In this document: positions 1 through 64,000 of the stretch, in pieces
Layout: the number at the start of each line of letters is the position of its first letter
Numbering within the stretch: the stretch's first letter is position 1
NCBI RefSeq assembly: GCF_053078305.1
Contig: NZ_CP166879.1
Length of the DNA: 64,000 nucleotides
Reading direction: 5' to 3' (one strand)
The notes under the pieces: generated by a model
Told to the model about the DNA's origin: nothing
Seen by the model: the letters and a program-made list of their open reading frames with translations, nothing else
Databases searched by the model: none
Translations under genes and position numbers: made by a program

Positions 1-692
1 GATGTATCAAGCCCGGATTGTAATCCCAGATTAACATAGATCACAAAACAACTTATTCTTCACTAACGTCAAGATAAATATCGTTGTATGCCCTATCACG
101 ACTACGAATACCAGCAAGATACAACTGACATACGGAAAGATACCACGTTTTTTACTCCCGAAAATAACGCTAAAAAGCTACTTCCCCATCGTTTGTCCTT
201 AGTATTGTCAGCGCCAACAATGTGGGCTGGCATGATAAAGCTGTCTAGGAAATCGTTCACCTCCTCAGCGGACAATCCAAATGGTGATTGTCTCTGTTAA
301 ACGTTTATTTTGAAGGTCGACTGAATAAGGTGATGACGCTGTAGAATTTTTCACGTGACACAGAATTTTGAACGCTTTCTCTTACAATATTTCAATGTTT
401 CTATCAGTATTCGCCGGAAGAAGTCATCGACCAAATCATCCCAGTCGTCTCGCACCACTGACCATTCATGGTTGACATGTGGTGGAAATCCGCTTCTACA
501 GAAACCATTTTTTATTCGCAAAACCGAACACGCCATACGGATAGCTGTTAACTGGCATGCCGAGGCAGTCGTTATTTATATTTAGTTTTGTCAATAATCT
601 TTATTTTTTGTAAAAGGTAAATATAAATTATTCTCATTATTGTTTGTATTTGTGTATTGTCTTGCCGGTTAACATGATCGGAGATTAGTAAT

Positions 693-2783
693 ATGCGAAT
701 AACCACTCTGGCTTCCGTAGTCATTCCCTGTCTCGGATTTTCAGCCAGCAGCATAGCTGCTGCAGAGGATGTGATGATTGTCTCGGCATCCGGCTATGAG
801 AAAAAGCTGACTAACGCAGCCGCCAGTGTTTCTGTGATTAGCCAGGAGGAATTGCAGTCCAGCCAGTACCACGATCTGGCGGAGGCTCTGAGATCAGTAG
901 AGGGTGTGGATGTTGAAAGTGGTACGGGTAAAACCGGTGGGCTGGAAATCAGCATCCGAGGAATGCCAGCCAGTTACACGCTGATACTGATTGATGGTGT
1001 TCGTCAGGGCGGAAGCAGTGACGTGACTCCCAACGGTTTTTCTGCCATGAATACCGGGTTCATGCCCCCTCTGGCCGCCATTGAGCGTATTGAGGTTATC
1101 AGGGGGCCGATGTCCACACTGTATGGCTCTGATGCGATGGGCGGTGTGGTGAATATCATTACCAGAAAGAATGCAGACAAATGGCTCTCTTCCGTCAATG
1201 CAGGGCTGAATCTGCAGGAAAGCAACAAATGGGGTAACAGCAGCCAGTTTAATTTCTGGAGCAGTGGTCCCCTTGTGGATGATTCTGTCAGCCTGCAGGT
1301 ACGCGGTAGCACACAACAGCGTCAGGGCTCATCGGTCACATCACTGAGCGATACAGCAGCCACGCGTATTCCTTATCCCACGGAGTCACAGAATTATAAT
1401 CTTGGTGCACGTCTTGACTGGAAGGTGTCGGAGCAGGATGTGCTCTGGTTTGATATGGATACCACCCGGCAGCGTTATGATAACCGGGATGGGCAACTGG
1501 GGAGTCTGACGGGGGGATATGACCGGACCCTGCGCTATGAGCGAAACAAAATTTCAGCTGGCTATGATCATACTTTCACCTTCGGAACATGGAAATCGTA
1601 TCTGAACTGGAACGAGACAGAAAATAAAGGTCGTGAGCTCGTACGCAGTGTACTGAAGCGCGACAAATGGGGGCTTGCCGGTCAGCCGCGGGAGCTTAAG
1701 GAATCGAACCTTATCCTGAATTCATTACTGCTTACCCCTCTGGGAGAATCTCATCTGGTTACGGTGGGGGGCGAGTTTCAGAGCTCGTCCATGAAAGACG
1801 GAGTTGTCCTTGCCAGCACAGGTGAAACTTTCCGGCAGAAAAGCTGGTCGGTATTTGCTGAGGATGAGTGGCATCTCACGGATGCACTTGCGCTGACTGC
1901 GGGCAGCCGCTATGAACATCATGAGCAATTCGGGGGACACTTCAGTCCGCGTGCATATCTGGTCTGGGATGTGGCAGATGCCTGGACGCTGAAAGGCGGT
2001 GTGACCACGGGATATAAGGCACCCAGAATGGGGCAGCTACATAAAGGGATTAGTGGTGTGTCCGGGCAGGGAAAAACAAATCTACTTGGTAACCCCGACC
2101 TGAAGCCGGAAGAGAGCGTCAGTTATGAGGCTGGGGTGTATTACGATAACCCCGCCGGTCTGAATGCCAATGTCACAGGTTTTATGACTGACTTCTCCAA
2201 CAAGATTGTCTCTTATTCCATAAATGATAACACCAATAGCTATGTAAACAGCGGAAAGGCCCGGTTGCACGGTGTGGAATTTGCCGGCACATTGCCGCTG
2301 TGGTCAGAGGATGTCACGCTGTCACTGAATTACACCTGGACCCGAAGTGAACAACGTGATGGTGATAACAAAGGTGCGCCGCTGAGTTATACCCCTGAAC
2401 ACATGGTGAATGCGAAACTGAACTGGCAGATCACCGAAGAGGTGGCATCATGGCTGGGTGCCCGTTATCGCGGGAAAACACCACGTTTCACCCAGAATTA
2501 TTCGTCACTGAGCGCTGTACAGAAGAAAGTGTATGATGAGAAAGGAGAATACCTGAAAGCCTGGACGGTGGTGGATGCAGGTCTGTCGTGGAAGATGACG
2601 GATGCCCTGACGCTGAATGCTGCGGTGAATAACCTGCTCAACAAGGATTACAGTGACGTGAGCCTGTTCAGTGCCGGTAAGAGTACGCTGTATGCCGGTG
2701 ATTACTTCCAGACGGGATCATCAACAACGGGATATGTGATACCTGAGCGAAATTACTGGATGTCGCTGAACTATCAGTTCTGA
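693..2783 (+). CDS. iha: TonB-dependent outer-membrane siderophore receptor / adhesin (IrgA-homologue adhesin-like), 696 aa
   Basis: Signal peptide, TonB-box/plug-like N-terminus, beta-barrel repeats, C-terminal ...YQF aromatic terminus; length and N-terminal sequence match my recollection of Iha. Not database-verified. Confidence 0.7.
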   Translation: MRITTLASVVIPCLGFSASSIAAAEDVMIVSASGYEKKLTNAAASVSVISQEELQSSQYHDLAEALRSVEGVDVESGTGKTGGLEISIRGMPASYTLILIDGVRQGGSSDVTPNGFSAMNTGFMPPLAAIERIEVIRGPMSTLYGSDAMGGVVNIITRKNADKWLSSVNAGLNLQESNKWGNSSQFNFWSSGPLVDDSVSLQVRGSTQQRQGSSVTSLSDTAATRIPYPTESQNYNLGARLDWKVSEQDVLWFDMDTTRQRYDNRDGQLGSLTGGYDRTLRYERNKISAGYDHTFTFGTWKSYLNWNETENKGRELVRSVLKRDKWGLAGQPRELKESNLILNSLLLTPLGESHLVTVGGEFQSSSMKDGVVLASTGETFRQKSWSVFAEDEWHLTDALALTAGSRYEHHEQFGGHFSPRAYLVWDVADAWTLKGGVTTGYKAPRMGQLHKGISGVSGQGKTNLLGNPDLKPEESVSYEAGVYYDNPAGLNANVTGFMTDFSNKIVSYSINDNTNSYVNSGKARLHGVEFAGTLPLWSEDVTLSLNYTWTRSEQRDGDNKGAPLSYTPEHMVNAKLNWQITEEVASWLGARYRGKTPRFTQNYSSLSAVQKKVYDEKGEYLKAWTVVDAGLSWKMTDALTLNAAVNNLLNKDYSDVSLFSAGKSTLYAGDYFQTGSSTTGYVIPERNYWMSLNYQF

Positions 2784-2815
2784 TAATAACAAAACGCTAT
2801 CACTGACGGTAGAAT

Positions 2816-2854
2816 ACGTTGCCACTGCAACTCCTGGCGGAACAGTGGCAACGT
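2816..2854 (+). terminator. 12-bp perfect inverted repeat (acgttgccactg ... cagtggcaacgt) just downstream of the iha-like stop; possible terminator or REP-like hairpin
   Basis: Inverted repeat read directly; no clear T-tract follows, so terminator function is uncertain. Confidence 0.35.
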
Positions 2855-3429
2855 ATTAGGTTAAGTGCATTTCCGATCCGCTAATGAGATTTCGTTACCA
2901 ACAACTAATATCGTCACAGGAAATGCACGGATTATTTTTAACTTATCATTTACATACTTGTCCAGAGTGTAAGCGCACCGTGAAGGACGAGGGGTAAAAA
3001 TTAGTTTACAGAGAGAGTGACGTTCCAGGGCAACAACTCTTTCATGCGGTTGGCAGGCCAGGTGTTGATTACACTGATCACGTGGCGTAGCCACGTTTCC
3101 GGCTCGATTCCGTTAAGTTTTGCAGCTACCGATCAGGCTGTACATCACTGCCGCACTATCGCTCGTCATCTCAAAGTCCGGTCTCGTCAGCAGGAAGGTA
3201 TCATTCTCTCCCGCCATTTTTCCGGAAGCCCGGTCAGATAAGTCCCTTTGTCTATCGCTGACTCCTGGCTCATAACCCGGTTAGCAGAATGCAGGGTCAC
3301 CACCTCGCCACGACCGAATCCGGATAAGTCAATTGCACCTTCTCAATCGCCATTTTGTCACAATTAAGTTTGATAAAGCAGGTCACTGAGGTGTACTGGC
3401 AATAGCGGACACTACCATTTGTTCTTTTT

Positions 3430-4248
3430 TTAAGCAGCCATCTGATGATATTTTTCCCTGAAGGCTGCCGGGGAGATATTCCCCAGACGAGAGTGACGAC
3501 GCTGACGATTGTAGAAAATCTCAATGTATTCCCGTATTACTGAGATGGCCTCATCCCGGCTCTTAAAACGATAGTGGCTCAGGCTCTCATTTTTCAGCGT
3601 TCCCCAGAAGCTTTCCATCGGAGCGTAGTCGTAACAGTTACCTTTACGCGACATTGATGTTTTCAGACCAAACTGCTCCTGTATGACCCGGTAATCGTAT
3701 GCGCAGTACTGTGAACCTCGATCGGAGTGGTGGATTAGCCCGGCAGGTGGGCGCTGGCTCCTGAGCGCCATAAACAGGGCTTTACCTGTCAGCTCTTTTG
3801 TCATGCGCTCTCCCATGGCGTAGCCGACAATTTCGCACGTATAAACATCTTTGATGCCAGCGAGGTACAACCATCCCTCCTGTGTGGCAACATACGTCAG
3901 GTCCGCCACCCAGACCTGATTTGGTGCTGTAGGAGCGAACGTCTGGTTCAGCAGATTTGGCGCAACTGGCAGATTGTGGTTCGAGTTCGTAGTCGCTCTG
4001 AACTTGCGTTTATGCTTACAGCGTAGCCTTAGCTCCTTACGAAGACGTGCCAGTCGGTCACGACCAACGATGATGCCATTCTCTGCCAGCTCCGTCTGGA
4101 GCCGCCGGGTTCCATATGTTTCGCGAGTGCGGATATGTGCCACCTTAATCTCCAGTTTTAGCCGCTCATCACTTTGTTTTCTGTCTGAGGGTTCATGCTG
4201 TACCCGGTTGTAATAACCGCTCCTGGATACACCAAATACCTGACACAT
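3430..4248 (-). CDS. IS600 OrfB (IS3-family transposase, DDE integrase core), 272 aa
   Basis: rve/DDE signature region (VWVADLTY...HSDRGSQY...); position inside the IS600 inverted repeats. Confidence 0.8.
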   Translation of the reverse strand: MCQVFGVSRSGYYNRVQHEPSDRKQSDERLKLEIKVAHIRTRETYGTRRLQTELAENGIIVGRDRLARLRKELRLRCKHKRKFRATTNSNHNLPVAPNLLNQTFAPTAPNQVWVADLTYVATQEGWLYLAGIKDVYTCEIVGYAMGERMTKELTGKALFMALRSQRPPAGLIHHSDRGSQYCAYDYRVIQEQFGLKTSMSRKGNCYDYAPMESFWGTLKNESLSHYRFKSRDEAISVIREYIEIFYNRQRRHSRLGNISPAAFREKYHQMAA

Positions 4249-4283
4249 CGCTTCAATGGGAAATTGTTGTCGCCATTGTTCGA

Positions 4284-4586
4284 TTAACGCGTATTTTTCA
4301 GCGACTCCTGTGCAAAATACGCTGTTGCTTTTTTTAATATATCTCGCTCAAGGCGAGCTTCATTTAACGCCTTACGCAGTTGCAGAATTTCAGATTCCAG
4401 TTCAGCCACCGTGCGGGAACCAGGAGTACCGAGCCCTTTTCTGGCGGCGGTAACCCATTGTCCTAAAGTGCCTTCAGGAAGAGATAATCGGGAAGCGCCT
4501 TCACTGATCGAAAGTTGATTTTCAAGAACCGTTCTGACAGCTTCGGCTTTGAACTCTTTAGAGTAACGTTGGGTTTTTCTGCTCAT
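4284..4586 (-). CDS. IS600 OrfA (IS3-family transposase HTH subunit), 100 aa
   Basis: Sequence MSRKTQRYSKEFKAEAVR... matches recalled IS600 OrfA; followed by OrfB. Confidence 0.8.
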   Translation of the reverse strand: MSRKTQRYSKEFKAEAVRTVLENQLSISEGASRLSLPEGTLGQWVTAARKGLGTPGSRTVAELESEILQLRKALNEARLERDILKKATAYFAQESLKNTR

Positions 4587-5071
4587 TATTAGCTCCTTCT
4601 GATGCCATTCTATTTCAGGAAGGAGTGTCCGTTAAACTCAGGCTACCTCACATCAGATGCCAACGCAACATTCCCTGCCATAAGCGCAGCCAGAACGCCT
4701 GTTACAACTAAACTATTCCTGGTGATATTGCTCATTCTCTTTCTCCATTTGTCGAGGATTTGGGCGTTGATTTTCGACGAGCTCCAGTTGCAACTCCAGT
4801 CTTAAGGTTATATCGGGATAGCACACAAGTGTTACACGCATAAACAAAAAATACCCAAAAAGTATTATTTCATAACATTTATTCATGGAAGATAACAATG
4901 AAACGATTCAGCTATATTTTTTAAACTAAAAAATACTTTATAAGAACATCCCAATTTTGGAGGCGATACTCATTCTCCCCCTGATAAATAAACACTCTCG
5001 TCCGACAGGGCGTGGAAACTATCAATAACCACAGTAATGATGCTGACTTTGTTTTCGTTTAAGGAAATGAC

Positions 5072-6628
5072 ATGCACGATTACCTGCTTTTTTTACTGGG
5101 ACTTACCCCCCTTCTGGCGATGATCATTTTGATTCTGAAAGTCAAAATGCCCATACACTATTCTGTGCTTAGCACTCTCCTGCTCACGCTAATCCTTGGA
5201 GGGGTTTTCTGGCAGACGCCAGTTATGGATATGGGATCTGCTGTGGTATACGGCGCAATCAAAGGTTTGTGGCCGATTGTGATTGTCATCCTTGCTGCCA
5301 TTTACAGCTATAACCTGATGAATGCGACAAAAAGCATGGATATTCTGAGAAATGTTCTAGCCAGCGTGAGCGATGATAAACGTATCCAGGTTCTTCTTAT
5401 CTCATGGTGTTTTGGCGGATTTCTTGAGGCGGCCGCCGGATACGGTACAGCGGTAGCAATCCCCATAGGTATACTCATTGCACTGGGCTTTAACCCACTA
5501 AAAGCAGCGATTGCATCACTGGTTGCTAATACAGTCCCTACAGCGTTTGGGGCAGTCGGTATACCTGTCTCCGTGCTTGCTGAACAAGTTAATTTACCTG
5601 TAACCACACTCAGCGGGACGATTATTCTTCAGCTGGCACTGTTCAACATTCTGCTCCCCTTCGTTATCGTCACGATTATCGGTGGAGGTATGAAAGCTAT
5701 ACGAGGCGTAGGGTTAATTACCCTGATGTGCGGTATTAGCACATTGATACCTCAGTATCTGGTGGCTGTTAATCTTGGCGCAGAGCTCCCGGCTTTCGCA
5801 GGAAGTCTTGTCAGTCTGATCGTTATAGTCTTTATGGCAAAAAACCGTAAAGAAAAAACAGAACCTGAATTTCTTATTGAGAGTTCAGCAGATAGCGCCA
5901 GCGCACTTTCATACTCTCGTGGGGCGTTGTTACGTGCGTGCTCAATCTACATTCTGATCTTTCTGTTCATTCTGCTTTGCTCTCCACTGTTCCCGACGAT
6001 AAAAAGTGCAGTGTCTCAGATTGCCTCGTCACTCACCTTCTCTCTGAGTAACGGCAGCAATCTGTCGATGAAAATTGAATGGATCGCAACCCCCGGTGTT
6101 CTGATTATCATTGCCAGTGTTATTGGCGGCTTGATACAGAAAGCATCCCTGTCATGCCTGTTAAACGTATTTGTCAGCACGGTAAAACAACTTAAAAACT
6201 CCATTATTGCCATTTCTGCGATTGTTGCCATGGCAACGGTAATGGATGTCTGTGGGTTGATTGGCACTCTGGCACAGAGCCTTGTGGATCTGACTGGTGG
6301 GGCCTACCTCTTCATTGCTCCGGTTATCGGCGCTCTTGGTACATTTGTTACTGGTAGTGACACAAACTCCAACATTCTGTTTGGTAAATTGCAGACTACT
6401 GCGGCTGAAAAATTGCATGTGGACCCGCTCTGGCTGGCTGCCGCAAATACATCTGGCGCAACAGGCGGCAAAATGATTTCTCCTCAGAGTATTGCTATCG
6501 CTGTTTCAGCCACCCGTATGGATGGTCAGGGCAGCGTAATCATGTCAGGAACACTGAAGTACTGCTTTGCTTATATTGTTATTCTTGGACTGAAAGTAGG
6601 CCTTGTCTACCACCTGTTCATGGCCTGA
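5072..6628 (+). CDS. L-lactate permease family (LctP/LldP-like) transporter, 518 aa
   Basis: Polytopic membrane protein; conserved LctP blocks (GLWPI, CFGGFLEAAAGYG, TGSDTNSN, GGKMISPQSIAIA) recalled from LldP/GlcA. Confidence 0.75.
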   Translation: MHDYLLFLLGLTPLLAMIILILKVKMPIHYSVLSTLLLTLILGGVFWQTPVMDMGSAVVYGAIKGLWPIVIVILAAIYSYNLMNATKSMDILRNVLASVSDDKRIQVLLISWCFGGFLEAAAGYGTAVAIPIGILIALGFNPLKAAIASLVANTVPTAFGAVGIPVSVLAEQVNLPVTTLSGTIILQLALFNILLPFVIVTIIGGGMKAIRGVGLITLMCGISTLIPQYLVAVNLGAELPAFAGSLVSLIVIVFMAKNRKEKTEPEFLIESSADSASALSYSRGALLRACSIYILIFLFILLCSPLFPTIKSAVSQIASSLTFSLSNGSNLSMKIEWIATPGVLIIIASVIGGLIQKASLSCLLNVFVSTVKQLKNSIIAISAIVAMATVMDVCGLIGTLAQSLVDLTGGAYLFIAPVIGALGTFVTGSDTNSNILFGKLQTTAAEKLHVDPLWLAAANTSGATGGKMISPQSIAIAVSATRMDGQGSVIMSGTLKYCFAYIVILGLKVGLVYHLFMA

Positions 6629-6677
6629 GAAAAAACAACAAAAGGACGTGGAATATTAATCAACAGGAGAAATTTCT

Positions 6678-7397
6678 GTGAATGTTAACTTTTTCGTCAC
6701 CTGCATTGGTGATGCGTTTAAATCCCGGATGGCACAAAAGAGTGTGCTGTTACTGGAGCAATTGGGTTGCAATGTCCATTTCCCCGAAAAGCAGGGATGT
6801 TGTGGTCAGCCAGCGATAAATGGCGGTTATGTTCGTGATGCCATCCCGGGCATGAAAAATCTCATATCTTCGCTGGAAGAGAATGACTGGCCGGTAGTAT
6901 CTCCTGCCGGGTCATGCACTTACACGATAAAAAATTACGCTCGCTATCTCAGTGAAGAACCTGAGTGGGCGGCACGAGCTGAAAAAGTGGCTGAACGCCT
7001 GCATGATTTGACATCATTTATAGTAAATCATCTTGGCATCACAGATGTTGGGGCAAAACTCAATGGTCGCGCTGTGTACCATCCCTCCTGCAGCCTTTCC
7101 CGTAAGCTGGGTGTAACCAGAGAGCCGCTTTTGCTACTTGAGAATGTACAGGGGCTTGAGCTACTGCCGTTTCACGCTCAGGAAACGTGCTGCGGGTTTG
7201 GCGGCACATTCTCTGTAAAAATGGCGGAGATCTCTGGTGAAATGGTGAAAGAGAAAGTCGGGCATATTATGGATGTTAAACCTGATTTTCTTATCGGGGC
7301 TGACGCCAGTTGCCTGCTAAACATCGGCGGTCGGCTTAACCGTGAAGGGCATCCTGTAAAAGTGATGCATATTGCTGAAGTCCTGATGCACAGATGA
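6678..7397 (+). CDS. LutA/YkgE-like Fe-S oxidoreductase (cysteine-rich CCG-domain protein), 239 aa, GTG start
   Basis: Two CCG motifs (QGCCGQP, ETCCGFGG); size and order as in lutABC/ykgEFG operons. Confidence 0.75.
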   Translation: MNVNFFVTCIGDAFKSRMAQKSVLLLEQLGCNVHFPEKQGCCGQPAINGGYVRDAIPGMKNLISSLEENDWPVVSPAGSCTYTIKNYARYLSEEPEWAARAEKVAERLHDLTSFIVNHLGITDVGAKLNGRAVYHPSCSLSRKLGVTREPLLLLENVQGLELLPFHAQETCCGFGGTFSVKMAEISGEMVKEKVGHIMDVKPDFLIGADASCLLNIGGRLNREGHPVKVMHIAEVLMHR

Positions 7398-7407
7398 GGT
7401 AAACAGA

Positions 7408-8823
7408 ATGTCTTTGAAAACAAGTGATATCAGGTTTAAAGAGCGTATCCGTATTCAGATTCAGGACCCGATCATGCGAAAAGCTGTGGCTAACGCACAG
7501 GAGCGCATAGGGACTAATCGACAGAAAATGGTTGATGAACTGGGACACTGGGAGGAATGGCGTTCACGAGCTGAACAGATTCGTCGGCATGTTCTGGAAA
7601 ATCTTGATGCTTATTTGTATCAATTGTCCGAAAAGGTTACTGCGAATGGCGGGCATGTATATTTTGCCCGTACCAGAGAGGATGCAACCAGTTACATACT
7701 GAAGGTGGCGAAAGAAAAAAACGCCAGGAAGGTTGTTAAATCCAAATCAATGGTGACTGAGGAAATTGGCATGAATGCCGTTCTTCAGAAAGCCGGGATA
7801 CCCGTGATTGAAACGGACCTTGGGGAATATATTCTTCAGCTAGCACATGAGCCACCATCGCATGTGGTTGTGCCGGCAATACATAAAGATCGCCATCAAA
7901 TCCGCAGAGTTTTACATGAACATCTGGGGTATGACGGGCCTGAAACTCCAGAAGCAATGACATTGTTCATCCGTGAGAAAATCAGACAAGATTTTCTGAG
8001 TGCTGAAGTTGGCGTAACGGGGTGTAACTTTGCCGTTGCAGAAACAGGGTCAGTCTGCCTTGTTACAAACGAAGGCAACGCACGGATGTGCACCACATTA
8101 CCTAAAACACATATTGCTGTTATGGGTATGGAGCGTATTGCTCCGACATTCCAGGAGGTGGATGTTCTGATTACCATGCTTGCAAGGAGTGCTGTCGGGG
8201 CGAGACTGACAGGTTATAACACCTGGCTTACAGGCCCCAGAGAAGAAGGACATGTTGATGGTCCGGAAGAGTTCCATCTCGTTATTGTTGACAATGGGCG
8301 TTCAGAGATTCTCGGCTCAGAATTCAGCGATGTATTGCGATGTATCCGCTGCGGTGCCTGCATTAATACCTGCCCGGCTTATCGTCAGATTGGTGGGCAT
8401 GGTTATGGTTCAATCTACCCGGGGCCAATCGGCGCGGTTATTTCCCCATTGCTTGGTGGATATGAAGACTTTAAGGATTTACCCTATGCCTGCTCATTGT
8501 GCACTGCCTGCAATGGGGTATGTCCTGTAAAAATACCTCTGGCAACGCTAATACAAAAACATCGCCAGGTTATGGCAGAGTCTGAAATCACACCATTAAC
8601 GGAACGCCGTATAACCAGAGCATTCAATTACATAAACAGCCATCCGGCGTTGTGGAAGGTAGGTATGGTTGCTGGGGCCAAAACAGCCCGTCTGTTCATC
8701 AGGAAAGGAAAAACGCCGATTAGTGTTGGGGCGATAAAAGAATGGACTGAAGCCAGAGACCTGCCATCACCTGATGGAGAAAGCTTCCGTAGTTGGTTCA
8801 AGCGACATAAGAAGGAGGGGTAA
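7408..8823 (+). CDS. LutB/YkgF-like 4Fe-4S lactate-utilisation protein, 471 aa
   Basis: Two ferredoxin-type clusters (CIRCGACINTCP, CSLCTACNGVCP); follows the lutA-like gene with a 10-bp gap. Confidence 0.75.
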   Translation: MSLKTSDIRFKERIRIQIQDPIMRKAVANAQERIGTNRQKMVDELGHWEEWRSRAEQIRRHVLENLDAYLYQLSEKVTANGGHVYFARTREDATSYILKVAKEKNARKVVKSKSMVTEEIGMNAVLQKAGIPVIETDLGEYILQLAHEPPSHVVVPAIHKDRHQIRRVLHEHLGYDGPETPEAMTLFIREKIRQDFLSAEVGVTGCNFAVAETGSVCLVTNEGNARMCTTLPKTHIAVMGMERIAPTFQEVDVLITMLARSAVGARLTGYNTWLTGPREEGHVDGPEEFHLVIVDNGRSEILGSEFSDVLRCIRCGACINTCPAYRQIGGHGYGSIYPGPIGAVISPLLGGYEDFKDLPYACSLCTACNGVCPVKIPLATLIQKHRQVMAESEITPLTERRITRAFNYINSHPALWKVGMVAGAKTARLFIRKGKTPISVGAIKEWTEARDLPSPDGESFRSWFKRHKKEG

Positions 8824-8826
8824 TTT

Positions 8827-9525
8827 ATGGAAAACAGAGAGGAATTTCTCGTTGCGATCGCCAGAAAGCTTGGCAGACCAGTAAGACATATTCCCGAAGC
8901 AATGCCGGAGCCTGTAAATACGCTGGCTACGACACGTTTAACAGAGTTGACATCAGACCAACGCTGTGAGGCGTTTATTAAATTTGCCTCGGAAGTGATG
9001 CTTGCCGAGTGTGTTCTGGTGTCGCCTGAGAACGCACCATCAACAGCCTTAGACATCTGTTGGAAGTTCGGTTCCGGGCCAGTCATTATCAGCAACGATC
9101 AACGACTGGTCGATACAGGGATTACGCCATTGCTACAAAAAGAAATGGACGCTGCTCTGTGGGATCCGGAGAAGGGCGATGAAAATATCCATCTTGCTGA
9201 AAAGGCAAAAACTGGTGTCGTTTTCGCTGAGTATGGGCTGACAGAATCAGGAGGCATTGTCTTATTCTCCGCACCAGAACGTGGGCGCTCAGTAAGCCTT
9301 TTGCCTGAAGCATCATTATTTGTTTTACGTAAAAGCACCATTCTCCCCAGAGTGGCGCAGCTTGCGCAAAAACTTCATGATATGGCTCAGGAAGGACAAC
9401 GGATGCCGTCCTGTATAAATCTGATTGGAGGCCCAAGTTCTACTGCAGATATAGAACTGATCAAAGTTGTTGGCGTACATGGTCCTGTACATGCAACCTA
9501 TTTGATCATTGATGATTGCGATTAA
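8827..9525 (+). CDS. LutC/YkgG-like lactate-utilisation protein, 232 aa
   Basis: Size and position completing the three-gene lutABC-like set; start 4 bp after the lutB-like stop. Confidence 0.65.
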   Translation: MENREEFLVAIARKLGRPVRHIPEAMPEPVNTLATTRLTELTSDQRCEAFIKFASEVMLAECVLVSPENAPSTALDICWKFGSGPVIISNDQRLVDTGITPLLQKEMDAALWDPEKGDENIHLAEKAKTGVVFAEYGLTESGGIVLFSAPERGRSVSLLPEASLFVLRKSTILPRVAQLAQKLHDMAQEGQRMPSCINLIGGPSSTADIELIKVVGVHGPVHATYLIIDDCD

Positions 9526-9618
9526 CGATTGCTAATAAAAAAATGGCCTTAAGGTGATATTTCGTCTTGTGAAAAGGCAACAATAGACTAAAGGTTAGGC
9601 ATAATTGTGTTTCTTTAT

Positions 9619-9649
9619 GCCTCCGCAGCAATTTGTGGAGGCTTTTTTG
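9619..9649 (+). terminator. Rho-independent terminator after the lactate module
   Basis: GC-rich hairpin gcctcc-(loop)-ggaggc followed by TTTTTTG. Confidence 0.6.
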
Positions 9650-9730
9650 CTTACTCCAAACAGTTTGGCTTCTTGAAAAAGTCATATCCCAAACCTATTG
9701 ACGCTTATAAAAAAGTAAAGAATGGTGAGT

Positions 9731-9792
9731 AAGCGTAAACTGACCACCGTATGTAGCCATGATGCCAGTATTGGTAACGTAGGTGCACCCCT
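9731..9792. repeat. Solo IS66-family terminal-repeat remnant (copy 1)
   Basis: GTAAGCGTAAACTGACCACCGTATGTAGCCATGATGCCAGTATTGGTAACGTAGGTGCACCC is near-identical to the orfA-side end of the IS66-family element at 21737..21798. Confidence 0.6.
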
Positions 9793-9861
9793 ATCTATTT
9801 TTGTAGAACCGGAGGAAACAGACCAGATAGTTTAAATGAGCTGGTTATACGTAACATAATT

Positions 9862-9893
9862 GTAAGCGTAAACTGACCGCCGTATGTAGCCAT
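9862..9893. repeat. Solo IS66-family terminal-repeat remnant (copy 2, shorter)
   Basis: GTAAGCGTAAACTGACCGCCGTATGTAGCCAT repeated 131 bp downstream of copy 1, same orientation. Confidence 0.55.
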
Positions 9894-9981
9894 CAGACGA
9901 AAATTGGTAACTTAGACGCCCATCTGATATAGACGGACATCTAAGTATGGAATTACATGAACCGCCCCGGAAATCCTGGAG

Positions 9982-10212
9982 ACATCTGGCCACCCTGATT
10001 CCTTCCCGTAACAACTGACGCCAGACTTTACGCACATCGTATACGCACGGTATCTTTTTCTTCAGCCAGTCATCACGCTGCGCACGGGCATTGCGTTTAT
10101 CAGGATGATGTCGCTGTTGCTGACAGTGGTAATACGTTGACGGGGCAATATGCAGTTCACTGCATACCGGTCCGATCCCGTACTGCTCACGCGACTTATC
10201 CAGCAGTGGCAT
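9982..10212 (-). pseudogene. IS629 orfB, 5' 77 codons only (deletion derivative)
   Basis: MPLLDK...GIRVARC matches the IS629 OrfB N-terminus; the reading frame then runs into the inverted-repeat sequence. Confidence 0.7.
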
Positions 10213-10538
10213 TATTTTTTCCAGGGGCGGTCGAACTCCGCCTTCGCAAAATAAGTGGAAGCCTGGCGAAGGATATCGTTACTGCGGCTCAGTTCACGAT
10301 TTTCACGTTCCAGCTCTTTCAGACGCTGACGTTCAGTGGTGGTGAAACCACCATCACCGCCCCCAATATCCTGCTCATGCTGGAGTACCCAGACGTGCAG
10401 AGTCTCCGGTGTACAGCCAATCTTAGGGGCAATAGAACAAATTGCTGTCCATTGTGAGTCATATTCGCCCTGACTTTCCAGAACCATACGAACTGCCCGT
10501 TGACGGACTTCGGGGGAAAAACGTGTATTTTTAGTCAT
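10212..10538 (-). CDS. IS629 OrfA (IS3-family transposase HTH subunit), 108 aa
   Basis: MTKNTRFSPEVRQRAVRMVLESQGEYDSQW... matches recalled IS629/IS1203 OrfA. Confidence 0.8.
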   Translation of the reverse strand: MTKNTRFSPEVRQRAVRMVLESQGEYDSQWTAICSIAPKIGCTPETLHVWVLQHEQDIGGGDGGFTTTERQRLKELERENRELSRSNDILRQASTYFAKAEFDRPWKK

Positions 10539-10752
10539 CCTGTTTACCTCTTTCTCAGGGAGTTTAGTCTCCAGGATTTCCGGGGCGGTTTAACGTTTAT
10601 AACAACTCCGACCATTCAAAATGGCCGGCGGGGTATAAATCCCTATCAATTTAACATTATCTCATTTGACATGAATAACGCCGTTTATCTATTTGTTGCC
10701 CTTTAGCTAGTTCATAGCAACCTAGAAAAATTTATTCGTTGCAATATAAATG

Positions 10753-12300
10753 CTACTTGCGTAGCGATAAAATTGCCCGTGCGGTTTCAGCACGGTTATA
10801 GATCTGCATTTTTTTTATTGCAGCATCCACATCTTCACCGCTTTTCTTATTCAGTTTAATCAGAAACTCAACAGGTAATAGCGAAGCTAAATTTTCAAAT
10901 TTTGATTCAGACCAAGTAATGGTTGCAACAGCCCCTTCAGTTCTCTTAATCATTAGTTTTTTAAGTAATTCTAAACGCTCTGGCTCAACAGTTATATAAC
11001 CAATCGGCAGGGTTAATGCACTATCAGAATTAGGTTGACCGTGGTATTGCACCAAAGCAATCACATCAGGAATTAAGAGGATCTCCAAACGATCAAATTT
11101 AGCCTCTGAAGTAAGGCCAATACCGGTAGGAAAACGACCTAAGTGCCGCTTACGCTCTTGACGTTTTTCACCTTCATCTGCACTTGAGTGTAAAAGCGAA
11201 ATGCGAGCAATCTTATCATCGGCATAATTGCCAAGTATATCGCCTAGAGCGCGAGTAAAACGCGAAAGTTGACTACCATTAGCTCCCCACAGTGGTACTT
11301 TACTGCTATACCACAGCGCTTTTGGAGCTGTTTTACCTATATAATCACGTAATGCATTATGCAACATACTAATGAACAGCTTAGAATTGTGCGGCAAATA
11401 AACAGCCCCTAACATGCCGGTAGTCAATGAAGTACCGTAGCCAGTTTTACGTTGTTCACGAGCCTCTATCCAGCCGGAATAGTTGAACTTATAACCATTA
11501 GCAAATTGTAACAACACTTTATCATTTGCTAGTTTACAGAAATCTTCACAGTCGATACCGAATTCATCTAGTTTATGTTCTCCCAAAAAATCTGCGATAT
11601 GAGCTTCCAGCTCGTTTGAAAGCGGCAGCCGGGTGTTACCTAAATATTCATAGGAACGAGTAAATTTCTGCGGCTCAATGCTCCCAGCAGAAACACCGTA
11701 GCTAACCTCTATCTCTATTGGGAGCTGCACCATCTCATGCGAACTACAGCCCATTATCTTATATAATTTAGTCCGTTGACGCTCATACTCGCTGTTGCGG
11801 CTGAGCAAAAGATGGTGCCGAAACTGGGAACTAAAAGCCTCTGTTACCGCAGCAGCATCTCCCCCGATCTGATGCCGCGGCAATAGCTCTGGCAGTCCAG
11901 AAGTAAAACGACGATTTGGTTGCGGTTTACATATCGAAAGAGTTAGTAGATCGAATGCAACTTCCTCCGTACATTCTTGATATTTAACTAAACTTGGCTT
12001 CCCACCATTATTAGCTGCATGCTTACGTAGGAATGAGCTAGCCTCAATATGCCCATCAGGATTAATGTTGATCAGTCTGTTAGCCAGCAACCCATCAAGC
12101 AATACCTCTCGCTCACGATCAGTTAGACCAAAGTAATTCTGTAACTCGCTGGGATAGAGTTGATCAAAAATCAGCAGCAAGCGACATGCAAACTGTTCAA
12201 TTCCAGGCATCAGTTTTTCAGTGGTCAAAGCGCAGTTGATCTTGTAACTACGCGCAGGTAGTAAAACGGTAATCAGATTACCCAGACGTGGTTCTGACAT
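10753..12300 (-). CDS. Hypothetical 515-aa protein, partner of the NERD-kinase-helicase gene; no motif recognised
   Basis: Long ORF in low-GC DNA; its ATG overlaps the upstream stop (TAATG) indicating translational coupling. No TM segments, P-loop, HKD, HEPN or other signature seen by eye. Confidence 0.7.
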   Translation of the reverse strand: MSEPRLGNLITVLLPARSYKINCALTTEKLMPGIEQFACRLLLIFDQLYPSELQNYFGLTDREREVLLDGLLANRLININPDGHIEASSFLRKHAANNGGKPSLVKYQECTEEVAFDLLTLSICKPQPNRRFTSGLPELLPRHQIGGDAAAVTEAFSSQFRHHLLLSRNSEYERQRTKLYKIMGCSSHEMVQLPIEIEVSYGVSAGSIEPQKFTRSYEYLGNTRLPLSNELEAHIADFLGEHKLDEFGIDCEDFCKLANDKVLLQFANGYKFNYSGWIEAREQRKTGYGTSLTTGMLGAVYLPHNSKLFISMLHNALRDYIGKTAPKALWYSSKVPLWGANGSQLSRFTRALGDILGNYADDKIARISLLHSSADEGEKRQERKRHLGRFPTGIGLTSEAKFDRLEILLIPDVIALVQYHGQPNSDSALTLPIGYITVEPERLELLKKLMIKRTEGAVATITWSESKFENLASLLPVEFLIKLNKKSGEDVDAAIKKMQIYNRAETARAILSLRK

Positions 12301-15300
12301 TAGTTGTTATCTCCAAGCAGACTTTGACCACACAGGATTTGGTAGTTGGGTTCATCTACTGCAACCTGTTTACTAATAAATTCATGAACGTTTCCAAGTG
12401 CTGAATCATTATTGGTCTTTGACCACATACGCCTTGCTCCCAGAATCAATAACCTTTCTTGAGCTCGCGAAATAGCAACGTTTATTCGCGGCGCGTCGCG
12501 CAGGAAACCTTGTAGTTTGTTGGGATTATCGCGAACCAGACTGAGGATAATTATCTTGTTTTCCTGGCCCTGATATGAATCAACGGTATCGATCTTGATC
12601 AAACCACGTAACGATGCAGCCCATTCAGCCCGACTGATAGCATTGTCAATTTCCTCTTTTTGCTGACGATACATTGTGATTATACCAATAGGATATGGCT
12701 GTTCTGTGGTAATAGTTTGCTCAAGCTGTGCAATGCAGCCATCACTCGACAATGACTGCAAAGCCTCTAGCAGTAGCCGGACTTCTCGTTGATTATAGTA
12801 ACGACCATTACCCTTATGTTCTTCTGCACCTGCTTCATTAGGGCTCGAACTATCGATCCAAGTAACAGTTTTGTTCCAAGGGATTGGTAACTTGGAATAC
12901 CAATCTGGCGAGACTTTCCTCGATGAATGCAGTTTACCGATATCTTGAGCGTAAAAGCACTCCGATACTAACTCGCCAATTGGTTCTACCATTCGATATT
13001 GAGTATCGAGTGTTACGCCGCCTGTTGCTTTAAAAGCACGTTCAAAATCAGACTCATAAAAGATCCCTTTCCCGAGTTCTAATTTCTTAGAGGCTAACTT
13101 AAGATGCTGTTGATGATAGAATGGTGGCAATTGTTTATGATCCCCTACCAACAGCACCCGCTTGCCTGATTGCAGCGCTACCATCAATTCAGCAGCTTGT
13201 GCTCGGCCAGCCTCATCAACTATTACCCAATCAAAGCTGGACTCAGCTAGTTCTAGTCGACGATTCCCAACACCAACAAGAGTTCCACAAACCAATCGCT
13301 TACTTTTGAACATAAATCGATCAAATCCAGCCTCGCCGCCGCGTAATACATCCATCCACTCTTGGCTCATTTCCAATAGCTGCATAAAACGTTCAAGGTT
13401 CTCTGGATTGTTATAATTGTATTGTATGGCAACTTGCTCAGCCAACTGTCTTATCAAGGTTTCATCATAGACAAGAGTTTTCAGCAAGCTGTCATCGAAT
13501 ATTGAGTTAATAATTTCTTGTGTTCGCAGTTTAAGCTGATTGCTTTGTTCTAATAATTCAGCCAGTCGCTCTTGATGACTAATACTACTACTCTTTATTT
13601 GTTCTACTTTATCCAGCTCACGGCTATATTGGCCATATGTCACCATCAAGGGATTCAGCGTACGATGTAACTGACATAACTGTTGGACTAATAATGGGGC
13701 CATCCCTAGGCGCTTTCCTAGGGAGCTAACTCGCAGATCATATTCACGGTGAAATTTATGCTGAATCTGTCGCTGAAGAGCTTTAGTTGCAACACTTAGC
13801 ATACCCTCATCAATCATAAGTTCATTACCAATACGTACTGTATCCAGTTCCATTCCTTTCGTATGGCAGAGCTCTCGAGCCTTGATGGCTACATTATCAA
13901 CAGAGGCATGGGATTGCCCGACCAAAAGAATGTTATTCACACCGCAATGTTGATACAGATAGTGAATAAATTTTGAAATAAATGTTGTTTTACCTGTTCC
14001 AGGTGGTCCCTGCAGAACTCCAACTGGTCCAAACTCGACCAACTGTTGAAATGCCATTAGCTGCTGTTCATTAAAACGTTGTCCAGGCTGATCATAAAGT
14101 GCGCGTAATGTCTCCGCGGATGGCCGCGGTTGCATTTGCTGCATGCAGGGTTTCTGGTGGTAATCAAAATACTGTGGCAGATGCTGGATCTCTGCTTTGT
14201 TTTCAATTACCCGTTGAAGGGCTCTTTGACGCAACTCTCTTGATGATTTGTCACGGATCGATTCCAATTGTAGCTGGCTGCCGCTACTAATTCGCTTACG
14301 AGCAGCATCAAAATCAAAGCGAATAGCCAATAGACTCGGCGTAGTCTCACTTAGCTGCAATTCCCCTAATTGCACTGATTCACGCTTATCTTTAATATAA
14401 ACAATGATCTTATCATCAAGTTCAAAGCTGAGGTCAGCACCGGATTCCGTAGTATATGGGTAGAGTAAGCAACCACTCGGTGATTCCTGAAAGTCAGTAG
14501 AGTCGATGTTGACTATATCTCGTAGGTCTACTTCTGTATCAGATAATGCCTGCCATAACTCAATTGGGCTTGACTCACTACTATCGAAGTCATCTTCATC
14601 CATCTCTTGATTAGGATTAGCTCGCTCAATGATGGCATCAATTACTGGCTCGAGGTTAAACAGTAGTTCAATAAAAGTATTACGCTGATTAAGTGAGCCA
14701 CGTTGTAATGAAAGTTGAGTATTAATTTTAGCCTGGGAATATTTACCAGCCTTTATACTTTCTTCGATCGATAATCCTTTTTCATACACTATTCTATTAA
14801 TAGTGCGATTATCAGGATCTAAGTCTATCAATAGCCGCTCTCCTAGGCCAGTGATGTAACAACGCAATTCATGCGCAAAGCGTGGGTTAGATGACCAGTT
14901 ACATTGAAAATAATAGATCCCATCATTTTGTTCTAGAAGCTTCACTTCTTGCGGCCAATCATCTGTGCCCCAGCAAACAGGAATTACCTTATCCTGTGAC
15001 TCAGACGCCACAACTTGATTAATCTCAGCTTGTTCCGGTGCTCGAATTGACTGCAGCAAAGGATCGAGCGCGATAGGTATACCGTCAACGGTTTGTTTTG
15101 CGCGTTCTAGCTCAGCCTGCACCAGTACTGGCATATCTTCACTAAATAGCTCCTCCACCATACGATATACTGCAAAGCAATCTCGCCCAAAAGCATCAGT
15201 ACTTTCGGGATTCTCTGGCTGGTAGCGATTATCTGCAGTTAATTCATCACTGAATTCAAGCAATCCAATCAGAGTAATTACTGTCTGCTCCCCGACTTGT

Positions 15301-17258
15301 ACCAGCAGTTTCTCTGGGCAAAGATCTCCATGAGGTAACTGCTTTTCATGAAAAGCATGAATGGTGTTGATCAACTTTTCCGCAATTGTAAAACGTTGGG
15401 ATTGTACTAACACGTTCTCAGCAATAAACTGTGACCACGGTAGGCCATCCACATACTCGCTCACTACATACAAGCCGCCTTGTCCTAATAGTCCATAGGA
15501 CTGCACCTTAGGAGTTGGCAGATTTATATGCGTAAGCTTATCGATCCGTTGCTTAAAAGCGTGGATACGGCGGTTAACACCAGGTTGTTGAGGGGTCAAA
15601 ATAACACCATCCCACAATTTTACCTGCAGAGCTTTCCCACCTTGTTCACAGTGATAACTGATGCTGCCAGTCGTAGCAATAGCAGCAAGAGCAGAGTAAA
15701 CCATAGACAACTGTTCAGGAAGTGGAGGAAACTCAATTAACACACCAACGCTGTTCATCCCTTCGCGAAAGAATTTGTTTTGCTTTAATTCTTGATAAAT
15801 CTGGTTAGCTTCATCAAATTCTTGGCTATGTTCCTTAGTAGCTGCATTAAACTCATTGAGCATTATGTCCGCACGTGGAAAGCGTTTACTTGGCTCAAGG
15901 TTAAGAGCTTGCTCAAACCAGCTATTTAGAATACCGCTAAAAGGATCAGTTAATGGAGCTCTCCATTCAGGCATCTGTCCAGGAGTCAGTAATGATTCAC
16001 CTGCAAAACAAATACGATAAGCAATTACAGCCAACATGAATACATCTAGGCGATAGGGCTCAACTGCTTCTTCAAAAGCATCTTCGGGCAAAATATATGG
16101 AGCACTTTGCAATGTCGGACGCAATGACTCTAGGCTATTATGTCCCTCCAGTGAGGCTGCGCCAAAGCCAGTAACGACAATGCTCTTCTGATCCCCTGCG
16201 TACCATAGATTGTGCGGGTCAATATCACAATGACTGATACCCAAGCTATGTAATTCCGAGAATGGAGCTAATAATGCACGAACGCGATCAATACGCTCAG
16301 ATTTACTCCATCCGTCAGCTTCGCTATCTAGAATCTCATCTAATCGGCTAAAACTACGGCGTAACTCATACAGCTCACGGGCATCATCAGTTATATCCTC
16401 CTCGGATAGTTCCCTTACAGCACGCAACATATAATCCTGCATAGTTGCGCTGCCATGACGAACTAGGCGACCGACTCGAGTCTCACGCAGAGCTATCTCA
16501 GCCCACAATGTTTGCATTGCGTTTGCTACACCCAAGGCATCAAAGTTCCACTGCCGTAGCAGACCTCTGTGTTGACTATTGTCTTTGTGGGTAGCCCTGA
16601 ATTCGTTGTAGACCATGTGAGGGTGACTAAAGAATGGCTTATCGTTCGCAAGATAACCGCTTTCTTTTAGTGGCAAAGGCCTGACTTTTGGTCCTTCAAA
16701 GAAGGACTTAATTATAGGTAATGCCTCATCAGAATTTGGTCGAGGCTTTCCCCCTTCAAAAAGATGAAAAAAGTTAGTGTGTTGCACCAGCTTTTCGTAA
16801 TTTTTTGGGTTACCTATAGTCAAGAATTCATCACGGGTATGAACATAGCGCCTCTCACTTAATGGCAAGTTTTCAGGACCAGCTGTGCCACACAGCACTA
16901 CATGAGCCTCAACATGCAAAAAGTAACCCAGCTTACGAGATAACTCTTCCTGCAACAAATCTTTTAGTCGCAGTGCATGCTCACGCTTGATCTGATAGGG
17001 ACTTTTGCCTCGTGACTTACCATTTTGCAGCCACTTCCCCCCTTCAAATGTGATGTTACCATTCCACTCTTTAAGCTCGACTAATAGCAGACGGTCAGCA
17101 GTAATAATTAGCATATCGATTTCCATCGACCCTTGGCTATCAGTAACAACTAAGCCAGCATAGCCAAACCAACTATCTGGTAACTGCTTAACCATCATAT
17201 CAACTGTTTTGGTTTCGCTGCGGTGCAGGCCAGCACCACCTACTATCTGATACTTCAC
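12300..17258 (-). CDS. 1652-aa multidomain protein: NERD (PD-(D/E)xK-like) domain, two protein-kinase-like domains, Upf1/DNA2-like SF1 helicase
   Basis: GTG start with GGAG about 9 nt upstream; NERD-like EIDMLIIT...LLVELKEW (aa 45-64); kinase-like catalytic loops HCDIDPHNLW (aa 343-352, then TGFGAA) and HGDLCPEKLLV (aa 643-653); helicase Walker A GPPGTGKTT (aa 1085-1093), Walker B VIVDEAGRA (aa 1345-1353), VGDHKQLPP, DSYQGQE, NVAISRAQERL. Confidence 0.75.
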   Translation of the reverse strand: MKYQIVGGAGLHRSETKTVDMMVKQLPDSWFGYAGLVVTDSQGSMEIDMLIITADRLLLVELKEWNGNITFEGGKWLQNGKSRGKSPYQIKREHALRLKDLLQEELSRKLGYFLHVEAHVVLCGTAGPENLPLSERRYVHTRDEFLTIGNPKNYEKLVQHTNFFHLFEGGKPRPNSDEALPIIKSFFEGPKVRPLPLKESGYLANDKPFFSHPHMVYNEFRATHKDNSQHRGLLRQWNFDALGVANAMQTLWAEIALRETRVGRLVRHGSATMQDYMLRAVRELSEEDITDDARELYELRRSFSRLDEILDSEADGWSKSERIDRVRALLAPFSELHSLGISHCDIDPHNLWYAGDQKSIVVTGFGAASLEGHNSLESLRPTLQSAPYILPEDAFEEAVEPYRLDVFMLAVIAYRICFAGESLLTPGQMPEWRAPLTDPFSGILNSWFEQALNLEPSKRFPRADIMLNEFNAATKEHSQEFDEANQIYQELKQNKFFREGMNSVGVLIEFPPLPEQLSMVYSALAAIATTGSISYHCEQGGKALQVKLWDGVILTPQQPGVNRRIHAFKQRIDKLTHINLPTPKVQSYGLLGQGGLYVVSEYVDGLPWSQFIAENVLVQSQRFTIAEKLINTIHAFHEKQLPHGDLCPEKLLVQVGEQTVITLIGLLEFSDELTADNRYQPENPESTDAFGRDCFAVYRMVEELFSEDMPVLVQAELERAKQTVDGIPIALDPLLQSIRAPEQAEINQVVASESQDKVIPVCWGTDDWPQEVKLLEQNDGIYYFQCNWSSNPRFAHELRCYITGLGERLLIDLDPDNRTINRIVYEKGLSIEESIKAGKYSQAKINTQLSLQRGSLNQRNTFIELLFNLEPVIDAIIERANPNQEMDEDDFDSSESSPIELWQALSDTEVDLRDIVNIDSTDFQESPSGCLLYPYTTESGADLSFELDDKIIVYIKDKRESVQLGELQLSETTPSLLAIRFDFDAARKRISSGSQLQLESIRDKSSRELRQRALQRVIENKAEIQHLPQYFDYHQKPCMQQMQPRPSAETLRALYDQPGQRFNEQQLMAFQQLVEFGPVGVLQGPPGTGKTTFISKFIHYLYQHCGVNNILLVGQSHASVDNVAIKARELCHTKGMELDTVRIGNELMIDEGMLSVATKALQRQIQHKFHREYDLRVSSLGKRLGMAPLLVQQLCQLHRTLNPLMVTYGQYSRELDKVEQIKSSSISHQERLAELLEQSNQLKLRTQEIINSIFDDSLLKTLVYDETLIRQLAEQVAIQYNYNNPENLERFMQLLEMSQEWMDVLRGGEAGFDRFMFKSKRLVCGTLVGVGNRRLELAESSFDWVIVDEAGRAQAAELMVALQSGKRVLLVGDHKQLPPFYHQQHLKLASKKLELGKGIFYESDFERAFKATGGVTLDTQYRMVEPIGELVSECFYAQDIGKLHSSRKVSPDWYSKLPIPWNKTVTWIDSSSPNEAGAEEHKGNGRYYNQREVRLLLEALQSLSSDGCIAQLEQTITTEQPYPIGIITMYRQQKEEIDNAISRAEWAASLRGLIKIDTVDSYQGQENKIIILSLVRDNPNKLQGFLRDAPRINVAISRAQERLLILGARRMWSKTNNDSALGNVHEFISKQVAVDEPNYQILCGQSLLGDNN

Positions 17259-17468
17259 GTTTTCTCCTGCACCACTAAATTTTTGTTGGTGGTAGTCCAG
17301 TAAAAATGGATGTAGTTATCTAAGACAGCGCATAGATTGTGCCTGCCTAACCCTAAAAAGTGTAATTATGAAAAGTAACGCTAGAAATTCTATACCGTTC
17401 GCAAAGAGAACACTTTTCAAAGATATATCATCATCTTGAACATGTCACTATAATGGTGAATCCATAAG

Positions 17469-17630
17469 ATGCGAACACCACATCTTGTGCCACTCAGCAA
17501 ACAGGCTGTAGCCATACTGATAAAACTTCAGACATGGGCAGTTGAAAATGGTCTGGTCTTTACGGGAGCACATGACCCGCGTAAACCAATCAGCGAAAAC
17601 ACCGTAAATAAGGCCCTTAGGTGCCCTTGA
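17469..17630 (+). pseudogene. Tyrosine-recombinase (phage integrase) C-terminal fragment, about 53 codons
   Basis: Translates to MRTPHLVPLSKQAVAILIKLQTWAVENGLVFTGAHDPRKPISENTVNKALRCP*, resembling the integrase segment around the catalytic region; no N-terminal part present. Confidence 0.35.
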
Positions 17631-17725
17631 ACCACTATATCCAGACAGCCGTTGAGCTTAAGTTAACGTTACCGAGTGACGTTGATATTCCCTCGGTGAG
17701 AGATAACCAAGGCACCATGAGGATG

Positions 17726-18353
17726 CTATTCGTTATAGTGTTCGAACGCCTCCGCAAGGTTTTTTACTGCCGTTAACACGTCCGGTTTAGGTATGATACT
17801 GATGTAATCGCTCTTCATCGTTTTCACGAACCGTTCTCTCATTCCATTACTCTGAGGGCTACTGACTGCCGTCGTGCAGAGCTCCAGATTCAACTCTCTG
17901 GCGAACTGCCGTGTTTCATGAGTTGTATAAGCCGAACCGTTATCGGTCAGCCACTGGATGGGCCATCCCGGTCTATCGCCAAAGCGTTTTTCTATCGCTC
18001 CTGACATGACATCCTGCACCGTTGCTTTGCCATAACCTCCCGTGCTTGCGGCCCAGTCTATGGATTCAAGATCGCAACAGTCCAGTGCGAACGTGACACG
18101 CAGTTTTTCGTCATCATCACAACCGAACTCAAAGCCATCGGCACACCAGCGCGGGTCGCTTTCCTTCACCGATATTCGGGCCTTTATGTTCCCTCTGCGG
18201 TCGTGAAGGTTTGTCATGTAATAACAACAGGTTATTCTCGCTCATTATTCGATAAACGCGATTTGCATTCACGAACTGCAGTCCTTCGTTAAGACTGCCG
18301 TCTGAGAATAGCCCAGACACGACGATAGCCATCGAATCGCTGAACAGCGTCAT
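17726..18353 (-). pseudogene. IS2-like (IS3 family) transposase OrfB remnant, truncated and frameshifted
   Basis: 163-aa ORF contains [10 protein letters not shown]...WLTDNGS...AEAFEHYNE resembling IS2 InsD; the upstream 74-aa ORF in another frame carries the adjacent NANRVYRIM segment. Confidence 0.6.
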
Positions 18354-18459
18354 TCGGCAGGCGATAAAGAAGGTGTCGTTACGGGGAAGTCATCTTCACA
18401 GAGATTTTCAGTCAGTTAGCATTACCGACATTCATTCACCAACTTACCGGAGATAATCA

Positions 18460-18789
18460 ATGTCAAAACCCCGATGGACCATTGAACAGAAAAGGCAGCA
18501 CGTTGCTGCCTGGCGCGCCAGTGGTCTTACACGTCAGCAATACTGTGAACTCAACGATATTCCCTTCACATCACTTCGCGAATGGCCGCAGGATGTCGCA
18601 AAAGCTGAACGCCGGGCAAATGAACCGACCGTTCTTCCCGTTCATATTGCGCCACCACTGCATGCTGATGTACCACAGCCCGTCACGAATGAGCCAGTCA
18701 CGCTCTTCCTTCCCGGCGGAGTACGGATGTGCTGTCAGCCGTCACAACTTACCGATGTCTTCAGGGCGCTCAAATATGCTCAGTCCTGA
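18460..18789 (+). CDS. IS66-family element B, OrfA-like (HTH), 109 aa
   Basis: Small HTH-like ORF immediately upstream of an IS66 TnpB-like ORF in the typical overlapping arrangement. Confidence 0.5.
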   Translation: MSKPRWTIEQKRQHVAAWRASGLTRQQYCELNDIPFTSLREWPQDVAKAERRANEPTVLPVHIAPPLHADVPQPVTNEPVTLFLPGGVRMCCQPSQLTDVFRALKYAQS

Positions 18790-19168
18790 TAATGTCTTCA
18801 TCGCGATTAAACCTGTTGACATGCGCCGGGGCATCGACACACTGACGCAGTATATACAGGATGAACTCCGGTCGACATGGCATGAGGGAGCCGCCTTCGT
18901 CTTTGTTAACAAAGTCCGTTCGCGTATCAAAGTTCTCCGGTGGGATAAACACGGGGTGTGGTTGTGTACCCGCCGTCTGCACAAAGGCAGCTTCCGCTGG
19001 CCACGTGCAAATGATGCTGCCTGGCACCTCACTCCCGACGAGTTTAACTGGCTGATTGCCGGTGTTGACTGGCAGCAGGTTAAGGGACATGACCTGACGA
19101 AATGGGGCTGGCAGAATGAACCTGAACTGCGCCCTGAAAACACGCAAAATACACTGCTAACTCAGTGA
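18776..19168 (+). CDS. IS66-family element B, OrfB (TnpB-like), about 130 aa
   Basis: MLSPDNVFIAIKPVDMRRGIDTL... typical IS66 OrfB; ATG overlaps the orfA stop (ATGCTCAGTCCTGA). The 228-aa ORF in the track is an upstream extension of this frame. Confidence 0.65.
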   Translation: MLSPDNVFIAIKPVDMRRGIDTLTQYIQDELRSTWHEGAAFVFVNKVRSRIKVLRWDKHGVWLCTRRLHKGSFRWPRANDAAWHLTPDEFNWLIAGVDWQQVKGHDLTKWGWQNEPELRPENTQNTLLTQ

Positions 19169-19295
19169 AAAATAATGAATATCCGTATCCGGAGTGGTAT
19201 ACTCCCCTGTATGGATATCTCCGCTCTCAACACCACGAATGACATCGAAAAACTGCGTGCTATGGGTAAGCGTCAACGGAGCACCGTATTGACGC

Positions 19296-20909
19296 TTATT
19301 TATTGGTGAGTACTACGTTCCATGGCAGGAGTTCATCAACTCGGTTGGAAGGCCATTCTGGCAGTACGCTCAGGATATGGCGCAGATACGCTTCCGGATC
19401 GATACCGTTCAGACGGCAGGTGCCGATCAGCCCGTACAACAGTGCTCCACGCTCGCCGCCGTGATCGCTGCCAAAGAACATAAAGTTTTTCTTTCCGAGA
19501 CAGACTGCACGAAGCGCTCTTTCCGCAGCATTATTATCCGCCTCCGCCAGACCGTCATCACTGTAATAACAGAGGGCATCCCACTGATTCAGTACATAGC
19601 TGAACGCTTCGCCCAGTCTGGATTTTTTCGACAGCGTACCATTCTTCTCCACCATCCATTCATGCAGTGACGTCAGTAACACTTTGCTTCGCTGCTGCCT
19701 GACGGCAAGACGCTCTGACTCCGGTAATCCCCGTATTTCATCCTCGATGGCGTACAGTTCACTGATTCGCTTCAGGGCTTCTTCTGCCGTCGCACTTTTG
19801 CTGCTGATGTATACATCGTGGATTTTTCGCCGGGCATGGGCCCAGCACGCAACTTCTGTCAGTGCACCACCTTCACGTTCTGCACTGAACAGCCGATCGT
19901 AACCGCTGAACGCATCCGCCTGCAGGATACCCCGGAAGGGACGAAGGTGTTGTACCGGATGTTTTCCCTGCCTGTCTGGTGAGTAGGCGAACCAGACCGC
20001 CGGTGGCTCTGATGAGCCCGCATTCCGGTCATCCCGGACATACGTCCAGATGCGTCCTGTTTTTGCCTTTTTTCTGCCCGCTGCCAGCACTTTTACTGGT
20101 GTGTCGTCAGTGTGAACCTTGCGGGTGTTCATCACGTAACGGTACAGGGTATCATTCAGCAGAGTCATTAACTGACAACATGCGTCAACCCAGTTGGAGA
20201 GTAATGCCCGGCTCAGTTCGATGCCCTGGCGGGCAAAGATTTCACTCTGACGATACAGTGGCAGGTGTTCGCAGTATTTTCCCGTTAACACGCGGGCAAG
20301 TAATCCGGAGCCCGCGATGCCGCGCTCTATCGGGCGGGACGGCGCTGGCGCTTCAACTATACAGTCACATTTTGTACAGGCTTTTTTTACCCGAACAGTG
20401 CGGATCACTTTCAGGGCGCTACTCACCAGTTCCAGCTGCTCAGCACTGACTTCCCCCAGATAATCCAGCTCACTGCCACACTCCGGGCAACAACTTTCTT
20501 CAGGCTCCAGACGGTGTATTTCACGGGGAAGATGTGCCGGTAACGGACGACGATGACGTGACTGTCGCAACTGGCGGGGAACCTGCGGGTCATCCTCACG
20601 CCCACTGTAACGATCGCTTTCCTGTTCGCGTTGTTTCAGTTGGGCCTCAGCCTGTTCAACCTCACGCTGCAGTTTTTCAGAACGGGTACCGAACAACATC
20701 CGGCGCAGTTTTTCTATCTGGGCCCTCAGATGTTCTATTTCCCGCTCCTCCTCTTCGATCTTTTCCTCGGCACGTGCCAGTGCAGAGCGCAGGAAGGCCT
20801 CCGTCTCTTCAACCAGACTCAGTTGCTGATCTTTCTGACGGAGGGCTTCAGCCTGCTCAGAGAGCAGCCTTTCCAGCTCAGTGATACGAATGAGGTATTT
20901 CCGACTCAT
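19296..20909 (-). CDS. IS66-family transposase OrfC, 537 aa (element A)
   Basis: Coiled-coil N-terminus, CxxC zinc-finger region, DDE-type core typical of IS66 TnpC. Confidence 0.8.
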   Translation of the reverse strand: MSRKYLIRITELERLLSEQAEALRQKDQQLSLVEETEAFLRSALARAEEKIEEEEREIEHLRAQIEKLRRMLFGTRSEKLQREVEQAEAQLKQREQESDRYSGREDDPQVPRQLRQSRHRRPLPAHLPREIHRLEPEESCCPECGSELDYLGEVSAEQLELVSSALKVIRTVRVKKACTKCDCIVEAPAPSRPIERGIAGSGLLARVLTGKYCEHLPLYRQSEIFARQGIELSRALLSNWVDACCQLMTLLNDTLYRYVMNTRKVHTDDTPVKVLAAGRKKAKTGRIWTYVRDDRNAGSSEPPAVWFAYSPDRQGKHPVQHLRPFRGILQADAFSGYDRLFSAEREGGALTEVACWAHARRKIHDVYISSKSATAEEALKRISELYAIEDEIRGLPESERLAVRQQRSKVLLTSLHEWMVEKNGTLSKKSRLGEAFSYVLNQWDALCYYSDDGLAEADNNAAERALRAVCLGKKNFMFFGSDHGGERGALLYGLIGTCRLNGIDPEAYLRHILSVLPEWPSNRVDELLPWNVVLTNK

Positions 20910-20939
20910 GACCGTTTTTATAATCCGGCCATGACATTT

Positions 20940-21290
20940 TTACAACATTGTCAGTGCATTAAGGCGGGATGTTTTGGGCTGACGCCAGTCCAGTTTATCG
21001 AGGAGCATTGCCAGCTGCGAGCGGGTAATGGATACCTTACCGTCACGCACCGCAGGCCAGATAAACTGGCCTTCCTCCAGACGTTTGGTGAACAGGCACA
21101 GACCATCAGCATCAGCCCACAGAATTTTAATCGTGTCACCCCGTCGGCCGCGAAAGATAAACAGGTGACCGGAGAAGGGGTTCTCATCCAGCACATGTTG
21201 TACCTGTTCTCCCAGACCGTTGAAGGATTTACGCATATCAGTAACGCCGGCAACCAGCCAGATTCGAGTGCCTGATGGGAGCGAGATCAT
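20940..21290 (-). CDS. IS66 OrfB (TnpB), 116 aa (element A)
   Basis: MISLPSGTRIWLVAGVTDMRKSFNGL... characteristic IS66 OrfB. Confidence 0.8.
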   Translation of the reverse strand: MISLPSGTRIWLVAGVTDMRKSFNGLGEQVQHVLDENPFSGHLFIFRGRRGDTIKILWADADGLCLFTKRLEEGQFIWPAVRDGKVSITRSQLAMLLDKLDWRQPKTSRLNALTML

Positions 21291-21712
21291 CGTCCCCTCC
21301 CGGTCAGTTCACGGATCAACACCGTGAGCAGCTCTGGTGAAGGATTTTCCAGCGTCATGTTACCGTGGCGGAACTCAACTTTACAGGAACTGGCACTGAC
21401 TGTGCTTTGTGAAGGAGTGGATAAAAGCGGAGTAAGAGCCGCCACAGGCTCTTTCTGCTCATCAGGCGTTATCTCAACAGGTAATAATTCAACGCCAGCG
21501 CCAGAAGAGGTTGTTACCGGAAGACGCCGCGATATACGCCCTTCGTTCTGCCAGAGCCTGAGCCATTTGAACAGGAGGTTATCATTGATATCGTGTTCCC
21601 GGGCAATACGGGCAACAGAGGCTCCTGGTTGTGAAGCCAGTTTAACCATTTGAAGTTTAAACTCATTTGAAAATGATCTGCGGGGTTCTGAGGATAATAT
21701 TTTCTGTTCCAT
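21287..21712 (-). CDS. IS66 OrfA, 141 aa (element A)
   Basis: HTH-containing OrfA (NEFKLQMVKL...); overlaps orfB by 4 bp. Confidence 0.75.
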   Translation of the reverse strand: MEQKILSSEPRRSFSNEFKLQMVKLASQPGASVARIAREHDINDNLLFKWLRLWQNEGRISRRLPVTTSSGAGVELLPVEITPDEQKEPVAALTPLLSTPSQSTVSASSCKVEFRHGNMTLENPSPELLTVLIRELTGRGR

Positions 21713-21802
21713 AACAGGTGTCCACTAGTTGAAAAGGTGGGCACCTACGTTACCAATACTGGCTTAATGGCTACATACGGCGGTCAGTTTACGCTTACTG
21801 CT

Positions 21803-23320
21803 ATGGCACTTACCATGGTACAAAAAGTCATGTCGGAGAATGCCGAAAAAGAGCGGGAATTACTGGAGAAAAGCCGGCGCATCCAGCTTCTGGAAGAAAT
21901 GCTGAAACTGGTTCGTCAACAGCGCTTCGGTAAAAAATGTGAAACGCTGGCTGGTATGCAACGCTCCCTGTTCGAAGAGGATGTTGATGTCGATATCGCC
22001 GCGCTTACCGCACATCTGGATAAACTGCTCCCGCAATCCCCTGAAGAAGACGAAAAAGCGTCCCGTTCACGCCCGATACGCAAACCCTTACCGGCTCATC
22101 TTCCACGGGTGGAAAAAATTATCCAGCCGGACACTGACCATTGCCCTGAATGTGACGAGCCGCTGCACTATATCCGTGATGCGGTGAGTGAAAAGCTGGA
22201 GTATATTCCCGTTCACTTCGTGGTGAACCGTTATGTCCGTCCGCAATACAGTTGTCCCTGTTGCCAGAAGGTGTTCAGCGGTGAAATGCCGGCACATATC
22301 CTCCCGAAAAGTGCCGTTGAGCCATCAGTCATCGCACAGGTGATCATCAATAAATACGGTGACCACCTGCCTCTGTATCGCCAGCAGCACATTTTCTCCC
22401 GAATGGGGGTGGAGCTCCCCGTCAGTACAATGGCGGATAGGGTCGGTGTTGCTGGCGCTGCACTGGCCCCGCTGGCAAAATTGTTACGCCACGAGCTTCT
22501 GACACGGGATGTTATTCATGCCGATGAAACGTCCCTGAGGCTCCCTGATACCCGGAAAGGCGGTAAATCCTGCTCCGGCTGGCTGTGGGCTTACGTCAGC
22601 GGAGAAAGAAGCAGTCCGCCGGTCGTCTGTTTTGACTCGCAGACCGGACGGGCCCTCAGATATCCTGAGGCCTGGCTGCAGGGCTGGTGTGGCGGTACGC
22701 TGGTGAGTGACGGATACAGCGTGTACAAATCTCTGGCGGATAATGACCCCGGTATTACATCTGCCTGTTGCTGGAGCCACGCAAGGCGCGGTTTCGCAAA
22801 TCTGTATAAGGCCAGCAGGGAGCCCCGTGCAGCCATGGCGCTGAGAAAAATCGCGGGTCTTTATCGCATTGAGAAGTTCATCCGTGAACGTCCTGTGGAA
22901 AAAATACGGCAATGGCGACAACGGTATTCCCGGCCGATAGTGAATGACCTGTTTGCCTGGCCTGAAGAGCAGGAGCCGTGCTGTCCGCCCGACGGACCAC
23001 TAAACAAAGCGATTAATTATATCCTGAACCGGCGCGATGAACTGAGCTGCTTCCTGAGTGACGGAGCCGTGCCCCTGGACAACAATATCTGCGAGCGTGC
23101 TATCCGCCCGGTCGTTATGGGACGAAAGGCCTGGTTGTTCGCCGGTTCACTGATGGCCGGAAACCGCGCGGCACAGATAATGAGCCTTCTGGAAACGGCA
23201 AAACGTAATGGTCTGGAGCCACATGCCTGGCTGACAGACGTCCTGGCGCGTCTGCCGGAATGGCCAGAGGAGCGACTGGCAGAGTTGCTGCCTCTTGAGG
23301 GATTTACCTTCTCCGGGTGA
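21803..23320 (+). CDS. IS66-family transposase OrfC (element B), about 505 aa; start codon lies inside the duplicated target of element A
   Basis: IS66 TnpC-like sequence; the track's longer ORF (from 21737) reads through the element A inverted repeat, so the first ATG after the repeat (21803) is preferred. Confidence 0.65.
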   Translation: MALTMVQKVMSENAEKERELLEKSRRIQLLEEMLKLVRQQRFGKKCETLAGMQRSLFEEDVDVDIAALTAHLDKLLPQSPEEDEKASRSRPIRKPLPAHLPRVEKIIQPDTDHCPECDEPLHYIRDAVSEKLEYIPVHFVVNRYVRPQYSCPCCQKVFSGEMPAHILPKSAVEPSVIAQVIINKYGDHLPLYRQQHIFSRMGVELPVSTMADRVGVAGAALAPLAKLLRHELLTRDVIHADETSLRLPDTRKGGKSCSGWLWAYVSGERSSPPVVCFDSQTGRALRYPEAWLQGWCGGTLVSDGYSVYKSLADNDPGITSACCWSHARRGFANLYKASREPRAAMALRKIAGLYRIEKFIRERPVEKIRQWRQRYSRPIVNDLFAWPEEQEPCCPPDGPLNKAINYILNRRDELSCFLSDGAVPLDNNICERAIRPVVMGRKAWLFAGSLMAGNRAAQIMSLLETAKRNGLEPHAWLTDVLARLPEWPEERLAELLPLEGFTFSG

Positions 23321-23921
23321 GTGATACCTGCCGTCAGGTGTTCGTGCACCGGGCCATAACCTGCAGTCGGGAGTTGAACTCCTGACGACAGGAAATGAGC
23401 CAGACCAGCAACCACACGGGCTGACAGCGAATAAGAACCTGAATCAGCCCGGAGTCATTCCCGGGTCAGTACATCATCACCTGCCATTAATCCCCGAGTC
23501 AGTACTTCGCGGCCTGACGCGATCACCCTACTCAGTACTTCAGAGCCCGCCTCCGGTACCTGCCTGGCGATCGCCCCTGTGCAACAAAATAAATCAACCG
23601 TTATCAGACCACGATCGTTCGTATGCGCCGCCGATGACGCGCGCCTGAAAAACGCGTCAATATGAGTTCCCCGGAAGCTTACGGAAAAGTTGAAGATCAT
23701 GCTGTTTATTTTCATCTGTATTGTCACCAGTCAGCATATGCCCCGGTCCCCGATTAGGTTGCGTGTTTTCATGGAAGGAGAGCGCCCAATAACCTCTATT
23801 GAGATTGGAGTTACTCACCGATCACTTCCACAGTAATACGCACATTACCATCATTCCTGATGGCATTGACCAGGAACATAACTACCAATAAAAATTCCCC
23901 AAAGTTGAAGTTACCGTAAGC

Positions 23922-24197
23922 CTATTTTTTATCTTCTTTTCTTTCTTGTAACTTTGCTTTTATCCAAATACCAATCCCTGCTAACATACCAGCCCCTCCC
24001 CCCACCTTTAAAGAATAAATAATATCTGCCCTCCAATCAAAAAATAAAACTTGAGTTTTAGAAAAAACTATCAGTCTACCAAGAATAGTACCTAACATTG
24101 CCATAAAAAAGATGCAAGCTATGCAGCGCATTATTAGTATGATAAGAATGTAAAAGTTGACACTCTTATTTATTTTTAATGGATTTATCAGCTTCAT
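23922..24197 (-). CDS. cdiI: CdiI-like immunity protein (small membrane protein), 91 aa
   Basis: Overlaps the cdiA 3' end by 32 bp; hydrophobic helices; position typical of CDI immunity genes. Function inferred from context. Confidence 0.55.
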   Translation of the reverse strand: MKLINPLKINKSVNFYILIILIMRCIACIFFMAMLGTILGRLIVFSKTQVLFFDWRADIIYSLKVGGGAGMLAGIGIWIKAKLQERKEDKK

Positions 24198-27100
24198 CTA
24201 GTGTTCCTTTTGTTACATTCCCGATAGCTTCACCAGTAATTGTTCCCCCAATATTACCAATAATATCAGATGTTCCCTCTTTGACAGTAGAGCCCATTGA
24301 CCCCGAGATGACTTTCCCTATACCGCCACCAAATACTGAACCTAATCCTGTCCCAATAACTGAATTTGTCGGATCCTCGCCTTTAATACTACTACCAATT
24401 GCCGCGCCGCTCATGTTGATAGGAGTTGAGACGATGATGCCTTTACCGGTTGTAGCTGCAGCTGTCACCCCAGCCATTATCGCATCCACATAACTGAAAG
24501 GACCTTTTCCAGCAAGCTGAGCAGCTGAGTTTACGCTGATACCAATTGCTGCATTAGTCGCCATACCTTTCACTGTTAACCCCAGTACGCTTCCTCCAAA
24601 CAACAAAGGAGCATCACCAATACTTGCATTAGATTTATGATACCCCCAGGTATTCATAATGCTTTGAGCCTTTGCCATTGCTTCAGTATCAGGGTTACGT
24701 TTTATATAGTCCTGTCCTGACAGTAACCCGGTAACAAGCTCCTGTGCCACCGCTGTACCGTACTCCTTTTCCATTTCTGAAGCATATACACGCAAGTAAG
24801 CTGCCAGTTCAGCACGTTCTGCGCTGTTTAATTGTGAAGGATCTTTATTAAATTTGGATACCAGAGCATCACTACGTTTATCTGCATTTTCCAGCTTAAT
24901 CAGCTCATTAGCAGTGGCTAATGTCTTATCGCCGTTCCTGATTTTCTCAATGGCTTTATCCAGTTTGTCAGAAGATGTCGCTCCCAGAAAGTTATTCTCA
25001 ACAGTCGTCTTACCTGACTGTGCGCCGGCTACCGCTGAAGCCCCCGAGTTGCCCACCAGACCACCGGCCAGGCCGGCAGCAACCGTTGCCAGTGTCGAGA
25101 CCGTCTGCTTCTCTGTCTCGCTCAGTTCACTCACCGGCTTACCGTACATCTGTGTGGCTATCATTCCCACCACCTCGCCGGTGGCAGCCCCTGCGGCACC
25201 GGCAAGGGCATTATTTCCCTGTGCCACCGCCAGCGCGGCATTCACAACCGCATGGGCGGCCACACGCCCCGCACCGTCCGGGGTGTTATTTTTGATTATT
25301 TCTGCAATGTACGGCGCAGCACCACCTGCCAGGGCTGCACTCAGATTACCACCGGCCAGTCCCTGTACCGCTGCCGTTGCAGCCTGTATCGCCTGCTGGT
25401 ATTTGCCTCCCGTTCCAAAACCGGAGGCTGCCATACCGTTATTGTAGGCCCGCTGTGCCACATCCTGTTCCGTGAACGGTTTTCCTGCTGCCTCAAGCTC
25501 CGCACGGGCCTGATTCAGTGCTGCCGGGTCCCGCTTCGCTTTCTCACCGGCTATCTGTCCTTCCGTTCTGGCAATATCTGCCACCTGGTTACCAATCTCA
25601 CCAATGAGTTGCGCCTGCTGCAGTCGCTGCTGCTCTTTTTCCCTGTCAAAGATGGGGGACAGCGTCTGATTTGCATGTGCTGCGTCACGGTTCAGGTCTG
25701 CCACATCCTGTTTCTGGCTCTGCGTATCCCGGATGGTGATATTCCCGGCAGACACTGCCGACTGCGTGGTACTGTCCGCATGGCCTTCATGATTTGCACC
25801 GACCAGCAGATTGTTTGCCATGTTCCCCAGGAAATTTCCAGCAACACTGCCACCGGTACTGAGCCCTGTACTCTGATGTTCCGTTTTAAAGTCGGCCCGG
25901 TTTTCAATGTCACTGAAGCCCAGTGTGCCGGTATCCAGCCTGTTTTTATCTGCCGTTGCCGTGGACGCAATCACCGCACCGTTCAGTTGCGTATGCTGTC
26001 CGGTGGTGACATCAAACCCGCCCCTGCCGGCAAAAATCCCCGTCTGCTCCTGTACACTGTCGTAGTTACTGTGCATTTTATCCCGGCTGAGGTTCACACT
26101 CGCCGAACCGCTCATGGACCCGAAAATGAAGCTGCCTCCGGCGCTGGCATTCTGCTGCTTACTGTCATAACGGTCACTGTCCTGCTCACTGGTCAGTGTC
26201 AGATGACGACCGGCATCCACTTTCACCGTTTCACCGCCAGCCTGCGCGCCGGTAAGCGTGGTGTCCCGCCCGCTGATAATGGTCAGCCGGTTTCCCGCAT
26301 CCACCGTGGTTTCTGTATGGGTGGTACCGTTGCCTTTTTCACTGCCCTTACCCTGGTTTGCGCTGGCTGAAACACTGATACCCCAGCCTCCGGAGCCCAC
26401 ACCAACACCGACACCCACGCTGCCACCACTGGATGTGTTCTTTCCTTCCAGCTTTGACGTGTTTTCTGCTGATACCAGATTCACGTCACGGTTTGCCTGC
26501 AGCAGAACGTTGTTCCCGGCCTTTATCTGACTGCCCTGTATCGTCAGGTCACCATCCACGCCCTTCACGCCGGAGCCGGTGGCCTGAATACTGAGGTTAT
26601 TACCTGCGGTCAGTGTACTGCCCTTCGCCACCGTCTGCTCTGACTGCTGTTCTGATTTCGAAGACTGGCTGCCGTAAGAGAGGCTGATGCCCACCGTGTT
26701 ATTATTTCCGGCATCGGCTCCCTGCGCGTCTGCCAGTCGTCCGGCCTGCACGGCCTGAGCCCCCGAGAGCGCGGCCTTCACCCCCTGCAGGGCTTCAAGC
26801 CGGCTGTTTCCGGCAGATTTCGCCGCCTGTACGGTCTCCACCGTCGTATTCAGGGCGCTGCCCGCTGTGCCGGACAGGGCAAGCGTCAGACCGGAGGTTT
26901 TCTGCTCCACCGTATGTGTCTGTACATGCTGGTCTGTGGCGGCGGTAATGCTGACCTCCTTACCGCTGAGTGCCATGTCCCTGCCGGCAATCAGGTCAGA
27001 GCCGTTGACGGTCAACCGGTTACCTGCCTGAAGGGAAACATCACCGTGAACACTCCCCACCGTGCTGCCTTTCTGTGTGGTGTCTGTTGCGGTGTCCGTG

Positions 27101-30100
27101 ACTTTCAGACTCTGGCTGCCCATGCTGAATCCCACACCTCCGGAGCTCATCAGCCCAGATTTTTTCTCCTGTTTCAGGTGTGTTTCACGGTTGCTTTCTG
27201 TCAGCGTGCCGATACTCAGGTCATTTCCGGCAGCCAGGGAGACACGGTTATCCCCGGCCACACTGCTGCCCGTGACGTTCAGATTATGTCCGGCACTGAT
27301 ACTGACCGTATCCCCGTTCAGTTCACTGCCCGTCATGGTCCGGCGGTCAGTGACATCATGCGTGGTTGTGGTGGTTTTCGATAACATCCCGCTGCTGCCG
27401 GTCACTTTATGGTATTCATCCAGCGAGCGGGTATTCTGTGCACCGGTCAGCGTCACGTCATGACCTGCCATCAGGGCCAGGCCTTTCTGAGCTGACAGCG
27501 ATGCCGCCTGTGACGTCATATCCCGTCCGGCGGTCAGCGTGACATCACCGTTACCGGCAAGCGTGCTGCCCGTACTCTGTGTGACGCCCTGCGACAGACG
27601 ATTATTTTTATCCCAGATAATATTGTCCTGCGCGGAAGTGGTCACAGTGGAAAGCGTCATATCCCTGCCCGCACTGAGTTGCGTCAGGCTGTCCTTACCC
27701 TGATTCACCACCGTTGCAGCCGTCAGATTCATATCCCGTCCGGCCTGCAGCACCAGTCTTCCCTGGTCGTTCTGCACATACACGCCGGCCACACTGTCGA
27801 TACTGGTACGTTCAAAATGGTTCTGTCCGGCGTCGCGCTGTGCCGTACGGGTGGTGGTGGTCAGACTGATATCCCGTCCGGCCATCGCCAGCAGGCTGTC
27901 CGTGGCCTGCAGCAGCCCGCCGGTACTGTTAATATCCGTCCGGGCCGTCAGGCTGACATTTGCTCCCTGAATGGAGCCGGCCTGGTTGTGAATGTTTTCT
28001 GCACTGAGCTGCACGGTCTGCTTCCCGGCCAGTTTACCGCTGTTAAACAGGTCACCATCCAGCTTCATCACCATGTCCCTGCCGGCAATCAGCGCACCGG
28101 CGCTGTTCACATCACCGGGTTTTACACGGGCATACACCTGAGGTACCTGAACCGTCTGCGTGCTGCCGTCCGGCAGTGTCACCGTGGTGTTAACCAGCCA
28201 GACAATATCACCGGTCAGTAACGCCATCTGCTCAGCAGTCAGCGCCACACCTGGTGTCAGGTTGTATTGCTTACCAAATGCAATACCCGCATCCATTAAC
28301 GCCTTAAACTGCTCTTCATCATTACTGTATCCGTCCAGGTACCGTTGCCCGGTCAGAGCGACAACCTGCTCACGAATCAGACGCTGTTCGTAAAAACCAT
28401 CCCCCAGGCGTTTGAGCATGTTATCCCCGTTCTGAGAAAACGCCTTCTGCATGTAATCACTGCCCAGCCACGTCTTCTGGTTCGTAAAACGCGGGTCCGT
28501 TTCAACCAGATATGGCACATTCACTGCCGGGTTTGTTTTAAACAGGCTGCTGTCCGGCAGACGGGTATCCGGCCCGGCAACATGGATACTGCCCTGAGGT
28601 GCGCTGACTTCAAACTGCTGCCCCGGCAACAGAATGACCGGTTCACCGGCAGACACCACCGGGCGAAGCGGTATCCGGTCAGTAGCGGCTACTGCCGCAT
28701 CCACATTTCCGGCCTGTCCTGTCTGTACATCCGTTCCCTGTGGCTTCAGAGGAGAAAGCGTGACCTGGCTGCCCTGAATCTGTCCGTGGCTGGTGAGCTC
28801 TCCCGGCTTCAGCGTAATGCTCTGAATTACAGTGGGCGGAGTGTACTGAGAGGTTTTCTCCCCCTGCTTATCCTTTCCTTTTTTCCTGATACGGTAATAA
28901 TACGTGGATGTTCCTGAGTCCGTAACATGCCGCTCGCCACTGACACTGACATTTTCCACGCTTCCTGACGGAATGGTCAGCAGGCCGCCTGCAACAACCT
29001 GACTCTTATCATTAAGCAGTTTGTCTGCCACAATCGTCATGCCGGCACCGGACAGAATTTTTCCCGGGTCGGAGTCTTTTACCCGGGTTTCTTCCACGGT
29101 ACGGGTGTAATCATACTGCGTGAATTTATCTCTGGCGCCTTCCGGTGTATGCAGTTTTTTCAGTGAGTTACTGGAATCGTTATCCACATAAACGCCCGGT
29201 TCACCGGCGCTCCAGCGTTTATCTGAGCCGCTGAGCTGATACTCAGTCACCTTTTCCGTGGAAACCACCACGCGCTCCGTGGTGAAATGGTCATTGACGT
29301 TATTGATTTGTCCGGCACTCAGTACCAGATATCCGGCGGCTTCAATAGTGGCACTGTGATTATTCAGTACACCGGCTTTCCCCGTGGCGGCACCATTCGC
29401 ATCCAGCATGCCACCAGTATGCATATCACCTGCACTGTAAATCAGGCTGTGCGTCCGGTTATTCAGGGTCTGTACCCCTAAGTCCACACGCTCACGCCCG
29501 GCCAGCGTCGCCGCCACGCCATTTTCTTCCAGATTATTAAATGTGGCAGCGCTGACACCAACAGCATCGCCGTAGATTCGCCCGGTACCGGAATTCGTCA
29601 GGGTGTTCGCCTGAAGATGCGTATATTTCCCGTCAATCAGCCCACGGTTCAGCAGTGTGTCCGTCACGTTAAGCCAGGTCTGCCCGGCACTGATTTCACC
29701 TTTCTCTGTGTTTTCAAGGCGGATGCTGTTCAGGTCAAGCCGGCTGCCTGCCAGCAGGCTGCCGGTATTAGAGACATCGCCATTAACGGAAAGCGTAAGG
29801 TTTCCGTTCGCAATAGTCTGACCACTGTTGCTGAACGTTGTGTTACTTTTCAGCGTCATATCGCCCAGCGAAAGCAGTTTCCCGTCACCACCGAGCTGAC
29901 CGGCATCCACAGATACTGACTGCCCGGCCTTAACCACGCCGTCACGGTTCGAAAACGCCAGCTGACGGCCACTGACAGACAATGTCGCGCCGGAAGAGAG
30001 GACGCCGTCATTATTACTGAGCGTCCTGTCTGCCATAACCGTAAGCGCCCTGTCTGCCAGAATACTGCCCTCCTGGTTATCAAGGTCCTGCGTCGTGATG

Positions 30101-33100
30101 TGTATTGTCTGCGCTTCCAGCCCCTGACCGGTATTCTGCGTGTGGCGATTGATAAACTGCAGGGCGTTCAGCGTAATGGCGGAACCACTGCGAATCAGAC
30201 CAGAGACGTTGTCCACAACGCCCCGTACACTGTTGAGCAACATGTCGCCCACAGACTGTATTTGTCCGTGGCTGTTCTGCAGACCTCCCGTATGCAGACG
30301 GAGTTCACCTTCACTGACCAGCCGGCCCCCCTCACGGTTATCCAGCGAGGTGGTGCTCAGGTCAGCTGTCGTTTTCGCCCCCACGGTCCCGCCCCGGTTA
30401 TCCATTGCTCCGGTACTGACAGTCAGTTCCTGCAGGCTGTTCAGCGTACCGCGTCTGTTATCCAGCGTCTGGCCTGCGGTATTAATGCTGATACCCCTCC
30501 CCTGAATAAGACCGGACTGATTGTTCAGCGCCTGGCTGTTCCAGCCGAGCAGACCGTTTGCCACCATCTGACCGGATGTATTGTTAACCACGCCTGCAGT
30601 CAGGGACAGAGCATCTCCCGACAAAAGCACACCGGCAGTGCTGTCCAGTGTGCCGGCATTCAGCGTCATCGGACCCTGACTGATAACCCCGCCCCGGTCA
30701 CCACTATTACGGTTACTCAGTGTGTCAGCACGGAGATTCAGCGATGCACCGCTCTGTATCAGGCCGCCGGCATCGTTGATGATATCCGTCGAGGAAAGTG
30801 TCAGTGACTGCTGTGCCACCAGTCTGCCGCCCTGATTATCAAACCGTGTGACATCCAGCCTGCTGTTACCGTTGCTGACCACCGTCCCCTGCTGATTTTC
30901 CAGCACACTCAGGTGCGTATTCAGGTCCCCGCCGGCGGCAAGCGCCCCTTCCTGATTACTGACATCACCACCACTCAGCAACATATCCGTCCCGGCCTTC
31001 AGTGCGCCTTTCTGGTTCATCAGCGTACCTGACGATATCTGTAATGACGTCTGACTCCCCAGCACGCCCTGACGGTTATCGAGCGTTCCGGCGTTCAGGG
31101 TCATATCCTTCTGACCCGCCATAAATCCCTGCTGGTTATTCAGCATACCGGCCCGCACTGTCAGGGTACCGGCGCTGCTGATACCACCCCGTGTTTTCGT
31201 GTTCCGGTTACTGAGTACCCCGTCCTGTACATCCAGCGTCATGTCACTGCCGGACTGAATCAGACCATCATCAGAGACCAGTTCGCTGCCTGACACAGAC
31301 AGCGTTTTCTGTGAAAGCAGTCTGCCGGACGTATTATCCAGCGCACCATCCAGCGTCACAGACAGCCCGTCAGCCACCACCGTACCCTGGTGGTTATTCA
31401 GATTCCCTGCCGAAATATCCAGCCTGCCGGCGGACTCCATTCGTCCCTCAGTATTGCTGACAGCCTGCTGTGTTTTTATCCTGCCCGTTCCGGCAGCAGC
31501 TGAAATCAGTCCGTTGTCGTTATTCAGCGCCTGTGTATTAATCAGGATGTCACGGCTGGCAAGCAGACGTCCCTGCTGGTTATCCACGGCGCCGGTTGTC
31601 CTCACCTGCAGACTGCCTGACTGCGCCGCCTGCACTTTCCCCCTGCGATTATCAAGGCTCAGTGCATCCAGACGCACCGCGCCATTTGCCGCAAACAGCC
31701 CTTCCCGGTTATCCACGCTTCCCGGCAGACTCAGCGAAAAATCCCCTGTTCCCGTCTGAGTCAGACTGCCTTTACGATTTGACAGGCTTTGTGCCGATAT
31801 CTGCAGTGTGTCGGCATTTATCGTGCCACCATTATTGCTGAAGTGCCCGACAGTCCGGGCGGAAAGCGTACCGGCACTCAGTTGCGCATTCTGTGTGGAC
31901 AGATTTCCACTGGTTGCATCCAGCTCAGTATGTTGTCCCTGTATCCGGCTGTTGCTTAAATCCAGCCCCTGCCCCTTCAGTTGCATGTCCCCACCGGACA
32001 GAACCTGTCCGTGTGCCGCCAGTTCGCCGGTGGTACTGACAGTCAGGTTGCCCGCTGCCGCCAGACGTCCGTCATCTTTCACCCCGGCGGCCAGCAGACT
32101 CCGCTCACCGCCGGTCAGACGCGCTGTCTGAATCCGGGTGTTGCGACGTGATGCCACAGAGCCTGTATGGGTGAAGACACCATCACTCTGTATCTGCGTA
32201 TCCTGCCCCGCATAAACAGAACCACTGTTATGCAGCTCCCGGGTTGTCGCCAGATGCACATCCGTTTTCGCACTGATACTGCCACTGTTTTCAATACGTC
32301 CGTCAGCCGTCAGGGTAACCGCCCCTGCCTGTGCACCAATATGACCGGCGTTACGAACACCCACCCCCGTTTCCGTACCGACAAGGCGAATTTTTCCGGC
32401 ATACATTCCGCCAAGACTGGCCACATCCAGTGCCATCTGAGGCTGTGAAGAGACATCACCGGTCTTTTTCTCAATCTGCCCGTGCGCGATATCCACATTG
32501 TTACGTCCTGTGGTCACTTTCAGATCCTGCGCCCAGATACCCGCATTAATCTTCACAGACCGGGCAATGATATCGGTATAATCCGTGCGCGAGGCATCCA
32601 TCCCTTTGCCCGTAACCTGAATCTCACCACGTTCAACACTGAATCCGGTCAGACTGCCGTTTTTCATCTGCGGCTGCCCCGTGGTCAGCGTGGCCCGGTT
32701 CGCATTAATAAAACCGCACCCGTCGCAACTGATGCCGGCCGGGTTCGCAATCACCACCTGCGCCTTTTTACCGGCAACCTCAACAAAACCGTTCAACTGG
32801 CTGGGATTGCGACTGTTCACTTCATTAAGAATGATTCTGGCCTCTCCCTTAGCCAGCCACGGGTTCCCGGCCACCATGCCACCCAGTTGAGTCTGCACAT
32901 TGTTATGGGCATTATTCAGAATGACGCCCTGGTTACCGACGTCGAACTGGCTGTATGCGTTATGTGAAACCCCGCCGGCAGAAGGCGTCTGAATATTCAC
33001 CTGCGGAATGCCGCTGGCCGTCTGCGTAATCGTGGGCTGCTGATACCCTGGTGCGCCATGGTCTGCGACAATGCCTGCAGCACTGACAGAATGCACCATC

Positions 33101-33279
33101 CCCGAAGCCAGCCACAAAGAGAATGCAAGCGGCGTGACACGGCAGATACGTTGCCTGTGTGGATATCCTGTGCGGGAGGACAGTGATGTACCGGCGCGAC
33201 CGGAACGGGCAATATCTGCCACCACCATCAGCATTCCCCGGGCTTTGTTAAAAATAATGCGGTAACAATTTCTGTTCAT
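24166..33279 (-). CDS. cdiA: CdiA contact-dependent inhibition exoprotein (TpsA/filamentous haemagglutinin family), 3037 aa, with VENN-delimited C-terminal toxin
   Basis: Extended signal peptide (YRIIFNKARG...VVADIARSG), TPS secretion domain (NPAGISCDGCGFINANRATLTTG), long haemagglutinin-type repeats, VENN motif 274 aa before the C-terminus. Confidence 0.85.
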   Translation of the reverse strand: MNRNCYRIIFNKARGMLMVVADIARSGRAGTSLSSRTGYPHRQRICRVTPLAFSLWLASGMVHSVSAAGIVADHGAPGYQQPTITQTASGIPQVNIQTPSAGGVSHNAYSQFDVGNQGVILNNAHNNVQTQLGGMVAGNPWLAKGEARIILNEVNSRNPSQLNGFVEVAGKKAQVVIANPAGISCDGCGFINANRATLTTGQPQMKNGSLTGFSVERGEIQVTGKGMDASRTDYTDIIARSVKINAGIWAQDLKVTTGRNNVDIAHGQIEKKTGDVSSQPQMALDVASLGGMYAGKIRLVGTETGVGVRNAGHIGAQAGAVTLTADGRIENSGSISAKTDVHLATTRELHNSGSVYAGQDTQIQSDGVFTHTGSVASRRNTRIQTARLTGGERSLLAAGVKDDGRLAAAGNLTVSTTGELAAHGQVLSGGDMQLKGQGLDLSNSRIQGQHTELDATSGNLSTQNAQLSAGTLSARTVGHFSNNGGTINADTLQISAQSLSNRKGSLTQTGTGDFSLSLPGSVDNREGLFAANGAVRLDALSLDNRRGKVQAAQSGSLQVRTTGAVDNQQGRLLASRDILINTQALNNDNGLISAAAGTGRIKTQQAVSNTEGRMESAGRLDISAGNLNNHQGTVVADGLSVTLDGALDNTSGRLLSQKTLSVSGSELVSDDGLIQSGSDMTLDVQDGVLSNRNTKTRGGISSAGTLTVRAGMLNNQQGFMAGQKDMTLNAGTLDNRQGVLGSQTSLQISSGTLMNQKGALKAGTDMLLSGGDVSNQEGALAAGGDLNTHLSVLENQQGTVVSNGNSRLDVTRFDNQGGRLVAQQSLTLSSTDIINDAGGLIQSGASLNLRADTLSNRNSGDRGGVISQGPMTLNAGTLDSTAGVLLSGDALSLTAGVVNNTSGQMVANGLLGWNSQALNNQSGLIQGRGISINTAGQTLDNRRGTLNSLQELTVSTGAMDNRGGTVGAKTTADLSTTSLDNREGGRLVSEGELRLHTGGLQNSHGQIQSVGDMLLNSVRGVVDNVSGLIRSGSAITLNALQFINRHTQNTGQGLEAQTIHITTQDLDNQEGSILADRALTVMADRTLSNNDGVLSSGATLSVSGRQLAFSNRDGVVKAGQSVSVDAGQLGGDGKLLSLGDMTLKSNTTFSNSGQTIANGNLTLSVNGDVSNTGSLLAGSRLDLNSIRLENTEKGEISAGQTWLNVTDTLLNRGLIDGKYTHLQANTLTNSGTGRIYGDAVGVSAATFNNLEENGVAATLAGRERVDLGVQTLNNRTHSLIYSAGDMHTGGMLDANGAATGKAGVLNNHSATIEAAGYLVLSAGQINNVNDHFTTERVVVSTEKVTEYQLSGSDKRWSAGEPGVYVDNDSSNSLKKLHTPEGARDKFTQYDYTRTVEETRVKDSDPGKILSGAGMTIVADKLLNDKSQVVAGGLLTIPSGSVENVSVSGERHVTDSGTSTYYYRIRKKGKDKQGEKTSQYTPPTVIQSITLKPGELTSHGQIQGSQVTLSPLKPQGTDVQTGQAGNVDAAVAATDRIPLRPVVSAGEPVILLPGQQFEVSAPQGSIHVAGPDTRLPDSSLFKTNPAVNVPYLVETDPRFTNQKTWLGSDYMQKAFSQNGDNMLKRLGDGFYEQRLIREQVVALTGQRYLDGYSNDEEQFKALMDAGIAFGKQYNLTPGVALTAEQMALLTGDIVWLVNTTVTLPDGSTQTVQVPQVYARVKPGDVNSAGALIAGRDMVMKLDGDLFNSGKLAGKQTVQLSAENIHNQAGSIQGANVSLTARTDINSTGGLLQATDSLLAMAGRDISLTTTTRTAQRDAGQNHFERTSIDSVAGVYVQNDQGRLVLQAGRDMNLTAATVVNQGKDSLTQLSAGRDMTLSTVTTSAQDNIIWDKNNRLSQGVTQSTGSTLAGNGDVTLTAGRDMTSQAASLSAQKGLALMAGHDVTLTGAQNTRSLDEYHKVTGSSGMLSKTTTTTHDVTDRRTMTGSELNGDTVSISAGHNLNVTGSSVAGDNRVSLAAGNDLSIGTLTESNRETHLKQEKKSGLMSSGGVGFSMGSQSLKVTDTATDTTQKGSTVGSVHGDVSLQAGNRLTVNGSDLIAGRDMALSGKEVSITAATDQHVQTHTVEQKTSGLTLALSGTAGSALNTTVETVQAAKSAGNSRLEALQGVKAALSGAQAVQAGRLADAQGADAGNNNTVGISLSYGSQSSKSEQQSEQTVAKGSTLTAGNNLSIQATGSGVKGVDGDLTIQGSQIKAGNNVLLQANRDVNLVSAENTSKLEGKNTSSGGSVGVGVGVGSGGWGISVSASANQGKGSEKGNGTTHTETTVDAGNRLTIISGRDTTLTGAQAGGETVKVDAGRHLTLTSEQDSDRYDSKQQNASAGGSFIFGSMSGSASVNLSRDKMHSNYDSVQEQTGIFAGRGGFDVTTGQHTQLNGAVIASTATADKNRLDTGTLGFSDIENRADFKTEHQSTGLSTGGSVAGNFLGNMANNLLVGANHEGHADSTTQSAVSAGNITIRDTQSQKQDVADLNRDAAHANQTLSPIFDREKEQQRLQQAQLIGEIGNQVADIARTEGQIAGEKAKRDPAALNQARAELEAAGKPFTEQDVAQRAYNNGMAASGFGTGGKYQQAIQAATAAVQGLAGGNLSAALAGGAAPYIAEIIKNNTPDGAGRVAAHAVVNAALAVAQGNNALAGAAGAATGEVVGMIATQMYGKPVSELSETEKQTVSTLATVAAGLAGGLVGNSGASAVAGAQSGKTTVENNFLGATSSDKLDKAIEKIRNGDKTLATANELIKLENADKRSDALVSKFNKDPSQLNSAERAELAAYLRVYASEMEKEYGTAVAQELVTGLLSGQDYIKRNPDTEAMAKAQSIMNTWGYHKSNASIGDAPLLFGGSVLGLTVKGMATNAAIGISVNSAAQLAGKGPFSYVDAIMAGVTAAATTGKGIIVSTPINMSGAAIGSSIKGEDPTNSVIGTGLGSVFGGGIGKVISGSMGSTVKEGTSDIIGNIGGTITGEAIGNVTKGTLDEADKSIKNK

Positions 33280-33294
33280 TCTGATAAACCTGAC

Positions 33295-33822
33295 TTATCT
33301 CTCCGGCACATCCACAGCAAGCGGGTGCTGCACACGCCACTGGCGCGCCTCTTCACGACTGACCTGTGCACCCCGGAAATTCATCACCCGTAACCCGGTC
33401 TGCTGCCCACGGTGGTACAGCGAACGCCAGCACAGACGGGGAAAAATATCCTGCCGGACAAGACGACTCATATCCGGAGTGTGTCCAAAAGGGGCAACCC
33501 AGTCACAGACCCACATCCGGTCGCCGCTGTTCCAGTCCGACTGAGGCATGAGAATTGCCGGCTGCGTAAGATAACGCGCCTCTGCCTCCGGGCTGAGCCA
33601 GGCCTGGCTCATGAAGAAAACCGGTCGCCCCTGCTCTGTTGCCACCACATACTGTCGGTGCTTAATCACCGGCAGCAGCAGGTCCGGCAGGGTATGCAGT
33701 GGCGCATCACGATGCAGGGGGGAGTGCATCCACAACCAGACGGCCGCCCCCAGGACTTCCGCCTCATTGACCGGCTCACCGGAATACAGGGGACTCAGAA
33801 CGTCATATTTCCCGTTACGCAT
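33295..33822 (-). CDS. cdiC: HlyC-family toxin-activating lysine acyltransferase (CdiC-like), 175 aa
   Basis: HlyC-like blocks WLWMHSPLHRDAP and SGDRMWVCDWVAPFG; sits between cdiB and cdiA. Confidence 0.7.
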   Translation of the reverse strand: MRNGKYDVLSPLYSGEPVNEAEVLGAAVWLWMHSPLHRDAPLHTLPDLLLPVIKHRQYVVATEQGRPVFFMSQAWLSPEAEARYLTQPAILMPQSDWNSGDRMWVCDWVAPFGHTPDMSRLVRQDIFPRLCWRSLYHRGQQTGLRVMNFRGAQVSREEARQWRVQHPLAVDVPER

Positions 33823-33831
33823 GAAACTTTC

Positions 33832-35571
33832 TCAGAAATCCCGGAACAGATTAAAACCGGCTGTCACATCACTCGTCATAAAACCCGCCGGCTTTGAAAA
33901 CGGACGACCGATGAAAACGTCATAATCCGTACTGAACAGTTGCCCCCTCAGCCCCACAACACCACCGGCCAGATGACGTCCCACCAGATATTCACTGCCG
34001 GCTCCCCCCACCTCGCCGTAATCCATTCCCAGATATAACGCCTGCTCCGGCAGTGGCGTACGCCAGGCCAGGTCGTTGCGGATATACCAGCCGTTACTGG
34101 CATTCAGCGTTCGCTCCCCGTCAAAACCACGAACCGTCCAGCGGTTACCGATGGCAAACTGTTCCTGTGGGGTCAGCGGGGTATTGCTCAGCTGGCGCTG
34201 ATACCGGAAGGAATAACTGAAGGGCTGCTCTGCCAGTGTAAAGGGCAGATTAAAGGATGCATTCATCTGCAGGATCTTACTGAGCGCCGTTGCCTCACCG
34301 AAGATTTCCTCCGGTGCCGGCTGTGCACCAAACCAGCGGGTTCCCCGTTGCCAGCTGACACCAGCATCCAGTGTGGCCTGAGAAATATAATGACGGTGCT
34401 GCAGCCCAAGTCGCCAGGCCGCTGTCTGCCGGCGCTGCACCTGGATTTCCGTATCATTAATGTAGTTACGCGACCTGCGGGCCTGAACATCGTAAGTCAG
34501 CACCGTTTTCTGCGTCCCGTTACGATGCAGTACCCGGCTCAGCTGCATGCCCAGATTCTGACTCTCGCCACTGTACTGGTAATCCTCAACCGCACCAGCT
34601 ACCGTCTGATGGTAATCGTAATCACTGGCGGTGACGGAAAACTGCCAGTAACCGAAAGGCACAGAGTAATGGGCCGTGTAGTTTTTACTGCCCTTACCCC
34701 CGTAATGTGGAAAATTATGGGTGGCAGAAACATACAGCAGGTCACTCAGGGAAAAAGGATTATCCAGAGAAAATGTTATACCACCGAGATAACGCCCTGT
34801 GCTGCGGGTACCTGAATCATCAAGCGAAAACCCCAGTCGCCAGTATTTATCCTGTTTACGGGTAATAAGAATATCACTTTCCCCTGGCTGCTCACCGGGC
34901 ACAATTTCCATATCAGCCTGCACACCCGGCAGTCGTTGCATATTCTCCAGCCCCTGCTCAATGTCCCGTAAATCCAGCAGAGAACCTTCGTGTGCCGGGA
35001 ATGAGGAATACAACTGAATATAGTCATCACTGTCCGGTGTCAGACGCACATGTCGCACAACACCGGGAATAATAACCAGCCGGAGGATACCGCTTTTTAA
35101 ATCCTGCGAAGGTGCCAGAACACGGGTGGTGACATAACCATGATCGACCAGACGGTTCTGCAATGTACTCATCAGCAGATTAATTCCTTTCGCCCCCAGG
35201 CAATGCCCGACCGCCCCGTTGGCGATTTTTTGTAAAGGCAGCCAGTGTGGTAACGCATCAGCCCCCTTCAGTTCCGTCTGTTTAATCTGAAAACAGGGCG
35301 TTTCAACAGGAAAATTAATCTTATGGGCAAAAGAGCCAGGTGCAGAAAGGCGAACATCAGGGGCTGAAGGCGTCAGTTGTTGCTCAAGGGCTTCCTGACG
35401 CTGCTGCTGAATGATAAATGTATCCTCTCCACTACGCCGGATATCCGCTGCCTGAAGAGATAAAGGCGATAGTAAAACAGACATCAGTGTCAGTGACAGC
35501 AAGGACGGACAGCGCCGGAATACGCTTTGTTCCTCAGCCCTCTCGTTCCTGCAACATAATTTTCCAGTCAA
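33832..35571 (-). CDS. cdiB: CdiB two-partner-secretion outer-membrane transporter (TpsB/ShlB/FhaC family), 579 aa
   Basis: Signal peptide, POTRA-like region, beta-barrel with C-terminal aromatic residue; immediately upstream of cdiC-cdiA. Confidence 0.8.
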
Positions 35572-36159
35572 ACGAAAAACCTTTTATTCATGCCATACCA
35601 ACAATCACCAGCCTCCTGACGATACCTCCCACCATGTTTTGCAGTGGTACGCTACCGCCCTTCCGGTATTTACCCACACCAACCGGTACCAGAATGCTGA
35701 GTAACAAATCCGTTCAGAATTGACTTAATTTTGATCATTATAGAATAATGATCTGAGCGACAGCAATATGACAGATTTATCGATCGATATAACACAAATG
35801 AACAGATCTTTATTCTGCCGAATATCGCAAAAACAGCATATCGCAAAACTTATAACCATAATTAATGGAAAAGTGCAGAAAATTATTCCACTGAATGCTT
35901 TTAATACAGTTGGTTAGCTAAAAAAATATCATTTTTTGATTTCAGTCATTGAAAATTGCAATGCGTGACGATTCAACAGCATTTAAGTGAGTTTCAGGAT
36001 ATGGGAAGGACATGAAAGGAGGAGCGTAATAAAACACACAGGAAGAAGGGGAAAATGTTTCGTAAAAACAGAAAATTAACAGCGCACATCAGGAAACTCA
36101 GTCTCCTGATTCAGTGCTACCACATGAAAATTTAGTTAACTGTTACCGTACTAAAATTT

Positions 36160-36351
36160 ATGTCAGAAGATGTTCCATTACCGAAAGTCAATCAGCGATA
36201 CAAAGACGATCATGGTGCGCTTGTCACCGTGACCAGTGTTGAGGAAACCCGGGTGGTGTTTATGCGGGAGGGCTATCCGCATCCCTGCATGCGACCGATG
36301 TACAACTTTCTGGGAAAATTCAAACCCGAAGCTCGGGAAGAAACAGAATAA
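36160..36351 (+). CDS. Hypothetical small protein, 63 aa
   Basis: ORF only; weak ribosome-binding site. Confidence 0.25.
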   Translation: MSEDVPLPKVNQRYKDDHGALVTVTSVEETRVVFMREGYPHPCMRPMYNFLGKFKPEAREETE

Positions 36352-36403
36352 AACGAAATCCCTGCCGGCAATCACACTGCCTGATGGCAGCATAATCCAC
36401 TTA

Positions 36404-36637
36404 TTAATTCTCATCCCCGGAGACAAGCCCGGAAAACCACTCCGGGTGTTCACTGTATGCCGTGTTCAGCGCATCCCAGGAAACGTTTATATAAAAGCTG
36501 TCCTGCAATTTCCGGGTAACCACCTCTGCCAGGCGGTTCCGGTTATCCACCAGTCCAGCATAACCTATCTCTGCCAGCCACTCATTCAGTTCATGTTCCA
36601 GAGACAGATTGACAATATCGTAATCGGACCTTGCCAT
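36404..36637 (-). CDS. Hypothetical protein, about 77 aa from the internal start MARSDYD (longer 102-aa ORF also possible)
   Basis: ORF with AGGAAA Shine-Dalgarno before the internal ATG. Confidence 0.3.
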   Translation of the reverse strand: MARSDYDIVNLSLEHELNEWLAEIGYAGLVDNRNRLAEVVTRKLQDSFYINVSWDALNTAYSEHPEWFSGLVSGDEN

Positions 36638-36732
36638 TCCCGTTTCCTTAGCACATGTTTTCAGGCACGGGGATAAAGTATAAAGAATGTCGTACTGCTG
36701 CTGCCAGAGCAATATTCCCCCTGATGGTTGTA

Positions 36733-37392
36733 TCAGAGATGGTATGCCGGTACTTTGCGGGTTGTTCCTGTCAGGTTATCGTGCACCTCCACGGTCGTGG
36801 TCACCACCGGCATTCCGGCCTTTCTCAGCCTCAGAACATCAGCCGCAATACGCTGACTGCCAAACCAGAACAGGCCGTCCAGTGCAGTCACCAGTAAACC
36901 CGCCTCCAGTGCATACTTCAGCCGTTCACGGGGCGCTTTCACTTCCCGGGCAACCTGCTGATATGGCAATGATGTGTTTTCATTCCCAACCACGCGACGA
37001 ATACGGTGAGACAGATGATACCGGAATGTATCCGGCACACCAGAAAGGCTGGCCTTCAGGCTGTACACGCAGCCAAACCGTTTATCGTTAAACACCACAT
37101 TTTTCTGACTGATGTCCCATTCTTCACGCAGCGCGGCAATCAGTTGTGGTGTCCGGGTAAGCAACAAGCGAAAAGGCAGTTCAAAACTGGTGACGTAATC
37201 CACATTCAGCAGTGCAATACGCAGCCGTTCTTCTGGCCCGGCCTCTGTCTGCCGGCACTCCTCCAGAACATCCTGCCACTGCTGGCGAAGACAGGGCGAT
37301 TCGTTCCGTTCTGTAAAACAGTATTTATCCGCCAGATAGTCAATTCGTGTATGCATACTGAAGAGTATTCCGTATAAAGATTCAGCTGGCAA
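36733..37392 (-). CDS. Hypothetical protein, 219 aa (prophage-remnant-like)
   Basis: ORF length and codon usage; no motif recognised. Confidence 0.4.
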   Translation of the reverse strand: MPAESLYGILFSMHTRIDYLADKYCFTERNESPCLRQQWQDVLEECRQTEAGPEERLRIALLNVDYVTSFELPFRLLLTRTPQLIAALREEWDISQKNVVFNDKRFGCVYSLKASLSGVPDTFRYHLSHRIRRVVGNENTSLPYQQVAREVKAPRERLKYALEAGLLVTALDGLFWFGSQRIAADVLRLRKAGMPVVTTTVEVHDNLTGTTRKVPAYHL

Positions 37393-37444
37393 AACTTTAT
37401 CAGTCTGTAAAAACTAACGGAAGAGTCGATATTTCTCCCGTCCA

Positions 37445-37942
37445 TCACCGGATGATTGTTGCAATACCCCGTGGCATCAGAGACTGAACAGCCGTTTTTA
37501 ACGCAACGTATTGCTCTGATGTATCAGGCCGGACAACCCGAAAACACCTTTCCACCCGGCATTGTCCGCCAGCGCTTATCACCGGCCAGGTCTGTTGCAG
37601 TAAATCCGCCACTTGCGAACATGCTTCATCAACTGTAACACTGGCCCGCGGATGGCAAACACTCGTCTGGCTGAGCAGTAACAGGCAGCGTATTGTTGCT
37701 CCTCCATGTTGTTCCCGCAACCAGCGTAATACCACCGGCGATGATGGGCTGGCAGTGTGATTACGCACAGTAATAAGTTCATAAAAGGAAGTACAGAATG
37801 TCTGAATCTGTTGACCACAGACGCCTTCTGTCGAATGAAGTGTGAAGTGGATTGCCAGCAGATGTGGCCTGTGATCCACCGCCTGCTGCACAAAACGCCG
37901 GATTTCCCCCGGCTCTGAAAGTAAGGCTTCGGTTATTTGCAC
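37445..37942 (-). CDS. Hypothetical protein, 165 aa
   Basis: ORF only. Confidence 0.3.
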   Translation of the reverse strand: MQITEALLSEPGEIRRFVQQAVDHRPHLLAIHFTLHSTEGVCGQQIQTFCTSFYELITVRNHTASPSSPVVLRWLREQHGGATIRCLLLLSQTSVCHPRASVTVDEACSQVADLLQQTWPVISAGGQCRVERCFRVVRPDTSEQYVALKTAVQSLMPRGIATIIR

Positions 37943-38291
37943 TATTTTATCTCTGTTGAATTTGGTTAAGTCGGTGCAGACTCATCAACACAAGTACGGT
38001 TCGATGCAAACAGCTGTGACTGGCAATATGAAAGGAATGATGAATCAGTCAGGATGACAAAGTGCCGTCTGACCGGAGGGGACACAGGAAGATTCACGGA
38101 GGGACCAGCACTAGGGAACAGCGCCACATCCCGGGTGGTACTGCTTTGATGCGCCCGGTGACACAAAGCCCGGATTGTTCCAGACATCCTGAATCAAACG
38201 CCCCAGATCAGGGGCGTCGAAATATGCCTCTCTGGCCATTATATTCCGGCGTACAGGTAGCAGGTCAGAAGTGACAATGCGTCACCTAACG

Positions 38292-38858
38292 TTAAAAGTC
38301 ACTACACCCAAGATGACGTTCAACAGCACCATGCGATTCAATGTAAGCCCGGGCTGTCTGTTCCAGTACACCAGGCTCAGCGTTGTATGTGTTAGCTGCA
38401 TCAAATACCAACGACAACACTTCAGGATACACAACCAGATGTGTAATGGAGTTATCTTCACTCAATACTTTTCCCCACGCCTGCTCAATCAGATTTCTTA
38501 GAACCACCACCTCACGACTCTTACACCAGACATCGTTATTAAGTAGCAGCACCATAAGATAAGGAGTGGTATCGTTAGCCACAGCTTCCCTACTCCAGAG
38601 ATAATATAAAGGGGTGGGCTCAACAGATTTATCTTTACGTCTCTTGCACTGCAAATATTCAGAAATGAGTCTATGCAGTTCACCAGTAAAATCAGCCATC
38701 AGAGAGGGAATGGCCTTATTAATACCCTGCCCTGGTATTAATTTAAATTGTAATAATTTAATTTCAGGATGTGTAGCTGCAGCCCGATACAGAGTTGCAA
38801 GGACACACTTTTGCCAGAGGGCGTTACAGGAAAGCTTAACATTTGATTCTGTATACAT
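38292..38858 (-). CDS. Hypothetical protein, 188 aa
   Basis: ORF only. Confidence 0.35.
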   Translation of the reverse strand: MYTESNVKLSCNALWQKCVLATLYRAAATHPEIKLLQFKLIPGQGINKAIPSLMADFTGELHRLISEYLQCKRRKDKSVEPTPLYYLWSREAVANDTTPYLMVLLLNNDVWCKSREVVVLRNLIEQAWGKVLSEDNSITHLVVYPEVLSLVFDAANTYNAEPGVLEQTARAYIESHGAVERHLGCSDF

Positions 38859-38885
38859 AATAAATCACCTTACAGTTACAACAGG

Positions 38886-39128
38886 TCAAAAACCGCTGTA
38901 GCCAGAGTTACGCTGGCCTGATGCTTTAGTGTCGAGCTTCGTCAGATAATCCAGACGTGCCAATAAGCGCTGATACTGCTCAGGGAAATCAGGAGCATTA
39001 ATATCCTGGATGTCACGTCCATTAGCAGGGAAATGAACAATGCAGCCCCCTGGATTAACTATGCAGAAATCATCCTGAGGCACTGATAAATACGGAGAGG
39101 ACTCTCGCGTATGGTTGATTGACACCAC
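38886..39128 (-). CDS. Hypothetical protein, 80 aa
   Basis: ORF only. Confidence 0.25.
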   Translation of the reverse strand: MVSINHTRESSPYLSVPQDDFCIVNPGGCIVHFPANGRDIQDINAPDFPEQYQRLLARLDYLTKLDTKASGQRNSGYSGF

Positions 39129-39329
39129 AGTGCGAATTCGGCGAATGCGAGATCACGGTACGATTCCGCACCACACTACCAATCAATACCCCGGGTTTTA
39201 TTCAGGTAAGCAGGACTGCGGATATCCGGTGTCGCGCCTTTGTGTCACGAACGGGGTGGGTGCGAAACACCAGATAAAATACAGGTTGGCAATACCTCTG
39301 AACGCCCTGAGCAGGTCGGGCATTTCGGA

Positions 39330-39755
39330 TTAAGTACTCGCACCTCCGCAGTCCTCAAACAAGTCTGGCTGGTAGCTGTAAACAGACTTCGTACATACCG
39401 CTCTGCAATAAATCCCCGTACCACAGGCCTCACAGAACTTCTTCCCATGAAAAAACTGCTCACACATCACACAATGCCACTCCAGCACGACCGGTAATGG
39501 CGATAAAAACATCGCCATATCCTCAATGTAAGGGTGGGACTTCTCCGGATTCAGCACCACACAGTCCGCCTTCTGTTGCTCACTCAGGGCATGTAAATCA
39601 TGCTCAAACCACGCCCCCTGAGCATCTGTCTGCAGAATCAACCGGCCATGGCAGGAAAGGCAGAAACACTGCCGGATATTTCTGCTGAGCGCAGAGTCGG
39701 CACTGATAATGTGCTCACCCGGCGTGATCCCCAGCCCCGTTTTTATACCGTTCAT
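39330..39755 (-). CDS. Cys-rich (zinc-ribbon-like) hypothetical protein, 141 aa; paralogue of the next gene
   Basis: CxxC pairs and shared WFEH motif with the upstream ORF; 4-bp overlap with it. Confidence 0.45.
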   Translation of the reverse strand: MNGIKTGLGITPGEHIISADSALSRNIRQCFCLSCHGRLILQTDAQGAWFEHDLHALSEQQKADCVVLNPEKSHPYIEDMAMFLSPLPVVLEWHCVMCEQFFHGKKFCEACGTGIYCRAVCTKSVYSYQPDLFEDCGGAST

Positions 39756-40135
39756 TCTGCTCCCCCCTCCTCACTGAAGCGCCCGGTCTGGCAGTGTGTG
39801 CAGTACTGCTCCCCATAATAATCGTGGTGACATTGCCTGCAGTGCCAGCTGGCTTTACGTACTACGGGTAAGGCATCCGGGACGAATTGCTGCAGACGTT
39901 TAATCAACCGTATTTCTCTGCGTTCCGGCCTGACATAAGGGCACTCATGACCGTGCTCCGTCAGCCCTTCGTCAGCGTGTTCAAACCAGGGCCGTTCAGT
40001 GTCGTATTGCGGGTGGTATCTGAGTGCACTGCCGCAAAGGTGGCAGGTGTAGCTATCGTAAGGTGCAGTCTGTGCGGTACGGGCACCGGTCAGACGTCCG
40101 TTGCCATCAAGTGCGAGAAAAGATTTTGCGTACAT
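39752..40135 (-). CDS. Cys-rich (zinc-ribbon-like) hypothetical protein, 127 aa
   Basis: CxxC ... CxxC pairs (CHLC, CRQC, CTHC) and WFEH motif. Confidence 0.45.
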   Translation of the reverse strand: MYAKSFLALDGNGRLTGARTAQTAPYDSYTCHLCGSALRYHPQYDTERPWFEHADEGLTEHGHECPYVRPERREIRLIKRLQQFVPDALPVVRKASWHCRQCHHDYYGEQYCTHCQTGRFSEEGGAE

Positions 40136-40507
40136 AGTATATGTTCCTCAGCCGCCAGACGACACGCAGGCAACAGCCGTCCCGGTACGGGCAGCGTGGT
40201 CAGGGTGTGAATGGCGGTTCAGTTAAAATCTGGACTGGAGTTTGGGTAAAGCAGGCTGGTTGCTGTTACAGCACTGTGGTTGTCACACAATGGCCCACTG
40301 ACGTAAAAAACAGTCAGTAAGCAGAGATGGAGATTGGGGGATGTGCTGTATCGGTTGCCGGAAGGAATGGTAAAGAATGTGTCATGGTTAAATCTCCGTA
40401 TGGTTCATACGGAATGGCCACGCCGTAAAAAATGCGCAGAGCCGCTGAAGTGGCCGCCGGAACCGACAGCAAAGATTAGCGCCAGCCCGTACTTGTCGTT
40501 CAGGGGC

Positions 40508-41107
40508 TTACACCAGAGCACATATCCCCGGCAGGGGGCTGTCCAGTCGTGGTCGACCACGGTTACTTTTTTCAGGAAGCCCGCTGCATTTCAGGATGAT
40601 GCCACATTCTTTCTGTTCCCGTTTGGCCAGGTAGCTGATGGCATAGCGTAAATCATTCACCGCTTTGTGATCTGAATAGTGAATGACGTGGTTAATGTTT
40701 ACCGGATAATTTTTATTAAACCGGCACCAGTGGTAGTAACCATTACCATCGGTAACCCGCCTCCAGATATCTCCCATCAATCTGGATACCAGATACGAAC
40801 TCCTGTGGATCTGACCGTTCAGATAGCCCACAAAATGAATGTGAAGCCCTTTACGTTCTGTATATTCCATCACCCAGGCATACCCGACCAGTTTCTCTCC
40901 CACCTCGTTAATCAGTTGCAGCATCTCCGCGCACATGGCGTACCTGCAGGCGCATCCGTAGCTGAATGTGTTTTTTCGGTAAGCAAAATCCATTCTGAAC
41001 GGTAACAGCTTCGAATAGACCCCGAATAATGAATCCAGATGCTGGTTAAAGTGTGTCAGGAGCTGGGGAGCCATTTCGTAAGCGGGATTGGTGTTATAAG
41101 TTTGCAT
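40508..41107 (-). CDS. Inovirus Gp2-like / HUH-motif Rep-like protein, 199 aa
   Basis: HUH-type motif LHIHFVGY and downstream tyrosines (RYAISYLAK); recalled similarity to the Gp2 family proteins common in E. coli islands. Confidence 0.45.
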   Translation of the reverse strand: MQTYNTNPAYEMAPQLLTHFNQHLDSLFGVYSKLLPFRMDFAYRKNTFSYGCACRYAMCAEMLQLINEVGEKLVGYAWVMEYTERKGLHIHFVGYLNGQIHRSSYLVSRLMGDIWRRVTDGNGYYHWCRFNKNYPVNINHVIHYSDHKAVNDLRYAISYLAKREQKECGIILKCSGLPEKSNRGRPRLDSPLPGICALV

Positions 41108-41338
41108 GTTTCTTCCTCGTGTTCTGTAACACAGGAAGAAGCGCTGGCGTAATTTTTGAAGAAAACGTTATCACACGAAGACGTGCAAGTTCACAACTCC
41201 CCGGGCGCCACAGAGAAAGTGGGAGCACACCCGGGTATCAGAACCATACAGAGAACGGCATACGTGACTGTCAATCACAGCGCAGATAATATCTGATATG
41301 ATGTCATTGTGACGACTGTACTTCATCAGAAACATTTA

Positions 41339-41692
41339 TCAGGTAACATATTTCCAGACTGAAGCGGGAACACGATCGTAAAGTTTGTTCATGGTCAGTT
41401 CTGCCAGCCGGTGATCGACCGCAGAGTTGAAGGCTTCCATCTCCGCTGGAGTAAGCTTATAACGCGTGTGGGAAATCACTTTTTCCAGTGTCTCCCGGGA
41501 TGAACAACGACGGAACTGATACAGCCAGTCTTCTTTGGTCTTAACTTCCATTATCCTCTCGTTATTTTGTGCTGTGATTAACGTTAACATAATACCGTCA
41601 GAATAACGTATTCTGACGTCATCCCGGAAGTCTTTCCACTTTCCTGTCTCTCCGGTAATAAAACATTTTAAATGCTGAAGGCATAACGCCAT
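41339..41692 (-). CDS. Hypothetical protein, 117 aa (or 71 aa from MEVKTKEDW)
   Basis: ORF only. Confidence 0.3.
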   Translation of the reverse strand: MALCLQHLKCFITGETGKWKDFRDDVRIRYSDGIMLTLITAQNNERIMEVKTKEDWLYQFRRCSSRETLEKVISHTRYKLTPAEMEAFNSAVDHRLAELTMNKLYDRVPASVWKYVT

Positions 41693-42502
41693 AACCAGAT
41701 ATTACAAGTAACGTGGCGTTACACGTGTTAATGCATTACAGAAGTAACAGAGACAATCAGATAGTAAACAACACTCCGGAAGACTGTTTAATGGCATAGG
41801 TATACTTTTTACGATCACAATATTATATCACTACCAAAATTCATCAGGTGAACTGCAAAAGCAAAACATTAACAGTTCTCCCTCAACCACCGTTATCCAC
41901 ACTATTGACACTGACGATTCATACTCTTATTTAGCCAGAATAGCCTCCACACAACAGGCATTACTTAACAAAGTACATTACAGTCAGTGTGTGTACATGA
42001 CAGATTTATATTCAGGTGTTACGAGATTACATTACAGCAGAGAGAGTTAAGGACAGAGTTACAAGTACTACTACAGAGAATATCTCTGTACAGATACTTC
42101 TATGAGCATATCTTTATGAGAGATCCGTCTACAGGATTGGGTTACAAGGTGGAATTACAGAATTACAGGGTTCATTTACATAACCATACTTCTATAAATA
42201 ATACTAATTAACCTTAATTATTTTTTAATAGTACATGAACTGCCTGTAGCTGTAACGACAAATCACCCAAAATGAAAAATACTGGTTATCACGGTTCAGA
42301 GAACTCGTATAAGTACCTCCCCCCTGAGCAATGCTTCATTTTCTGTGGTTCTATGTGATAGAGTTATGCTGAGTACAGTGGCAGTAACCCTGCTTTCCAC
42401 CACTCAATGACAAAACACACAAAAAATTAATTATATGAATTAACAGTGTTTTTTATGGAATGTTATGCATATCAACCAATATGATTAACAGAAAACTTCA
42501 TC

Positions 42503-43294
42503 ATGACAACACGTATAACTTTCAATATGACCAGTGATGAGACGCTGCGAATTGTGGATGAGTACTGTCATACCCACAAACTTTCGCGCTCTAAGGTAAT
42601 CGACGCATTACTCAGCGCCACAGCACCTGTCCTTAACGATATTAACTGTTATTATCAACTTGCAGGCAAACTGCAGTCACGCTTATTAAATGGAGTGTAT
42701 CAACGGGATCTTCCTCACAAACGCAATGTCGTCAGTGCAGAGAAGTATTGTCTGGAAATCTGGGAAAACAAACTTTTCACCAAAAGAATCCTGGAGTTTG
42801 ACAGTTCAAATGGTGTTCTATACGCGCTGAAACATAAAAGACACTATCGCCGGGATAAGATGATTGGACGGGTTGAAAGCCGGCGTATCAAAGACATTTG
42901 CGAATACCAGATGCAACTGTCCGGGGAGAAGGCAAAATATGCCTGTTTTATTTATATTGAAAGAACAATATACAATCACGATAATCCATCCGGTGAAACA
43001 CCTGTAAAAGCGGCTGTTGGTAATGCAGTCATCCTGCTGGCAAAAGACGTGATATATGACGAGTACTTTTTTGATCTGCGGCAGTCATTTTTCGTGAGCG
43101 TTAAAGATTTGATGGCCTCTGGCGCAAAAGGTATTCCGGAGACACAGAAATATCCGGACGTTTATTGCTGGATCCCGCTTTTCTCCATAAATTCCGGCGT
43201 GGTCATTACCCCGGTCTATAAAATTGATCCCCGGAAACCCGTAACGGTAAAAAAACCGGATCAGATCACTGTTGTTTGTAATTACAGAGAATAA
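42503..43294 (+). CDS. Hypothetical protein, 263 aa, low-GC
   Basis: Long ORF preceded by a very AT-rich region carrying TTACAG-type repeats; no motif recognised. Confidence 0.5.
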   Translation: MTTRITFNMTSDETLRIVDEYCHTHKLSRSKVIDALLSATAPVLNDINCYYQLAGKLQSRLLNGVYQRDLPHKRNVVSAEKYCLEIWENKLFTKRILEFDSSNGVLYALKHKRHYRRDKMIGRVESRRIKDICEYQMQLSGEKAKYACFIYIERTIYNHDNPSGETPVKAAVGNAVILLAKDVIYDEYFFDLRQSFFVSVKDLMASGAKGIPETQKYPDVYCWIPLFSINSGVVITPVYKIDPRKPVTVKKPDQITVVCNYRE

Positions 43295-43676
43295 TTTCAG
43301 TCTTCTCCGTTCACCGCAACAGTGTTTACCTCTGCTTTATCTTCCTTTCAGTAAATACAAACCACAGCTCTGGCAGGTACAGGGCGTGGTTTATCTCCGA
43401 TACTCCCCTGCGCAGTAATAATCATCACTGAAAATACTGATTCCGTCACGGCAAAACGCCATCCCATATTCCGGCAACACAAAATCATCTTCCGTTTATA
43501 CCGGCTTCACTGACAAAACAGACAACCTGTATTGCCTGTACACAACAGTTTCTCTCCTGGCAGGAATATTCCTCAACTTTTTTACGTTTCTCCCCGGTTG
43601 TTATGCCGGTGAAGGTGGTGCGTCGTTTTCATCACCAACGCCGGTTGAGATTAACAACATCCGGAGGAACATTTTC

Positions 43677-43883
43677 ATGAAGACCCCAGTTTCGCTGATG
43701 GATGACCAGATGGTCGACATGGCGTTTATCACTCAACTGACCGGCTTAACCGATAAGTGGTTTTATAAGCTCATCAAAGATGGTGCCTTTCCGGCCCCCA
43801 TCAAACTCGGCCGCAGCTCCCGATGGCTGAAAAGTGAAGTGGAAGCCTGGTTGCAGGCGCGTATTGCACAATCCCGTCCGTAA
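43677..43883 (+). CDS. alpA: AlpA-family prophage transcriptional regulator, 68 aa
   Basis: Characteristic AlpA sequence (LTGLTDKWFYKLIKDGAFPAPIKLGRSSRWLKSEVEAWL). Confidence 0.8.
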   Translation: MKTPVSLMDDQMVDMAFITQLTGLTDKWFYKLIKDGAFPAPIKLGRSSRWLKSEVEAWLQARIAQSRP

Positions 43884-43968
43884 TTACTGACCGTTATCCG
43901 TTCAACCGCAGCGAATACACTATCCGGCCTCCGGAGGCATTCTGCTGCGTGCTAAAGGAGAGAATATT

Positions 43969-44541
43969 ATGCAAAAACTTGAAAACCGGTGTGATCTGCT
44001 GCTAATTCAGCATCAGAAATGGATGGCAAGTGTAACCCGGTTTATTGTCGCTCATGGAATGGGCTCTCCGCATCTTCATGGTTATCACCGCCTGACCCTG
44101 GCTCACTTTTTTCTACCGGAAAAAGGCACCATCATCTCAGTGGCACCACAGGGACTCTATCAGGTCGTCAACCCGGGAACGCCACCGTTCATTCCTGCCA
44201 TTCAGGAAGGGTTAATGACCAGCATTCAGACCCATGAAATCATGCTGCTTACGCATTTTAATCTGGGCGGCGTTTTACTCAGTGAGCTACATCGTCTGGG
44301 CGAAAGCCGGCTGGCAAACAGGCTGAACAGTCTGCTCCGGCGTTTCGAAGATCGCGATCTCTACCACACGCTGATATGGCTGTGCTGGTATGATCTGATG
44401 TGTGCCCACTCCATGCAGCCCTGGACTGAAGAGTTAAAGCATAAATCACACACAGAGCTTGAAAGCTGGGCTGTGGCGCGCAAACGGGAAAAGCGCGAGC
44501 TTGAACTGATGATTGACGAGTATCTGTTATACGCCTGTTGA
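43969..44541 (+). CDS. Hypothetical protein, 190 aa
   Basis: ORF following alpA; no motif recognised. Confidence 0.4.
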   Translation: MQKLENRCDLLLIQHQKWMASVTRFIVAHGMGSPHLHGYHRLTLAHFFLPEKGTIISVAPQGLYQVVNPGTPPFIPAIQEGLMTSIQTHEIMLLTHFNLGGVLLSELHRLGESRLANRLNSLLRRFEDRDLYHTLIWLCWYDLMCAHSMQPWTEELKHKSHTELESWAVARKREKRELELMIDEYLLYAC

Positions 44542-46121
44542 TTCATAACGCTCCCGGGATTCCTTCCTCATCGTTGCACACAACCGGACGGCTATCTGTG
44601 GCAGTCCGCCAAATGACCCTCGCCGCATTTCGTTCTGCTGAAAACGGTACGTAGCCAGTGATACCGGAATTTCCGGAGAGGGTCGCAGGTATATTGCTTC
44701 TGTGCAATTGATGCTTATTTACATTGGATGTGGTTATTTCTGCATCCAATGCTATCGGAAAGAGATCAACCAGCAAATGGTTCCTCAAATCGTATTGATA
44801 TTTACCCGGTGCATTGAGCACCTCCATCTGACACTCCGTTCCCGCATCAAACGGCTGAACCGGAAAACGATTTGCTTTTCACGCTCCGTGGAAATTCACG
44901 AAAAAGTTATTGGGTCATTCATCGAAAAACACATGTTCTGCTGACTGGAGCCATCACCCGGAAATATACGTCAACTGAACAATAACGATTTTTTCTTTAT
45001 GGGATCCCATACACTTTCCCATACCCCTCTGAAAATCAGTCATCAACTCACCAACACATCTTCTGAAATCTGTATTAAACTTATTGCTTAAATAGATGAT
45101 ATAACACATCTTCCATTGCACGGAATCAGCGAAAACTGTCATTCTGGCAATCTTAACAAGATCATTTATCGGTTAATTTTATCAGTAAACAATGGAATAT
45201 CACACTGATAAAATGAACATTCAGGGTAAGATGATAAAATTCACATAAAAAATGCTGAAGATTATTTATTTCATGCAGATAAACGATAAAATACAAGAGA
45301 GTATATTTTTCAGTGTAAGAGTCAATCGTTCATCTCCACTGACGATCACGGTCAGCACATAAACAAAGTGAGTCCTCCTGCTTAGTCATTGCGTATCAGA
45401 AACTAAAAAACAAAAGATTCTGTAAACAACGTGACATTTTTTATGACATTTCCCGAATACAGATATATCAACAAACAGTAGTCAGCGTTGAATTAATAAG
45501 TTTTACAGGGCTATACGTATCTTATAAAACCACTCAACGACCATCATCACCTGACTATTTAGCGGGAGTATCATCTGTATAAATCCCTAAATAATAACAC
45601 CTGTTATTAAAATAAGAATGCTGTCAGCAGTAAATTATTAACATAACACCTGTCCACTCTATCTGTTCTTCTAACTCAACCGGCATCGAAAATATTGCCT
45701 GATTAGTGCATCATAGCCTTCTTTTTTCTTTCCCGACCATCAAAACAAATACAACATTTACAACCACACAATAAAACAAAACTAAAACATAAGATTAACA
45801 ACACCAATCAACAGGAAAACACTGAATATTGAGGTGCCCTGTAACCTGGAGAGCGCATACGGCGCATGTGATCAACACAGCCCATTCTTTTCTGTCATCC
45901 CCCAAATGCAGAACAAACAAGCATAACCTAATGAATATAAAATAAAATATTATTTTTCACCATCATAAAAACATCAATGTATCTTTATATAAAAACACTG
46001 ACAACATGACATAAACATTTAAAAACATAAACAAATCACAACAAAAACATTTGATAATCACTTAGTGACAAAATAAAATTGAGACGATTTTGTTATAAGA
46101 GAGGCGCCATGGAGTGAGATA

Positions 46122-47141
46122 ATGAATAACGAACAGATGCTTATCAAATGCAAAGATCCCCGTAAATGTCGGTTTTATGCTGAATATCTGAATCACAAAT
46201 ACCCCAATGAATTCCCTCAGTTTGCGCCTGACAACCCACAAAACTGTATCAGAAATGTTAATGCGTTTTTAAAAGAAAAGTATTGTAATACTTCAAACAA
46301 TTCTTTTGGTGTTTTTGGTTCGACTGCAGAAGAAGCTCTCAGCAAAGAAATTAATGAACTTGAAATTATTGCAGGGCAGGCAATACTGCCTGAAGAGAGT
46401 TTTCTCTGGTTGAAAACTGACGAACTTGCGACTTTCTTTACCTGGACTACTATTTATCTGTCGAAGGAAGACCATACAAATTTCCCGGAAATAAACCATA
46501 ATTCATCAGGGATAAAAAACGGAATTGAAGTCAGAAAAAGACGAACAGTTACCGATGAAACGTTAAATACTTACAAAAAAAGTAACCTTCCGGATAATCC
46601 ATCATCCCATAACGAACGAATAAAAGTAATCATTTTATATTTTGATTCCTGTCATTCTTTAATTAATAAAAATGCAAAAAGCATATACCTCGAGGAACTC
46701 AGGCAGACGTGGCTTAAAAATAAAAGCGCTTGTCAAAAGTTTAAGTGGCTCCTTCCTGACGATGATGAAATGTGTCAGTGGTTCTGGACAAGACTGAAAC
46801 AAAAACAGGATGAAACACATCCGGTACATAACCCGGTGACCCGGTGGTTCATACCATCTTCAACGAAAGAATATTATCTTGCCTCTCTCGTCGCCTTTGC
46901 TTTATGGAAAGAGGCACCTGATACCATTGAACTGTTCAGAACACGCATAAATCATGCCTGGCATCAAAAAAAACAAAAAGACAAATATCGGAATGATGGT
47001 AAAAAGGCTATTAATATACATATAAGAAGCAATGCGAAAGAAATGCTTGATGAACTCAGAACTGTTTACGGTCTGAGAACAGGAGAGTTTTTTGAAATGC
47101 TGATTACAGAAAAATATCTTGAACACAAGCGAAGGAAGTAA
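46122..47141 (+). CDS. Hypothetical protein, 339 aa, strongly AT-rich (Lys/Asn-rich)
   Basis: Long ORF after a noncoding AT-rich stretch of about 1.1 kb; foreign composition. Confidence 0.5.
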   Translation: MNNEQMLIKCKDPRKCRFYAEYLNHKYPNEFPQFAPDNPQNCIRNVNAFLKEKYCNTSNNSFGVFGSTAEEALSKEINELEIIAGQAILPEESFLWLKTDELATFFTWTTIYLSKEDHTNFPEINHNSSGIKNGIEVRKRRTVTDETLNTYKKSNLPDNPSSHNERIKVIILYFDSCHSLINKNAKSIYLEELRQTWLKNKSACQKFKWLLPDDDEMCQWFWTRLKQKQDETHPVHNPVTRWFIPSSTKEYYLASLVAFALWKEAPDTIELFRTRINHAWHQKKQKDKYRNDGKKAINIHIRSNAKEMLDELRTVYGLRTGEFFEMLITEKYLEHKRRK

Positions 47142-47250
47142 TTCATTACCTGTTACATTCTAAATAATCTCAGACAGATATTATCTCCGTGAATCCCCCG
47201 CCACCTTTCCGGTGCGCGGGGTTTTGTCTTTTTTCACCGGGAATACATGT

Positions 47251-48123
47251 ATGAATCCGTCTGATGCCATTGAGGCAATTGAAAAACCGCTCTCCTCCCT
47301 GCCTTACTCACTTTCCCGTCACATCCTGGAACATCTGCGCAAACTCACCAGCCACGAACCCGTGATTGGCATTATGGGGAAAAGCGGGGCCGGTAAATCC
47401 TCACTCTGTAATGCACTGTTTCAGGGGGAGGTCACCCCGGTCAGTGATGTTCACGCCGGCACCCGGGAAGTGCGGCGCTTCCGTCTGAGTGGCCATGGTC
47501 ACAACATGGTTATCACTGACCTGCCCGGGGTGGGTGAGAGCCGGGACAGGGATGCAGAGTATGAAGCCCTGTACCGTGACATTCTGCCTGAACTTGACCT
47601 GGTGCTGTGGCTGATTAAAGCCGATGACCGTGCCATGTCTGTGGATGAGTATTTCTGGCGACACATCCTGCACCAGGGACATCAGCAGGTGCTGTTTGTG
47701 GTGACACAGGCCGACAAAACGGAGCCCTGCCATGAATGGGATATGGCCGGTATTCAGCCTTCTCCCGCACAGGCACAGAATATTCGCGAAAAAACGGAGG
47801 CGGTATTCCGTCTGTTCCGGCCCGTACATCCGGTTGTGGCCGTATCGGCCCGCACCGGCTGGGAACTGGATACGCTGGTCAGTGCGCTCATGACAGCGCT
47901 TCCCGACCATGCCGCCAGTCCCCTGATGACCCGCCTGCAGGACGAGCTGCGCACGGAATCTGTCCGCTCTCAGGCCCGTGAACAGTTTACCGGTGCGGTG
48001 GACCGGATATTTGACACGGCGGAGAGCGTCTGTGTTGCCTCTGTTGCCCGTACGGTTCTGCGTGCCGTCCGTGACACGGTGGTCTCTGTTGCCCGCGCTG
48101 TATGGAACTGGATTTTCTTCTGA
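47251..48123 (+). CDS. yeeP: YeeP/YkfA/YfjP-family GTPase (50S ribosome-binding GTPase-like), about 290 aa
   Basis: P-loop GKSGAGKSSL, DLPG motif; conserved position upstream of agn43 in CP4-44-like modules. Start set at the first in-frame ATG with a plausible context. Confidence 0.7.
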   Translation: MNPSDAIEAIEKPLSSLPYSLSRHILEHLRKLTSHEPVIGIMGKSGAGKSSLCNALFQGEVTPVSDVHAGTREVRRFRLSGHGHNMVITDLPGVGESRDRDAEYEALYRDILPELDLVLWLIKADDRAMSVDEYFWRHILHQGHQQVLFVVTQADKTEPCHEWDMAGIQPSPAQAQNIREKTEAVFRLFRPVHPVVAVSARTGWELDTLVSALMTALPDHAASPLMTRLQDELRTESVRSQAREQFTGAVDRIFDTAESVCVASVARTVLRAVRDTVVSVARAVWNWIFF

Positions 48124-48241
48124 ACACTCTGCCAGGAAAATGCCTGATTACATTGCGTTAACCAACTGAAAACATGACACAAACACCTCATGCTCCTCCT
48201 GTTTCTCTTGCGTGACCGCCTTGCAATCAATAGAATAAAAC

Positions 48242-48277
48242 GATCGATAAAACAGATATCGATCGTTACTATCGATC
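48242..48277. promoter_or_regulatory. Three closely spaced GATC (Dam) sites in the agn43 upstream region: candidate OxyR/Dam phase-variation switch
   Basis: GATC at 48242, 48261 and 48274 within cgatcgataaaacagatatcgatcgttactatcgatcgtt, about 220 bp upstream of the agn43 ATG. Confidence 0.65.
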
Positions 48278-48494
48278 GTTTATAGTGGTTAATGGTCTGC
48301 GAAAAGGCAGTTGAATCTCTTCATCATGCAGAACGGAATTGCACAAAACGGACTGATACTTCTCTGGCGGATGAGAGAGGGGAAGCATTTATGTCCGGGA
48401 AAAACCACTGTATCTGACCATGCTGTTTTGTACCTGCCGGTATCCACATTTGTGGGTACCGGCTTTTTTATTCACCCTCTGTAAGGAAAAGCTG

Positions 48495-51400
48495 ATGAAA
48501 CGACATCTGAACACCAGCTACAGGCTGGTATGGAATCACATTACGGGCACCCTGGTGGTGGCCTCCGAACTGGCCCGCTCACGGGGAAAACGCGCCGGTG
48601 TGGCGGTTGCTCTGTCTCTTGCTACTGTCACGTCAGTCCCGGCACTGGCTGCTGACACGGTTGTTCAGGCAGGAGAAACCGTGAATGGCGGAACACTGGT
48701 AAACCATGACAACCAGTTTGTATCCGGAACAGCTGATGGCGTGACTGTCAGTACCGGGCTTGAGCTGGGGCCGGACAGTGACGAAAACACCGGCGGGCAA
48801 TGGATAAAAGCGGGTGGCACAGGCAGAAACACCACTGTCACCGCAAATGGTCGTCAGATTGTGCAGGCAGGAGGAACTGCCAGTGATACGGTTATTCGTG
48901 ACGGCGGGGGACAGAGCCTGAACGGGCTGGCGGTGAACACCACGCTGAATAACAGAGGCGAGCAGTGGGTTCATGAGGGCGGGGTTGCCACCGGTACAAT
49001 TATCAACCGCGACGGTTACCAGAGCGTTAAAAGTGGCGGGCTGGCAACAGGAACCATCATCAACACCGGCGCAGAAGGCGGCCCGGATTCTGACAACTCG
49101 TACACGGGTCAGAAGGTCCAGGGAACAGCAGAATCCACCACCATCAACAAAAATGGACGGCAGATTATCTTATTTTCCGGGATAGCCCGTGACACTCTCA
49201 TTTACGCAGGTGGTGACCAGTCGGTACACGGAAGGGCCCTGAATACCACACTGAATGGCGGTTACCAGTATGTGCACAAGGACGGACTTGCGCTGAACAC
49301 GGTAATTAACGAGGGGGGCTGGCAGGTTGTTAAGGCAGGTGGTGCTGTCGGTAACACCACCATAAATCAGAACGGTGAACTGAGAGTACATGCCGGCGGG
49401 GAAGCAACTGCAGTCACCCAGAACACGGGCGGTGCACTGGTTACCAGTACGGCTGCAACCGTTACCGGCATAAACCGCCTGGGAGCATTCTCCGTTGTGG
49501 CGGGTAAGGCTGATAATGTCGTACTGGAAAATGGCGGACGTCTGGATGTGCTGAGCGGACACACAGCCACTAATACCCGTGTGGATGATGGCGGAACGCT
49601 GGATGTCCGCAACGGTGGTGCCGCCACCACCGTATCCATGGGGAATGGCGGTGTACTGCTGGCCGATTCCGGGGCCGCTGTCAGTGGTACCCGGAGCGAC
49701 GGAAAGGCATTCAGTATCGGAGGCGGTCAGGCGGATGCCCTGATGCTGGAAAAAGGCAGTTCCTTCACACTGAACGCCGGTGATACGGCCACGGATACCA
49801 CGGTAAATGGCGGACTGTTCACCGCCAGAGGGGGCTCGCTGGCGGGCACCACCACGCTGAATAACGGTGCCACGCTTACCCTTTCCGGGAAAACGGTGAA
49901 TAACGATACCCTGACCATCCATGAAGGTGATGCACTCCTGCAGGGAGGCGCTCTTACCGGTAACGGCAGGGTGGAAAAATCAGGAAGTGGCACACTCACT
50001 GTCAGCAACACCACACTCATCCAGAAAACCGTCAACCTGAATGAAGGCACGCTGACGCTGAACGACAGTACCGTCACCACGGATGTCATCGCTCAGCGCG
50101 GCACGGCCCTGAAGCTGACCGGCAGCACAGTGCTGAACGGTGCCATTGACCCCACGAATGTCACCCTGACATCCGGTGCCACCTGGAATATCCCCGATAA
50201 CGCCACGGTGCAGTCGGTGGTGGATGACCTCAGCCATGCCGGACAGATTCATTTCACCTCCACCCGCACAGGGAAGTTCGTACCGGCAACCCTGAAAGTG
50301 AAAAACCTGAACGGGCAGAATGGCACCATCAGCCTGCGTGTACGCCCGGATATGGCACAGAACAATGCTGACAGACTGGTCATTGACGGCGGCAGGGCAA
50401 CCGGAAAAACCATCCTGAACATGGTGAACGCCGGCAACAGTGCGTCGGGGCTGGCGACCAGCGGTAAGGGTATTCAGGTGGTGGAAGCCATTAACGGTGC
50501 CACCACGGAGGAAGGGGCCTTTGTCCAGGGGAACAGGCTGCAGGCCGGGGCCTTTAACTACTCCCTCAACCGGGACAGTGATGAGAGCTGGTATCTGCGC
50601 AGTGAAAATGCTTATCGTGCAGAAGTCCCCCTGTATGCCTCCATGCTGACACAGGCAATGGACTATGACCGGATTCTGGCAGGCTCCCGCAGCCATCAGA
50701 CCGGTGTAAACGGTGAAAATAACAGCGTCCGTCTCAGCATTCAGGGCGGCCATCTCGGTCACGATAACAACGGCGGTATTGTCCGTGGGGCCACGCCGGA
50801 AAGCAGCGGCAGCTATGGCTTCGTCCGCCTGGAGGGTGACCTGCTGAGAACAGAGGTTGCCGGTATGTCTCTGACGACAGGGGTGTATGGTGCTGCAGGC
50901 CATTCTTCCGTTGATGTTAAGAATGATGACGGCTCCCGTGCCGGCACGGTCCGGGATGATGCCGGCAGTCTGGGCGGATACCTGAATCTGGTACACAACG
51001 CCTCCGGCCTGTGGGCTGACATTGTGGCCCAGGGAACCCGCCACAGCATGAAAGCGTCATCGGACAATAACGACTTCCGCGCCCGGGGCTGGGGCTGGCT
51101 GGGCTCACTGGAAACCGGTCTGCCCTTCAGTATCACTGACAATCTGATGCTGGAGCCGCAACTGCAGTACACCTGGCAGGGACTCTCCCTGGATGACGGC
51201 CAGGATAACGCCGGTTATGTGAAGTTCGGGCATGGCAGTGCACAACATGTGCGTGCCGGTTTCCGTCTGGGCAGCCACAACGATATGACCTTTGGTGAAG
51301 GCACCTCATCCCGTGACACCCTGCGCGGCAGTGCCAAACACAGTGTGCGTGAACTGCCGGTGAACTGGTGGGTACAGCCTTCTGTTATCCGCACCTTCAG

Positions 51401-51617
51401 CTCCCGGGGGGACATGAGCATGGGTACAGCCGCAGCCGGCAGTAACATGACGTTCTCACCGTCACAGAATGGTACGTCACTGGACCTGCAGGCCGGACTG
51501 GAAGCCCGTGTCCGGGAAAATATCACCCTGGGCGTTCAGGCTGGTTATGTCCACAGCGTCAGCGGCAGCAGCGCTGAAGGCTATAACGGTCAGGCCACGC
51601 TGAATGTGACCTTCTGA
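48495..51617 (+). CDS. flu: Antigen 43 autotransporter adhesin, about 1040 aa
   Basis: N-terminus MKRHLNTSYRLVWNHITGTLVVASELARSRG (extended signal peptide), passenger repeats, C-terminal beta-barrel ending ...NVTF. Confidence 0.85.
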   Translation: MKRHLNTSYRLVWNHITGTLVVASELARSRGKRAGVAVALSLATVTSVPALAADTVVQAGETVNGGTLVNHDNQFVSGTADGVTVSTGLELGPDSDENTGGQWIKAGGTGRNTTVTANGRQIVQAGGTASDTVIRDGGGQSLNGLAVNTTLNNRGEQWVHEGGVATGTIINRDGYQSVKSGGLATGTIINTGAEGGPDSDNSYTGQKVQGTAESTTINKNGRQIILFSGIARDTLIYAGGDQSVHGRALNTTLNGGYQYVHKDGLALNTVINEGGWQVVKAGGAVGNTTINQNGELRVHAGGEATAVTQNTGGALVTSTAATVTGINRLGAFSVVAGKADNVVLENGGRLDVLSGHTATNTRVDDGGTLDVRNGGAATTVSMGNGGVLLADSGAAVSGTRSDGKAFSIGGGQADALMLEKGSSFTLNAGDTATDTTVNGGLFTARGGSLAGTTTLNNGATLTLSGKTVNNDTLTIHEGDALLQGGALTGNGRVEKSGSGTLTVSNTTLIQKTVNLNEGTLTLNDSTVTTDVIAQRGTALKLTGSTVLNGAIDPTNVTLTSGATWNIPDNATVQSVVDDLSHAGQIHFTSTRTGKFVPATLKVKNLNGQNGTISLRVRPDMAQNNADRLVIDGGRATGKTILNMVNAGNSASGLATSGKGIQVVEAINGATTEEGAFVQGNRLQAGAFNYSLNRDSDESWYLRSENAYRAEVPLYASMLTQAMDYDRILAGSRSHQTGVNGENNSVRLSIQGGHLGHDNNGGIVRGATPESSGSYGFVRLEGDLLRTEVAGMSLTTGVYGAAGHSSVDVKNDDGSRAGTVRDDAGSLGGYLNLVHNASGLWADIVAQGTRHSMKASSDNNDFRARGWGWLGSLETGLPFSITDNLMLEPQLQYTWQGLSLDDGQDNAGYVKFGHGSAQHVRAGFRLGSHNDMTFGEGTSSRDTLRGSAKHSVRELPVNWWVQPSVIRTFSSRGDMSMGTAAAGSNMTFSPSQNGTSLDLQAGLEARVRENITLGVQAGYVHSVSGSSAEGYNGQATLNVTF

Positions 51618-51737
51618 CAGAACCATCGCCTCTCTGTGGTCCCGGTCATCATGATCGGGACCCGGACCGGCGCAACGGATATTCAACGCCACATTCGCTG
51701 GCATTAACAATAACATGATATTCATCACGGAGTGACT

Positions 51738-54254
51738 ATGTTACAGATAGTCGGCGCGCTGATCCTGCTGATCGCAGGATTTGCCATTCTTCGCCTTTTG
51801 TTCAGAGCATTAATCAGCACGGCTTCTGCGCTGGCAGGGCTCATATTGCTGTGTCTGTTCGGCCCGGCCTTACTGGCTGGCTATATCACCGAACGCATAA
51901 CCCGGTTGTTCCATATTCGCTGGCTGGCAGGCGTATTTCTGACGATTGCCGGAATGATCATCAGCTTCATGTGGGGACTTGATGGTAAACATATCGCGCT
52001 GGAGGCTCACACCTTTGACTCTGTGAAATTTATTCTGACCACCGCTCTCGCCGGTGGTCTGCTGGCTGTTCCCCTGCAGATCAAAAACATTCAGCAGAAC
52101 GGGATCACACCAGAAGATATCAGCAAGGAAATTAACGGGTATTACTGCTGTTTTTATACTGCCTTTTTCCTTATGGCGTGTTCTGCATGCGCACCATTGA
52201 TCGCGTTACAGTACGATATTTCACCGTCACTGATGTGGTGGGGCGGGTTGTTGTACTGGCTGGCTGCATTAGTGACGCTGCTATGGGCGGCCAGCCAGAT
52301 CCAGGCGCTGAAAAAACTGACCTGTGCCATCAGCCAGACACTGGAAGAACAACCGGTGCTCAACAGTAAATCGTGGCTGACCAGTTTGCAAAACGATTAC
52401 AGCCTTCCTGACTCACTGACGGAGCGCATCTGGCTGACGCTCATTTCACAACGGATTTCCCGGGGAGAGCTGAGGGAATTTGAACTGGCAGACGGAAACT
52501 GGTTACTGAACAATGCCTGGTATGAAAGAAACATGGCAGGGTTTAACGAACAGTTGAAAGAGAACCTGTCATTCACACCTGATGAACTGAAAACGCTCTT
52601 CCGGAACCGCCTGAATTTATCACCGGAAGCGAATGACGATTTTCTCGATCGTTGCCTGGACGGCGGTGACTGGTATCCCTTTTCAGAAGGTCGCCGTTTT
52701 GTATCATTCCATCACGTGGATGAGCTTCGTATCTGTGCCTCCTGCGGGCTGACAGAAGTACATCATGCCCCGGAAAATCATAAGCCGGATCCGGAATGGT
52801 ACTGCTCCTCTCTTTGTCGCGAAACAGAAACACTGTGTCAGGAAATTTATGAACGCCCTTACAACAGCTTTATTTCCGATGCAACGGCGAATGGTCTGAT
52901 TCTCATGAAACTGCCGGAAACCTGGAGTACAAATGAGAAAATGTTTGCTTCCGGAGGGCAGGGACATGGGTTTGCCGCTGAACGGGGAAACCATATTGTC
53001 GACAGAGTCCGTCTGAAAAACGCACGGATCCTCGGTGATAATAATGCCAGAAATGGAGCAGACAGACTGGTCAGCGGAACAGAAATCCAGACGAAATATT
53101 GTTCAACTGCAGCCCGTAGCGTCGGTGCGGCATTCGACGGACAAAACGGACAGTATCGTTACATGGGAAATAATGGCCCCATGCAACTGGAAGTCCCCCG
53201 TGATCAGTATGCCGGCGCTGTTGAAACCATGAGGAATAAGATCCGCGAAGGTAAAGTACCCGGTGTAACCGATCCCGCAGAAGCGTCCCGGCTGATTCGT
53301 CGGGGACATCTGACTTATACTCAGGCCCGTAATATCACCCGGTTCGGGACCATCGAATCGGTCACTTATGATATTGCCGAGGGGTCGGTTGTCAGTCTGG
53401 CGGCCGGAGGGATCAGTTTTGCCCTGACGGCATCGGTCTTCTGGCTCAGCACCGGCGAGCGCGATGCTGCCCTGCAGACAGCTGCTGTCCAGGCAGGAAA
53501 AACCTTCACCCGCACACTGGCTGTCTACGTCACAACCCAGCAACTCCACCGGCTCAGTGTTGTTCAGGGTATGCTGAAGCACATTGATTTTTCGACTGCC
53601 AGCCCGACTGTCCGACTGGCTCTTCAGAAGGGGACCGGTGCAGGAAATATCAGTGCCCTGAACAAAGTGATGAAGGGTACGCTGGTGACATCTCTGGCAC
53701 TGGTAGCTGTCACAACCGGCCCTGACATGATCAAAATGTTGCGGGGACGGATCTCCGGTACGCAGTTCATCAGGAATCTTGCCGTGGCATCTTCCGGTGT
53801 GGCAGGTGGAGCTGTCGGGTCAGTGGCGGGCGGGATACTGTTCAGTCCACTGGGACCATTTGGTGCACTGACAGGGCGTGTGGTTGGCGGTGTTCTGGGG
53901 GGAATGATTGCCTCCGCTGTATCAGGAAAAATTGCCGGAGCGCTGGTTGAAGAAGATCGCGTCAAAATTCTGGCAATGATTCAGGAGCAGGTGACATGGC
54001 TTGCCGGCAGTTTCCTGCTGACCGGACATGAGATTGAAAATCTGAACGAGAATCTGGCCCGTGTTATCGATCAGAATGCTCTGGAGATCATTTTCGCCGC
54101 CGGTATACAACAACGGGCCGCGACCAATATGTTAATCAAACCACTGGTGGTCAGTATCATCAGGCAACGCCCCGTCATGGAATATGATGCATCCCATCTC
54201 GGCAATATGGTTAACCGACTGGAAGAAGCATTACCCCCGGAGTTACCGGCATAA
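51738..54254 (+). CDS. YeeR-like inner-membrane protein (long form, about 838 aa)
   Basis: Several N-terminal TM helices; position after agn43 as in CP4-44-like modules; GGAG 6 nt before the ATG at 51738. Confidence 0.55.
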   Translation: MLQIVGALILLIAGFAILRLLFRALISTASALAGLILLCLFGPALLAGYITERITRLFHIRWLAGVFLTIAGMIISFMWGLDGKHIALEAHTFDSVKFILTTALAGGLLAVPLQIKNIQQNGITPEDISKEINGYYCCFYTAFFLMACSACAPLIALQYDISPSLMWWGGLLYWLAALVTLLWAASQIQALKKLTCAISQTLEEQPVLNSKSWLTSLQNDYSLPDSLTERIWLTLISQRISRGELREFELADGNWLLNNAWYERNMAGFNEQLKENLSFTPDELKTLFRNRLNLSPEANDDFLDRCLDGGDWYPFSEGRRFVSFHHVDELRICASCGLTEVHHAPENHKPDPEWYCSSLCRETETLCQEIYERPYNSFISDATANGLILMKLPETWSTNEKMFASGGQGHGFAAERGNHIVDRVRLKNARILGDNNARNGADRLVSGTEIQTKYCSTAARSVGAAFDGQNGQYRYMGNNGPMQLEVPRDQYAGAVETMRNKIREGKVPGVTDPAEASRLIRRGHLTYTQARNITRFGTIESVTYDIAEGSVVSLAAGGISFALTASVFWLSTGERDAALQTAAVQAGKTFTRTLAVYVTTQQLHRLSVVQGMLKHIDFSTASPTVRLALQKGTGAGNISALNKVMKGTLVTSLALVAVTTGPDMIKMLRGRISGTQFIRNLAVASSGVAGGAVGSVAGGILFSPLGPFGALTGRVVGGVLGGMIASAVSGKIAGALVEEDRVKILAMIQEQVTWLAGSFLLTGHEIENLNENLARVIDQNALEIIFAAGIQQRAATNMLIKPLVVSIIRQRPVMEYDASHLGNMVNRLEEALPPELPA

Positions 54255-54329
54255 CGGCTATTCTGCGCCTTTTACGCTTTATCACCTGATTTGTCAGTGT
54301 CATCGTCATGACTCAGAGAGGTAAATACC

Positions 54330-54785
54330 ATGATTCACCTGTTCAAAACCTGCATGATTACCGCCTTCATTCTGGGGTTAACGTGGTCTGCCCCACTCCG
54401 GGCACAGGATCAACGTTACATCAGTATACGCAATACAGATACGATATGGCTCCCGGGAAATATTTGTGCTTACCAGTTCCGGCTGGATAATGGCGGAAAC
54501 GATGAAGGATTTGGCCCCCTCACCATCACTCTGCAACTCAAAGACAAATATGGTCAGACGCTGGTGACCAGAAAAATGGAAACGGAAGCTTTTGGTGACA
54601 GTAATGCCACGCGAACCACAGACGCATTTCTGGAAACGGAGTGCGTGGAAAATGTCGCCACAACCGAAATCATTAAAGCAACTGAAGAAAGTAACGGCCA
54701 TCGTGTCAGTCTGCCGTTATCGGTTTTCAATCCCCAGGACTACCATCCACTGCTGATTACCGTTTCCGGAAAAAACGTTAACTGA
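54330..54785 (+). CDS. Hypothetical secreted protein, 151 aa
   Basis: N-terminal signal peptide (MIHLFKTCMITAFILGLTWSAPLRA). Confidence 0.45.
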   Translation: MIHLFKTCMITAFILGLTWSAPLRAQDQRYISIRNTDTIWLPGNICAYQFRLDNGGNDEGFGPLTITLQLKDKYGQTLVTRKMETEAFGDSNATRTTDAFLETECVENVATTEIIKATEESNGHRVSLPLSVFNPQDYHPLLITVSGKNVN

Positions 54786-54810
54786 TCCCTGAAGTCAGTT
54801 TCATGCTTCA

Positions 54811-54846
54811 GCCTCTGTCACAACGCGTGGCAGAGGCTTTTTATTT
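54811..54846 (+). terminator. Rho-independent terminator
   Basis: Hairpin gcctctg-(loop)-cagaggc followed by TTTTTATTTA. Confidence 0.65.
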
Positions 54847-54863
54847 ATCAGGAGAAAACAGAT

Positions 54864-55097
54864 ATGCCGGGTTACACAGAGTATGTCCTGGCTGAAGGAT
54901 CTTTCTCATACGGGCAGGCGGTTGCTGTCATAACCGCTTACCGCAATGTGTTTATCCAGGATGACCCGGGAATGCATTTCCGTCGGGTTATCCGCAACGC
55001 GGAAGGTCAGCGACGCTGGCGCTGCCGGAATTCTGAACCCGATGCCGGAAAGGTGCTTAATACGCGGCTCGCCAGTGACGGTCTTCTCAGACAATAA
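54864..55097 (+). CDS. Small conserved island protein, 77 aa (DUF905-like, recalled)
   Basis: Position before the yafZ-like gene as in K-12 cryptic-prophage modules. Confidence 0.4.
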
Positions 55098-55196
55098 ACG
55101 TCATTCATTTCACCCATCAGGCCGCGTCTTCTCCGGGAGACGTGGCTTTTTCATTTATTACACCAGTAAATCTTAACCACCGATAAGGAGCAAATT

Positions 55197-56015
55197 ATGC
55201 GACTAGCCAGTCGTTTTGGTTATGCGAACCAGATACGCCGTGACCGTCCGCTGACACACGAAGAACTGATGCACTATGTGCCGGGGATTTTCGGGGAAGA
55301 TAAACACACGTCCCGAAGCCAGAACTATACGTACATCCCCACCATCACCGTACTGGAAAGCCTGCAGCGGGAAGGCTTTCAGCCATTCTTCGCCTGCCAG
55401 ACCCGTGTGCGCGACCCGGGCCGCCGGGGATACACAAAACACATGCTGCGTCTGCGGCGGGCCGGAGAGATAAACGGAGAACATGTCCCTGAAATTATTC
55501 TGCTCAACTCTCATGACGGTACCTCCAGCTACCAGATGCTGCCGGGTTACTTCAGGTTCGTCTGCCAGAACGGATGCGTCTGTGGTCAGTCTCTGGGGGA
55601 AGTGCGTGTTCCGCACCGGGGAAATGTGGTGGACAGAGTCATTGAAGGGGCTTACGAGGTGGTGGGGGTTTTTGACCGGATTGAGGAAAAGCGTGATGCC
55701 ATGCAGTCGCTGATTCTGCCGCCACCGGCACGCCAGGCGCTGGCACAGGCGGCACTGACTTACCGTTATGGTGACGAACATCAGCCCGTCACCACCGCCG
55801 ACATTCTGACGCCACGACGCCGGGAGGATTACGGTAAGGACCTGTGGAGTGCTTATCAGACCATTCAGGAGAATATGCTGAAAGGCGGAATTTCAGGTCG
55901 CAGCGCTAAAGGAAAACGTATCCATACCCGTGCCATTCACAGCATTGACACTGACATTAAGCTCAACCGCGCATTGTGGGTGATGGCGGAAACCCTGCTG
56001 GAGAGCCTGCGCTGA
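55197..56015 (+). CDS. YafZ/YfjQ-like protein (DUF932 family), 272 aa
   Basis: Strong similarity to the recalled YafZ sequence (MRLASRFGYANQIRRDRPLTHEELMHYVP...). Confidence 0.7.
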   Translation: MRLASRFGYANQIRRDRPLTHEELMHYVPGIFGEDKHTSRSQNYTYIPTITVLESLQREGFQPFFACQTRVRDPGRRGYTKHMLRLRRAGEINGEHVPEIILLNSHDGTSSYQMLPGYFRFVCQNGCVCGQSLGEVRVPHRGNVVDRVIEGAYEVVGVFDRIEEKRDAMQSLILPPPARQALAQAALTYRYGDEHQPVTTADILTPRRREDYGKDLWSAYQTIQENMLKGGISGRSAKGKRIHTRAIHSIDTDIKLNRALWVMAETLLESLR

Positions 56016-56069
56016 TTCAGCCATTACCCTGAAAACCACGCATTTATTTGTCCTTTAAGGAGTCATTTC

Positions 56070-56555
56070 ATGAAAACCATTTCACATAATTCCACCACAT
56101 CTTCTGTTTCCGTAACCGCTGCATCAGGGAATGACCAGCCTCAGTTGGTTGCCACCCTCGTCCCTGATGAACAGCGCATCAGCTTCTGGCCGCAGCACTT
56201 TGGCCTCATTCCACAGTGGGTGACCCTGGAGCCCCGTGTCTTCGGCTGGATGGACCGTCTGTGTGAAGACTACTGCGGTGGTATCTGGAATCTGTACACC
56301 CTGAACAACGGCGGGGCATTTATGGCACCCGAACCGGATGACGATGATGACGAAACATGGGTACTGTTCAATGCCATGAACGGTAACCGCGCTGAAATGA
56401 GTCCGGAAGCTGCCGGCATTGCTGCCTGTCTGATGACGTACAGTCATCATGCCTGTCGTACGGAGTGTTATGCCATGACGGTCCATTATTACCGGCTGCG
56501 GGATTACGCCCTGCAGCATCCGGAATGCAGCGCCATTATGCGCATCATCGACTGA
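56070..56555 (+). CDS. Antirestriction protein (YfjX/YafX/KlcA-like), 161 aa
   Basis: Acidic stretch EPDDDDDETW and conserved order before the radC-like gene. Confidence 0.6.
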   Translation: MKTISHNSTTSSVSVTAASGNDQPQLVATLVPDEQRISFWPQHFGLIPQWVTLEPRVFGWMDRLCEDYCGGIWNLYTLNNGGAFMAPEPDDDDDETWVLFNAMNGNRAEMSPEAAGIAACLMTYSHHACRTECYAMTVHYYRLRDYALQHPECSAIMRIID

Positions 56556-56570
56556 ATGGAGAGAAGTACA

Positions 56571-57047
56571 ATGCAACAGCTTTCCTTTCTGCCCGGAGAG
56601 ATGACGCCCGGCGAGCGCAGCCTCATTCAACGGGCCCTGAAAACCCTGGACCGCCATCTTCATGAACCCGGCGTGGCCTTCACCTCCACCCGTGCGGCAC
56701 GAGAATGGCTGATTCTGAACATGGCGGGACTGGAGCGTGAAGAGTTCCGGGTGCTGTATCTGAACAACCAGAATCAGCTGATTGCCGGTGAAACCCTCTT
56801 CACCGGCACCATCAACCGCACGGAAGTCCATCCCCGTGAAGTGATTAAACGCGCCCTGTATCACAATGCCGCTGCTGTGGTGCTGGCACACAATCACCCG
56901 TCCGGTGAAGTCACACCCAGCAAGGCAGACCGCCTTATCACGGAACGTCTGGTACAGGCACTGGGCCTGGTGGATATCCGGGTGCCGGACCATCTGATAG
57001 TCGGTGGCAGCCAGGTTTTCTCCTTTGCCGAACATGGTCTGCTTTAA
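56571..57047 (+). CDS. RadC-like JAB-domain protein (YeeS/YkfG/YfjY-like), about 158 aa
   Basis: JAMM motif region (HNHPSGEVTPSKAD); start set at MQQLSF. Confidence 0.7.
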   Translation: MQQLSFLPGEMTPGERSLIQRALKTLDRHLHEPGVAFTSTRAAREWLILNMAGLEREEFRVLYLNNQNQLIAGETLFTGTINRTEVHPREVIKRALYHNAAAVVLAHNHPSGEVTPSKADRLITERLVQALGLVDIRVPDHLIVGGSQVFSFAEHGLL

Positions 57048-57109
57048 CCCGTCACAACCACATCACACCTGTTTTCACTTTTATCTTCTGTCTTCAGAGG
57101 TATCCCACT

Positions 57110-57331
57110 ATGAAAATCATCACCCGTGGCGAAGCCATGCGTATTCACCGTCAGCATCCGGCATCCCGTCTTTTTCCGTTCTGTACCGGCAAATACCGCT
57201 GGCACGGCAGTGCTGAAGCGTATACCGGTCGTGAAGTGCAGGATATTCCCGGTGTGCTGGCCGTGTTTGCAGAACGCCGTAAGGACAGTTTTGGTCCGTA
57301 TGTCCGGCTGATGAGCGTCACCCTGAACTGA
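57110..57331 (+). CDS. YeeT/YkfH-like protein (DUF987), 73 aa
   Basis: Conserved small ORF preceding the antitoxin gene. Confidence 0.6.
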   Translation: MKIITRGEAMRIHRQHPASRLFPFCTGKYRWHGSAEAYTGREVQDIPGVLAVFAERRKDSFGPYVRLMSVTLN

Positions 57332-57493
57332 TGTTCCGTCACCCGGAAAACGAGTACGACTGGCTGAGCTCAGACGCCGCTGTGGATGAGGTCCTGCTCA
57401 TCAACGAATACACCTTTACCGAAGCCGGTCTGCGCGCCGGCTGACCCGTCATCGTTAAACTATCATTCACCGATTTTCTGTGAGGATTTTATC

Positions 57494-57862
57494 GTGTCAG
57501 ACACACTTTCCGGGACAACGCATCCCGATGACAATGACGACCATCCCTGGTGGGGACTACCCTGCACAGTGACGCCCTGTTTCGGCGCCCGTCTGGTGCA
57601 GGAGGGTAACCGCCTGCATTACCTTGCCGACCGCGCCGGTATCAGAGGCCTGTTCAGCGATGCAGATGCGTACCACCTGGACCAGGCCTTTCCGCTGCTG
57701 ATGAAACAACTGGAACTCATGCTCACCAGCGGTGAACTGAATCCCCGCCATCAGCATACCGTCACGCTGTATGCAAAAGGTCTGACCTGCAAAGCTGACA
57801 CTCTCGGTAGCGGTGGTTACGTTTATCTGGCTGTTTATCCGACGCCCGAAACGAAAAAGTAA
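57494..57862 (+). CDS. cbeA: CbeA/YeeU-family type IV antitoxin, about 122 aa (GTG start)
   Basis: [43 protein letters not shown]... matches recalled YeeU; the track ORF is an upstream extension. Confidence 0.8.
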
Positions 57863-57951
57863 ACCACCGGAATAACCTTCTGCTCCGGCCTGGTGCTTTC
57901 ACCACGCCACTTTTCCATTTTTCATCTCTGCATATCAGGAAAACCTTCAGT

Positions 57952-58326
57952 ATGAAAACATTACCCGATACACACGTACGGGAGGCATCGAGCTGCCCGT
58001 CTCCCGTCACCATCTGGCAGACTCTGCTCTCCCGACTACTGGGCCAGCATTACGGCCTTACACTGAATGACACACCGTTCGCCGATGAACGTGTGATTGA
58101 GCAGCATATTGAAGCTGGCATTTCACTGTGTGATGCGGTGAATTTTCTCGTGGAAAAATACGCGCTGGTGCGTACCGACCAGCCGGGATTCAGCACTTGT
58201 CCCCGCTCTCAGTTAATAAACAGTATTGATATCCTCCGGGCTCGCAGGGCGACCGGCCTGATGACCCGCGACAATTACAGAACGGTAAATAACATTACCC
58301 TGGGTAAGCATCCGGAGAAACGATGA
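57952..58326 (+). CDS. cbtA: CbtA/YeeV-family type IV toxin (cytoskeleton-targeting), 124 aa
   Basis: Matches recalled YeeV sequence (…[41 protein letters not shown]…). Confidence 0.8.
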
Positions 58327-58811
58327 AACTTTCCCTGATGCTGGAAGCCGACAGAATTAATGTGCAGGCACTGAACATGGGGCGAATTGTCGTTGACGTC
58401 GATGGTGTTAATCTCACTGAACTGATTAACAAGGTCGCTGAAAACGGTTATTCACTCCGCGTGGTGGAGGAATCCGACCAACAGTCAACCTGCACACTAC
58501 CACCGTTTGCAACCCTTGCCGGCATACGCTGCAGTACCGCACATATCACGGAAAAGGATAACGCCTGGCTGTACTCGCTGTCGCATCAGACCAGTGACGT
58601 TGGTGAATCAGAATGGATTCATTTCACAGGTAGCGGATATCTGTTACGTACCGATGCGTGGTCATATCCGGTTCTGCGGCTTAAACGCCTGGGGCTGTCA
58701 AAAACGTTCCGTCGTCTGGTTATCACACTTACCCGACGTTATGGCGTCAGTCTCATTCATCTGGATGCCAGCGCTGAATGCCTGCCGGGTTTACCCACTT
58801 TCAACTGGTAA
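58323..58811 (+). CDS. YeeW-like hypothetical protein, 162 aa
   Basis: ATG overlaps the cbtA stop (ATGA); conserved position. Confidence 0.45.
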
Positions 58812-58822
58812 CCAGGAACAAC

Positions 58823-59020
58823 ATGAAATCATTAACCACGGAAACAGCACTGGATATTCTGATTGCGTGGCTGCAGGACAATATCGACTGCGAATCGGGA
58901 ATTATCTTTGACAACGATGAGGATAAAACGGATTCGGCAGCACTGCTGCCCTGCATTGAACAGGCGAGGGAGGATATCCATACCCTGCGCCAGGTGCAGC
59001 TTCTGCACCAGAACCAGTGA
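58823..59020 (+). CDS. Hypothetical small protein, about 65 aa
   Basis: ORF from MKSLTTETALD; the track's longer form starts in the previous gene. Confidence 0.3.
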   Translation: MKSLTTETALDILIAWLQDNIDCESGIIFDNDEDKTDSAALLPCIEQAREDIHTLRQVQLLHQNQ

Positions 59021-59104
59021 ATATTACTCACCATACTTCATTCCACTGACGCCAGCCTGAACAGGGCTGGCGTTTTCATTTATCTGCAAAAAGGAATATC
59101 GATT

Positions 59105-59953
59105 ATGTCTGAACTCACAGCCTCCCGTCCGGAAGTGGTCAACGGACATACGGACGTTATCTGCTCAACCTCAGTCAGCCACATTCTGGCTGTACGAAAG
59201 AGTACACTGTTGCAAATCGACATACTTATCCGGCAACTGGCTGAAATCTCAGCAATGACAGAAAGTATTGGCGGTAAAACTGCTCTGGACTGGGCCATGA
59301 AACAGGATTTTCGCTGCGGCTGCTGGCTGACTGAGAAACCGGAAACCGCAATGAAAGCCATTACCCGCAACCTTGACCGTGAAATCTGGCGTGACCTGAT
59401 GCAACGTTCCGGGATGCTGTCATTAATGGATGCACAGGCACGTGATACATGGTACCGGTCACTGGAGTACGATAATTTTCCGGAAATCAGCGAAGCGAAC
59501 ATTCTGGGCACGTTTGAACAACTGCATCAGAATAAAGATGAGGTGTTTGAGCGAGGAGTCATCAACGTCTTCAGGGGACTGAGCTGGAATTACAAAACCA
59601 ACTCCCCCTGTAAATTTGGCAGTAAAATTATCGTCAACAACCTGGTGAGGTGGGACAGATGGGGATTGCATCTTATCACCGGGCAACAGGCAGATCGACT
59701 CGCCGACCTGGAAAGAATGCTACACCTGTTCAGCGGCAAACCGATCCCCGACAGCCGGGAAAATATCATCATTCGGCTGGATGATCACATCCGCTCCGTT
59801 CAGGGCAAAGTGTGCTATGAAGATGAGATGTTCAACATCAGATACTTTAAGAAGGGCTCCGCACACATCACGTTCAGGAAACCAGAACTGGTTGATCGGC
59901 TAAATGATATTATTGCGAAACATTATGCGGGAAAAGTATCTTCTTCAGTATAG
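59105..59953 (+). CDS. Hypothetical protein, 282 aa (DUF4942-like, recalled as a common island-terminal gene)
   Basis: Long ORF; last island gene before the ulaE junction. Confidence 0.5.
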   Translation: MSELTASRPEVVNGHTDVICSTSVSHILAVRKSTLLQIDILIRQLAEISAMTESIGGKTALDWAMKQDFRCGCWLTEKPETAMKAITRNLDREIWRDLMQRSGMLSLMDAQARDTWYRSLEYDNFPEISEANILGTFEQLHQNKDEVFERGVINVFRGLSWNYKTNSPCKFGSKIIVNNLVRWDRWGLHLITGQQADRLADLERMLHLFSGKPIPDSRENIIIRLDDHIRSVQGKVCYEDEMFNIRYFKKGSAHITFRKPELVDRLNDIIAKHYAGKVSSSV

Positions 59954-60162
59954 ACTTATATATCACAGGTATTGTGTCTCGTCCGGAACAAGACAGGTAG
60001 GTATGCTGCATTCACTGAACCATTACAGAGAATATTTCAACAGAGTTCAATATACCTCCATGTATAACAACTACACCTTGGGGGCTATATTGGGGGCTAT
60101 TTATAGGGAGGTGTTTAAATATATACTTATTATTCAATAATATAGGTTGATTAAGTTCATCC

Positions 60163-60215
60163 CCGGCGGGGAGCGCTTTTTCATAGATGCCAAGCGGGAT
60201 TTGTTTGGACAACAT
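60163..60215 (-). pseudogene. ulaE: ulaE 5' fragment (first 18 codons: MLSKQIPLGIYEKALPAG) truncated by the island junction
   Basis: Starts 10 bp after the ulaD stop; matches the recalled UlaE N-terminus, then diverges into island sequence. Confidence 0.6.
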
Positions 60216-60224
60216 ATCCGCTCC

Positions 60225-60875
60225 TTAGCCCCACAGTTCAGCGATGGAACGTTTGAACTGACGTGCGGCTTCCACCGGAGAAGCGGCATCACGGATACTA
60301 CGGCCCGCGATAAAGACGTGAATCGGAATACCCTTGAACAGCGGCAGATCTTCCAGCGCCAGGCCTCCGGTGACGGTCACTTTGAAGCCCATATCGGAAA
60401 GACGTTTGATCGCGGTGATATCTGCTTCGCCCCACGCCACGCCTGCGGCCTGCGCATCACGGCTGCGGTGATAAACCACCTGCTGAATGCCTGCATCGCG
60501 CCACTGCTGCGCCTGTTCCCAGGTCCAGTAACCGGTCAGTTCGATCTGCACGTCGCCGTTAAACTCTTTTGCCACGTCCAGCGCGCCTTTGGCGGTGTTG
60601 ATATCCGCACAGCAAATTACCGTCACCCAGTCAGCGTTGGCTTCGAAGCACATACGCGAAAGGATTTTGCCTGCATCGGCAATTTTGGCGTCTGCCAGTA
60701 CGATTTTGTGCGGGTAGAGCGCTTTCAGGTCACGAACCGCACGCACGCCTTCGCCCACGCACAGAATGGTGCCCACTTCGATAATGTCGACTTCTTCGGC
60801 AATCAGGCGAGTGGTTTCGTAGGCGCTATCCATAGTCTGGTTGTCCAGCGCGACTTGCAACATCGGTAATGACAT
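60225..60875 (-). CDS. ulaD: 3-keto-L-gulonate-6-phosphate decarboxylase, 216 aa
   Basis: Sequence from [19 protein letters not shown] matches recalled UlaD; start chosen at that Met rather than the track's longer ORF. Confidence 0.8.
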
Positions 60876-60888
60876 GTTCAATTCCTTC

Positions 60889-61353
60889 TTAAGCTGCCGC
60901 GTTGGTGCGGTCAATGAGATCCAGTACTTCCTGCTCGGTACGGCAGGAGCGTAAACGGTCAAAATTCTCTTCATCTTCAAACAGGTTGACGATCTGCATG
61001 ATGCCCACTTCCTGGTGAGTATTGGCATCGACCGCCGCCATGGTGATGAGGATATCCACCGGATCGTTGTCGTCGTGGTTAAATTCCAGCGGCTTTTTCA
61101 GCGTTACCAGAGAGAAACCGGTTTTCTTAACACCCTCTTCCGGCCGCCCGTGCGGCATCGCCAGCCCCGGAGCGATAACGAAATAAGGGCCAAACTGTTC
61201 CACGCCATCCAGAATCGCCTGGTAATAGCGCGGCTCGACAACGTCCGCCGCCACCAGCAGATCGACGCCGATTTTCACCGCGTCCTGCCAGGTTTCAGCT
61301 TCAGCCTGCAGGCGGATGGATTTATTTACAGCCAGCGAATCACGTAATTTCAT
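60889..61353 (-). CDS. ulaC: Ascorbate-specific PTS enzyme IIA, 154 aa
   Basis: Size, PTS EIIA-type sequence and operon position. Confidence 0.75.
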
Positions 61354-61362
61354 GGCGCGTCC

Positions 61363-61668
61363 TTACTTCACATCCTGCGGGAAATGCTCTTTGATCACTT
61401 CCAGCAGTTTCGGGCCAAAGTCAGCAGGAGAGAGCATGTTGCGCACGCCAACCACGTATTTGTTGCCGGTCACGGTGATTTCGCCCGCAATGTGCGTAGA
61501 AGCGATGATGATATCCGCGCCGCTCAACTCGCTTTTGTATTCGCCAACCGCGCAGCTGTTTACCGTGTGGTCAATGTTTGATTGGGTTAAAAACTGGTCC
61601 ACTTTCATCTTCATGATCATGGAACTGCCTTGTCCGTTGCCACACACAGCCAGAATACGTACGGTCAT
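61363..61668 (-). CDS. ulaB: Ascorbate-specific PTS enzyme IIB, 101 aa
   Basis: [16 protein letters not shown] (phospho-cysteine loop); operon position. Confidence 0.75.
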
Positions 61669-61683
61669 AATCAAAACTCCTTA

Positions 61684-63138
<1,455 letters not shown>

Positions 63139-63435
63139 TCACTCTAATTTTCAAAAGTAATCACAACAAGATTATTTATGATTAAATGTGACGCGACACA
63201 CAAATAATTCCATAACGAAAATATGGGATTCACACAAAGAAACAATTAATTATTTAAATTCATTAAGTTAATTGAATTACACATTCCATTAAATCTTTCC
63301 ATACTCCAAATTCACAACAAATCACCCGGCAAAAAGTCAAAAAATGGTCATTGCCTTCCTGAAAAAATAGTGTCAGGATTAATCAAAACCAATCATATGT
63401 TGATTCGAATTGAACTATCATGAAGGTAAATGGCG

Positions 63436-64000
63436 ATGAGTAAAGTGAAAAGTATCACCCGTGAATCCTGGATCCTGAGCACTTTCCCGGAGTGGGGTAG
63501 CTGGTTGAATGAAGAAATTGAACAAGAGCAGGTAGCTCCTGGTACATTCGCGATGTGGTGGCTCGGTTGTACCGGGATCTGGCTGAAATCGGAAGGCGGT
63601 ACCAACGTCTGCGTCGATTTTTGGTGCGGTACTGGCAAACAAAGTCACGGTAACCCGCTGATGAAACAGGGTCACCAGATGCAGCGTATGGCTGGCGTGA
63701 AAAAACTGCAGCCGAACCTGCGCACTACGCCGTTTGTTCTTGATCCATTTGCTATTCGCCAGATCGACGCCGTCCTGGCGACTCACGATCACAACGATCA
63801 TATCGACGTAAACGTCGCTGCTGCCGTGATGCAGAACTGCGCTGATGACGTACCGTTTATCGGACCGAAAACCTGCGTGGATTTATGGATCGGCTGGGGC
63901 GTGCCGAAAGAACGTTGCATCGTGGTTAAACCGGGCGACGTGGTGAAAGTCAAAGACATTGAAATTCATGCGCTTGACGCCTTCGACCGTACTGCACTGA
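63436..64000 (+). CDS. ulaG: L-ascorbate-6-phosphate lactonase (metallo-beta-lactamase fold), 5' partial, runs off the window
   Basis: [23 protein letters not shown]...; HDHNDH-type metal motif; divergent from ulaA as in the known operon layout. Confidence 0.75.

Follow-up and report, generated by a model that had tools for sequence, protein, structure and literature searches.

The window analysed here (64 kb, 64,000 nucleotides) is E. coli island DNA that carries iha, an L-lactate operon, a CdiB/CdiA pair, an Ag43-like autotransporter gene, and a CP4-like module running from a GTPase gene to CbtA, and no tRNA gene was found in it. The locus of interest centres on a giant minus-strand gene encoding 1652 aa, and the region singled out in the initial annotation is the DNA on the 5′ side of this gene. 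The features of the locus are listed in Table 1.

Table 1. Features of the Mokosh-like locus and its surroundings; positions are those of the window.
Feature	Position	Strand	Evidence or content
Left IS3-family relic (orfA, 5′ part of orfB), truncated at 9983	9983..10603	-	Pfam HTH_Tnp_1 1e-09
mkoB-like gene, 515 aa	10753..12300	-	PADLOC MkoB PDLC03923, E 1.1e-61
mkoA-like gene, 1652 aa	12300..17258	-	PADLOC MkoA PDLC03921, E 0, 1305 bits, full length (residues 2-1642)
Cassette-specific mkoA upstream region, presumed native promoter / 5′ UTR	17259..17408	-	Travels with the cassette in AW1.7, without int or IS scar
~60-bp scrap of CP4-type GTPase-upstream region (ykfA/yfjP family)	17409..17468	+	AW1.7/ykfA alignments
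Integrase pseudogene fragment, codons 277-328 of a 421-aa pheU/pheV-type P4-family tyrosine integrase	17466..17621	+	blastn/tblastn
IS3-family (IS2-group, ISEc48-like) relic	17622..18330	-	Pfam, OrfB alignment, terminal-repeat alignment
56-bp internal scrap of an IS256-family transposase gene	18317..18372	.	94.6% match in an IS256-family pseudogene, strain GZ2408C
Left part of older IS66-family element	18372..19265	+	tnpA 18460-18789, tnpB 18776-19168, tnpC start
IS682-like IS66-family element, inserted in the older IS66-family element	19266..21798	-	GTAAGCG terminal repeats

The giant gene and its partner were both matched by PADLOC models. Pfam domains of the MkoA-like protein were NERD, Pkinase (4.5e-09), and an Upf1-type SF1 helicase (AAA_11, 2e-46; AAA_12, 5e-45), and the partner gene mkoB is directly adjacent, its start overlapping the mkoA stop at 12300. 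Type I Mokosh has been described as an MkoA protein with an Upf1-like helicase and a Ser/Thr-kinase-like domain, together with a PLD nuclease partner (bioRxiv 10.1101/2022.05.11.491447). Since the architecture found here is as described, the candidate system next to the scars is a predicted Mokosh type I-like anti-phage pair (MkoA, MkoB). The MkoB-like protein yielded no Pfam family at E ≤ 1, and a motif test detected no HxK motif in it at all, hence no HxK..D; by this test the PLD-nuclease active site is absent. The protein may be a divergent or a non-PLD effector variant. To the left of mkoB, the first IS3-family relic contains an ALIL frameshift pseudoknot (Rfam RF01497 at 10141–10257, 107 bits) and is labelled by PGAP as ‘transposase, frameshifted, missing C-terminus’.

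Several other features of the window were recorded. A contact-dependent inhibition locus lies a few kb from the scars (24166–35571, minus strand) and encodes a CdiB-like transporter of 579 aa (ShlB/POTRA) and a CdiA-like protein of 3037 aa with TPS, haemagglutinin repeats, and a PT-VENN pre-toxin domain. Just downstream of the CP4-type GTPase gene (47212–48123), a match to the Rfam IS102 RNA (RF00124, 74.7 bits, 48240–48476, plus strand) overlaps the start of the Ag43/AIDA-like autotransporter gene (48420–51617). Three plus-strand ORFs of 840, 339, and 263 aa (51732–54254, 46122–47141, and 42503–43294, respectively) had no Pfam family at E ≤ 1e-5. At 59105–64000, the DUF4942 end of the island adjoins ulaD-ulaC-ulaB-ulaA on the minus strand, with no ulaE or ulaF between. 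The best E. coli matches of this 5.2-kb ula-side stretch were approximately 96.5% identical, and the island parts were 99–100% identical to E. coli; the former value may reflect a divergent Escherichia lineage as host or an unusual junction.

The initial annotation had reported an integrase-like piece at approximately 17469–17630 and had suggested a translated search of it against integrases. This search bore the report out: tblastn aligned aa 277–328 of the pheV integrase to the fragment with 92.3% identity (E 7e-26), and blastn matched window positions 17466–17621 to nt 829–984 of the 1266-nt integrase gene located by tRNA-Phe (pheV) in the O26:H11 strain 11368 (92.9%). The best intact match was the pheU-linked integrase of ATCC 8739, with 94.9% nucleotide identity. 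Genome counts given here refer to a set of 5,426 complete E. coli genomes, of which approximately 3,400 carry a 90–95% identical stretch within an annotated tyrosine-recombinase gene. The integrase homology is thus real and far beyond chance. The 53-aa peptide of ORF 17469..17630 itself gave no Pfam match at E ≤ 0.1 because it is too short, and the homology was established instead by DNA comparison and tblastn. This ORF starts at an internal methionine (Met278), and its final codons (C-P-stop) are read from an IS terminal repeat.

The description of the piece as a C-terminal fragment was wrong. In the intact 421-aa integrase, Pfam assigned Arm-DNA-bind_3 (aa 3–88), Phage_int_M (98–192), and Phage_integrase (PF00589, 211–383); the fragment falls inside PF00589, with 276 N-terminal and 93 C-terminal codons missing. 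None of the catalytic residues of the intact homologue (R238, H341, R344, and Y378) falls within aa 277–328. No complete architecture of the three domains is present, just these 52 codons being left, and no further integrase piece was found in the 64-kb window below E 0.28. In sister genomes, PGAP labels the same coordinates as ‘tyrosine-type recombinase/integrase, missing N-terminus and C-terminus’. As judged from its sequence, the fragment is an internal slice of a catalytic domain and would encode nothing functional.

On the right, the integrase homology stops at 17621 (..AAG GCC CTT AGG), and an IS terminal inverted repeat begins with the TG at 17622. The sequence TGCCCTTGAACCACTATATCCAGACAG from 17622 was aligned, column for column, to two reference terminal inverted repeats, one from IS2 and one from an intact ISEc48-like element, both of which are TG-first. 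Since the integrase homology ends exactly where the terminal repeat begins, we concluded that an IS3-family (IS2-group) element struck the 421-aa P4-family integrase gene of a pheV/pheU-type island exactly after codon 328. The element, described in the initial annotation as a frameshifted IS2-like transposase remnant, proved to be fairly so described: its Pfam matches were rve (4.3e-15) and rve_3 (7.5e-8), which represent the DDE transposase domain, and OrfB residues 82–306 of 306 are retained, split by three frameshifts into four frame segments and interrupted by one in-frame stop. Only the 3′ 709 bp remain, and orfA, OrfB aa 1–81, and the other end, with the second terminal repeat, are deleted in the window. 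The OrfB remnant was closer to ISEc48-like elements (75–79% aa and 84% nt identity) than to IS2 (68% aa, ~70% nt).

A full-length, decayed copy of the same IS (1320 bp) was found at the same int junction in STEC17-190, with its far end present and unrelated DNA on the far side. In this copy, no target duplication was seen (the flanks are TTAGG and GAAGA), and no 3′ part of the integrase follows. In CLSC36, the source of the intact ISEc48-like reference element, a near-identical 15-bp direct repeat, TTTTAATCAG(G/A)CGCC, occurs on both sides of that element (locus L004, 2471–2486 and 3816–3832). Target duplications of IS3-family elements are usually 3–5 bp, much shorter than this repeat.

The relic is bordered on its right by further insertions. 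It is cut at 18330 and followed by the IS256-family scrap and then, from 18372, by an IS66-family element; thus, within the range 17259–18353 delimited by the initial annotation, 17622–18330 holds as the relic proper, and 18331–18353 belong to the 56-bp IS256-family scrap. The older IS66-family element is interrupted at 19265 and resumes at 21799–22389. A search for inverted repeats at its ends found weak pairs alone, and its left limit was set by homology. The IS682-like element that interrupts it has a clean 8-bp target duplication, TGCTATGG, and is missing at the matching site in SC516, TUM12355, and 2017.04.02CC, suggesting that its insertion is recent. The IS2-group relic has decayed by three frameshifts and one stop and, in this lineage, was truncated at 18330 by IS256-/IS66-family insertions.

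On the left side of the fragment, strain AW1.7 provided the informative comparison. The mkoA 5′ end with its upstream 207 bp was present in 71 of the 5,426 genomes, 69 of which have the integrase scar junction; the other two are assemblies of AW1.7, and the scar-free context is accordingly known from this one strain. AW1.7 is 95.8% identical to window 10604–17468, and its GTPase gene begins 39 bp further on. From the equivalent of window 17409, AW1.7 also aligns to the ykfA locus (79% over 444 bp), which indicates that CP4-type backbone makes up the final ~60 bp ahead of the integrase scrap; the direct match of window 17409–17468 to the ykfA upstream region is 28 bp at 82%, and the CP4 link is mainly transitive via AW1.7. 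The CP4-type scrap stops ~40 bp short of the position of the GTPase start codon in AW1.7. A 10-bp indel, GCATTCCAAA, which is present in AW1.7 (locus L008, ~9950–9960) and missing in the window at 17408/17409, falls exactly at the boundary between cassette-specific and CP4-type GTPase-upstream DNA.

Three-way comparison placed the breakpoint in an AAG common to the cassette flank (..TCCATAAG/), the integrase (..CTCCAAG/ATGCGA), and the window, where the slash marks the break. Integrase codons 1–276 are gone, and codon 277 is joined to DNA that corresponds to the mkoA–GTPase intergenic region of AW1.7. The alignment indicates that codon 277 was fused to this cassette-side CP4-type DNA via the 3-bp AAG microhomology. 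The CP4-like GTPase gene of the window at 47212 was considered as the missing partner of the scrap and rejected, as its identity to the AW1.7 gene is ~68% and the sequence upstream of it does not match. It belongs to a different CP4-like module, 68–75% identical, which lies 30 kb away at 47–59 kb. A simple inversion between IS copies was likewise discarded: it would have put the mkoA upstream region by an IS end, not by integrase codon 277.

The initial annotation had also proposed that IS activity remodelled the promoter region of the cassette. This proposal found no support, because the 207 bp next to mkoA are 88% conserved, with the 10-bp indel included, in the scar-free AW1.7. The IS end is 364 bp away from the mkoA start, a GTG codon preceded by the RBS AGGAG at 7 nt. 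A functional scar, in which the junction or the IS end would provide a new promoter element altering Mokosh expression, could be built around one minus-strand site: TTCGCA in the integrase scrap (17475–17470) and TATAGT (17452–17447), separated by a 17-nt spacer, match the consensus at 9 of 12 positions and straddle the junction, and the equivalent −35 position of AW1.7 matches the consensus worse. In a consensus promoter scan, however, the region contained 5 promoter-like sites against 2.3 ± 1.6 expected from shuffled sequence, all of minimum score and thus at chance level, and the mkoA strand had no such site from 17476 to the IS end. Given also the conservation of the mkoA-proximal 207 bp in AW1.7, we regard a promoter gained from the scar as very improbable. 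An alignment of mkoA upstream regions across Pantoea, Shewanella, and Vibrio had 41% mean column identity, which is too weak to define a conserved promoter. The promoter of mkoA is most likely still its own and contained in the conserved 207 bp.

We then considered whose integrase the fragment represents. It had been proposed to be the relic of an integrase that delivered the cassette and decayed in place. The mobility of the cassette itself was supported. In AW1.7, it lies in a CP4-57-like integrative element at ssrA, in the order ssrA - int (IS2-disrupted) - ... - Qat - mkoB - mkoA - GTPase - DUF932 - ... - CbtA, with the integrase on the mkoB side and convergent with the operon. In Pantoea and Shewanella, MkoA homologues (79–81% identical) lie in islands with intact three-domain P4-type integrases, which are located beyond mkoB and are convergent with the operon. 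The ~60 bp of CP4-type backbone in the window also points to a mobile cassette. Comparison with related genomes for an intact, integrase-attached version of the cassette, another suggestion of the initial annotation, thus found one in the Pantoea and Shewanella islands, the integrase being on the mkoB side in every case. Other MkoA homologues were found among defence genes and transposase pieces, or by rplY on a short contig. The cassette also recurs within defence islands: Qat precedes it in AW1.7, and in EcPF14 (locus L009, 10272–17644) the Mokosh-int-IS block is followed by a CBASS operon encoding a cyclase, an AAA ATPase, and a 3′-5′ exonuclease.

The carriage of the cassette as cargo of P4-integrase islands in relatives, and the membership of the fragment in the same P4 integrase family, would favour a delivering integrase. 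In contrast to the integrases of AW1.7, Pantoea, and Shewanella, however, the window fragment is located on the side of mkoA and reads away from the cassette, and a scrap of CP4 backbone stands between the two. Furthermore, a chimeric query, in which 200 bp of the intact integrase were joined to the window junction, matched a single one of the 5,426 genomes, 2017.04.02CC. Its arrangement, yqgA - tRNA-Phe (pheV) - int codons 1–328 - IS relic - IS66 - tssG′, contains the int::IS junction at pheV without Mokosh, with the integrase gene at its native site, and is 99.4% identical to window 17466–19265. Mokosh-positive genomes such as TUM12355, in turn, have another, intact integrase at pheV (394 aa, 43% identical to the 421-aa type), followed in TUM12355 by ~47 kb, mkoB-mkoA, int(277–328), and the right-hand DNA of the window. 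The position of the integrase on the mkoB side in relatives, the Mokosh-free pheV junction, and the other integrase of TUM12355 together suggested that the fragment comes from an older resident island, and a delivering integrase decayed in place is accordingly unlikely. On the gene orders compared here, the fragment appears to be the leftover of the integrase of that older island, with the cassette having come from elsewhere and then been fused to it.

The Mokosh-free int(1–328)::IS state was seen in this one genome of the 5,426, with 7 differences from the window among the 156 positions of its integrase part; the arrangement of 2017.04.02CC may be a secondary recombinant and not the ancestor. 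In SC516 (locus L001, 11369–11545), and likewise in TUM12355 (locus L021), a second integrase scrap (aa 362–420, 86% identical) lies on the opposite strand to the left of the Mokosh block; this scrap is missing from the window.

The best explanation of the region, and in our assessment a probable one, is that mobile-element scars without function have piled up here, where two modules of a mosaic E. coli genomic island meet. The Mokosh cassette would have been cargo of a CP4-57-like integrative element, beside its GTPase gene. Accretion at one tRNA site would then have placed the cassette DNA between the tRNA-Phe gene and the older, already crippled island, and an illegitimate deletion or recombination probably removed the DNA from ~40 bp upstream of the GTPase start through integrase codon 276. 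The simplest route is accretion at pheV with a later deletion, in which we infer the tandem integration from gene order alone; a search of the window and of the islands examined for att-type direct repeats of the tRNA-Phe 3′ end found none.

The block 9983–18332 is common to all Mokosh-positive contexts. Its left edge is the truncated end of the left IS3 relic, it is bracketed by two different IS3-family relics, and the flanks differ outward from these relics in at least three island contexts. After its assembly, the block would have spread among island contexts by homologous recombination, with the IS relics and the integrase scrap providing the homology. Compared with STEC17-190, the window has 23 difference sites that cluster in 17996–18310, and none in 17200–17995; compared with 2017.04.02CC, 7 difference sites cluster in 17499–17567, with one elsewhere. 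These clusters show that crossovers took place in both the IS relic and the integrase scrap, for which reason the order of events cannot be fixed and the history is reticulate. The integrase scrap and the two IS3 relics may even serve as portable homology arms with which the 8.4-kb Mokosh block hops between pheV/pheU-type islands, a proposal that we put forward tentatively.

The same bracketing raises the alternative that an IS-bounded composite unit (IS3 relic - mkoB - mkoA - ... - IS3-family relic) was inserted into the integrase gene, with no accretion or deletion. The position of the block between two minus-strand IS3-family relics, and the variation of the flanks from within the IS copies outward, are consistent with such a unit. 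Nevertheless, the two relics are different members of the family (the left one with the ALIL pseudoknot, the right one ISEc48-like), and the integrase fragment is itself part of the block, located between the cassette and the right IS. Moreover, what joins the left side of the integrase fragment to CP4-type DNA is a 3-bp microhomology and not an IS end, and the full-length IS copy of STEC17-190 has no target-site duplication. We therefore consider a composite unit improbable and favour the stack of scars formed by accretion, deletion, and recombination.

The scraps upstream of the Mokosh pair are an ordinary scar of island reshuffling and not the remains of a delivery vehicle. Both pseudogenes are already annotated by RefSeq/PGAP at the same coordinates in sister genomes, and the finding is in this respect ordinary. 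Its value is mainly one of bookkeeping: the candidate system is recognisable as a Mokosh type I-like cassette, and the scars upstream of mkoA should be taken neither as the integrase of the cassette nor as evidence of a rewired promoter. Reconstructed at base level, the locus also illustrates cleanly how shuffling moves defence cassettes from one E. coli island to another: an IS enters an island integrase, nested insertions truncate that IS, a microhomology joins the integrase to CP4-type DNA, and crossovers occur in the scars. All of these are processes of textbook island mosaicism.

Each component was compared with known systems. Like Mokosh type I (Millman et al., bioRxiv 10.1101/2022.05.11.491447), the cassette encodes the helicase and kinase-like domains of MkoA, and both MkoA and MkoB are matched by PADLOC, whereas its MkoB differs in having neither a Pfam PLD domain nor the HxK..D motif. 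The integrase fragment is 93–95% identical in nucleotides and 92% in amino acids, over codons 277–328, to the pheV/pheU P4-family integrases (WP_001218848.1 in O26:H11 11368; WP_001218853.1 in ATCC 8739), but it comprises 52 of 421 codons and lacks the arm-binding and central domains, the R-H-R-Y residues, and an adjacent tRNA/att site. The relic shares the rve DDE domain and the TG..CCAGACAG-type terminal inverted repeat with IS2 and ISEc48-like elements, but is not IS2 itself (~70% nt) and is truncated, with three frameshifts and a stop. In CP4-57 / CP4-6-type elements (int ... GTPase - DUF932 - antirestriction - RadC - YeeU/CbtA), one of which holds the AW1.7 cassette at ssrA, the backbone is present; the window keeps ~60 bp of GTPase-upstream DNA next to the cassette, and the GTPase and the other backbone genes are absent here. 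Finally, mobile-element fragments and a mosaic structure are hallmarks of pathogenicity and genomic islands (PMC7545054). The locus is an example of such islands that does not differ from them in kind, with its breakpoints mapped to the base.

Follow-up and report, generated by a model that had tools for sequence, protein, structure and literature searches.

In the window analysed here (the whole stretch of DNA, 64 kb in length), the first two genes of an IS66-family element are separated from the third, its transposase gene, by another insertion sequence (IS), and the question is how this arrangement arose. The first-pass annotation had read it as an IS66-family insertion nested in a second IS66-family transposase gene. 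The empty site present in two other genomes was decisive in favor of that reading. The best explanation, held with near certainty, is that IS682 transposed into an ISEc49-like IS66-family element located in an E. coli chromosomal pathogenicity island. The inserted element (element A), its host (element B) and their component parts are listed below.

18373..23682, plus strand: element B, ISEc49-like IS66-family IS, 5,310 bp as found; ends taken from independent ISEc49 copies
18373..18399, plus strand: left terminal inverted repeat of element B, GTGTCGTTACGGGGAAGTCATCTTCAC; terminus also in L002 and L004-L007
18460..18789, plus strand: element B tnpA, 109 aa; NCBIfam IS66 TnpA NF047593
18776..19168, plus strand: element B tnpB, 130 aa; Pfam TnpB_IS66 (PF05717) 1e-34, NCBIfam NF033819
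19211..19265, plus strand: 5' fragment of element B tnpC, codons 1-18 and one base, cut by the insertion
19258..19265, no strand: left copy of the IS682 target duplication, TGCTATGG; single copy at the empty site
19266..21798, minus strand: element A, complete IS682 (IS66 family), 2,533 bp; matched end to end by RefSeq IS682 loci at 99.9% identity
19296..20909, minus strand: IS682 tnpC, DDE transposase, 537 aa; Pfam DDE_Tnp_IS66 (PF03050) 2.8e-95, NF033517
20940..21290, minus strand: IS682 tnpB, 116 aa; Pfam TnpB_IS66 (PF05717) 7.8e-37, NF033819
21287..21712, minus strand: IS682 tnpA, 141 aa; Pfam HTH_Tnp_1, NCBIfam IS66-like TnpA NF047595
21799..21806, no strand: right copy of the IS682 target duplication, TGCTATGG
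21807..23320, plus strand: 3' part of element B tnpC, starting at the second base of codon 19 and including the stop codon, with all four IS66 transposase domains
22387..23250 (approximate limits), plus strand: mosaic patch in element B tnpC, from sliding-window identity; the empty-site locus L008 is homologous up to 22386 and no further
23656..23682, minus strand: right terminal inverted repeat of element B, ...GAGTTCCCCGGAAGCTTAC

The inserted element and the empty site

Along all of its 2,533 bp, element A is 99.9% identical to loci that carry the label 'IS66-like element IS682 family transposase'; the names IS682 and ISEc49 rest on RefSeq/PGAP labels. Its minus-strand genes had been recognized earlier, and the three reading frames (19296-20909, 20940-21290 and 21287-21712) are intact. 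The matches to NF033517, NF033819 and NF047595 all exceed the NCBIfam cut-offs, and Pfam found the further domains zf-IS66, LZ_Tnp_IS66 and DDE_Tnp_IS66_C in TnpC. The TnpC protein is identical to that of the copy in strain GPEC1176 and TnpB is identical to WP_000624701.1 in locus L001. The termini form an imperfect inverted repeat starting with GTAAGCG, in which 20 of 24 positions match. Element A thus has the gene trio, the terminal repeats and the 8-bp duplication of an IS66-family member; the duplication is the reported signature of IS66 (PMC6778807, citing Machida 1984). At three other independent sites IS682 likewise measures 2,533 bp, with the same termini and 8-bp duplications, and an additional copy of 2,532 bp has an 8-bp duplication of its own. 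None of its three reading frames is broken and both of its ends are complete, and the IS682 copy in the window is presumably still mobile.

The GTAAGCG and CGCTTAC ends at 19266 and 21798, and the direct repeats flanking them, were all recovered as first described. Both copies of the duplication TGCTATGG (19258-19265 and 21799-21806) are perfect. The motif occurs only three times in the 64 kb, which overall is the level expected by chance. Three GTAAGCG...CGCTTAC pairs lie 1.5-3.5 kb apart in the window, and identical abutting 8-mers were found in this pair only; the chance of such a coincidence is 1.5e-5 per pair.

In E. coli strains 222 and SC516 this locus is present but lacks IS682. Both strains are collinear with window positions 15758-19265 and 21799-22386 at 99.8-99.9%, and TGCTATGG is present once, which demonstrates simple transposition.

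The possibility was considered that a chimeric or collapsed contig at IS66-family repeats had produced an apparent nest, a concern already raised in the first-pass annotation. Such repeats are common in E. coli, where 20,069 places match IS682, and the right junction is unique to the window. However, a misassembly would not yield a complete IS, a perfect 8-bp duplication and a reading frame that is restored by removal of the insert. Moreover, elements A and B have no detectable similarity at the DNA level by which an assembler could be misled (blastn gave 0 matches, and identity between the two TnpC proteins is 33%), and the identical left junction recurs in GPEC1176, an independent assembly with a 21.6 kb flank that is 99.99% identical. 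An artefact is therefore extremely improbable. Neither the right junction nor the junction of the right end of element B with the cdi locus had a match beyond the window in 5,426 complete E. coli genomes, so that independent replication covers the left junction only. As a lineage marker the insertion is useful: its left junction is shared with one of the 5,426 complete genomes and its right junction with none.

The host element and its interrupted transposase gene

The earlier description lacked the outer ends of element B. They were set at 18373 (GTGTCGTTACGG...) and 23682 (...GGAAGCTTAC) by aligning independent ISEc49 copies from three insertion sites, each with its own 8-bp duplication. The terminal repeats match at 19 of 27 positions and the same termini bound ISEc49 at the three independent sites. 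Without IS682, and with the duplication reduced to a single copy, element B is 2,769 bp long. The coordinates first given for orfA and orfB (18460-19168) were right. TnpA is identical to the ISEc49 TnpA of locus L004 (WP_000042910.1), and TnpB to that of the empty-site locus L008. Excision of IS682 in silico, which joins 19211-19265 to 21807-23320, restores an intact TnpC reading frame of 522 aa. The reconstructed protein matches PF03050 (1.2e-88), three accessory domains and NF033517. The gene trio with its signatures and the terminal inverted repeats place element B in the IS66 family.

The start of orfC had been placed at 21803 and the insertion exactly at the start codon; the 3' end at 23320 was upheld, the start was not. 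The host tnpC begins with the ATG at 19211, 42 nt past the tnpB stop, and this spacing recurs in ISEc49 copies, whose tnpC is annotated by PGAP, as well as in the empty-site locus. A diverged relative in the island of Shiga-toxigenic E. coli (STEC) has the same MDIS... start with an in-frame stop upstream, and has CTG (Leu) at the position of the ATG in the duplication. The duplication spans tnpC nucleotides 48-55 and its ATG is codon 18 (Met18).

IS682 inserted 47 nucleotides into the host tnpC, and TGCTATGG was duplicated in the manner of IS66-family transposases. As a result, 2.5 kb of DNA in the opposite orientation lies between the remaining tnpC and the upstream part of the element, which comprises the promoter, tnpA, tnpB and tnpC codons 1-18. 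With tnpC split in this way, element B should no longer be able to make a full transposase, and loss of autonomy would follow. In all likelihood it is now a defunct, non-autonomous relic.

Element B could still be functional if translation from the in-frame ATG within the duplication gave a TnpC lacking residues 1-17. The ATG at 21803 is in frame (the mechanical open reading frame extends from 21737 to 23320) and all of the Pfam domains are located beyond residue 47. However, a scan of the adjacent IS682 end found no outward-facing promoter-like site, inspection by eye revealed no Shine-Dalgarno sequence ahead of 21803, the coupling of the gene to tnpA and tnpB is lost, and Met18 is not conserved, being Leu in the relative. 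Residual function of this kind is very unlikely.

No 8-bp target duplication of its own was found around element B, the flanks being TAAAGAAG and GGAAAAGT. Its absence bears on the history of this copy and not on its family membership. For IS66, mismatched flanks have been reasoned to be a trace of recombination between two IS copies (PMC6778807). The tnpC gene is itself a mosaic: the patch at about 22387-23250 shares about 98-100% identity with the IS66 element in the tellurite island of STEC, and only 60-75% with canonical ISEc49. Together, the mismatched flanks and the mosaic tnpC suggest earlier recombination between related IS66 copies. A switch of identity at the IS682 insertion, as recombination between two IS682 copies would leave, was rejected; identity to ISEc49 stays at 98-100% through the insertion point and changes only at about 22387.

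Because of the patch, TnpC is only 82% identical to that of ISEc49, and DNA identity overall is about 90%. ISfinder convention asks for roughly 95% DNA identity or more for one name. At the isoform level, judged by these identities, element B is not ISEc49 sensu stricto and is best named an ISEc49-like mosaic. An intact element B was sought in complete E. coli genomes and none was found, the best full-length matches being about 90% identical.

Possible composite structure and target choice

The 5.3-kb structure might instead be a single composite element, mobile as a whole, as the first-pass annotation had allowed. Both terminal repeats of element B are kept, and a similar IS682-in-IS66 nest is widespread among STEC genomes. 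Nevertheless, an orthologous site without IS682 exists, canonical ISEc49 copies lack IS682, and in the STEC nest the position of IS682 and the duplication (GAGAAAGA) are different, so that it represents a separate insertion event. The exact nest of the window occurs at one locus only, with no target duplication around element B, and an 8-kb query for it elsewhere matched only the different STEC-island nest. Movement as a single unit is hardly credible, and transposition of IS682 into a resident ISEc49-like element remains the preferred reading.

Whether IS682 prefers ISEc49-type or related IS66-family targets was also considered, as opposed to a random hit that was kept as harmless. Three independent IS682 insertions are found in this IS lineage at three different positions: tnpC codon 18 in the window, mid-tnpC in the STEC island (831 nt into an annotated pseudogene), and, in strain 2014C-4135, a site within the inverted repeat that lies 18 bp from the terminus. 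Two of the three cases came from searches that included the host element, so this sample is biased. A less biased sample, from searches that used the IS682 terminus only, gave no sign of targeting: an IS66 element was found at one of six distinct sites (L013); the other five had no IS66 sequence in their flanks (L014, whose flank was judged by annotation only; L016 and L020, which share one site; L017; L018; L019). A terminus-anchored scan of species-representative genomes gave five loci at four distinct sites, none in an IS66 element, which is too little data for claiming a preference. Furthermore, the four fully characterized duplications (TGCTATGG, GAGAAAGA, TGAAGATG and TGCTAAAT) have no clear common motif, and insertions in other ISs are neutral and tend to build up in IS-rich islands. 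Targeting is unlikely, if somewhat less so than the alternatives above; if true, IS66-into-IS66 targeting would be a modest addition to knowledge of target choice in this family.

Comparison with known IS66-family elements

The nest is an ordinary event for a pathogenicity island; IS682 is already catalogued and no new element type is involved. Papers that name IS682 or ISEc49 merely list them as detected elements. Beyond annotation the locus has little import: it provides bounds and names for two ISs, a corrected start for the interrupted transposase gene, and a mosaic relic.

Compared with the IS682 of RefSeq/PGAP, element A has the same three genes, GTAAGCG termini and 8-bp duplication, and nothing material differs; the STEC-island copy differs from it by 4 nucleotides. 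Element B shares its termini and its entire TnpA sequence with ISEc49, its TnpB differs at 3 positions, and about 70% of its length is 98-100% identical to ISEc49 DNA. Unlike ISEc49, it carries an approximately 850-bp tnpC patch from another IS66 element, is interrupted, and lacks a target duplication.

A close parallel is the nest in the STEC tellurite-resistance island (for example in E. coli O103 RM8385 and O157:H7), where an inverted IS682 likewise lies in the tnpC of an ISEc49-related element. That nest also carries an 8-bp duplication, but it is GAGAAAGA, 831 nt into tnpC, a target that is uninterrupted in element B of the window (22602-22609), and its host is only 55-80% identical to element B in the left half.

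Transposition of IS679 reportedly needs all three genes, as found by Han et al. in 2001. The experimentally studied IS66 and IS679 have in common with the elements of the window the tnpA-tnpB-tnpC order, terminal repeats and 8-bp duplication, although they are different elements.

The IS682 insertion and its empty site

Element A, a minus-strand copy of IS682 (IS66 family), lies at 19266-21798 within element B, an ISEc49-like member of the same family on the plus strand (18373-23682; tnpA 18460-18789, tnpB 18776-19168). The 8-bp target duplication TGCTATGG (19258-19265 and 21799-21806) described in the first-pass annotation was confirmed, as were the ends, GTAAGCG from 19266 and its complement CGCTTAC up to 21798. 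The termini form an imperfect inverted repeat in which 20 of the 24 outermost bases match. GTAAGCG...CGCTTAC pairs 1.5-3.5 kb apart occur three times in the window, and only the 19266/21798 pair is abutted by identical 8-mers, an event with a chance probability of 1.5e-5 per pair. The signature reported for IS66 is an 8-bp duplication (PMC6778807, citing Machida 1984).

The 2,533-bp segment matched loci labelled 'IS66-like element IS682 family transposase', accompanied by tnpA and tnpB, with 99.9% identity over 100% of its length. It contains three intact ORFs.

Gene products of element A (minus strand)
TnpA, 141 aa: HTH_Tnp_1 helix-turn-helix domain; NF047595
TnpB, 116 aa: TnpB_IS66, 7.8e-37; NF033819
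TnpC, 537 aa: DDE_Tnp_IS66, 2.8e-95; zf-IS66, LZ_Tnp_IS66 and DDE_Tnp_IS66_C; NCBIfam NF033517

The TnpC is the same, with no differences, as that of the copy in E. coli GPEC1176, while the copy within the STEC tellurite-island element, an IS66 element related to ISEc49, differs from element A by four DNA changes. At three independent sites elsewhere IS682 measures 2,533 bp and has its own 8-bp duplications (GAGAAAGA, TGAAGATG and TGCTAAAT); one further copy, of 2,532 bp, is flanked by GTAAATAA. The copy in the window is intact and presumably mobile.

A search with the right junction returned genomes with a 100% match to window 21799-21949, the match beginning precisely where the duplicated 8-mer does. 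Strains 222 and SC516 have the same locus without IS682, including the 1,652-aa AAA-domain gene, the integrase fragment, the IS3-family fragment and tnpA and tnpB of element B, and are collinear with window 15758-19265 (99.9%) and 21799-22386 (99.8%). The overlap between these alignments is exactly 8 bp, which makes TGCTATGG single-copy in both strains. This locus is the pre-insertion state, and it bears out the proposed insertion of one IS66-family element into another.

The possibility was considered that the nest was created by misassembly through repeats. This is not credible because the identical left junction recurs in one of 5,426 complete genomes, that of GPEC1176 (99.99% identical to window 1-21583), and no DNA similarity between elements A and B was detectable by blastn; their TnpC proteins are 33% identical.

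The interrupted element B

The insertion had been placed exactly at the ATG that opens the host orfC (tnpC). However, tnpC starts upstream, at an in-frame ATG at 19211, 42 nt past the tnpB stop. When 19211-19265 is joined to 21807-23320, the reading frame stays open for 522 aa and encodes all four IS66 transposase domains, and PGAP annotates the start at the equivalent position in the ISEc49 copies, the STEC element and the empty-site locus. The ISEc49 copies are too alike in DNA to test whether the first codons are coding, and the diverged STEC-island element was used instead. Its tnpC has the same MDIS... start with an in-frame stop seven codons upstream, the changes in its first 20 codons are synonymous and conservative, and it has CTG (Leu) at the ATG formerly taken as the start. 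The duplication thus corresponds to tnpC nucleotides 48-55, and its ATG to Met18.

With IS682 in place, most of tnpC is cut off from its first 18 codons, tnpA, tnpB and a promoter-like site in the left end of element B (18395-18422). The IS682 end adjoining the residual tnpC yielded no promoter-like site facing outward, and no ribosome-binding site was seen before 21803. Taken together, these features indicate that element B is most likely non-autonomous. The window contains no other full IS66-family transposase gene.

The outer ends of element B, missing from the first-pass annotation, were set at 18373 (GTGTCGTTACGG...) and 23682 (...GGAAGCTTAC) by comparison with aligned ISEc49 copies from three different sites that have their own 8-bp duplications (GCATTAAC, GTATGAAG and CTTCATTC). 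Without its insert the element is 2,769 bp long, and the two arms of its inverted repeat agree at 19 of 27 positions. Identity to ISEc49 is 98-100% except in a patch of tnpC at ~22387-23250, which is ~98-100% identical to the STEC tellurite-island element but only 60-75% to ISEc49; because of this patch the TnpC is only 82% identical to that of ISEc49. Homology with the empty-site locus stops at 22386; beyond this point that locus follows canonical ISEc49 until it is truncated beside type VI secretion gene fragments. The patch also spans 22602-22609, where the STEC element carries its own IS682. Element B is a mosaic, and the patch provides evidence that IS66-family elements have undergone recombination or gene conversion with one another.

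No target duplication flanks element B (TAAAGAAG vs. GGAAAAGT). A single IS66 copy is left with mismatched flanks when two copies recombine (PMC6778807), and such flanks together with the mosaic patch suggest that element B obtained its right part from a related element by recombination. As the right-end junction occurs in no other complete genome, this origin is one that we infer only.

Flanking loci and the GPEC1176 deletion

Loci around the IS cluster
3010-3123, minus: 38-aa C-terminal remnant of an IS66-family transposase, 60% identical to IS682 TnpC, adjoining an IS600 copy downstream of iha
10753-17258, minus: two-gene Mokosh-type anti-phage defence system directly left of the cluster; MkoA-like protein (1,652 aa; NERD, kinase-like and SF1-helicase domains; PADLOC MkoA, 1,305 bits) and MkoB-like protein (515 aa; MkoB match, 1e-61), named in RefSeq only 'AAA domain-containing protein' and 'hypothetical protein'
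~17460-17620: tyrosine-recombinase fragment, left of element B
17726-18217: IS3-family integrase-core fragment (rve domain), directly left of element B
23922-35571, minus: contact-dependent inhibition locus right of the cluster; cdiB (579 aa; ShlB/POTRA), cdiC-like HlyC-family acyltransferase (175 aa), cdiA (3,037 aa; TPS, haemagglutinin repeats, PT-VENN) and a putative immunity ORF (91 aa; in the immunity-gene position, 239 bp from the right end of element B)

The left end of element B adjoins a degraded IS3-family element, an arrangement common to 222, SC516 and GPEC1176. In GPEC1176, the closest complete genome, a 13.9-kb deletion corresponding to window 21584-35438 begins within IS682, 215 bp short of its end, and extends through the tnpC of element B, the putative immunity ORF, cdiA and the cdiC-like gene into cdiB, most of which is lost. 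Only short imperfect microhomology (GGTTATC vs. GGATATC) is seen at the joint. The window thus holds the more complete form, which is probably the ancestral one. Furthermore, GPEC1176 has an IS2 (28024-29252 of its locus L003) that is absent from the window at ~41310-41314, where a 5-bp alignment overlap fits the 5-bp duplication of IS2.

Comparison with other IS682 insertions

A comparable nest is widespread among STEC and some pig strains, with IS682 831 nt into tnpC and the duplication GAGAAAGA. The window has GAGAAAGA uninterrupted at 22602-22609, indicating that the two nests are independent events. In strain 2014C-4135 (L015, NZ_CP027310.1 3136500-3146000) an ISEc49-like element has IS682 within its terminal inverted repeat, 18 bp from the tip, and three IS66-family elements (ISEc23, ISEc49-like and IS682) stand head to tail. 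The ISEc49-like element there has a frameshifted tnpC, and 200 bp further along is a 68-bp remnant of an IS682 end.

Three independent nests in one IS lineage could be explained if IS682 prefers IS66-family targets. However, two of the three came from queries containing the host element, and searches based on the IS682 terminus alone placed only one of six distinct sites in an IS66 element (L014 being judged by annotation only and four scan sites by flank searches). Neutral persistence of insertions in IS-rich islands fits the pattern equally well, and a target preference is considered very improbable.

A 2,533-bp IS682/ISEc23-type copy in NZ_CP027457.1 (L012) shares its right flank with another locus (L013), differs on the left (CDI immunity gene) and is without a target duplication; it looks like a product of recombination between two copies. 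The exact IS682 terminus was also present in contigs filed as metagenome-assembled genomes of Segatella copri, Clostridia, Lachnospiraceae and Bacillota (L016, L017, L018 and L020), which are probably enterobacterial and mis-binned rather than signs of genuine hosts.

The nest in the window is chiefly useful for correcting the annotation and as a marker of lineage. It consists of two catalogued insertion sequences, one inside the other, an ordinary arrangement already known in kind.

Follow-up and report, generated by a model that had tools for sequence, protein, structure and literature searches.

The short direct repeats between the IS66 transposase gene and cdiI are part of the 362 bp tail of an ISEc49-like insertion sequence (IS) of the IS66 family. 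They lie 150–220 bp inside the right terminus of the element at position 23682 and are unrelated to cdi, a reading to which we give a probability of approximately 0.97. Positions are those of the window, by which we mean the whole stretch of 64,000 nucleotides that was analysed, and features are on the plus strand unless stated otherwise. Being the tail of a catalogued and very common insertion sequence, this DNA is already known. The repeats tell nothing about cdi biology, and as it stands the finding matters little. It is useful for annotation, as it moves the IS boundary from the tnpC stop codon to 23682 and puts the start of the cdi orphan region at 23683.

A phased array of three 33 bp units

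The motif (G/C)TCAGTAC(A/T)TC is found at 23465, 23498 and 23531, with a start-to-start spacing of exactly 33 and again 33 bp. The array spans 23455–23553 and is made of unit 1 (23455–23487, TCATTCCCGGGTCAGTACATCATCACCTGCCAT), unit 2 (23488–23520, TAATCCCCGAGTCAGTACTTCGCGGCCTGACGC) and unit 3 (23521–23553, GATCACCCTACTCAGTACTTCAGAGCCCGCCTC), with the common skeleton CCC-N3-TCAGTAC-W-TC-N4-CC-N-G-N-C. The core copies are GTCAGTACATC (23465–23475), which is 218 nt from the right terminus of the IS, GTCAGTACTTC (23498–23508) and CTCAGTACTTC (23531–23541). Core copy 2 is the best-conserved copy in the ISEc49 clade, and its unit contains a dyad, GTCAG-N11-CTGAC. By a hand count in the 33 bp register, 16 of the 33 columns are the same in all three units (CCC...TCAGTAC.TC....CC.G.C).

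The significance of the array was assessed on the 362 bp tail with 2000 dinucleotide-preserving shuffles, scoring three equally spaced copies in windows of 25 columns. The best such window, at a lag of 33, has 15 three-way identical columns, compared to a mean of 7.8 and a maximum of 13 in the shuffles. The longest exact three-way run is 7, and the shuffle maximum is 6. The three-way repetition is real (p < 5e-4; none of the 2000 shuffles equals the observed value). The original prediction of three imperfect motif copies around 23455–23560 thus had the right coordinates, and the repetition it described is significant against shuffled sequence. The bare 11-mer, with one mismatch permitted, has 4 matches in the 64 kb window for 1.5 expected, and 8 of 100 shuffles reach 4. 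It is not over-represented in the window; what stands out is that the copies cluster and that their phasing is exact. The array went unreported by Tandem Repeats Finder, as its units are no more than about 50–60% alike.

The units are arranged head to tail with a constant 33 bp period, and their number varies between alleles, as in a tandem array. From the sequence, the interpretation of the array as an old tandem triplication of a 33 bp unit, since diverged to about 50% identity, is well supported. Three GATC (Dam) sites (23519–23522, 23569–23572 and 23612–23615) fall within the 165 bp that separate copy 2 from the terminal inverted repeat; with about 1.4 expected over the whole tail, three are not significant alone.

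The insertion sequence that carries the array

When positions 23321–23921 were compared by megablast with 5426 complete E. coli genomes, the tail with its repeats was matched in 761 of them, at up to 11 places per genome. All matches end at query position 362–369, and the full query is covered in none of the genomes. The same tail is present in 243 plasmids. The IS-borne repeats occur at unrelated sites, among them near ghoST/lysS, near panD/panC and on F-type plasmids.

Two genome copies of the element align with the window at 100% and about 99% up to ...GAGTTCCCCGGAAGCTTAC (23682, ...GCTTAC) and then continue into unrelated flanks. As the aligned copies stop at one point with unrelated sequence beyond, 23682 is the terminus of the element. 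This right end (...GGAAGCTTAC) is 362 bp beyond the tnpC stop codon at 23320. The non-coding right-hand tail (23321–23682) is 100% identical to that in E. coli RM8082 and in other genomes. Its most conserved part is the right terminal inverted repeat (23644–23682, ...CTGAAAAACGCGTCAATATGAGTTCCCCGGAAGCTTAC). The original prediction considered the repeats as possible IS-end remnants lying between the transposase gene and cdiI. They are indeed IS66-family DNA, but not remnants, for the tail is intact and its terminus preserved; the stated location is literally true but misleading, as the IS runs to 23682.

A 2766 bp reference copy (L001:1597–4362) maps to the window in two parts. IS positions 1–893 correspond to 18373–19265, which holds the left inverted repeat (GTGTCGTTAC...), tnpA, tnpB and the start of tnpC. 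IS positions 886–2766 correspond to 21799–23682, in which tnpC, from IS position 886 to its stop codon, occupies 21799–23320. The left and right ends match at 26 of 39 positions by a hand count. Pfam identified DDE_Tnp_IS66 (1e-88) together with zf-IS66, LZ_Tnp_IS66 and IS66_C in this part of tnpC, and TnpB_IS66 (1e-34). The element thus has both the IS66-family domains and the arrangement tnpA-tnpB-tnpC between imperfect terminal inverted repeats. In other genomes, RefSeq places tnpA-tnpB-tnpC directly upstream of the tail, and one of the transposases is named 'IS66-like element ISEc49 family'. The designation ISEc49-like used here comes from this RefSeq product name and the 100% identical tail.

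The two parts are separated by a second IS66-family element, IS682 (19266–21798, minus strand, 2533 bp), which is 99.9% identical to annotated copies and is nested in the ISEc49-like tnpC. Its ends are GTAAGCG.../...CGCTTAC, and it is flanked by an 8 bp target duplication, TGCTATGG, at 19258–19265 and 21799–21806. Because of this nesting, the open reading frame 21737–23320 (527 aa) is a chimera of the end of IS682 and tnpC. Between its own tnpC and its end IS682 has only 30 bp, so the core chemistry of IS66 elements needs neither a long tail nor an array.

The ISEc49-like copy in the window shares with its relatives the 100% identical tail, the Pfam domains and the imperfect inverted repeats with a right end of the GTAAGC... 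type; an 8 bp target duplication is seen around the L002 copy (AGAGAAAG). It differs from them in being split by IS682, in having no target duplication of its own and in being a mosaic of tnpC and tail. The left flank (18300–18372) reads TAAAGAAG and the right flank (23683–23690) GGAAAAGT. The lack of a target duplication indicates that the composite IS was rearranged once it had inserted, through recombination or a deletion. Translation of the left flank gives ...TIAIESLNSVIRQAIKK, which resembles a fragment of an IS256-type transposase. Over 21799–23682 the nucleotide identity to the RM8082 copy is 85.6%, and the TnpC protein is 83% identical. The tail is completely identical, and the window copy is therefore a mosaic. 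In its C-terminal half, TnpC shares 98% identity with another variant (L114 type).

Further IS66-family elements have inserted repeatedly into ISEc49-type tails. Insertions at tail position 153, after copy 1, are found in L101, L146, L153 and L158, and at position 211, just before copy 3, in L114, L119, L126, L166 and L177. Others lie at position 41 (L097) and position 302 (L144). Insertion at the edges of the cores could reflect targeting, or only tolerance. We dropped these insertions as evidence of targeting, since the search was anchored on the right end and gives a biased view. Two loci are MITE-like derivatives, internally deleted with both ends kept: L107 (367 bp) and L131 (about 1245 bp). 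The deletion in L107 takes out the ACTCAG core and leaves CACCACCTGACG.

Conservation of the array and its possible roles

Relatives of the tail were collected by scanning viral and metagenome collections for the inverted-repeat core GTCAATATGAGTTCNNCGGAA, which yielded 96 loci. A TnpC scan of the genome collection returned almost only very distant homologues (23–36% identity), useless for tail comparison. In the ISEc49 clade, in which tails are 78–100% identical, three copies are usually present; among all relatives the copy number is 1 to 4. One locus, L134, has a full-length tnpC and has lost exactly one 33 nt unit. The L004/L124 type has a 7 nt insertion after copy 2, L089 has a 2 nt indel and L121 a 1 nt indel, L141 and L005 share copy 3 only, and L118 has four units in a truncated tail. 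The column entropy over 25 distinct tails showed that the terminal 40 nt, which form the inverted repeat, are clearly constrained (p = 1e-4). No extra constraint on the 30 core columns was detected within the ISEc49 clade in this test, whether they were set against the spacers (mean entropy 0.26 versus 0.33, p = 0.2) or against the remainder of the tail (p = 0.2–0.3 over both comparisons).

More distant lineages carry a related motif. TnpC is 65% identical to that of the window in L128 and 61% in L099, and the tails of L128, L099 and L182 give a blastn match to the window at the inverted repeat only. At each of these three loci the best PWM hit over all the sequence scanned, both strands included, is CACTCAG(C/T)ACTTCA(T/C)C(A/T)CCTGA, at 90–91 nt from the right end; L182 is a 1032 nt fragment, in which the check spans less sequence. 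A weaker copy, AACTGACT(C/G)AG..CCTG, lies 34 nt upstream of this site. In L164, ACTCAGTA-N8-CCTGAC is kept at 106 nt from the right end. A non-coding tail of 230–360 bp is kept across all lineages compared. A PWM search of both strands of the 2766 bp element found no copy of the motif besides the three at the right end, and the motif is absent from the left ends of the four lineages inspected. The four-unit tail of L118 demonstrates partial alignability or mosaicism between the tails of the two clades, and recombination may account for some of the apparent deep conservation.

We tentatively favour, at a little under even odds, a reading of these sequences in which the array acts in cis at the right end and consists of sequence-specific sites for a protein encoded by the element. 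Each site would comprise the core ACTCAG-Y-ACTTC with CCTGAC 10–11 nt later (ACTCAGYACTTC...CCTGAC), and successive sites would be phased about three helical turns apart. The candidate binder is the zinc-finger/leucine-zipper N-terminus of TnpC, or else TnpA or TnpB, and binding may contribute to the assembly or regulation of the right-end complex. Sister lineages show one or two sites, from which the several copies in ISEc49 would have expanded. We favour such a cis role because distant lineages keep the core at a fixed distance, the long tail is kept and the copies are phased. Neither a coding sequence nor a conserved RNA accounts for the array. Against it, the motif is found at the right end only and is unlike the terminal inverted repeat. 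The 1, 2 and 7 nt indels, the 33 nt deletion beside an intact tnpC and the 367 bp MITE-like derivative that has no core also speak against a cis element.

Given that there are no left-end sites, no extra constraint within the clade and tolerated changes in copy number, it is almost as likely that the array is a neutral relic. A 33 bp segment of the tail would have been triplicated by replication slippage or unequal exchange and would now be decaying without function, the shared core being what has so far escaped mutation. The cores are not above the spacers in conservation within the clade, and the copy number moves between 1 and 4 with an exact one-unit deletion beside a full-length tnpC. Indels break the phase in some variants, a left-end counterpart is absent, and other IS66 members do without any tail. 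That the 16 identical columns gather into one run is only weakly unusual (about 0.08 by a hand estimate). The relic fits less well with the fixed distance of the core from the terminus in lineages with 61–65% TnpC identity, where the tails are otherwise unalignable by blastn. An IS is also normally compact, yet a tail of 230–360 bp with a conserved C-rich composition has been kept.

It is conceivable, but on balance doubtful, that the array provides accessory sites that serve the right end alone, for TnpA, TnpB or the N-terminal DNA-binding part of TnpC. The two ends in this IS66 clade would then be functionally different, and the array would grow and shrink by 33 bp steps. If such accessory sites were confirmed, they would open a first way to learn what is recognised by the enigmatic accessory proteins of IS66 elements. 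Transposon ends with several sites are known from Tn7 (TnsB sites), phage Mu (MuA sites L1–3 and R1–3) and IS21 (multiple terminal repeats). Those sites are present at both ends, resemble the inner terminal repeat and have been shown to bind transposase. The array resembles them in having several phased copies of a short motif 100–220 bp inside the terminus, with number and spacing that differ between relatives. It differs in being confined to the right end and unlike the inverted repeat, and binding is only predicted here. Since the array has neither the occurrence at both ends nor the likeness to the terminal repeat, we do not class it with the multi-site transposon ends. A comparison of the units by eye with the motifs of IHF, Fis, LexA, CRP, DnaA, Dam and the F-plasmid RepE iterons gave nothing convincing. 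No description of IS66 subterminal repeats was found in the searchable literature.

A role at the level of RNA appears unlikely. The repeats would form or lengthen a Rho-loading (rut) site in the 3' end of the tnpABC transcript, so that transcription terminates before leaving the IS, and a hairpin GACGCG...CGCGTC near the end could act as a pause site. The sense strand is C-rich and G-poor over 23453–23632, a stretch that coincides with the repeats, with a GC skew of −0.27 to −0.40 (−0.40 over 78 nt, −0.30 when 160 nt are taken) that is in the lowest 1.7% of 78 nt windows in the 64 kb window. In seven tails the most C-rich 78 nt window (skew −0.32 to −0.49) overlies the motif region, while the coding DNA next to it has almost no skew (about −0.12 to +0.06). 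The tail contains no promoter or intrinsic terminator beyond chance, little structure is predicted for the stretch (z = −1.3 on the plus strand, which is not significant; −2.6 on the minus strand), and the 33 nt period equals three steps of the roughly 11 nt Rho primary site. The composition expected of a rut site (at least about 80 nt untranslated, C above G, little structure, after the stop codon) is present, a feature set of low specificity. A rut site, however, needs composition and not a conserved sequence of 10–12 nt, so the conservation of the core is left unexplained. The skew may merely reflect the C-rich motif, and equally strong skew occurs at about 35 other places on the plus strand of the window. 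Rho-dependent terminators such as lambda tR1 are not defined by any conserved repeated sequence. The tail is like them in its about 180 nt of untranslated, C-rich, G-poor and weakly structured sequence after the last stop codon of the operon. It differs in its conserved repeated core. If the motif truly binds a protein or loads Rho, it would offer a testable entry to the poorly understood mechanism and regulation of IS66 transposition.

Directly after the tnpC stop codon, at 23327–23392, there is a strong hairpin with 17 nt arms that are 88% complementary. Its inner stem is GTCGGGAGT-TGA-ACTCCTGAC, its outer arms are CCTGCCGTCAGG/CCTGACGACAGG, and no T-run follows downstream. Relatives retain the hairpin, and in L004 (CCTGTCGTCAG) a single change restores a mismatched pair. 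We rejected a known RNA family, the only Rfam match being one expected by chance (E = 4.5). A conserved RNA structure was also rejected, as none of the 20 pairs predicted by the alignment fold is compensatory and the covariation term is unfavourable.

It is very improbable that the units are pseudo-ends, whether as degraded duplicates of the terminal inverted repeat inside the element or as what is left of older IS ends. By eye, 8 of 14 positions agree between CCCCGAGTCAGTAC and the tip CCCCGGAAGCTTAC, CG.GTCA.TA looks similar to CGCGTCAATA in the inverted repeat, and IS66 elements are inserted at or beside the cores (L101 and L114 types). The best ungapped matches between the units and the last 50 nt at either end lie within the range of shuffles (556 and 1290 of 2000 reach the observed score), and the true terminus at 23682 is intact.

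Six-frame translation showed two nearly open frames with an 11-residue periodicity over the repeats. One of them, minus frame 0, reads GSEVLSR / GREVLTR / GDDVLTR. RefSeq/PGAP annotates minus-strand hypothetical proteins over the tail at L003:3184–3507 (WP_187655803.1) and L007:521–748 (WP_000333617.1). A coding 11-residue repeat was ruled out, as relatives carry frame-breaking indels of 1, 2, 7 and 11 nt. Pfam gave no significant match on the repeat frames (Neugrin, E = 0.18, far under the family threshold). These indels, the absence of a significant family match and the IS boundary at 23682 mean that the minus-strand gene calls are almost certainly spurious. That the repeats encode an 11-residue protein repeat or mark the scar of lost cdi orphan modules can be all but dismissed. 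In favour are the distance of 370 bp to cdiI, the nearly open minus frame 0 and the hypothetical proteins annotated in L003 and L007, but the same repeats travel with the IS at loci without cdi genes, the frame is destroyed by indels in relatives, no Pfam family is significant and the window's minus-strand open reading frame begins outside the IS.

The junction with the cdi locus

Homology to cdi loci begins at 23683, and the repeats lie outside it. Within 23321–23921, cdi-locus DNA is confined to 23683–23921, which is the true spacer between the IS and cdiI and is orphan-region DNA 98.7% identical to at least 35 E. coli genomes. The match to these genomes, at the same identity, covers 23683–24400, and leftward of it they carry DUF2569 and cdiA-o11/cdiI-o11. 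Over 23683–25003 the window is 98% identical to the orphan cdi array of E. coli SMN013SH2. Compared to SMN013SH2 (L007:749–3000), 2.25 kb are absent from the window at 23682/23683, comprising the DUF2569 gene and the orphan cdiA-o11/cdiI-o11. The suggestion that the repeats are the scar of lost orphan modules fails for the repeats themselves, which travel with the IS to loci other than cdi; at the level of the locus, orphan-module DNA is indeed absent at the junction.

Further out in SMN013SH2, the orphan array abuts a degenerate remnant of an ISEc49-like tail that carries these three repeats too. The comparison with this cdi locus does recover the repeats next to an orphan array, but they are borne by the IS tail remnant. 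The locus in the window is like the EC869-type arrays of orphan cdiA-CT/cdiI modules downstream of cdiBAI in its 98% DNA match and in the ISEc49-like tail with repeats at the border. It differs in that the repeats lie outside the orphan modules and in that the 2.25 kb with DUF2569, cdiA-o11 and cdiI-o11 are absent. CdiA of the window (24166–33279, minus strand) has VENN at residue 2759, and its CT together with the cdiI region is the counterpart of an orphan module in SMN013SH2, which in the window forms the 3' end of a full-length cdiA.

The data suggest that this IS group is recurrently associated with cdi- or rhs-type orphan regions. In two metagenome contigs, L106 and L117, truncated right-end fragments abut sequence that by eye resembles the spacer of the window at 23700–23845, examples being GTTACTCACCGATC..CACGGTAATACG and TGTATTGTCACCA.TCAGCA.ATGCCCCGG.

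Follow-up and report, generated by a model that had tools for sequence, protein, structure and literature searches.

What kind of toxin ends the CdiA protein encoded in this stretch of DNA, and does the small open reading frame (ORF) that overlaps the end of cdiA protect against it? The window analyzed here is 64,000 nucleotides of contig NZ_CP166879.1 (assembly GCF_053078305.1). An earlier note, made from the letters alone, had proposed that the C-terminal region (CT) after the VENN motif resembles a membrane-inserting ionophore or pore-former more than a nuclease, and that the 91-aa ORF downstream is its membrane-localized immunity protein. Our analysis leads to the same answer with a more specific identity. 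We put the probability at roughly 90% that the region is the toxin-immunity end of an intact E. coli class IV cdiBCAI operon, with a two-domain CT that is a group 2 ionophore of the CTo10(EC869) type.

The 3037-aa product contains ESPR, TPS, Fil_haemagg, Fil_haemagg_2 and PT-VENN (Pfam), and the presence of PT-VENN, TPS, ESPR and FHA repeats identifies it as CdiA. VENN occurs once, at CdiA residues 2760–2763 inside PT-VENN (2716–2766), and the 274 residues that follow it lie exactly where the earlier note had placed them. At the VENN boundary the GC content falls from 56.8% to ~43%. The cdiB ORF matches ShlB (1.8e-109) along with POTRA_2 and POTRA_3, and the ORF between cdiB and cdiA matches HlyC at 6.3e-32 (all Pfam). 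Class IV CDI loci are distinguished by an additional cdiC cistron, encoding an HlyC/TAAT-family acyltransferase, between cdiB and cdiA (PMC8510554); by the position of cdiC and its HlyC match, this locus classifies as class IV cdiBCAI. The receptor-binding domain of this class carries an acylated lysine (Lys1467 in STEC4) and binds LPS core, and the presence of cdiC suggests that the window CdiA may do the same. The exact 3037-aa sequence had no match in the protein collection searched; CdiA genes of equal length occupy the same locus in other assemblies. A plasmid origin was considered and rejected: plasmid matches are confined to the body of cdiA, and the sequence on either side corresponds to a chromosomal island of E. 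coli (Ag43 region).

Table 1. Features of the cdi locus and its 3′ flank (positions are those of the window).
Feature	Position	Strand	Description
cdiB	33832..35571	(-)	579-aa ORF, TTG start; outer-membrane CdiA transporter
cdiC	33295..33822	(-)	HlyC-family lysyl acyltransferase; between cdiB and cdiA
cdiA	24166..33279	(-)	3037 aa plus stop codon; full-length CDI effector
VENN codons	24991..25002	(-)	Border of conserved CdiA body and variable CT
CT, 274 aa	24990..24169	(-)	Directly C-terminal to VENN
CT residues 1–118	24637..24990	(-)	Charged, alpha-helical cytoplasm-entry domain, predicted group 2 SecY-dependent type; boundary approximate
CT residues 119–274	24169..24636	(-)	Gly-rich, predicted ionophore domain, ~156 residues
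Gly zipper G213-x3-G217-x3-G221-x3-G225, GTGLGSVFGGGIG	24316..24354	(-)	
Second GxxxG run, G245-G249-G253-G257	24220..24258	(-)	Variable C-terminal helix region
cdiI	23922..24197	(-)	91 aa; predicted two-helix inner-membrane immunity protein, CdiI-o10 type
Non-coding stretch 3′ of cdiI	23684..23921	(-)	Travels with the module; common to O157:H7 orphan locus
IS66-family element, 3′ part	21737..23683	(+)	tnpC (21737..23320) and terminal region; truncates the CDI locus

The CT had been described as rich in Gly, Ala, Ser, Ile and Val with few charged residues. This holds for residues 131–274, where Gly makes up 20.1%, the five residues together 60.4% and charged residues 13.2%, but not for residues 1–130, which contain 5.4% Gly and 27.7% charged residues. 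Taken whole, the 274-residue CT is somewhat richer in the five residues than the CdiA body (48.5% versus 43.2%), and its content of Asp, Glu, Lys and Arg is also higher (20.1% versus 16.7%). The N-terminal ~118 residues are a separate entry domain, outside the pore-forming region. Domain-wise homologue matches support such a bipartite modularity. In other proteins, residues 1–95 of the query precede deaminase, CdiA_C or TreTu_C toxin domains, and residues ~125–265 also recur, after different entry domains, in proteins of the CdiA type and in one RHS protein.

Within the Gly-rich domain, residues 213–225 and 245–257 form GxxxGxxxG runs. The columns of the first run (G213, G217, G221 and G225) are conserved across 14 distant ionophore domains, and a Gly zipper is the sole sequence element common to the whole CDI ionophore family (PMC11630599). 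The Pfam model 'Glycine zipper 2TM' gives a weak, sub-threshold match over CT residues 195–227. The second GxxxG region varies between immunity types, as seen against the E. coli ETEC1716 allele and in the homologue alignment.

The assignment of the pair comes from its match to a module of E. coli O157:H7. Including VENN, the CT is identical to an orphan copy in O157:H7 FRIK944 at 274 of 278 positions (98.6%), and CdiI at 89 of 91 (97.8%). The FRIK944 orphan, which lies directly upstream of the NCBI-annotated cdiA-o11, served as a stand-in for o10 of EC869, a substitution based on exact primer identity and on its position beside o11. The published primers for EC869 cdiI-o10 match the window at 24165–24197, the first 33 nt of the ORF, and at 23922–23934, its stop region, with one mismatch each. 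The CT differs from the O157 copy by four substitutions (G/D, M/I, T/S and A/V), none of them within residues 1–118, and CdiI by two, E/D among them. The window module also shares with o10 (EC869) the lengths of 274 and 91 aa and the 32-nt toxin/immunity overlap, and at the DNA level the match to the O157:H7 orphan begins exactly at VENN. Thus, by sequence, the pair is of the CdiA-CTo10/CdiIo10(EC869) type. The two settings differ. The window module is an in-frame part of a full-length class IV CdiA, whereas in O157:H7 the module is a promoterless orphan after another cdiA; there, a DUF2569 gene and o11 follow the module, and here an IS66-family element takes their place.

The function of o10 has been established experimentally. 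Approximately 97% of target cells exposed to the o10 toxin became DiBAC4(3)-positive, i.e. depolarized, while a tRNase control caused no depolarization (Jones et al. 2021, PMC7858069). CdiI-o10, which has two predicted transmembrane helices, protects against the toxin, as does the secY(S281F) mutation in target cells, and genetic evidence indicates that o10 requires SecY, PpiD and YfgM (PMC7858069). Later work showed that all six of six ionophore groups depolarize their targets and that each is blocked by its cognate CdiI (Halvorsen et al. 2024, PMC11630599). The o10 family was named there 'CDI ionophore toxins, group 2, SecY-dependent', with an architecture of two alpha-helical domains, an N-terminal entry domain followed by a C-terminal five-helix bundle in an AlphaFold model (PMC11630599). 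Given its near-identity to o10, the window CT probably depolarizes target cells and its cognate CdiI probably protects against it, and an entry domain identical to that of the o10 copy argues that the window CT would also use SecY, PpiD and YfgM. The proposal of an ionophore or pore-former is supported by this near-identity to a depolarizing toxin, and by the listing of the window CdiI among the group 2 immunity proteins (S1 Table of PMC11630599), where the exact sequence appears as GCK03127.1 from E. coli 16-B15-A.

The 91-aa ORF has the features of a genuine gene. It overlaps the 3′ end of cdiA by 32 nt, and an AGGA lies 7 nt ahead of its ATG. Its product reaches a maximal 19-residue Kyte-Doolittle mean of 2.6 near residue 25 and has a second, Gly-rich hydrophobic segment at ~59–79. 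CdiI is conserved at 58–96% identity in ~45 clusters from Erwinia, Pantoea, Edwardsiella, Raoultella, Tatumella and Brenneria, and this conservation across genera therefore marks a real gene rather than a chance ORF. Cognate CdiI proteins of the ionophore family are very hydrophobic proteins of 72–100 aa that form a two-helix membrane hairpin (PMC11630599); the window CdiI likewise is small and hydrophobic and has two helices, judging from its sequence and an AlphaFold2 (AF2) model. Together with the identity to CdiI-o10, these results agree with the small hydrophobic membrane protein anticipated by the earlier note. The DUF2569 gene that follows the module in O157:H7 was considered as the true immunity gene and rejected: the window has no DUF2569 gene, and the ORF delimited by the published cdiI-o10 primers is precisely the 91-aa one.

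Structure prediction resolved parts of the pair. AF2 of the CT (33-sequence alignment) gave a helical entry domain of moderate confidence; over this run and the next its pLDDT was 60–82. A second run used a CT-(GGGGS)6-CdiI fusion and an alignment of 39 rows, five of which paired CT and CdiI. In this run CdiI formed two long helices (residues ~10–47 and ~54–89, pLDDT 56–76). In the fusion run both the entry domain and the CdiI hairpin came out better, but most of the ionophore domain stayed at pLDDT ~20–35 in both runs and no interface between toxin and immunity protein was readable.

In searches of Pfam, NCBIfam and PDB profiles, neither the CT nor CdiI matched anything above threshold; a match of CdiI to Cornichon was judged spurious. 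Specifically, no nuclease or tRNase domain was detected in the CT in Pfam (E≤1), NCBIfam (E≤0.01) or a PDB profile search (E≤1), the families considered being EndoU, Ntox28, colicin D/E5-like, CdiA_C, EC869-like DNase and others. A match of this kind is what the earlier note had set against its own proposal. A colicin pore-forming domain, a ten-helix bundle, was absent from the Pfam matches of the CT (E≤1), which also has no PDB sequence relative, and the CT did not match Ntox25 (PF15530) in Pfam.

The toxin can be compared with other membrane-active systems. CdiA-CT(EC93), the founding CDI ionophore (group 1), has in common with it a Gly-zipper domain, depolarization and a small two-helix CdiI, but is only ~30% identical to o10, has another entry domain and uses AcrB rather than SecY as its receptor (PMC11630599). 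Pore-forming colicins (A, E1, Ia, N type) are a functional analogy, with inner-membrane depolarization and a small inner-membrane immunity protein; however, colicins insert spontaneously into the bilayer while CDI ionophores depend on a particular protein of the inner membrane as receptor (PMC7858069). The Ntox25 CDI/polymorphic toxins, the other CdiA-CT family that dissipates the pmf, also occur on class IV CdiA (STEC4) and dissipate the proton gradient. From the missing PF15530 match, the window CT and Ntox25 would be different toxin fold families.

From these observations a mechanism can be proposed. As known for the family, CdiA would be exported to the cell surface by CdiB, and contact with a neighboring cell would release the CT into the periplasm of the target. 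At the inner membrane, the receptor of the ~118-residue entry domain would then be the SecY translocon together with PpiD and YfgM, as expected from o10 genetics. Next, the ~156-residue Gly-zipper domain would enter the inner membrane as a helical bundle, with loss of the potential and arrest of growth. Depolarization has been shown for o10; the five-helix bundle is the published AlphaFold model, which the AF2 runs here did not reproduce. Finally, the two-helix hairpin of CdiI would bind the variable ionophore helices within the membrane and so protect the producer and its kin. Protection has been shown for CdiI-o10, and the binding mode follows the published model.

Two other readings concern how the toxin acts. 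If the CT were a nuclease or another cytoplasmic enzyme, its Gly-rich tail would be merely a linker or translocation segment. Most characterized CdiA-CTs are indeed nucleases, and the same entry domain bears enzymatic toxins elsewhere. Yet no catalytic family was found in Pfam, NCBIfam or PDB sequences at permissive thresholds, a soluble enzyme would not be expected with a membrane-embedded immunity protein, and published data already contradict this reading, since the near-identical o10 depolarizes membranes where a tRNase control does not (PMC7858069). We therefore give it almost no credence. It is also conceivable, but improbable, that the toxin has no ion path of its own and instead keeps the SecY channel, its receptor, jammed open and leaking. 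Toxicity is strictly receptor-dependent, in other ionophore groups even with toxin produced inside the cell; secY(S281F), located deep in the channel, blocks depolarization despite toxin delivery (PMC7858069); and bilayer conductance and electrophysiology data are absent from the cited CDI ionophore studies. Against SecY as the conduit, homologous ionophore domains use the unrelated receptors AcrB, YciB, PuuP/PlaP and DtpA/DtpB (PMC11630599), our homologue search places the ionophore domain behind different entry domains, and soluble enzymes, deaminases among them, are found behind the SecY-type entry domain as well. Such domain swapping and varied receptors point to the receptor as an aid to insertion or entry and not as the pore. 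Additionally, in the published model the immunity protein binds the ionophore helices, not SecY (PMC11630599).

Two further readings accept an ionophore and concern this locus itself, and here the 3′ flank matters. Downstream of cdiI the window follows O157 with 0–2 differences per 50 nt as far as ~23684 and is unrelated beyond. The sequence from 23321 to 23682 is repeated, up to 11 times within an E. coli genome, and its matches end at 23682/23683; we set the IS edge by these multi-copy BLAST matches, a repeat search for IS66 terminal inverted repeats having given no clear pair. The product of tnpC matches DDE_Tnp_IS66 (1.4e-88, Pfam), and the gene ends 602 bp from the cdiI ORF, in agreement with the IS66-family transposase gene noted before at about 600 bp. 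As also noted before, no orphan toxin/immunity modules follow cdiI, because the IS66-family element truncated the locus. The pair could be real but non-functional in this strain, part of a silent or decaying remnant cut by IS insertions: the IS66-family elements are nested and start only 238 bp after the cdiI stop, no terminator-like site was found 3′ of cdiI, and related loci have decayed, with cdiA split in L007 and both cdiB and cdiA pseudogenes in ETEC1716. We regard this as unlikely. None of the ORFs of cdiB, cdiC, cdiA (3037 aa) and cdiI is interrupted, their domain sets are complete, no coding sequence is entered by the IS, and at least 22 E. coli contigs retain the identical arrangement. 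Still harder to sustain is the idea that the substitutions relative to o10 create a new immunity specificity and thus a distinct cognate pair. Immunity is narrow in this family, with partial or absent cross-protection reported at ~78% CT identity, and two of the four CT differences fall in the C-terminal region that varies among immunity types. However, at 98.6% (CT) and 97.8% (CdiI) identity the substitutions are few and mostly conservative (M/I, T/S and A/V in the CT; E/D in CdiI), while known distinct pairs have CdiI proteins only ~30–60% identical. An o10-type ionophore with its matching immunity protein, on an intact class IV CdiA, remains the reading that we favor.

This toxin-immunity pair belongs to a known toxin family, for which activity, receptor and immunity were demonstrated by experiment in 2021 and 2024. 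Knowledge of the family is unchanged by the present locus, whose exact immunity protein already stands in the accession table of PMC11630599. The practical value of the identification lies in annotation. Neither the toxin nor CdiI has a model in Pfam or NCBIfam. RefSeq labels the pair 'hypothetical protein' or 'adhesin', and cdiI is sometimes truncated. With models missing and such labels in place, the pair is easily taken for new when it is read without tools. The window provides a clean example of a full-length class IV CdiA, apparently intact, that carries an o10-type module.

A comparison with a sibling allele indicates how this module may have arisen. The full-length CdiA proteins of E. 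coli ETEC1716 and M3 have the same backbone, at ~97% nucleotide identity to the window. Apart from scattered substitutions, their CTs match the window CT throughout the entry domain and ~100 residues into the ionophore domain, but the final ~50 residues have diverged. ETEC1716 CdiI is 78 aa long and 33% identical to the window CdiI, and presumably belongs to a different immunity group. This pattern of divergence fits the published intra-group polymorphism. Upstream of ~24410–24510 the 3′ end of the window cdiA follows the ETEC1716-type allele, and from there to 23684 the window hardly differs from the orphan o10 module of O157:H7. The window therefore looks like a recombinant of an ETEC1716-type backbone and an o10-type 3′ end, with a crossover at ~24410–24510. 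Recombination with orphan modules is, as a general idea, already present in the CDI literature. Here it may have taken the form of a 'resurrection' of an orphan module, in which homologous recombination inside the ionophore domain exchanged only the immunity-determining helices and cdiI; either direction of transfer fits, and we hold this scenario tentatively, at somewhat less than even odds. If it is true, new toxin/immunity specificities could come from sub-domain exchange with silent orphans, beyond whole-CT replacement at VENN.

In the window, a 3037-aa ORF carries ESPR, TPS, FHA-repeat and PT-VENN domains and therefore encodes a CdiA effector. An earlier note had located its VENN motif, the 274-residue toxin region after it (CT) and an overlapping 91-aa ORF (cdiI). 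When re-derived from the window, all three lay at the same positions, and these coordinates are therefore exact. An AGGA sequence is found 7 nt upstream of the cdiI ATG. Class IV CDI loci are defined by cdiC between cdiB and cdiA, and their CdiA proteins bind LPS core and are lipidated by CdiC (PMC8510554). The position of cdiC marks the window locus as class IV, so that its CdiA would be lipidated and would have LPS core as its receptor. At least 22 contigs, drawn from several E. coli assemblies, show the gene order cdiB-cdiC-cdiA(3037 aa)-cdiI(91 aa)-IS66-NERD/kinase/helicase. GC content is 56.8% in the cdiA body but only ~43% in the CT and 31.5% in the small ORF, a drop that is usual for exchangeable CT/immunity cassettes.

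Features of the CDI locus and the adjoining IS66-family elements
Feature	Coordinates	Strand	Description
cdiB	33832..35571	-	ShlB/POTRA transporter gene, upstream of cdiA
cdiC	33295..33822	-	HlyC-family (RTX-toxin-activating) acyltransferase, between cdiB and cdiA
cdiA	24166..33279	-	3037-aa ORF
VENN motif	25002..24991	-	CdiA residues 2760-2763; single occurrence
CT	24990..24169	-	274 residues after VENN
cdiI	23922..24197	-	91-aa ORF; start 32 nt ahead of cdiA stop codon
Outer IS66-family element	within 18482..23683	+	tnpB-like 18482..19168; tnpC 21737..23320; end 23683
Nested complete second IS66		-	tnpA 21287..21712; tnpB 20940..21290; tnpC 19296..20909; interrupts outer element

The earlier proposal of a membrane-acting toxin paired with a small membrane immunity protein is supported by near-identity to the depolarising CdiA-CTo10/CdiIo10 (o10) module of E. 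coli EC869, for which the orphan copy of O157:H7 FRIK944 served as a proxy. Protein identity to the FRIK944 orphan is 274/278 for the CT and 89/91 for the small ORF, and DNA homology starts exactly at the VENN codons and stops at ~23684. In the DiBAC4(3) assay of Jones et al. (2021, PMC7858069), CdiA-CTo10(EC869) left ~97% of the targets depolarised; CdiI-o10, which has two predicted transmembrane helices, protects against it, and cells with secY(S281F) that also lack PpiD or YfgM are resistant. The published EC869 cdiI-o10 primers (S4 Table) match both ends of the 91-aa ORF, each with a single mismatch, at 24165-24197 and 23922-23934; the cloned, protective gene is therefore exactly this ORF from start to stop. 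Additionally, the public database entry GCK03127.1 has exactly this 91-aa sequence, and S1 Table of Halvorsen et al. 2024 (PMC11630599) gives it as the group 2 CdiI of E. coli 16-B15-A. Published work thus already covers the system, including this exact immunity protein.

When 23700-25200 was compared by megablast with 5,426 complete E. coli genomes, hundreds of strains proved to carry the module (typical match, query 1-1304 at 98.2% identity), typically annotated as two 'hypothetical protein' genes. In FRIK944 it lies directly upstream of NCBI-annotated cdiA-o11 and cdiI-o11, with a DUF2569 gene in between. RefSeq annotation of the module is inconsistent: cdiI is 60 aa from an internal Met in FRIK944 (8222..8404 of that locus, L001) and 91 aa in E62, and the CT of o10-type modules is labelled 'hypothetical protein' or 'adhesin'. 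Neither Pfam nor NCBIfam has a model for the CT or for CdiI. Just upstream of o10 in FRIK944, a further orphan module (L001 9305..10097) encodes an 84-aa two-segment hydrophobic protein resembling CdiI-o10; because the fragment before it closes with a Gly-rich tail, this module too is probably of the ionophore type.

A phmmer scan of the CT against 1.84 billion cluster representatives returned 119 matches in three sets, covering the full-length CT, query residues ~1-95 only, or ~125-265 only. Judged from these alignments, the CT is composed of two separable domains, a putative entry domain and a putative ionophore domain. Entry-only proteins run on into other toxin domains (cytidine deaminase, P0223; CdiA_C, P0171; TreTu_C, P0215), and ionophore-only proteins have other linkers and a pre-toxin region of the PT-VENN or DUF637 type. 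One of the latter, the RHS-repeat protein P0213 (2386 aa), has its C-terminal homolog at residues ~2237-2332; the ionophore domain is therefore not confined to CdiA-type effectors. Closer homologs occur in Erwinia, Pantoea, Serratia, Edwardsiella, Yersinia and Dickeya, with the entry domain and first ionophore half conserved and variation concentrated in the last ~60 residues. Cluster relatives of CdiI number ~45 and are 87-101 aa long; they come from the same genera, and several share a contig with a CT homolog.

Published CDI ionophores combine a variable entry domain with a C-terminal five-helix ionophore domain whose conserved Gly zipper is the main element common to them, and their CdiI proteins are 72-100 aa with two helices (PMC11630599). 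In our alignment of 14 distant ionophore domains, the conserved elements are N..Q, D..A, GKG, GA..GS..KG.DP, a late Glu and a Gly zipper, which agrees with the zipper as the main shared element. The CT had been described as rich in Gly/Ala/Ser/Ile/Val with few charged residues. This holds for residues 131-274 (Gly 20.1%, G/A/S/I/V 60.4%, charged 13.2%), where GxxxGxxxG runs occur at 213-225 and 245-257, but not for residues 1-130 (Gly 5.4%, charged 27.7%) or for the whole CT, in which D/E/K/R reach 20.1% versus 16.7% in the CdiA body. No Pfam or NCBIfam model gave an above-threshold match to the CT or CdiI, and no PDB sequence was found with a profile built from 33 CT homologs; the absence of any nuclease or tRNase family match there agrees with the view that the toxin is not a nuclease.

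AlphaFold2 modelled the CT alone as a helical entry domain (pLDDT 60-72) and a Gly-rich domain at pLDDT ~20-35, with no usable model. In a CT-linker-CdiI fusion run with a mixed alignment, the entry domain reached pLDDT 70-82 and the ionophore domain again gave no resolved model; the five-helix bundle and CdiI interface therefore rest on the published models. CdiI formed two long helices (~10-47 and ~54-89, pLDDT 56-76), and a predicted two-helix immunity hairpin is therefore supported.

We consider it about 90% probable that the window pair is a functional-type group 2 (SecY-dependent) CDI ionophore with its cognate CdiI. Class IV CdiA would deliver the CT into the target periplasm, where the entry domain, helped by SecY, PpiD and YfgM, would insert it into the inner membrane; the Gly-zipper domain would then dissipate the membrane potential, and the CdiI hairpin would neutralise the toxin within the membrane. 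For the near-identical o10 pair it was shown that the toxin depolarises target cells, that its CdiI protects and that SecY is needed, and by likeness the same may be expected here; we infer the pore architecture, immunity interface and LPS receptor of the window system. The main mechanistic rival, in which the toxin jams SecY open without conducting ions itself, is improbable, given that unrelated receptors can serve the same ionophore domain.

Downstream of the ionophore pair, sequence shared with the O157 locus gives way at 23684 to an IS66-family element, of which 23321-23682 is a multi-copy repeat. In O157:H7 and E62, the same module is followed by a DUF2569 gene as well as more CdiA-CT orphans. 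The earlier observation that no orphan modules follow cdiI and that IS66 lies nearby was borne out, and the element, which breaks off the shared locus, explains the lack of orphans. The nested IS66 copy is present in one related E. coli contig (L005) and absent from four others (L006-L009). Beyond the elements, 10753..17258 (-) encodes a 1652-aa protein that combines NERD nuclease-related, protein-kinase-like and AAA_11/AAA_12 helicase domains, then a 515-aa protein without a Pfam match; these look like a defence-type gene pair, conserved beside the CDI locus in L005-L009. The flanks of the locus match an Ag43-carrying E. coli island: 44000..52000 shares 99.2% identity with a chromosomal island that also has a GTPase-family gene and IS1 beside the Ag43 autotransporter, which makes the window E. 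coli genomic-island DNA. In the whole 64 kb, ARAGORN detected no tRNA gene.

The 3' end of cdiA is mosaic. In a three-way comparison, sequence upstream of ~24410-24510 resembles the full-length cdiA of E. coli ETEC1716, and from there down to 23684 it resembles the O157 orphan o10 with 0-1 differences per 50 nt. ETEC1716 has a sibling group 2 toxin whose differences are confined to the last ~50 residues, and its CdiI (78 aa) is 33% identical. An apparent breakpoint thus falls within the ionophore domain at ~24410..24510, which suggests that recombination there may have swapped the immunity-determining end of the toxin together with cdiI.

Follow-up and report, generated by a model that had tools for sequence, protein, structure and literature searches.

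The window analysed here is a stretch of 64,000 nucleotides from contig NZ_CP166879.1 (RefSeq assembly GCF_053078305.1), and lies within an E. coli genomic island that is rich in IS elements. It carries four genes in the order cdiB-cdiC-cdiA-cdiI, all on the minus strand, which is also the order of the E. coli STEC_O31 locus whose product, CdiA(STEC4), was characterised as class IV by Halvorsen et al. (mBio 2021; PMC8510554). These genes and the relevant parts of CdiA are as follows.

33832..35571, minus strand: cdiB, an Omp85/TpsB outer-membrane transporter (Pfam ShlB at E 2e-109, POTRA_2 and POTRA_3).
33295..33822, minus strand: cdiC, a 175-residue toxin-activating lysine acyltransferase (TAAT/HlyC family).
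24166..33279, minus strand: cdiA, an intact class IV CdiA of 3037 residues with ESPR, TPS, FHA repeats, receptor-binding domain (RBD), PT-VENN and toxin tip.
28513..29298, minus strand: the RBD of CdiA, Val1328-Pro1589, with boundaries that match the construct of PMC8510554 and with similarity to a Ralstonia CdiA.
28879..28881, minus strand: codon of CdiA Lys1467, the predicted acylation site, in the context R-K1466-K1467-G-K1469 and with the number of the site in PMC8510554.
24169..25002, minus strand: CdiA-CT, the polymorphic toxin tip, which runs from VENN to the C-terminus and is not of the Ntox25 type.
23922..24197, minus strand: putative cdiI, a hydrophobic protein of 91 residues, assigned an immunity role from its position alone.

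The gap between cdiB and cdiC is 9 nt and that between cdiC and cdiA is 15 nt, while the cdiA and cdiI ORFs overlap by 32 nt. In a consensus scan, no promoter-like or terminator-like site was found at the cdiB-cdiC or the cdiC-cdiA junction. Because the minus strand upstream of cdiB also had no sigma-70-like consensus site and the total was below that of shuffled sequence, the scan is uninformative on expression. The four genes together appear to form a cdiBCAI operon. The longest ORF of cdiB has 579 codons and starts with TTG at 35571; a second TTG at 35502 fits the start proposed for cdiB in the literature and would provide a signal peptide. According to PMC8510554, translation of cdiB begins at a UUG that precedes the annotated start by 18 nt. 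The Pfam matches of CdiA were ESPR, TPS (E 1e-56), Fil_haemagg and PT-VENN (E 3e-20), with the VENN motif at residue 2760.

An earlier sequence-only reading of this DNA had placed an HlyC-like acyltransferase gene between cdiB and cdiA, and our searches agree with that assignment. The interval 33295..33822 is filled exactly by an ORF of 175 codons from ATG to stop. In a profile search, its product matched Pfam HlyC (PF02794, the RTX toxin acyltransferase family) at E 7.7e-32 with full coverage of the model (positions 1-127 of 127), a PDB sequence search aligned residues 14-160 with ApxC (PDB 4WHN) at E 5e-27, and tblastn related it to HlyC and EhxC at E about 1e-19. The match is far beyond chance, and cdiC is confirmed as a real gene. 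To our knowledge, ApxC is the sole TAAT with a solved structure. The AlphaFold2 model of CdiC had a pLDDT of 86 and a pTM of 0.84, and its top Foldseek matches were the chains of 4WHN (E 8e-15, TM 0.76-0.79, rmsd 1.9-2.4 Å), with GNAT acetyltransferases ranking behind them at a distance. The fold of CdiC is thus predicted to be of the ApxC type and related to GNAT. CdiC has no signal peptide and no hydrophobic segment, the highest hydropathy over 19 residues being 0.68, which fits a cytoplasmic enzyme that would use acyl-ACP.

RefSeq names the product of cdiC in the window a toxin-activating lysine-acyltransferase, and the identical protein is found under this name on at least 1000 public contigs. 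NCBIfam (release 20) gave no model for CdiC at E 0.001 or better, and the RefSeq name presumably derives from a Pfam or BLAST rule. NCBIfam likewise gave no match for CdiB, and PADLOC gave none for CdiC. Because the Pfam and PDB matches are strong, these blanks do not weaken the assignment of CdiC.

To compare catalytic residues, CdiC was aligned with HlyC (plasmid pRM13752), EhxC (pO157 Sakai), Vibrio RtxC, an ApxC fragment and the CdiC of Ralstonia. The following two codons stand out.

33712..33714, minus strand: codon CAT of catalytic His37, invariant in the TAAT alignment and with the number of the H37A mutant of PMC8510554.
33502..33504, minus strand: codon GAC of catalytic Asp107, Asp in five of the six aligned TAATs and with the number of the D107A mutant of PMC8510554.

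The A-P-F-G motif was as invariant as His37, and the column of Asp107 holds Asp throughout except for a Glu in Vibrio RtxC, so that the alignment leaves the His/Asp dyad of the HlyC family intact in CdiC. The counterpart of the dyad Asp in ApxC and HlyC is presumably Asp93. The catalytic His of ApxC is His24 (PMC8510554). As a separate observation, the CdiC of strain Z1323CEC0009 (L008; NZ_CP148453.1, 11001..11528) has F112S in its APFG motif, which is invariant in the other sequences, and an IS66 element occupies the place of the remaining cdiA in that genome. This single case may reflect a relaxation of selection once the substrate had been lost.

We compared the window with the STEC_O31 locus through the residues and sites named in PMC8510554 rather than through a full alignment, and by this measure 11 of the 12 markers sit at the same positions. 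In CdiC, Ser10, His37, Asp107, Glu158 and the AscI site are all at their published positions, and in CdiA the same is true of Val1269, Val1328, Lys1466, Lys1467, Lys1469, Arg1535, Pro1589 and Ser2159. The Arg-C peptide Lys1466-Arg1535 also contains exactly seven Lys and is preceded by Arg1465, as in STEC4. In contrast, residue 1243 of CdiA (29551..29553) is Ser in the window and Cys in STEC4. Considering that C1243S of STEC4 CdiA served as the control in the maleimide surface-labelling assay (PMC8510554), this assay would probably fail on the window allele without engineering. The toxin tip of the window is not Ntox25 either, and its cdiI differs from that of STEC_O31. The possibility that the window is the STEC_O31 locus itself was ruled out by Ser1243 and by the non-Ntox25 tip. 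The locus therein appears to be a close allele of the characterised class IV system with a swapped toxin/immunity module. In other class IV genomes, the body of CdiA was only about 97% identical to that of the window.

The experiments on STEC_O31 indicate what CdiC would do here. Killing fell about 100-fold when cdiC was deleted in frame, and the H37A and D107A variants of CdiC behaved like the deletion (PMC8510554). Active CdiC was required for a gain of about 171 Da on the RBD peptide Lys1466-Arg1535, which is best explained as 3-hydroxydecanoate, deduced from the mass shift under over-expression (PMC8510554). K1467A, K1467R and K1467Q each abolished the modification of CdiA, K1467R had the phenotype of the cdiC deletion, the lipidated RBD bound cells about 6-fold better, and the receptor of CdiA(STEC4) is the LPS inner core (PMC8510554). 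A 2022 review gives the same account of CdiC. The proposal of the sequence-only reading that this CdiA is lipidated is supported, by analogy, through these experiments on a locus in which the named residues carry the same numbers. Its further proposal, that the toxin or its delivery depends on acylation, holds for delivery but not for activation of the toxin: since the acylated Lys1467 lies in the RBD, which recognises the LPS core, acylation would serve target recognition.

We therefore regard it as very probable that the ORF is the cdiC of an E. coli class IV cdiBCAI operon and acylates the RBD of CdiA for target recognition. Acylation of Lys1467 with 3-hydroxydecanoate, recognition of the LPS core and an effect on killing of about 100-fold are transferred from STEC_O31 and would apply to the window by analogy. 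In the mechanism that we propose, cdiB, cdiC, cdiA and cdiI would be co-transcribed, and CdiC would act in the cytoplasm as a TAAT with a GNAT-like fold: with an acyl-ACP as donor and the His37/Asp107 dyad for catalysis, it would N-acylate Lys1467 of the CdiA RBD at the epsilon-amine. The acyl group would most likely be 3-hydroxydecanoate, with the chemistry taken over from STEC4, and it would be attached in the cytoplasm ahead of Sec-dependent export. After export by CdiB, CdiA would present the lipidated RBD at the tip of a surface filament. There the RBD would bind the inner core of the target-cell LPS, with its phosphorylated heptose, while the acyl chain probably inserts among the lipid A chains. 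As in STEC4, lipidation would raise affinity and improve the efficiency of toxin delivery about 100-fold. CdiC would neither activate the toxin nor serve the biogenesis of CdiA.

The toxin end of the locus bears on the latter point. For the tip, Pfam gave PT-VENN only, and PDB, NCBIfam and PADLOC gave no match; the 91-residue cdiI ORF likewise had no family match in NCBIfam or PADLOC. The last 140 residues of the tip are rich in Gly, Ala, Ser and Ile (19% Gly) and hold many small-xxx-small motifs. Together with the strongly hydrophobic 91-residue ORF, this Gly-rich tip points to a toxin that acts on membranes and is paired with an immunity protein of the membrane. The toxin/immunity DNA module was found in 93 E. 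coli genomes; the 15 matches listed are annotated merely as two hypothetical proteins, and several of these 15 records are O157:H7. RM10042 has a cdiC identical to that of the window, and the alignment of its locus with the window breaks off at about 24985, among the first codons past VENN; NC101 combines a cdiC that is 98.5% identical with its own VENN module and toxin tip. Because the tips differ between the window and STEC4, and between RM10042 and the window despite an identical cdiC, cdiC appears to move together with the RBD rather than with the toxin. The differing tip is thus an independent line of support, from sequence only, that CdiC serves the RBD and not the toxin.

These observations weigh against the alternative that CdiC activates the toxin, or acylates other sites in CdiA or CdiB, in the way that HlyC acts on pro-HlyA, with the C-terminal toxin needing a lipid for the target membrane. 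The alternative has a precedent in the RTX systems, where hlyC and ehxC lie directly upstream of their toxin genes, and the tip of the window does look membrane-active; furthermore, acylation in the STEC4 study was examined in the RBD only, according to its authors (PMC8510554). However, the STEC4 K1467R mutant reproduces the cdiC deletion fully (PMC8510554), cdiC is kept with interchangeable tips in the window, RM10042 and NC101, and Lys1467 co-occurs with cdiC across taxa. Taken together, activation of the toxin by CdiC seems very unlikely. Less likely still is a role of CdiC as a biogenesis factor that aids export or stability of CdiA or CdiB, which had been conjectured before, as cited in Ogier et al. 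2016 (PMC5131962), and would suit the position of cdiC between the transporter and cargo genes, but surface labelling revealed unaltered levels and processing of CdiA when cdiC was deleted or carried H37A or D107A, and the better cell binding of the lipidated RBD points to recognition instead (PMC8510554).

Among 5426 complete E. coli genomes, 197 carry cdiC, always on the chromosome and at 90-100% identity, with 193 of these at 95% or more, and this low frequency agrees with the earlier description of cdiBCAI as a minority arrangement. All cdiC records among the matches listed are annotated as 'toxin-activating lysine-acyltransferase'. Pairwise dN/dS of cdiC, calculated by the Nei-Gojobori method for the window and three diverged E. 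coli alleles, ranged from 0.10 to 0.33, and the gene is under purifying selection. A full cdiB together with cdiC occurs in about 190 of the 5426 genomes, and about 1090 genomes, including O157:H7, hold only a 5' cdiB (POTRA) fragment that matches 34946..35571 at 95-99% identity. In a large share of E. coli, the locus thus seems to have been lost with a scar left behind, and the intact locus of the window contrasts with these genomes.

By homology to GPEC1176, the part of the island in the window also includes iha, a lactate-utilisation operon, a large AAA-domain gene, agn43 and a CP4-type toxin-antitoxin end; there is no tRNA gene in the window. GPEC1176 has the same flanking island at 99.5-100% identity and lacks the segment of about 21584..35599, which consists of one IS66-family copy and the whole cdiBCAI locus. 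The breakpoint in GPEC1176 falls inside an IS66 tnpA-like ORF, which suggests that the CDI locus was lost or gained via the IS. Elsewhere in the island, at about 10750..17260 (homologous to L006, 11234..17739), a gene for a 1652-residue AAA-domain protein and one for a 515-residue hypothetical protein lie beside IS elements, and this pair could be a defence-type module.

In related genomes, the annotation of the locus is broken up. For RM10042, A31, Z1323CEC0009 and NC101, RefSeq lists cdiB and cdiA as separate fragments flagged 'incomplete'. In the loci L001 (NZ_CP028122.1, 10386..14285), L007, L008 and L009, the PGAP annotation shows cdiB as two overlapping features in the same frame, an intact 'ShlB family' CDS and a 'POTRA domain' pseudogene, and divides cdiA into three pieces. 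Relative to the window, neither cdiB of RM10042 nor the roughly 2460 N-terminal codons of its cdiA contain a stop or frameshift, so the RefSeq split in RM10042 is probably an annotation artefact. We rejected the view of the locus as a pseudogene cluster, considering that the ORFs of the window are uninterrupted and that RM10042 is free of stops and frameshifts in the part compared. That cdiC is an inactive relic in a decaying locus is a notion to which the IS-rich island, the scars in about 1090 genomes, the empty island of GPEC1176 and the pseudogene flags in relatives would all lend themselves, but it is scarcely credible in view of the uninterrupted cdiB, cdiC and cdiA of the window with catalytic dyad and Lys1467 intact, the dN/dS of cdiC below 0.35 and a RefSeq split in RM10042 that no stop or frameshift supports. 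Because the copy is intact, the locus of the window is probably active.

The RBD of the window also coincides with a marker used in the typing of STEC. The PCR primers for 'tpsA', in module III of the LAA pathogenicity island, match the window exactly and bracket an amplicon of 174 bp (28934..29107), the published size, inside the CdiA RBD. By this exact match and the location of the amplicon, the tpsA marker of LAA module III is the class IV CdiA of the window. The LAA papers considered here that cover tpsA and tpsB take both as adhesion or virulence genes, and another LAA paper places CDI loci only in other islands; cdiC is mentioned neither in the LAA papers on tpsA and tpsB nor in that on CDI loci. 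Papers that read tpsA as a host adhesin should therefore weigh an antibacterial, LPS-binding role. As a speculation to which we give little credence, the acyl chain added by CdiC might also let the filament tip enter eukaryotic membranes or promote autoaggregation and so aid LAA virulence, and, separately, the Gly-rich tip and the 91-residue cdiI could represent a new membrane-acting toxin/immunity family. If true, lipidation would contribute to the link between LAA and virulence in addition to its part in bacterial competition.

As for cdiC itself, the window adds little new biology. The gene, its family, catalytic residues, substrate lysine, lipid and deletion phenotype have all been published for the locus with matching numbering (mBio 2021), and the copy in the window is an intact but ordinary one of a characterised E. 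coli gene. The relation to more distant systems is as follows. The cdiBCAI-type locus was named by Ogier et al. 2016 (PMC5131962), who showed co-transcription in Xenorhabdus and found that cdiB, cdiC and cdiA co-evolve there. Like the window, the CdiC(FRM16) locus of Xenorhabdus doucetiae has an HlyC-like gene between cdiB and cdiA in a single operon (PMC5131962), whereas it belongs to another genus and has a larger CdiA and a DNase toxin tip.

A locus on the Ralstonia solanacearum megaplasmid (CP022793.1) shares the order cdiB-cdiC-cdiA-cdiI, and its CdiC is 58% identical to that of the window. Its CdiA RBD is 35% identical to the RBD of the window (E 3e-44) and keeps the KK pair, the context of which is YWRHQKKGRD in Ralstonia and YYRIRKKGKD in the window, although the host is a betaproteobacterium and the CdiA has 3327 residues. 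The RTX acyltransferases HlyC, EhxC, ApxC, CyaC and RtxC resemble CdiC in fold and His/Asp dyad at 29-37% identity, and their genes, like cdiC, are encoded beside the gene of the substrate. In contrast, the substrate of CdiC is a CdiA secreted by the type Vb (two-partner) route and that of the RTX enzymes a type I secreted RTX pore-former, and the acylation site lies in a basic, Tyr-rich loop of the RBD in CdiA but in a Gly-Lys motif in RTX protoxins. The lipid differs as well, with 3-hydroxydecanoate reported for CdiC and C14-C16 chains for the RTX enzymes, as does its role, which is receptor binding for CdiA and pore formation for RTX toxins.

Follow-up and report, generated by a model that had tools for sequence, protein, structure and literature searches.

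The region studied here lies within a 64,000-nt stretch of Escherichia coli DNA (the window), and the 721 bp around the motifs described below are 100% identical to several STEC chromosomes. On its minus strand the window carries cdiB, cdiC and cdiA, all intact and in the order of a class IV cdiBCAI locus, with a gene for an HlyC-family acyltransferase in second place (Table 1). Translation of cdiB starts either at the annotated ATG (35484) or at a UUG (35502), the latter, 18 nt upstream of the annotated start, having been put forward previously (PMC8510554). The upstream primer of the cdiBCAI-STEC4 clone matches the window exactly at 36109..36087 and the cloned locus starts at window 36109, although the toxin domain of the STEC4 system differs from that of the window CdiA. 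When class IV cdiBCAI was cloned, inhibition was lost on removal of the predicted promoter (Halvorsen et al. 2021, PMC8510554), which indicates that native elements upstream of the operon are functional.

Table 1. Genes, predicted promoter elements and sequence motifs of the cdi locus in the window, in order of position.
Feature	Position	Strand	Sequence or site	Remarks
cdiA	24166..33279	minus		3037 aa; PT-VENN pre-toxin domain
cdiC	33295..33822	minus		HlyC-family lysine acyltransferase; Pfam HlyC, E = 6e-32
cdiB	33832..35502	minus		Pfam ShlB, POTRA_2, POTRA_3; first gene of the operon
ops element	35648..35659	minus (coding, non-template)	GGCGGTAGCGTA	about +72 to +83; 11/12 vs ops GGCGGTAGnnTG
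JUMPstart-like leader segment	35648..35699	minus		common to the hlyCABD leader; about 79% identical upstream of hlyC
Fur box F1 homologue	35724..35742	minus	TATAATGATCAAAATTAAG	overlies the -10 box; contains G1
Inverted repeat	35733..35753		GATCATTAT (35733-35741), AGA, ATAATGATC (35745-35753)	perfect 9-bp arms
GATC site G1	35733..35736		in BclI site TGATCA (35732-35737)	within F1, just 3' of the -10 box; equals EAEC GATC-I
Predicted -10 hexamer	35737..35742	minus	TATAAT	perfect; in left arm and loop of the inverted repeat; the putative Psci1 -10 is this same element (PMC3145626)
GATC site G2	35750..35753		overlaps Hpy188I site	in the spacer between -35 and -10; 17 bp from G1; closes the right arm of the inverted repeat
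Predicted -35 hexamer	35761..35766	minus	TTGCTG	18-bp spacer to TATAAT
Palindrome	35778..35789		TATCGATCGATA	contains G3, PvuI and ClaI/BspDI sites
GATC site G3	35782..35785		in palindrome TATCGATCGATA	32 bp from G2; upstream of -35, adjoins F2
Fur box F2 homologue	35788..35806	minus	TCTGTTCATTTGTGTTATA	degenerate; aligns with EAEC F2 CCTGATTATTTGCATTATA; adjoins G3
Fourth GATC site (G4)	35805..35808		in BglII site AGATCT (35804-35809)	far edge of the F2 homologue
Direct repeat	35822-35832 and 35838-35848		ATATCGCAAAA, ACAGC, ATATCGCAAAA	about -92 to -118 from the predicted start
DUF4222 gene	36160..36351	plus		Pfam DUF4222; divergent from cdiB

The initial annotation had pointed to three motifs upstream of cdiB, an inverted repeat, a GATC-containing palindrome and a pair of direct repeats, and all three are indeed present, with cdiB on the minus strand, 249-364 bp upstream of its annotated ATG. 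The direct repeats had been called tandem; two copies of ATATCGCAAAA exist, but they are not strictly tandem, since they recur with a 16-bp period across a 5-bp spacer. To judge how unusual such motifs are, we shuffled the 675-bp intergenic region 2000 times in a dinucleotide-preserving way. Inverted repeats whose arms reached 9 bp or more around a loop of up to 6 arose in 2.5% of the shuffles, and direct repeats that were 11 bp or longer and had a period of up to 30 in 0.7%, while short palindromes like the 12-mer are common (arms of at least 6 in 71%). The least probable feature is the presence of four GATC sites in 76 bp (starting at 35733, 35750, 35782 and 35805), found in 0.15% of the shuffles. 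A density of four GATC per 100 bp is reached in only three stretches of the whole 64 kb, and the other two (around 43165 and 63740) are inside coding sequence.

A candidate promoter directed toward cdiB coincides with this cluster. TTGCTG-18-TATAAT is by far the best minus-strand sigma-70 candidate in a position-weight scan (10.2, compared with 5.9 for the runner-up) and places the predicted start of transcription at about 35730. A stock promoter scan did not pick up a cdiB-directed promoter, the -35 hexamer matching at just 3/6 positions. The inverted repeat spans the -10 box, most of a sequence homologous to a known Fur box (F1, see below) and the Dam sites G1 and G2.

By sequence comparison, window 35719-36220 and the fragment published for enteroaggregative E. 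coli (EAEC) as its 'sci1 promoter' are homologous; the distal cloning primer of this fragment matches at 24/25 bases at window 36195-36219. As a stand-in for the published EAEC sci1 sequence we used AST81, in which the EAEC primers match at 25/25 and 27/27 bases and the Fur boxes are almost perfect, and which is 77.7% identical to the window. The F1 homologue shares 18/19 bases with the 19-mer in the EAEC oligonucleotide TCC-TATAATGATCAAAATTAAA-TCA, and 23/25 with the flanked 25-mer. This oligonucleotide ('Bfur2' of Table S1, the proximal box over the -10) was reported to bind Fur in FURTA and EMSA (PMC3145626). Against the Fur consensus the F1 homologue scores 13/19, the top score in the intergenic region. 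Consensus matches of at least 13/19 are not rare, occurring at 21 sites in the 64 kb, and the case for Fur therefore rests on homology and not on motif strength. The F2 homologue matches EAEC F2 at 14/19 positions and the Fur consensus at 8/19 (hand count), and the 25-mer oligonucleotide AGT-CCTGATTATTTGCATTATA-TCG at 19/25.

The GATC sites agree equally closely with the EAEC arrangement. G1, G2 and G3 have offsets of 0, 17 and 49, corresponding to positions 500, 483 and 451 of the EAEC fragment, so that the spacings of 17 and 32 bp are identical. The GATC map of the sci1 fragment in Figure S1 of the EAEC study assigns PvuI/BspDI to 451, BglII/Hpy188I to 483 and BclI to 500 (PMC3145626), and the window shares the BclI, PvuI, BspDI and Hpy188I sites with this map. 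Homology to the fragment, an F1 that overlies the -10 box and contains G1, and the GATC spacing are all found in the window as sequence marks of a sci1-type promoter, F2 being the uncertain one. The likeness extends to the same -10 box and the same divergent DUF4222 neighbour, and Psci1, as the cdi promoter does, drives an interbacterial weapon. The two differ in what lies downstream, an operon from tssB onward in EAEC and cdiBCAI in the window, and in their leaders, a 63-bp T6SS leader as opposed to about 245 nt with an ops element. Furthermore, F2 is more degenerate in the window than in EAEC, and the window spacer has ATAATGATC, which forms a perfect dyad with half of F1. The window also has the fourth GATC, which is absent from EAEC 17-2 and is found in 6/15 homologues, some T6SS-type copies among them.

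What these elements do in EAEC is described in two studies, on whose reported findings we draw here. Fur was found to occupy both boxes and to exclude RNA polymerase; GATC-I was shielded from Dam by Fur in vitro and in vivo, and its methylation reduced the affinity of Fur (PMC3145626). Under iron limitation, the promoter was reported to give reversible, heritable ON and OFF subpopulations, with F2 and G3 as key determinants of this bistability and F2 as the Fur box that matters most (PLoS Biol 2026, PMC13262931).

To see where else this DNA occurs, we searched 5426 complete E. coli genomes with BLAST at distant settings and found homologous sequence in 1722, with the full cdi-type leader in 1265. 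The copies fall into three operon contexts. Those of the cdi type are full-length (84-100% identity), always lie between cdiB (or a remnant of it) and the divergent DUF4222 gene, and include CFT073, O157:H7, O104:H4 and ST69. Those of the T6SS type start sharply at window 35719-35721, extend as far as the DUF4222 gene (35719-36159) at 73-82% identity, and lie directly upstream of tssB; this tssB-linked segment is the sci1 promoter of EAEC studied by Brunet et al. 2011 (PMC3145626). In the hly type, the homology covers 35651-35754 only, at about 79% identity, upstream of hlyC of hlyCABD, on chromosomes as well as plasmids. The -35 hexamer reads TTGCTG or TTGCCG in cdi-type copies and TTGAGA or TTGATG in T6SS-type copies. 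The same DUF4222-linked segment is also present on IncF plasmids, where it adjoins stcE-etp. In every context examined the DUF4222 gene adjoins the homologous intergenic region, as the backbone partner of the shared intergenic module. Among species-representative genomes the 19-nt core was found in Escherichia albertii only, apart from unrelated AT-rich matches, and at the stringency of this core search the module appears to be confined to Escherichia.

Between the predicted promoter and the first gene lies a second known element. The 12-nt sequence GGCGGTAGCGTA is the sole match to ops in the 64 kb, and has A instead of G at position 12. Neither this ops/JUMPstart element, which is inside the interval 35580-35860, nor the sharing of the promoter module with other operons had been mentioned in the initial annotation. 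The hlyCABD leader has about 105 bp in common with the window, including the ops and the -10 region. The Rfam JUMPstart model (RF01707) scores 18.2 bits, below its gathering score of 35 (E = 0.55), because the internal spacer is 32 nt instead of 18; the ends of the model match. Folding of the leader RNA gave no sign of special structure (z = -1.2), the long-range inverted repeat 35526-35549 / 35685-35708 included.

Beside the hlyCABD leader, the closest characterized relative is that of the cryptic c4518-c4511 locus in CFT073, a direct orthologue that is about 95% identical and has its 12-nt ops on the non-template strand, although the downstream cdiB is a remnant in CFT073. The orthologue of the window ops is located at CFT073 4304090-4304101, which is the ops of c4518-c4511, a locus among the eight at which RfaH gave a ChIP signal (Hustmyer et al. 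2022, PMC9765446). Occupancy of c4518 by RfaH in ChIP-seq was visible in an hns stpA double mutant only, and the A12 variant of ops was bound by RfaH at c1882, with kpsM likewise having A12 (PMC9765446). In vitro, the ops substitution G12C led to loss of the U11 pause, with recruitment of RfaH kept. G+C content falls to 31% in the promoter region, the AT-rich low point of the locus; the region is likely to be bound by H-NS, and this composition is consistent with the H-NS silencing of the CFT073 orthologue. A separate candidate, the H-NS high-affinity motif TCGATAAATC (35783..35774; 9/10 vs tCGATAAATT), was dropped, near-matches to this motif in the window being at chance level (4 observed, 4.1 expected).

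Judged from sequence and comparative analysis, the interval is likely to be the control region of a class IV-type cdiBCAI operon made up of two known modules, a sci1-type Fur/Dam promoter and an ops leader. The cdi control region would be a known switch placed before a different weapon operon, and we infer from this homology that CDI would be regulated by Fur, Dam and RfaH. A literature search returned no paper linking CdiA or cdiB with RfaH, Fur or Dam. The first module, from 35719 rightward, would be a sci1-type copy consisting of a sigma-70 promoter toward cdiB, F1 over the -10 box, G1-G3 and a weaker F2. On the EAEC model, Fur-Fe on F1 (and F2) would block RNA polymerase and shield G1 from Dam under ample iron; when iron is scarce Fur would depart, Dam would methylate the sites, and methylation would cut the re-binding of Fur. 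The ON state would then be inherited until replication and iron bring back the OFF state, such that ON and OFF cells could coexist. In the second module (35648-35720), the JUMPstart/ops leader common to hlyCABD, RNA polymerase would pause at ops and RfaH would load, and RfaH would then carry transcription through the 12-kb, H-NS-prone cdi operon.

The ATATCGCAAAA direct repeat is explained by neither module. Its two copies may be binding sites of a factor acting from upstream, for instance an activator or a nucleoid protein, although we regard this as rather doubtful. As noted above, a repeat of this size is uncommon in shuffled sequence, and most cdi- and T6SS-type copies show a recognisable two-unit pattern ATAT(C/T)G(C/T)AAAA with the 16-bp period, while T6SS strain 100117 has a different exact pair, ATATTGCAAAA twice. 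However, the repeat of ATATCGCAAAA is exact in the lineage of the window only, with the second unit differing at 1-3 positions in most homologues, and neither the 300081 and E. albertii type nor hly has the units. Moreover, 8-10 of every 20 columns in the segment are invariant, which does not exceed the regional mean, comparison by eye gave no match to a known motif, and the parts of the EAEC studies drawn on here assign it no function.

It is also conceivable, but unlikely, that the motifs are idle remnants of a sci1-type promoter, brought along when a cdi/hly leader recombined beside it, with cdiBCAI being constitutive or only silenced by H-NS and under no meaningful control by Fur and Dam. 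Several observations would fit such a history. The F2 homologue is degenerate, as described above. The STEC4 clone, which is plasmid-borne, was active in LB, an iron-replete medium (PMC8510554), so repression in such a setting is not tight. In wild-type CFT073 the orthologue is silent, and it is revealed only when hns and stpA are both mutated. In addition, many genomes have only remnants of cdiB behind the promoter, and conservation at these copies may reflect recent common descent instead of selection; cdi-type copies differ by only about 5%, so that their conservation says little. Against this reading stands the pattern among more distant copies. In an alignment of nine cdi- and T6SS-type sequences, 43% of the columns are invariant, and the 15 nt of TTTTGATCATTATAG, extending over the -10 box, F1 and G1, form the longest unbroken stretch of such columns. 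The same 15-mer is present in 15/15 copies and is the most conserved part of sequences whose divergence is otherwise 20-27%. G2 and G3 are each kept in 13/15 homologues at their exact offsets. Finally, in EAEC, F1 alone was reported to be enough for Fur to bind and to compete with RNA polymerase (PMC3145626).

That the perfect 9-bp inverted repeat is instead the operator of another dimeric regulator and not of Fur, for example of an island HTH protein or of the DUF4222 product, strikes us as quite improbable. The perfect dyad does occur in 9/9 cdi-type copies, the islands carrying homologues encode HTH regulators and Hha-family proteins nearby, and an equally good promoter-like sequence on the plus strand, TTGACT-18-AATAAT, overlaps the repeat. 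Yet the plus-strand -35 TTGACT is limited to the window and O157 lineages, and the two arms have separate distributions. While the left arm is invariant in all 15 cdi- and T6SS-type homologues, the right arm ATAATGATC is present in 9/9 cdi-type and 0/6 T6SS-type sequences and also in the hly copies, which are without G1; T6SS-type copies retain the left arm alone, hly-type copies the right arm alone. The arms are, furthermore, already accounted for, the left by the -10 box, F1 and G1 and the right by G2. Because the right arm is limited to cdi- and hly-type copies and the hly copies have lost G1, the dyad is not a conserved unit. The proposal of the initial annotation, that operator or methylation-sensitive sites in this interval control CDI expression, accordingly gains support as a general idea from homology to an experimentally dissected promoter, but conservation favours neither the dyad as a unit nor the direct repeat.

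We consider it most improbable that the region is a phase-variation switch of the classical Dam kind, as in agn43 (OxyR) or pap (Lrp): there is a GATC cluster upstream of a surface-protein operon and the best OxyR-consensus score is 12/20, compared with 13/20 at the agn43 site in the same window, but the OxyR scan does not discriminate (47 sites of at least 12 in 64 kb) and the GATC spacing of 17, 32 and 23 bp is that of Psci1 and not that of pap, in which the GATC sites are 102 bp apart. The transposon screen for regulators in EAEC is reported to have yielded fur only (PMC3145626). The agn43 system resembles the sci1-type promoter in that the promoter of a surface-protein gene has a GATC cluster over a repressor site, where methylation and repressor compete; it differs in its repressor and spacing and has no sequence homology, and the sci1-type switch is additionally gated by iron. 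A copy of the agn43 Dam/OxyR switch is itself located within the window, at about 48240-48290.

Returning to the two-module reading, we tentatively propose, with somewhat less than even confidence, that a portable Fur/Dam bistable cassette, anchored to the DUF4222 island gene, has been re-used before T6SS-1 and class IV CDI, with a related version before alpha-haemolysin, and has been fused to an ops leader in cdi. In many STEC and commensal E. coli, CDI expression would in that case require RfaH and be confined to a subpopulation of iron-starved cells singled out epigenetically. The perfect dyad, which is specific to cdi, sets G1 and G2 in symmetric sequences resembling Fur half-sites and could retune the ratio of ON to OFF cells.

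The regulation of CDI in E. coli is poorly understood, and most experiments have been done on a constitutive system or on plasmid clones. Were the cdi promoter to work as Psci1 does, class IV CDI would be gated by iron, dependent on RfaH and heritably heterogeneous, and it would be co-regulated with T6SS-1 in strains that carry both; this would account for such loci looking silent in rich medium. The comparison also shows one regulatory cassette passing from weapon operon to weapon operon at a fixed junction of the islands, and it makes the regulation of a widespread class of E. coli CDI systems directly testable.

Comparison of the homologous intergenic regions located before cdiB (cdi-type copies) or before tssB (T6SS-type copies) in other E. 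coli genomes indicated that the segment at 35877-35916, ~150-185 bp upstream of the predicted transcription start toward cdiB, ranks second in conservation within this region. An invariant run in both types of copy, CTTTTAATA, is found inside this block at 35898-35906. We also identified a promoter-like site on the plus strand that overlaps the cdiB-directed promoter within the 9-bp inverted repeat, with a -35 element that is intact in the window and O157 lineages only (see table). In the leader between promoter and cdiB, the window lineage and O104:H4 2011C-3493 (L030) share an A at position 12 of ops, the predicted RfaH recruitment element at 35648-35659; in the majority of the other cdi-type copies, this position is occupied by the consensus G. 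Based on the complementarity of an imperfect inverted repeat, the start of the leader could pair with the segment just upstream of cdiB. Folding of the whole leader RNA gave a stability no better than that of shuffled sequences (z = -1.2).

The start codon of cdiB is ambiguous, with candidates at 35484, 35502 and 35571. PGAP places the start at the ATG at 35484, giving a protein that lacks a signal peptide. In the proposal of Halvorsen et al. (PMC8510554), translation begins at a UUG located 18 nt before the annotated cdiB start, corresponding to 35502 in the window. The ORF extends back as far as the TTG at 35571. The gene is split or truncated in many genomes and is a single 579-aa ORF in the window. 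At the 3' end of cdiA (24169-25401), the CdiA C-terminus contains a PT-VENN pre-toxin domain and no recognisable Pfam toxin domain. This C-terminus differs from the Ntox25 toxin of the cloned STEC4 locus, and also from the toxin of strain 2014C-3097, a strain with a promoter identical to that of the window.

Together with the intergenic segment upstream of it, the DUF4222 gene makes up a junction that recurs on a plasmid and, among the homologous loci compared, at L002-L009 and L030-L033. The cargo across this junction differs, consisting of cdiBCAI, T6SS genes from tssB onward, IS elements or, on IncF plasmids, stcE-etp.

Features located in the window and on the plasmid copy of the junction
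Feature	Coordinates	Strand	Details
ALIL pseudoknot	10141-10257		Rfam RF01497, 107 bits; frameshift element of IS3-family transposase
Imperfect inverted repeat, 24 nt	35526-35549 / 35685-35708		79% complementary
Promoter-like site	35720-35749	+	TTGACT-18-AATAAT (or TTGACT-15-TAGAAT); directed at DUF4222 gene
Ag43-like autotransporter ORF	48420-51617		ESPR, AIDA and Autotransporter domains
DUF4222 junction copy	L028 (plasmid CP099096.1) 5001-5664		

Upstream of the Ag43-like autotransporter ORF, three GATC sites are located within AACGATCGATAAAACAGATATCGATCGTTACTATCGATCG at 48240-48290, and an Rfam IS102 RNA match covers 48240-48476. Apart from the region upstream of cdiB, four GATC sites per 100 bp are found in the window only at 43165-43270 and 63740-63800, both within ORFs. 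The segment at 48240-48290 has the appearance of the classical phase-variation region of agn43, controlled by Dam and OxyR, and, if it is truly of the agn43 type, the island would carry two Dam-sensitive switches.
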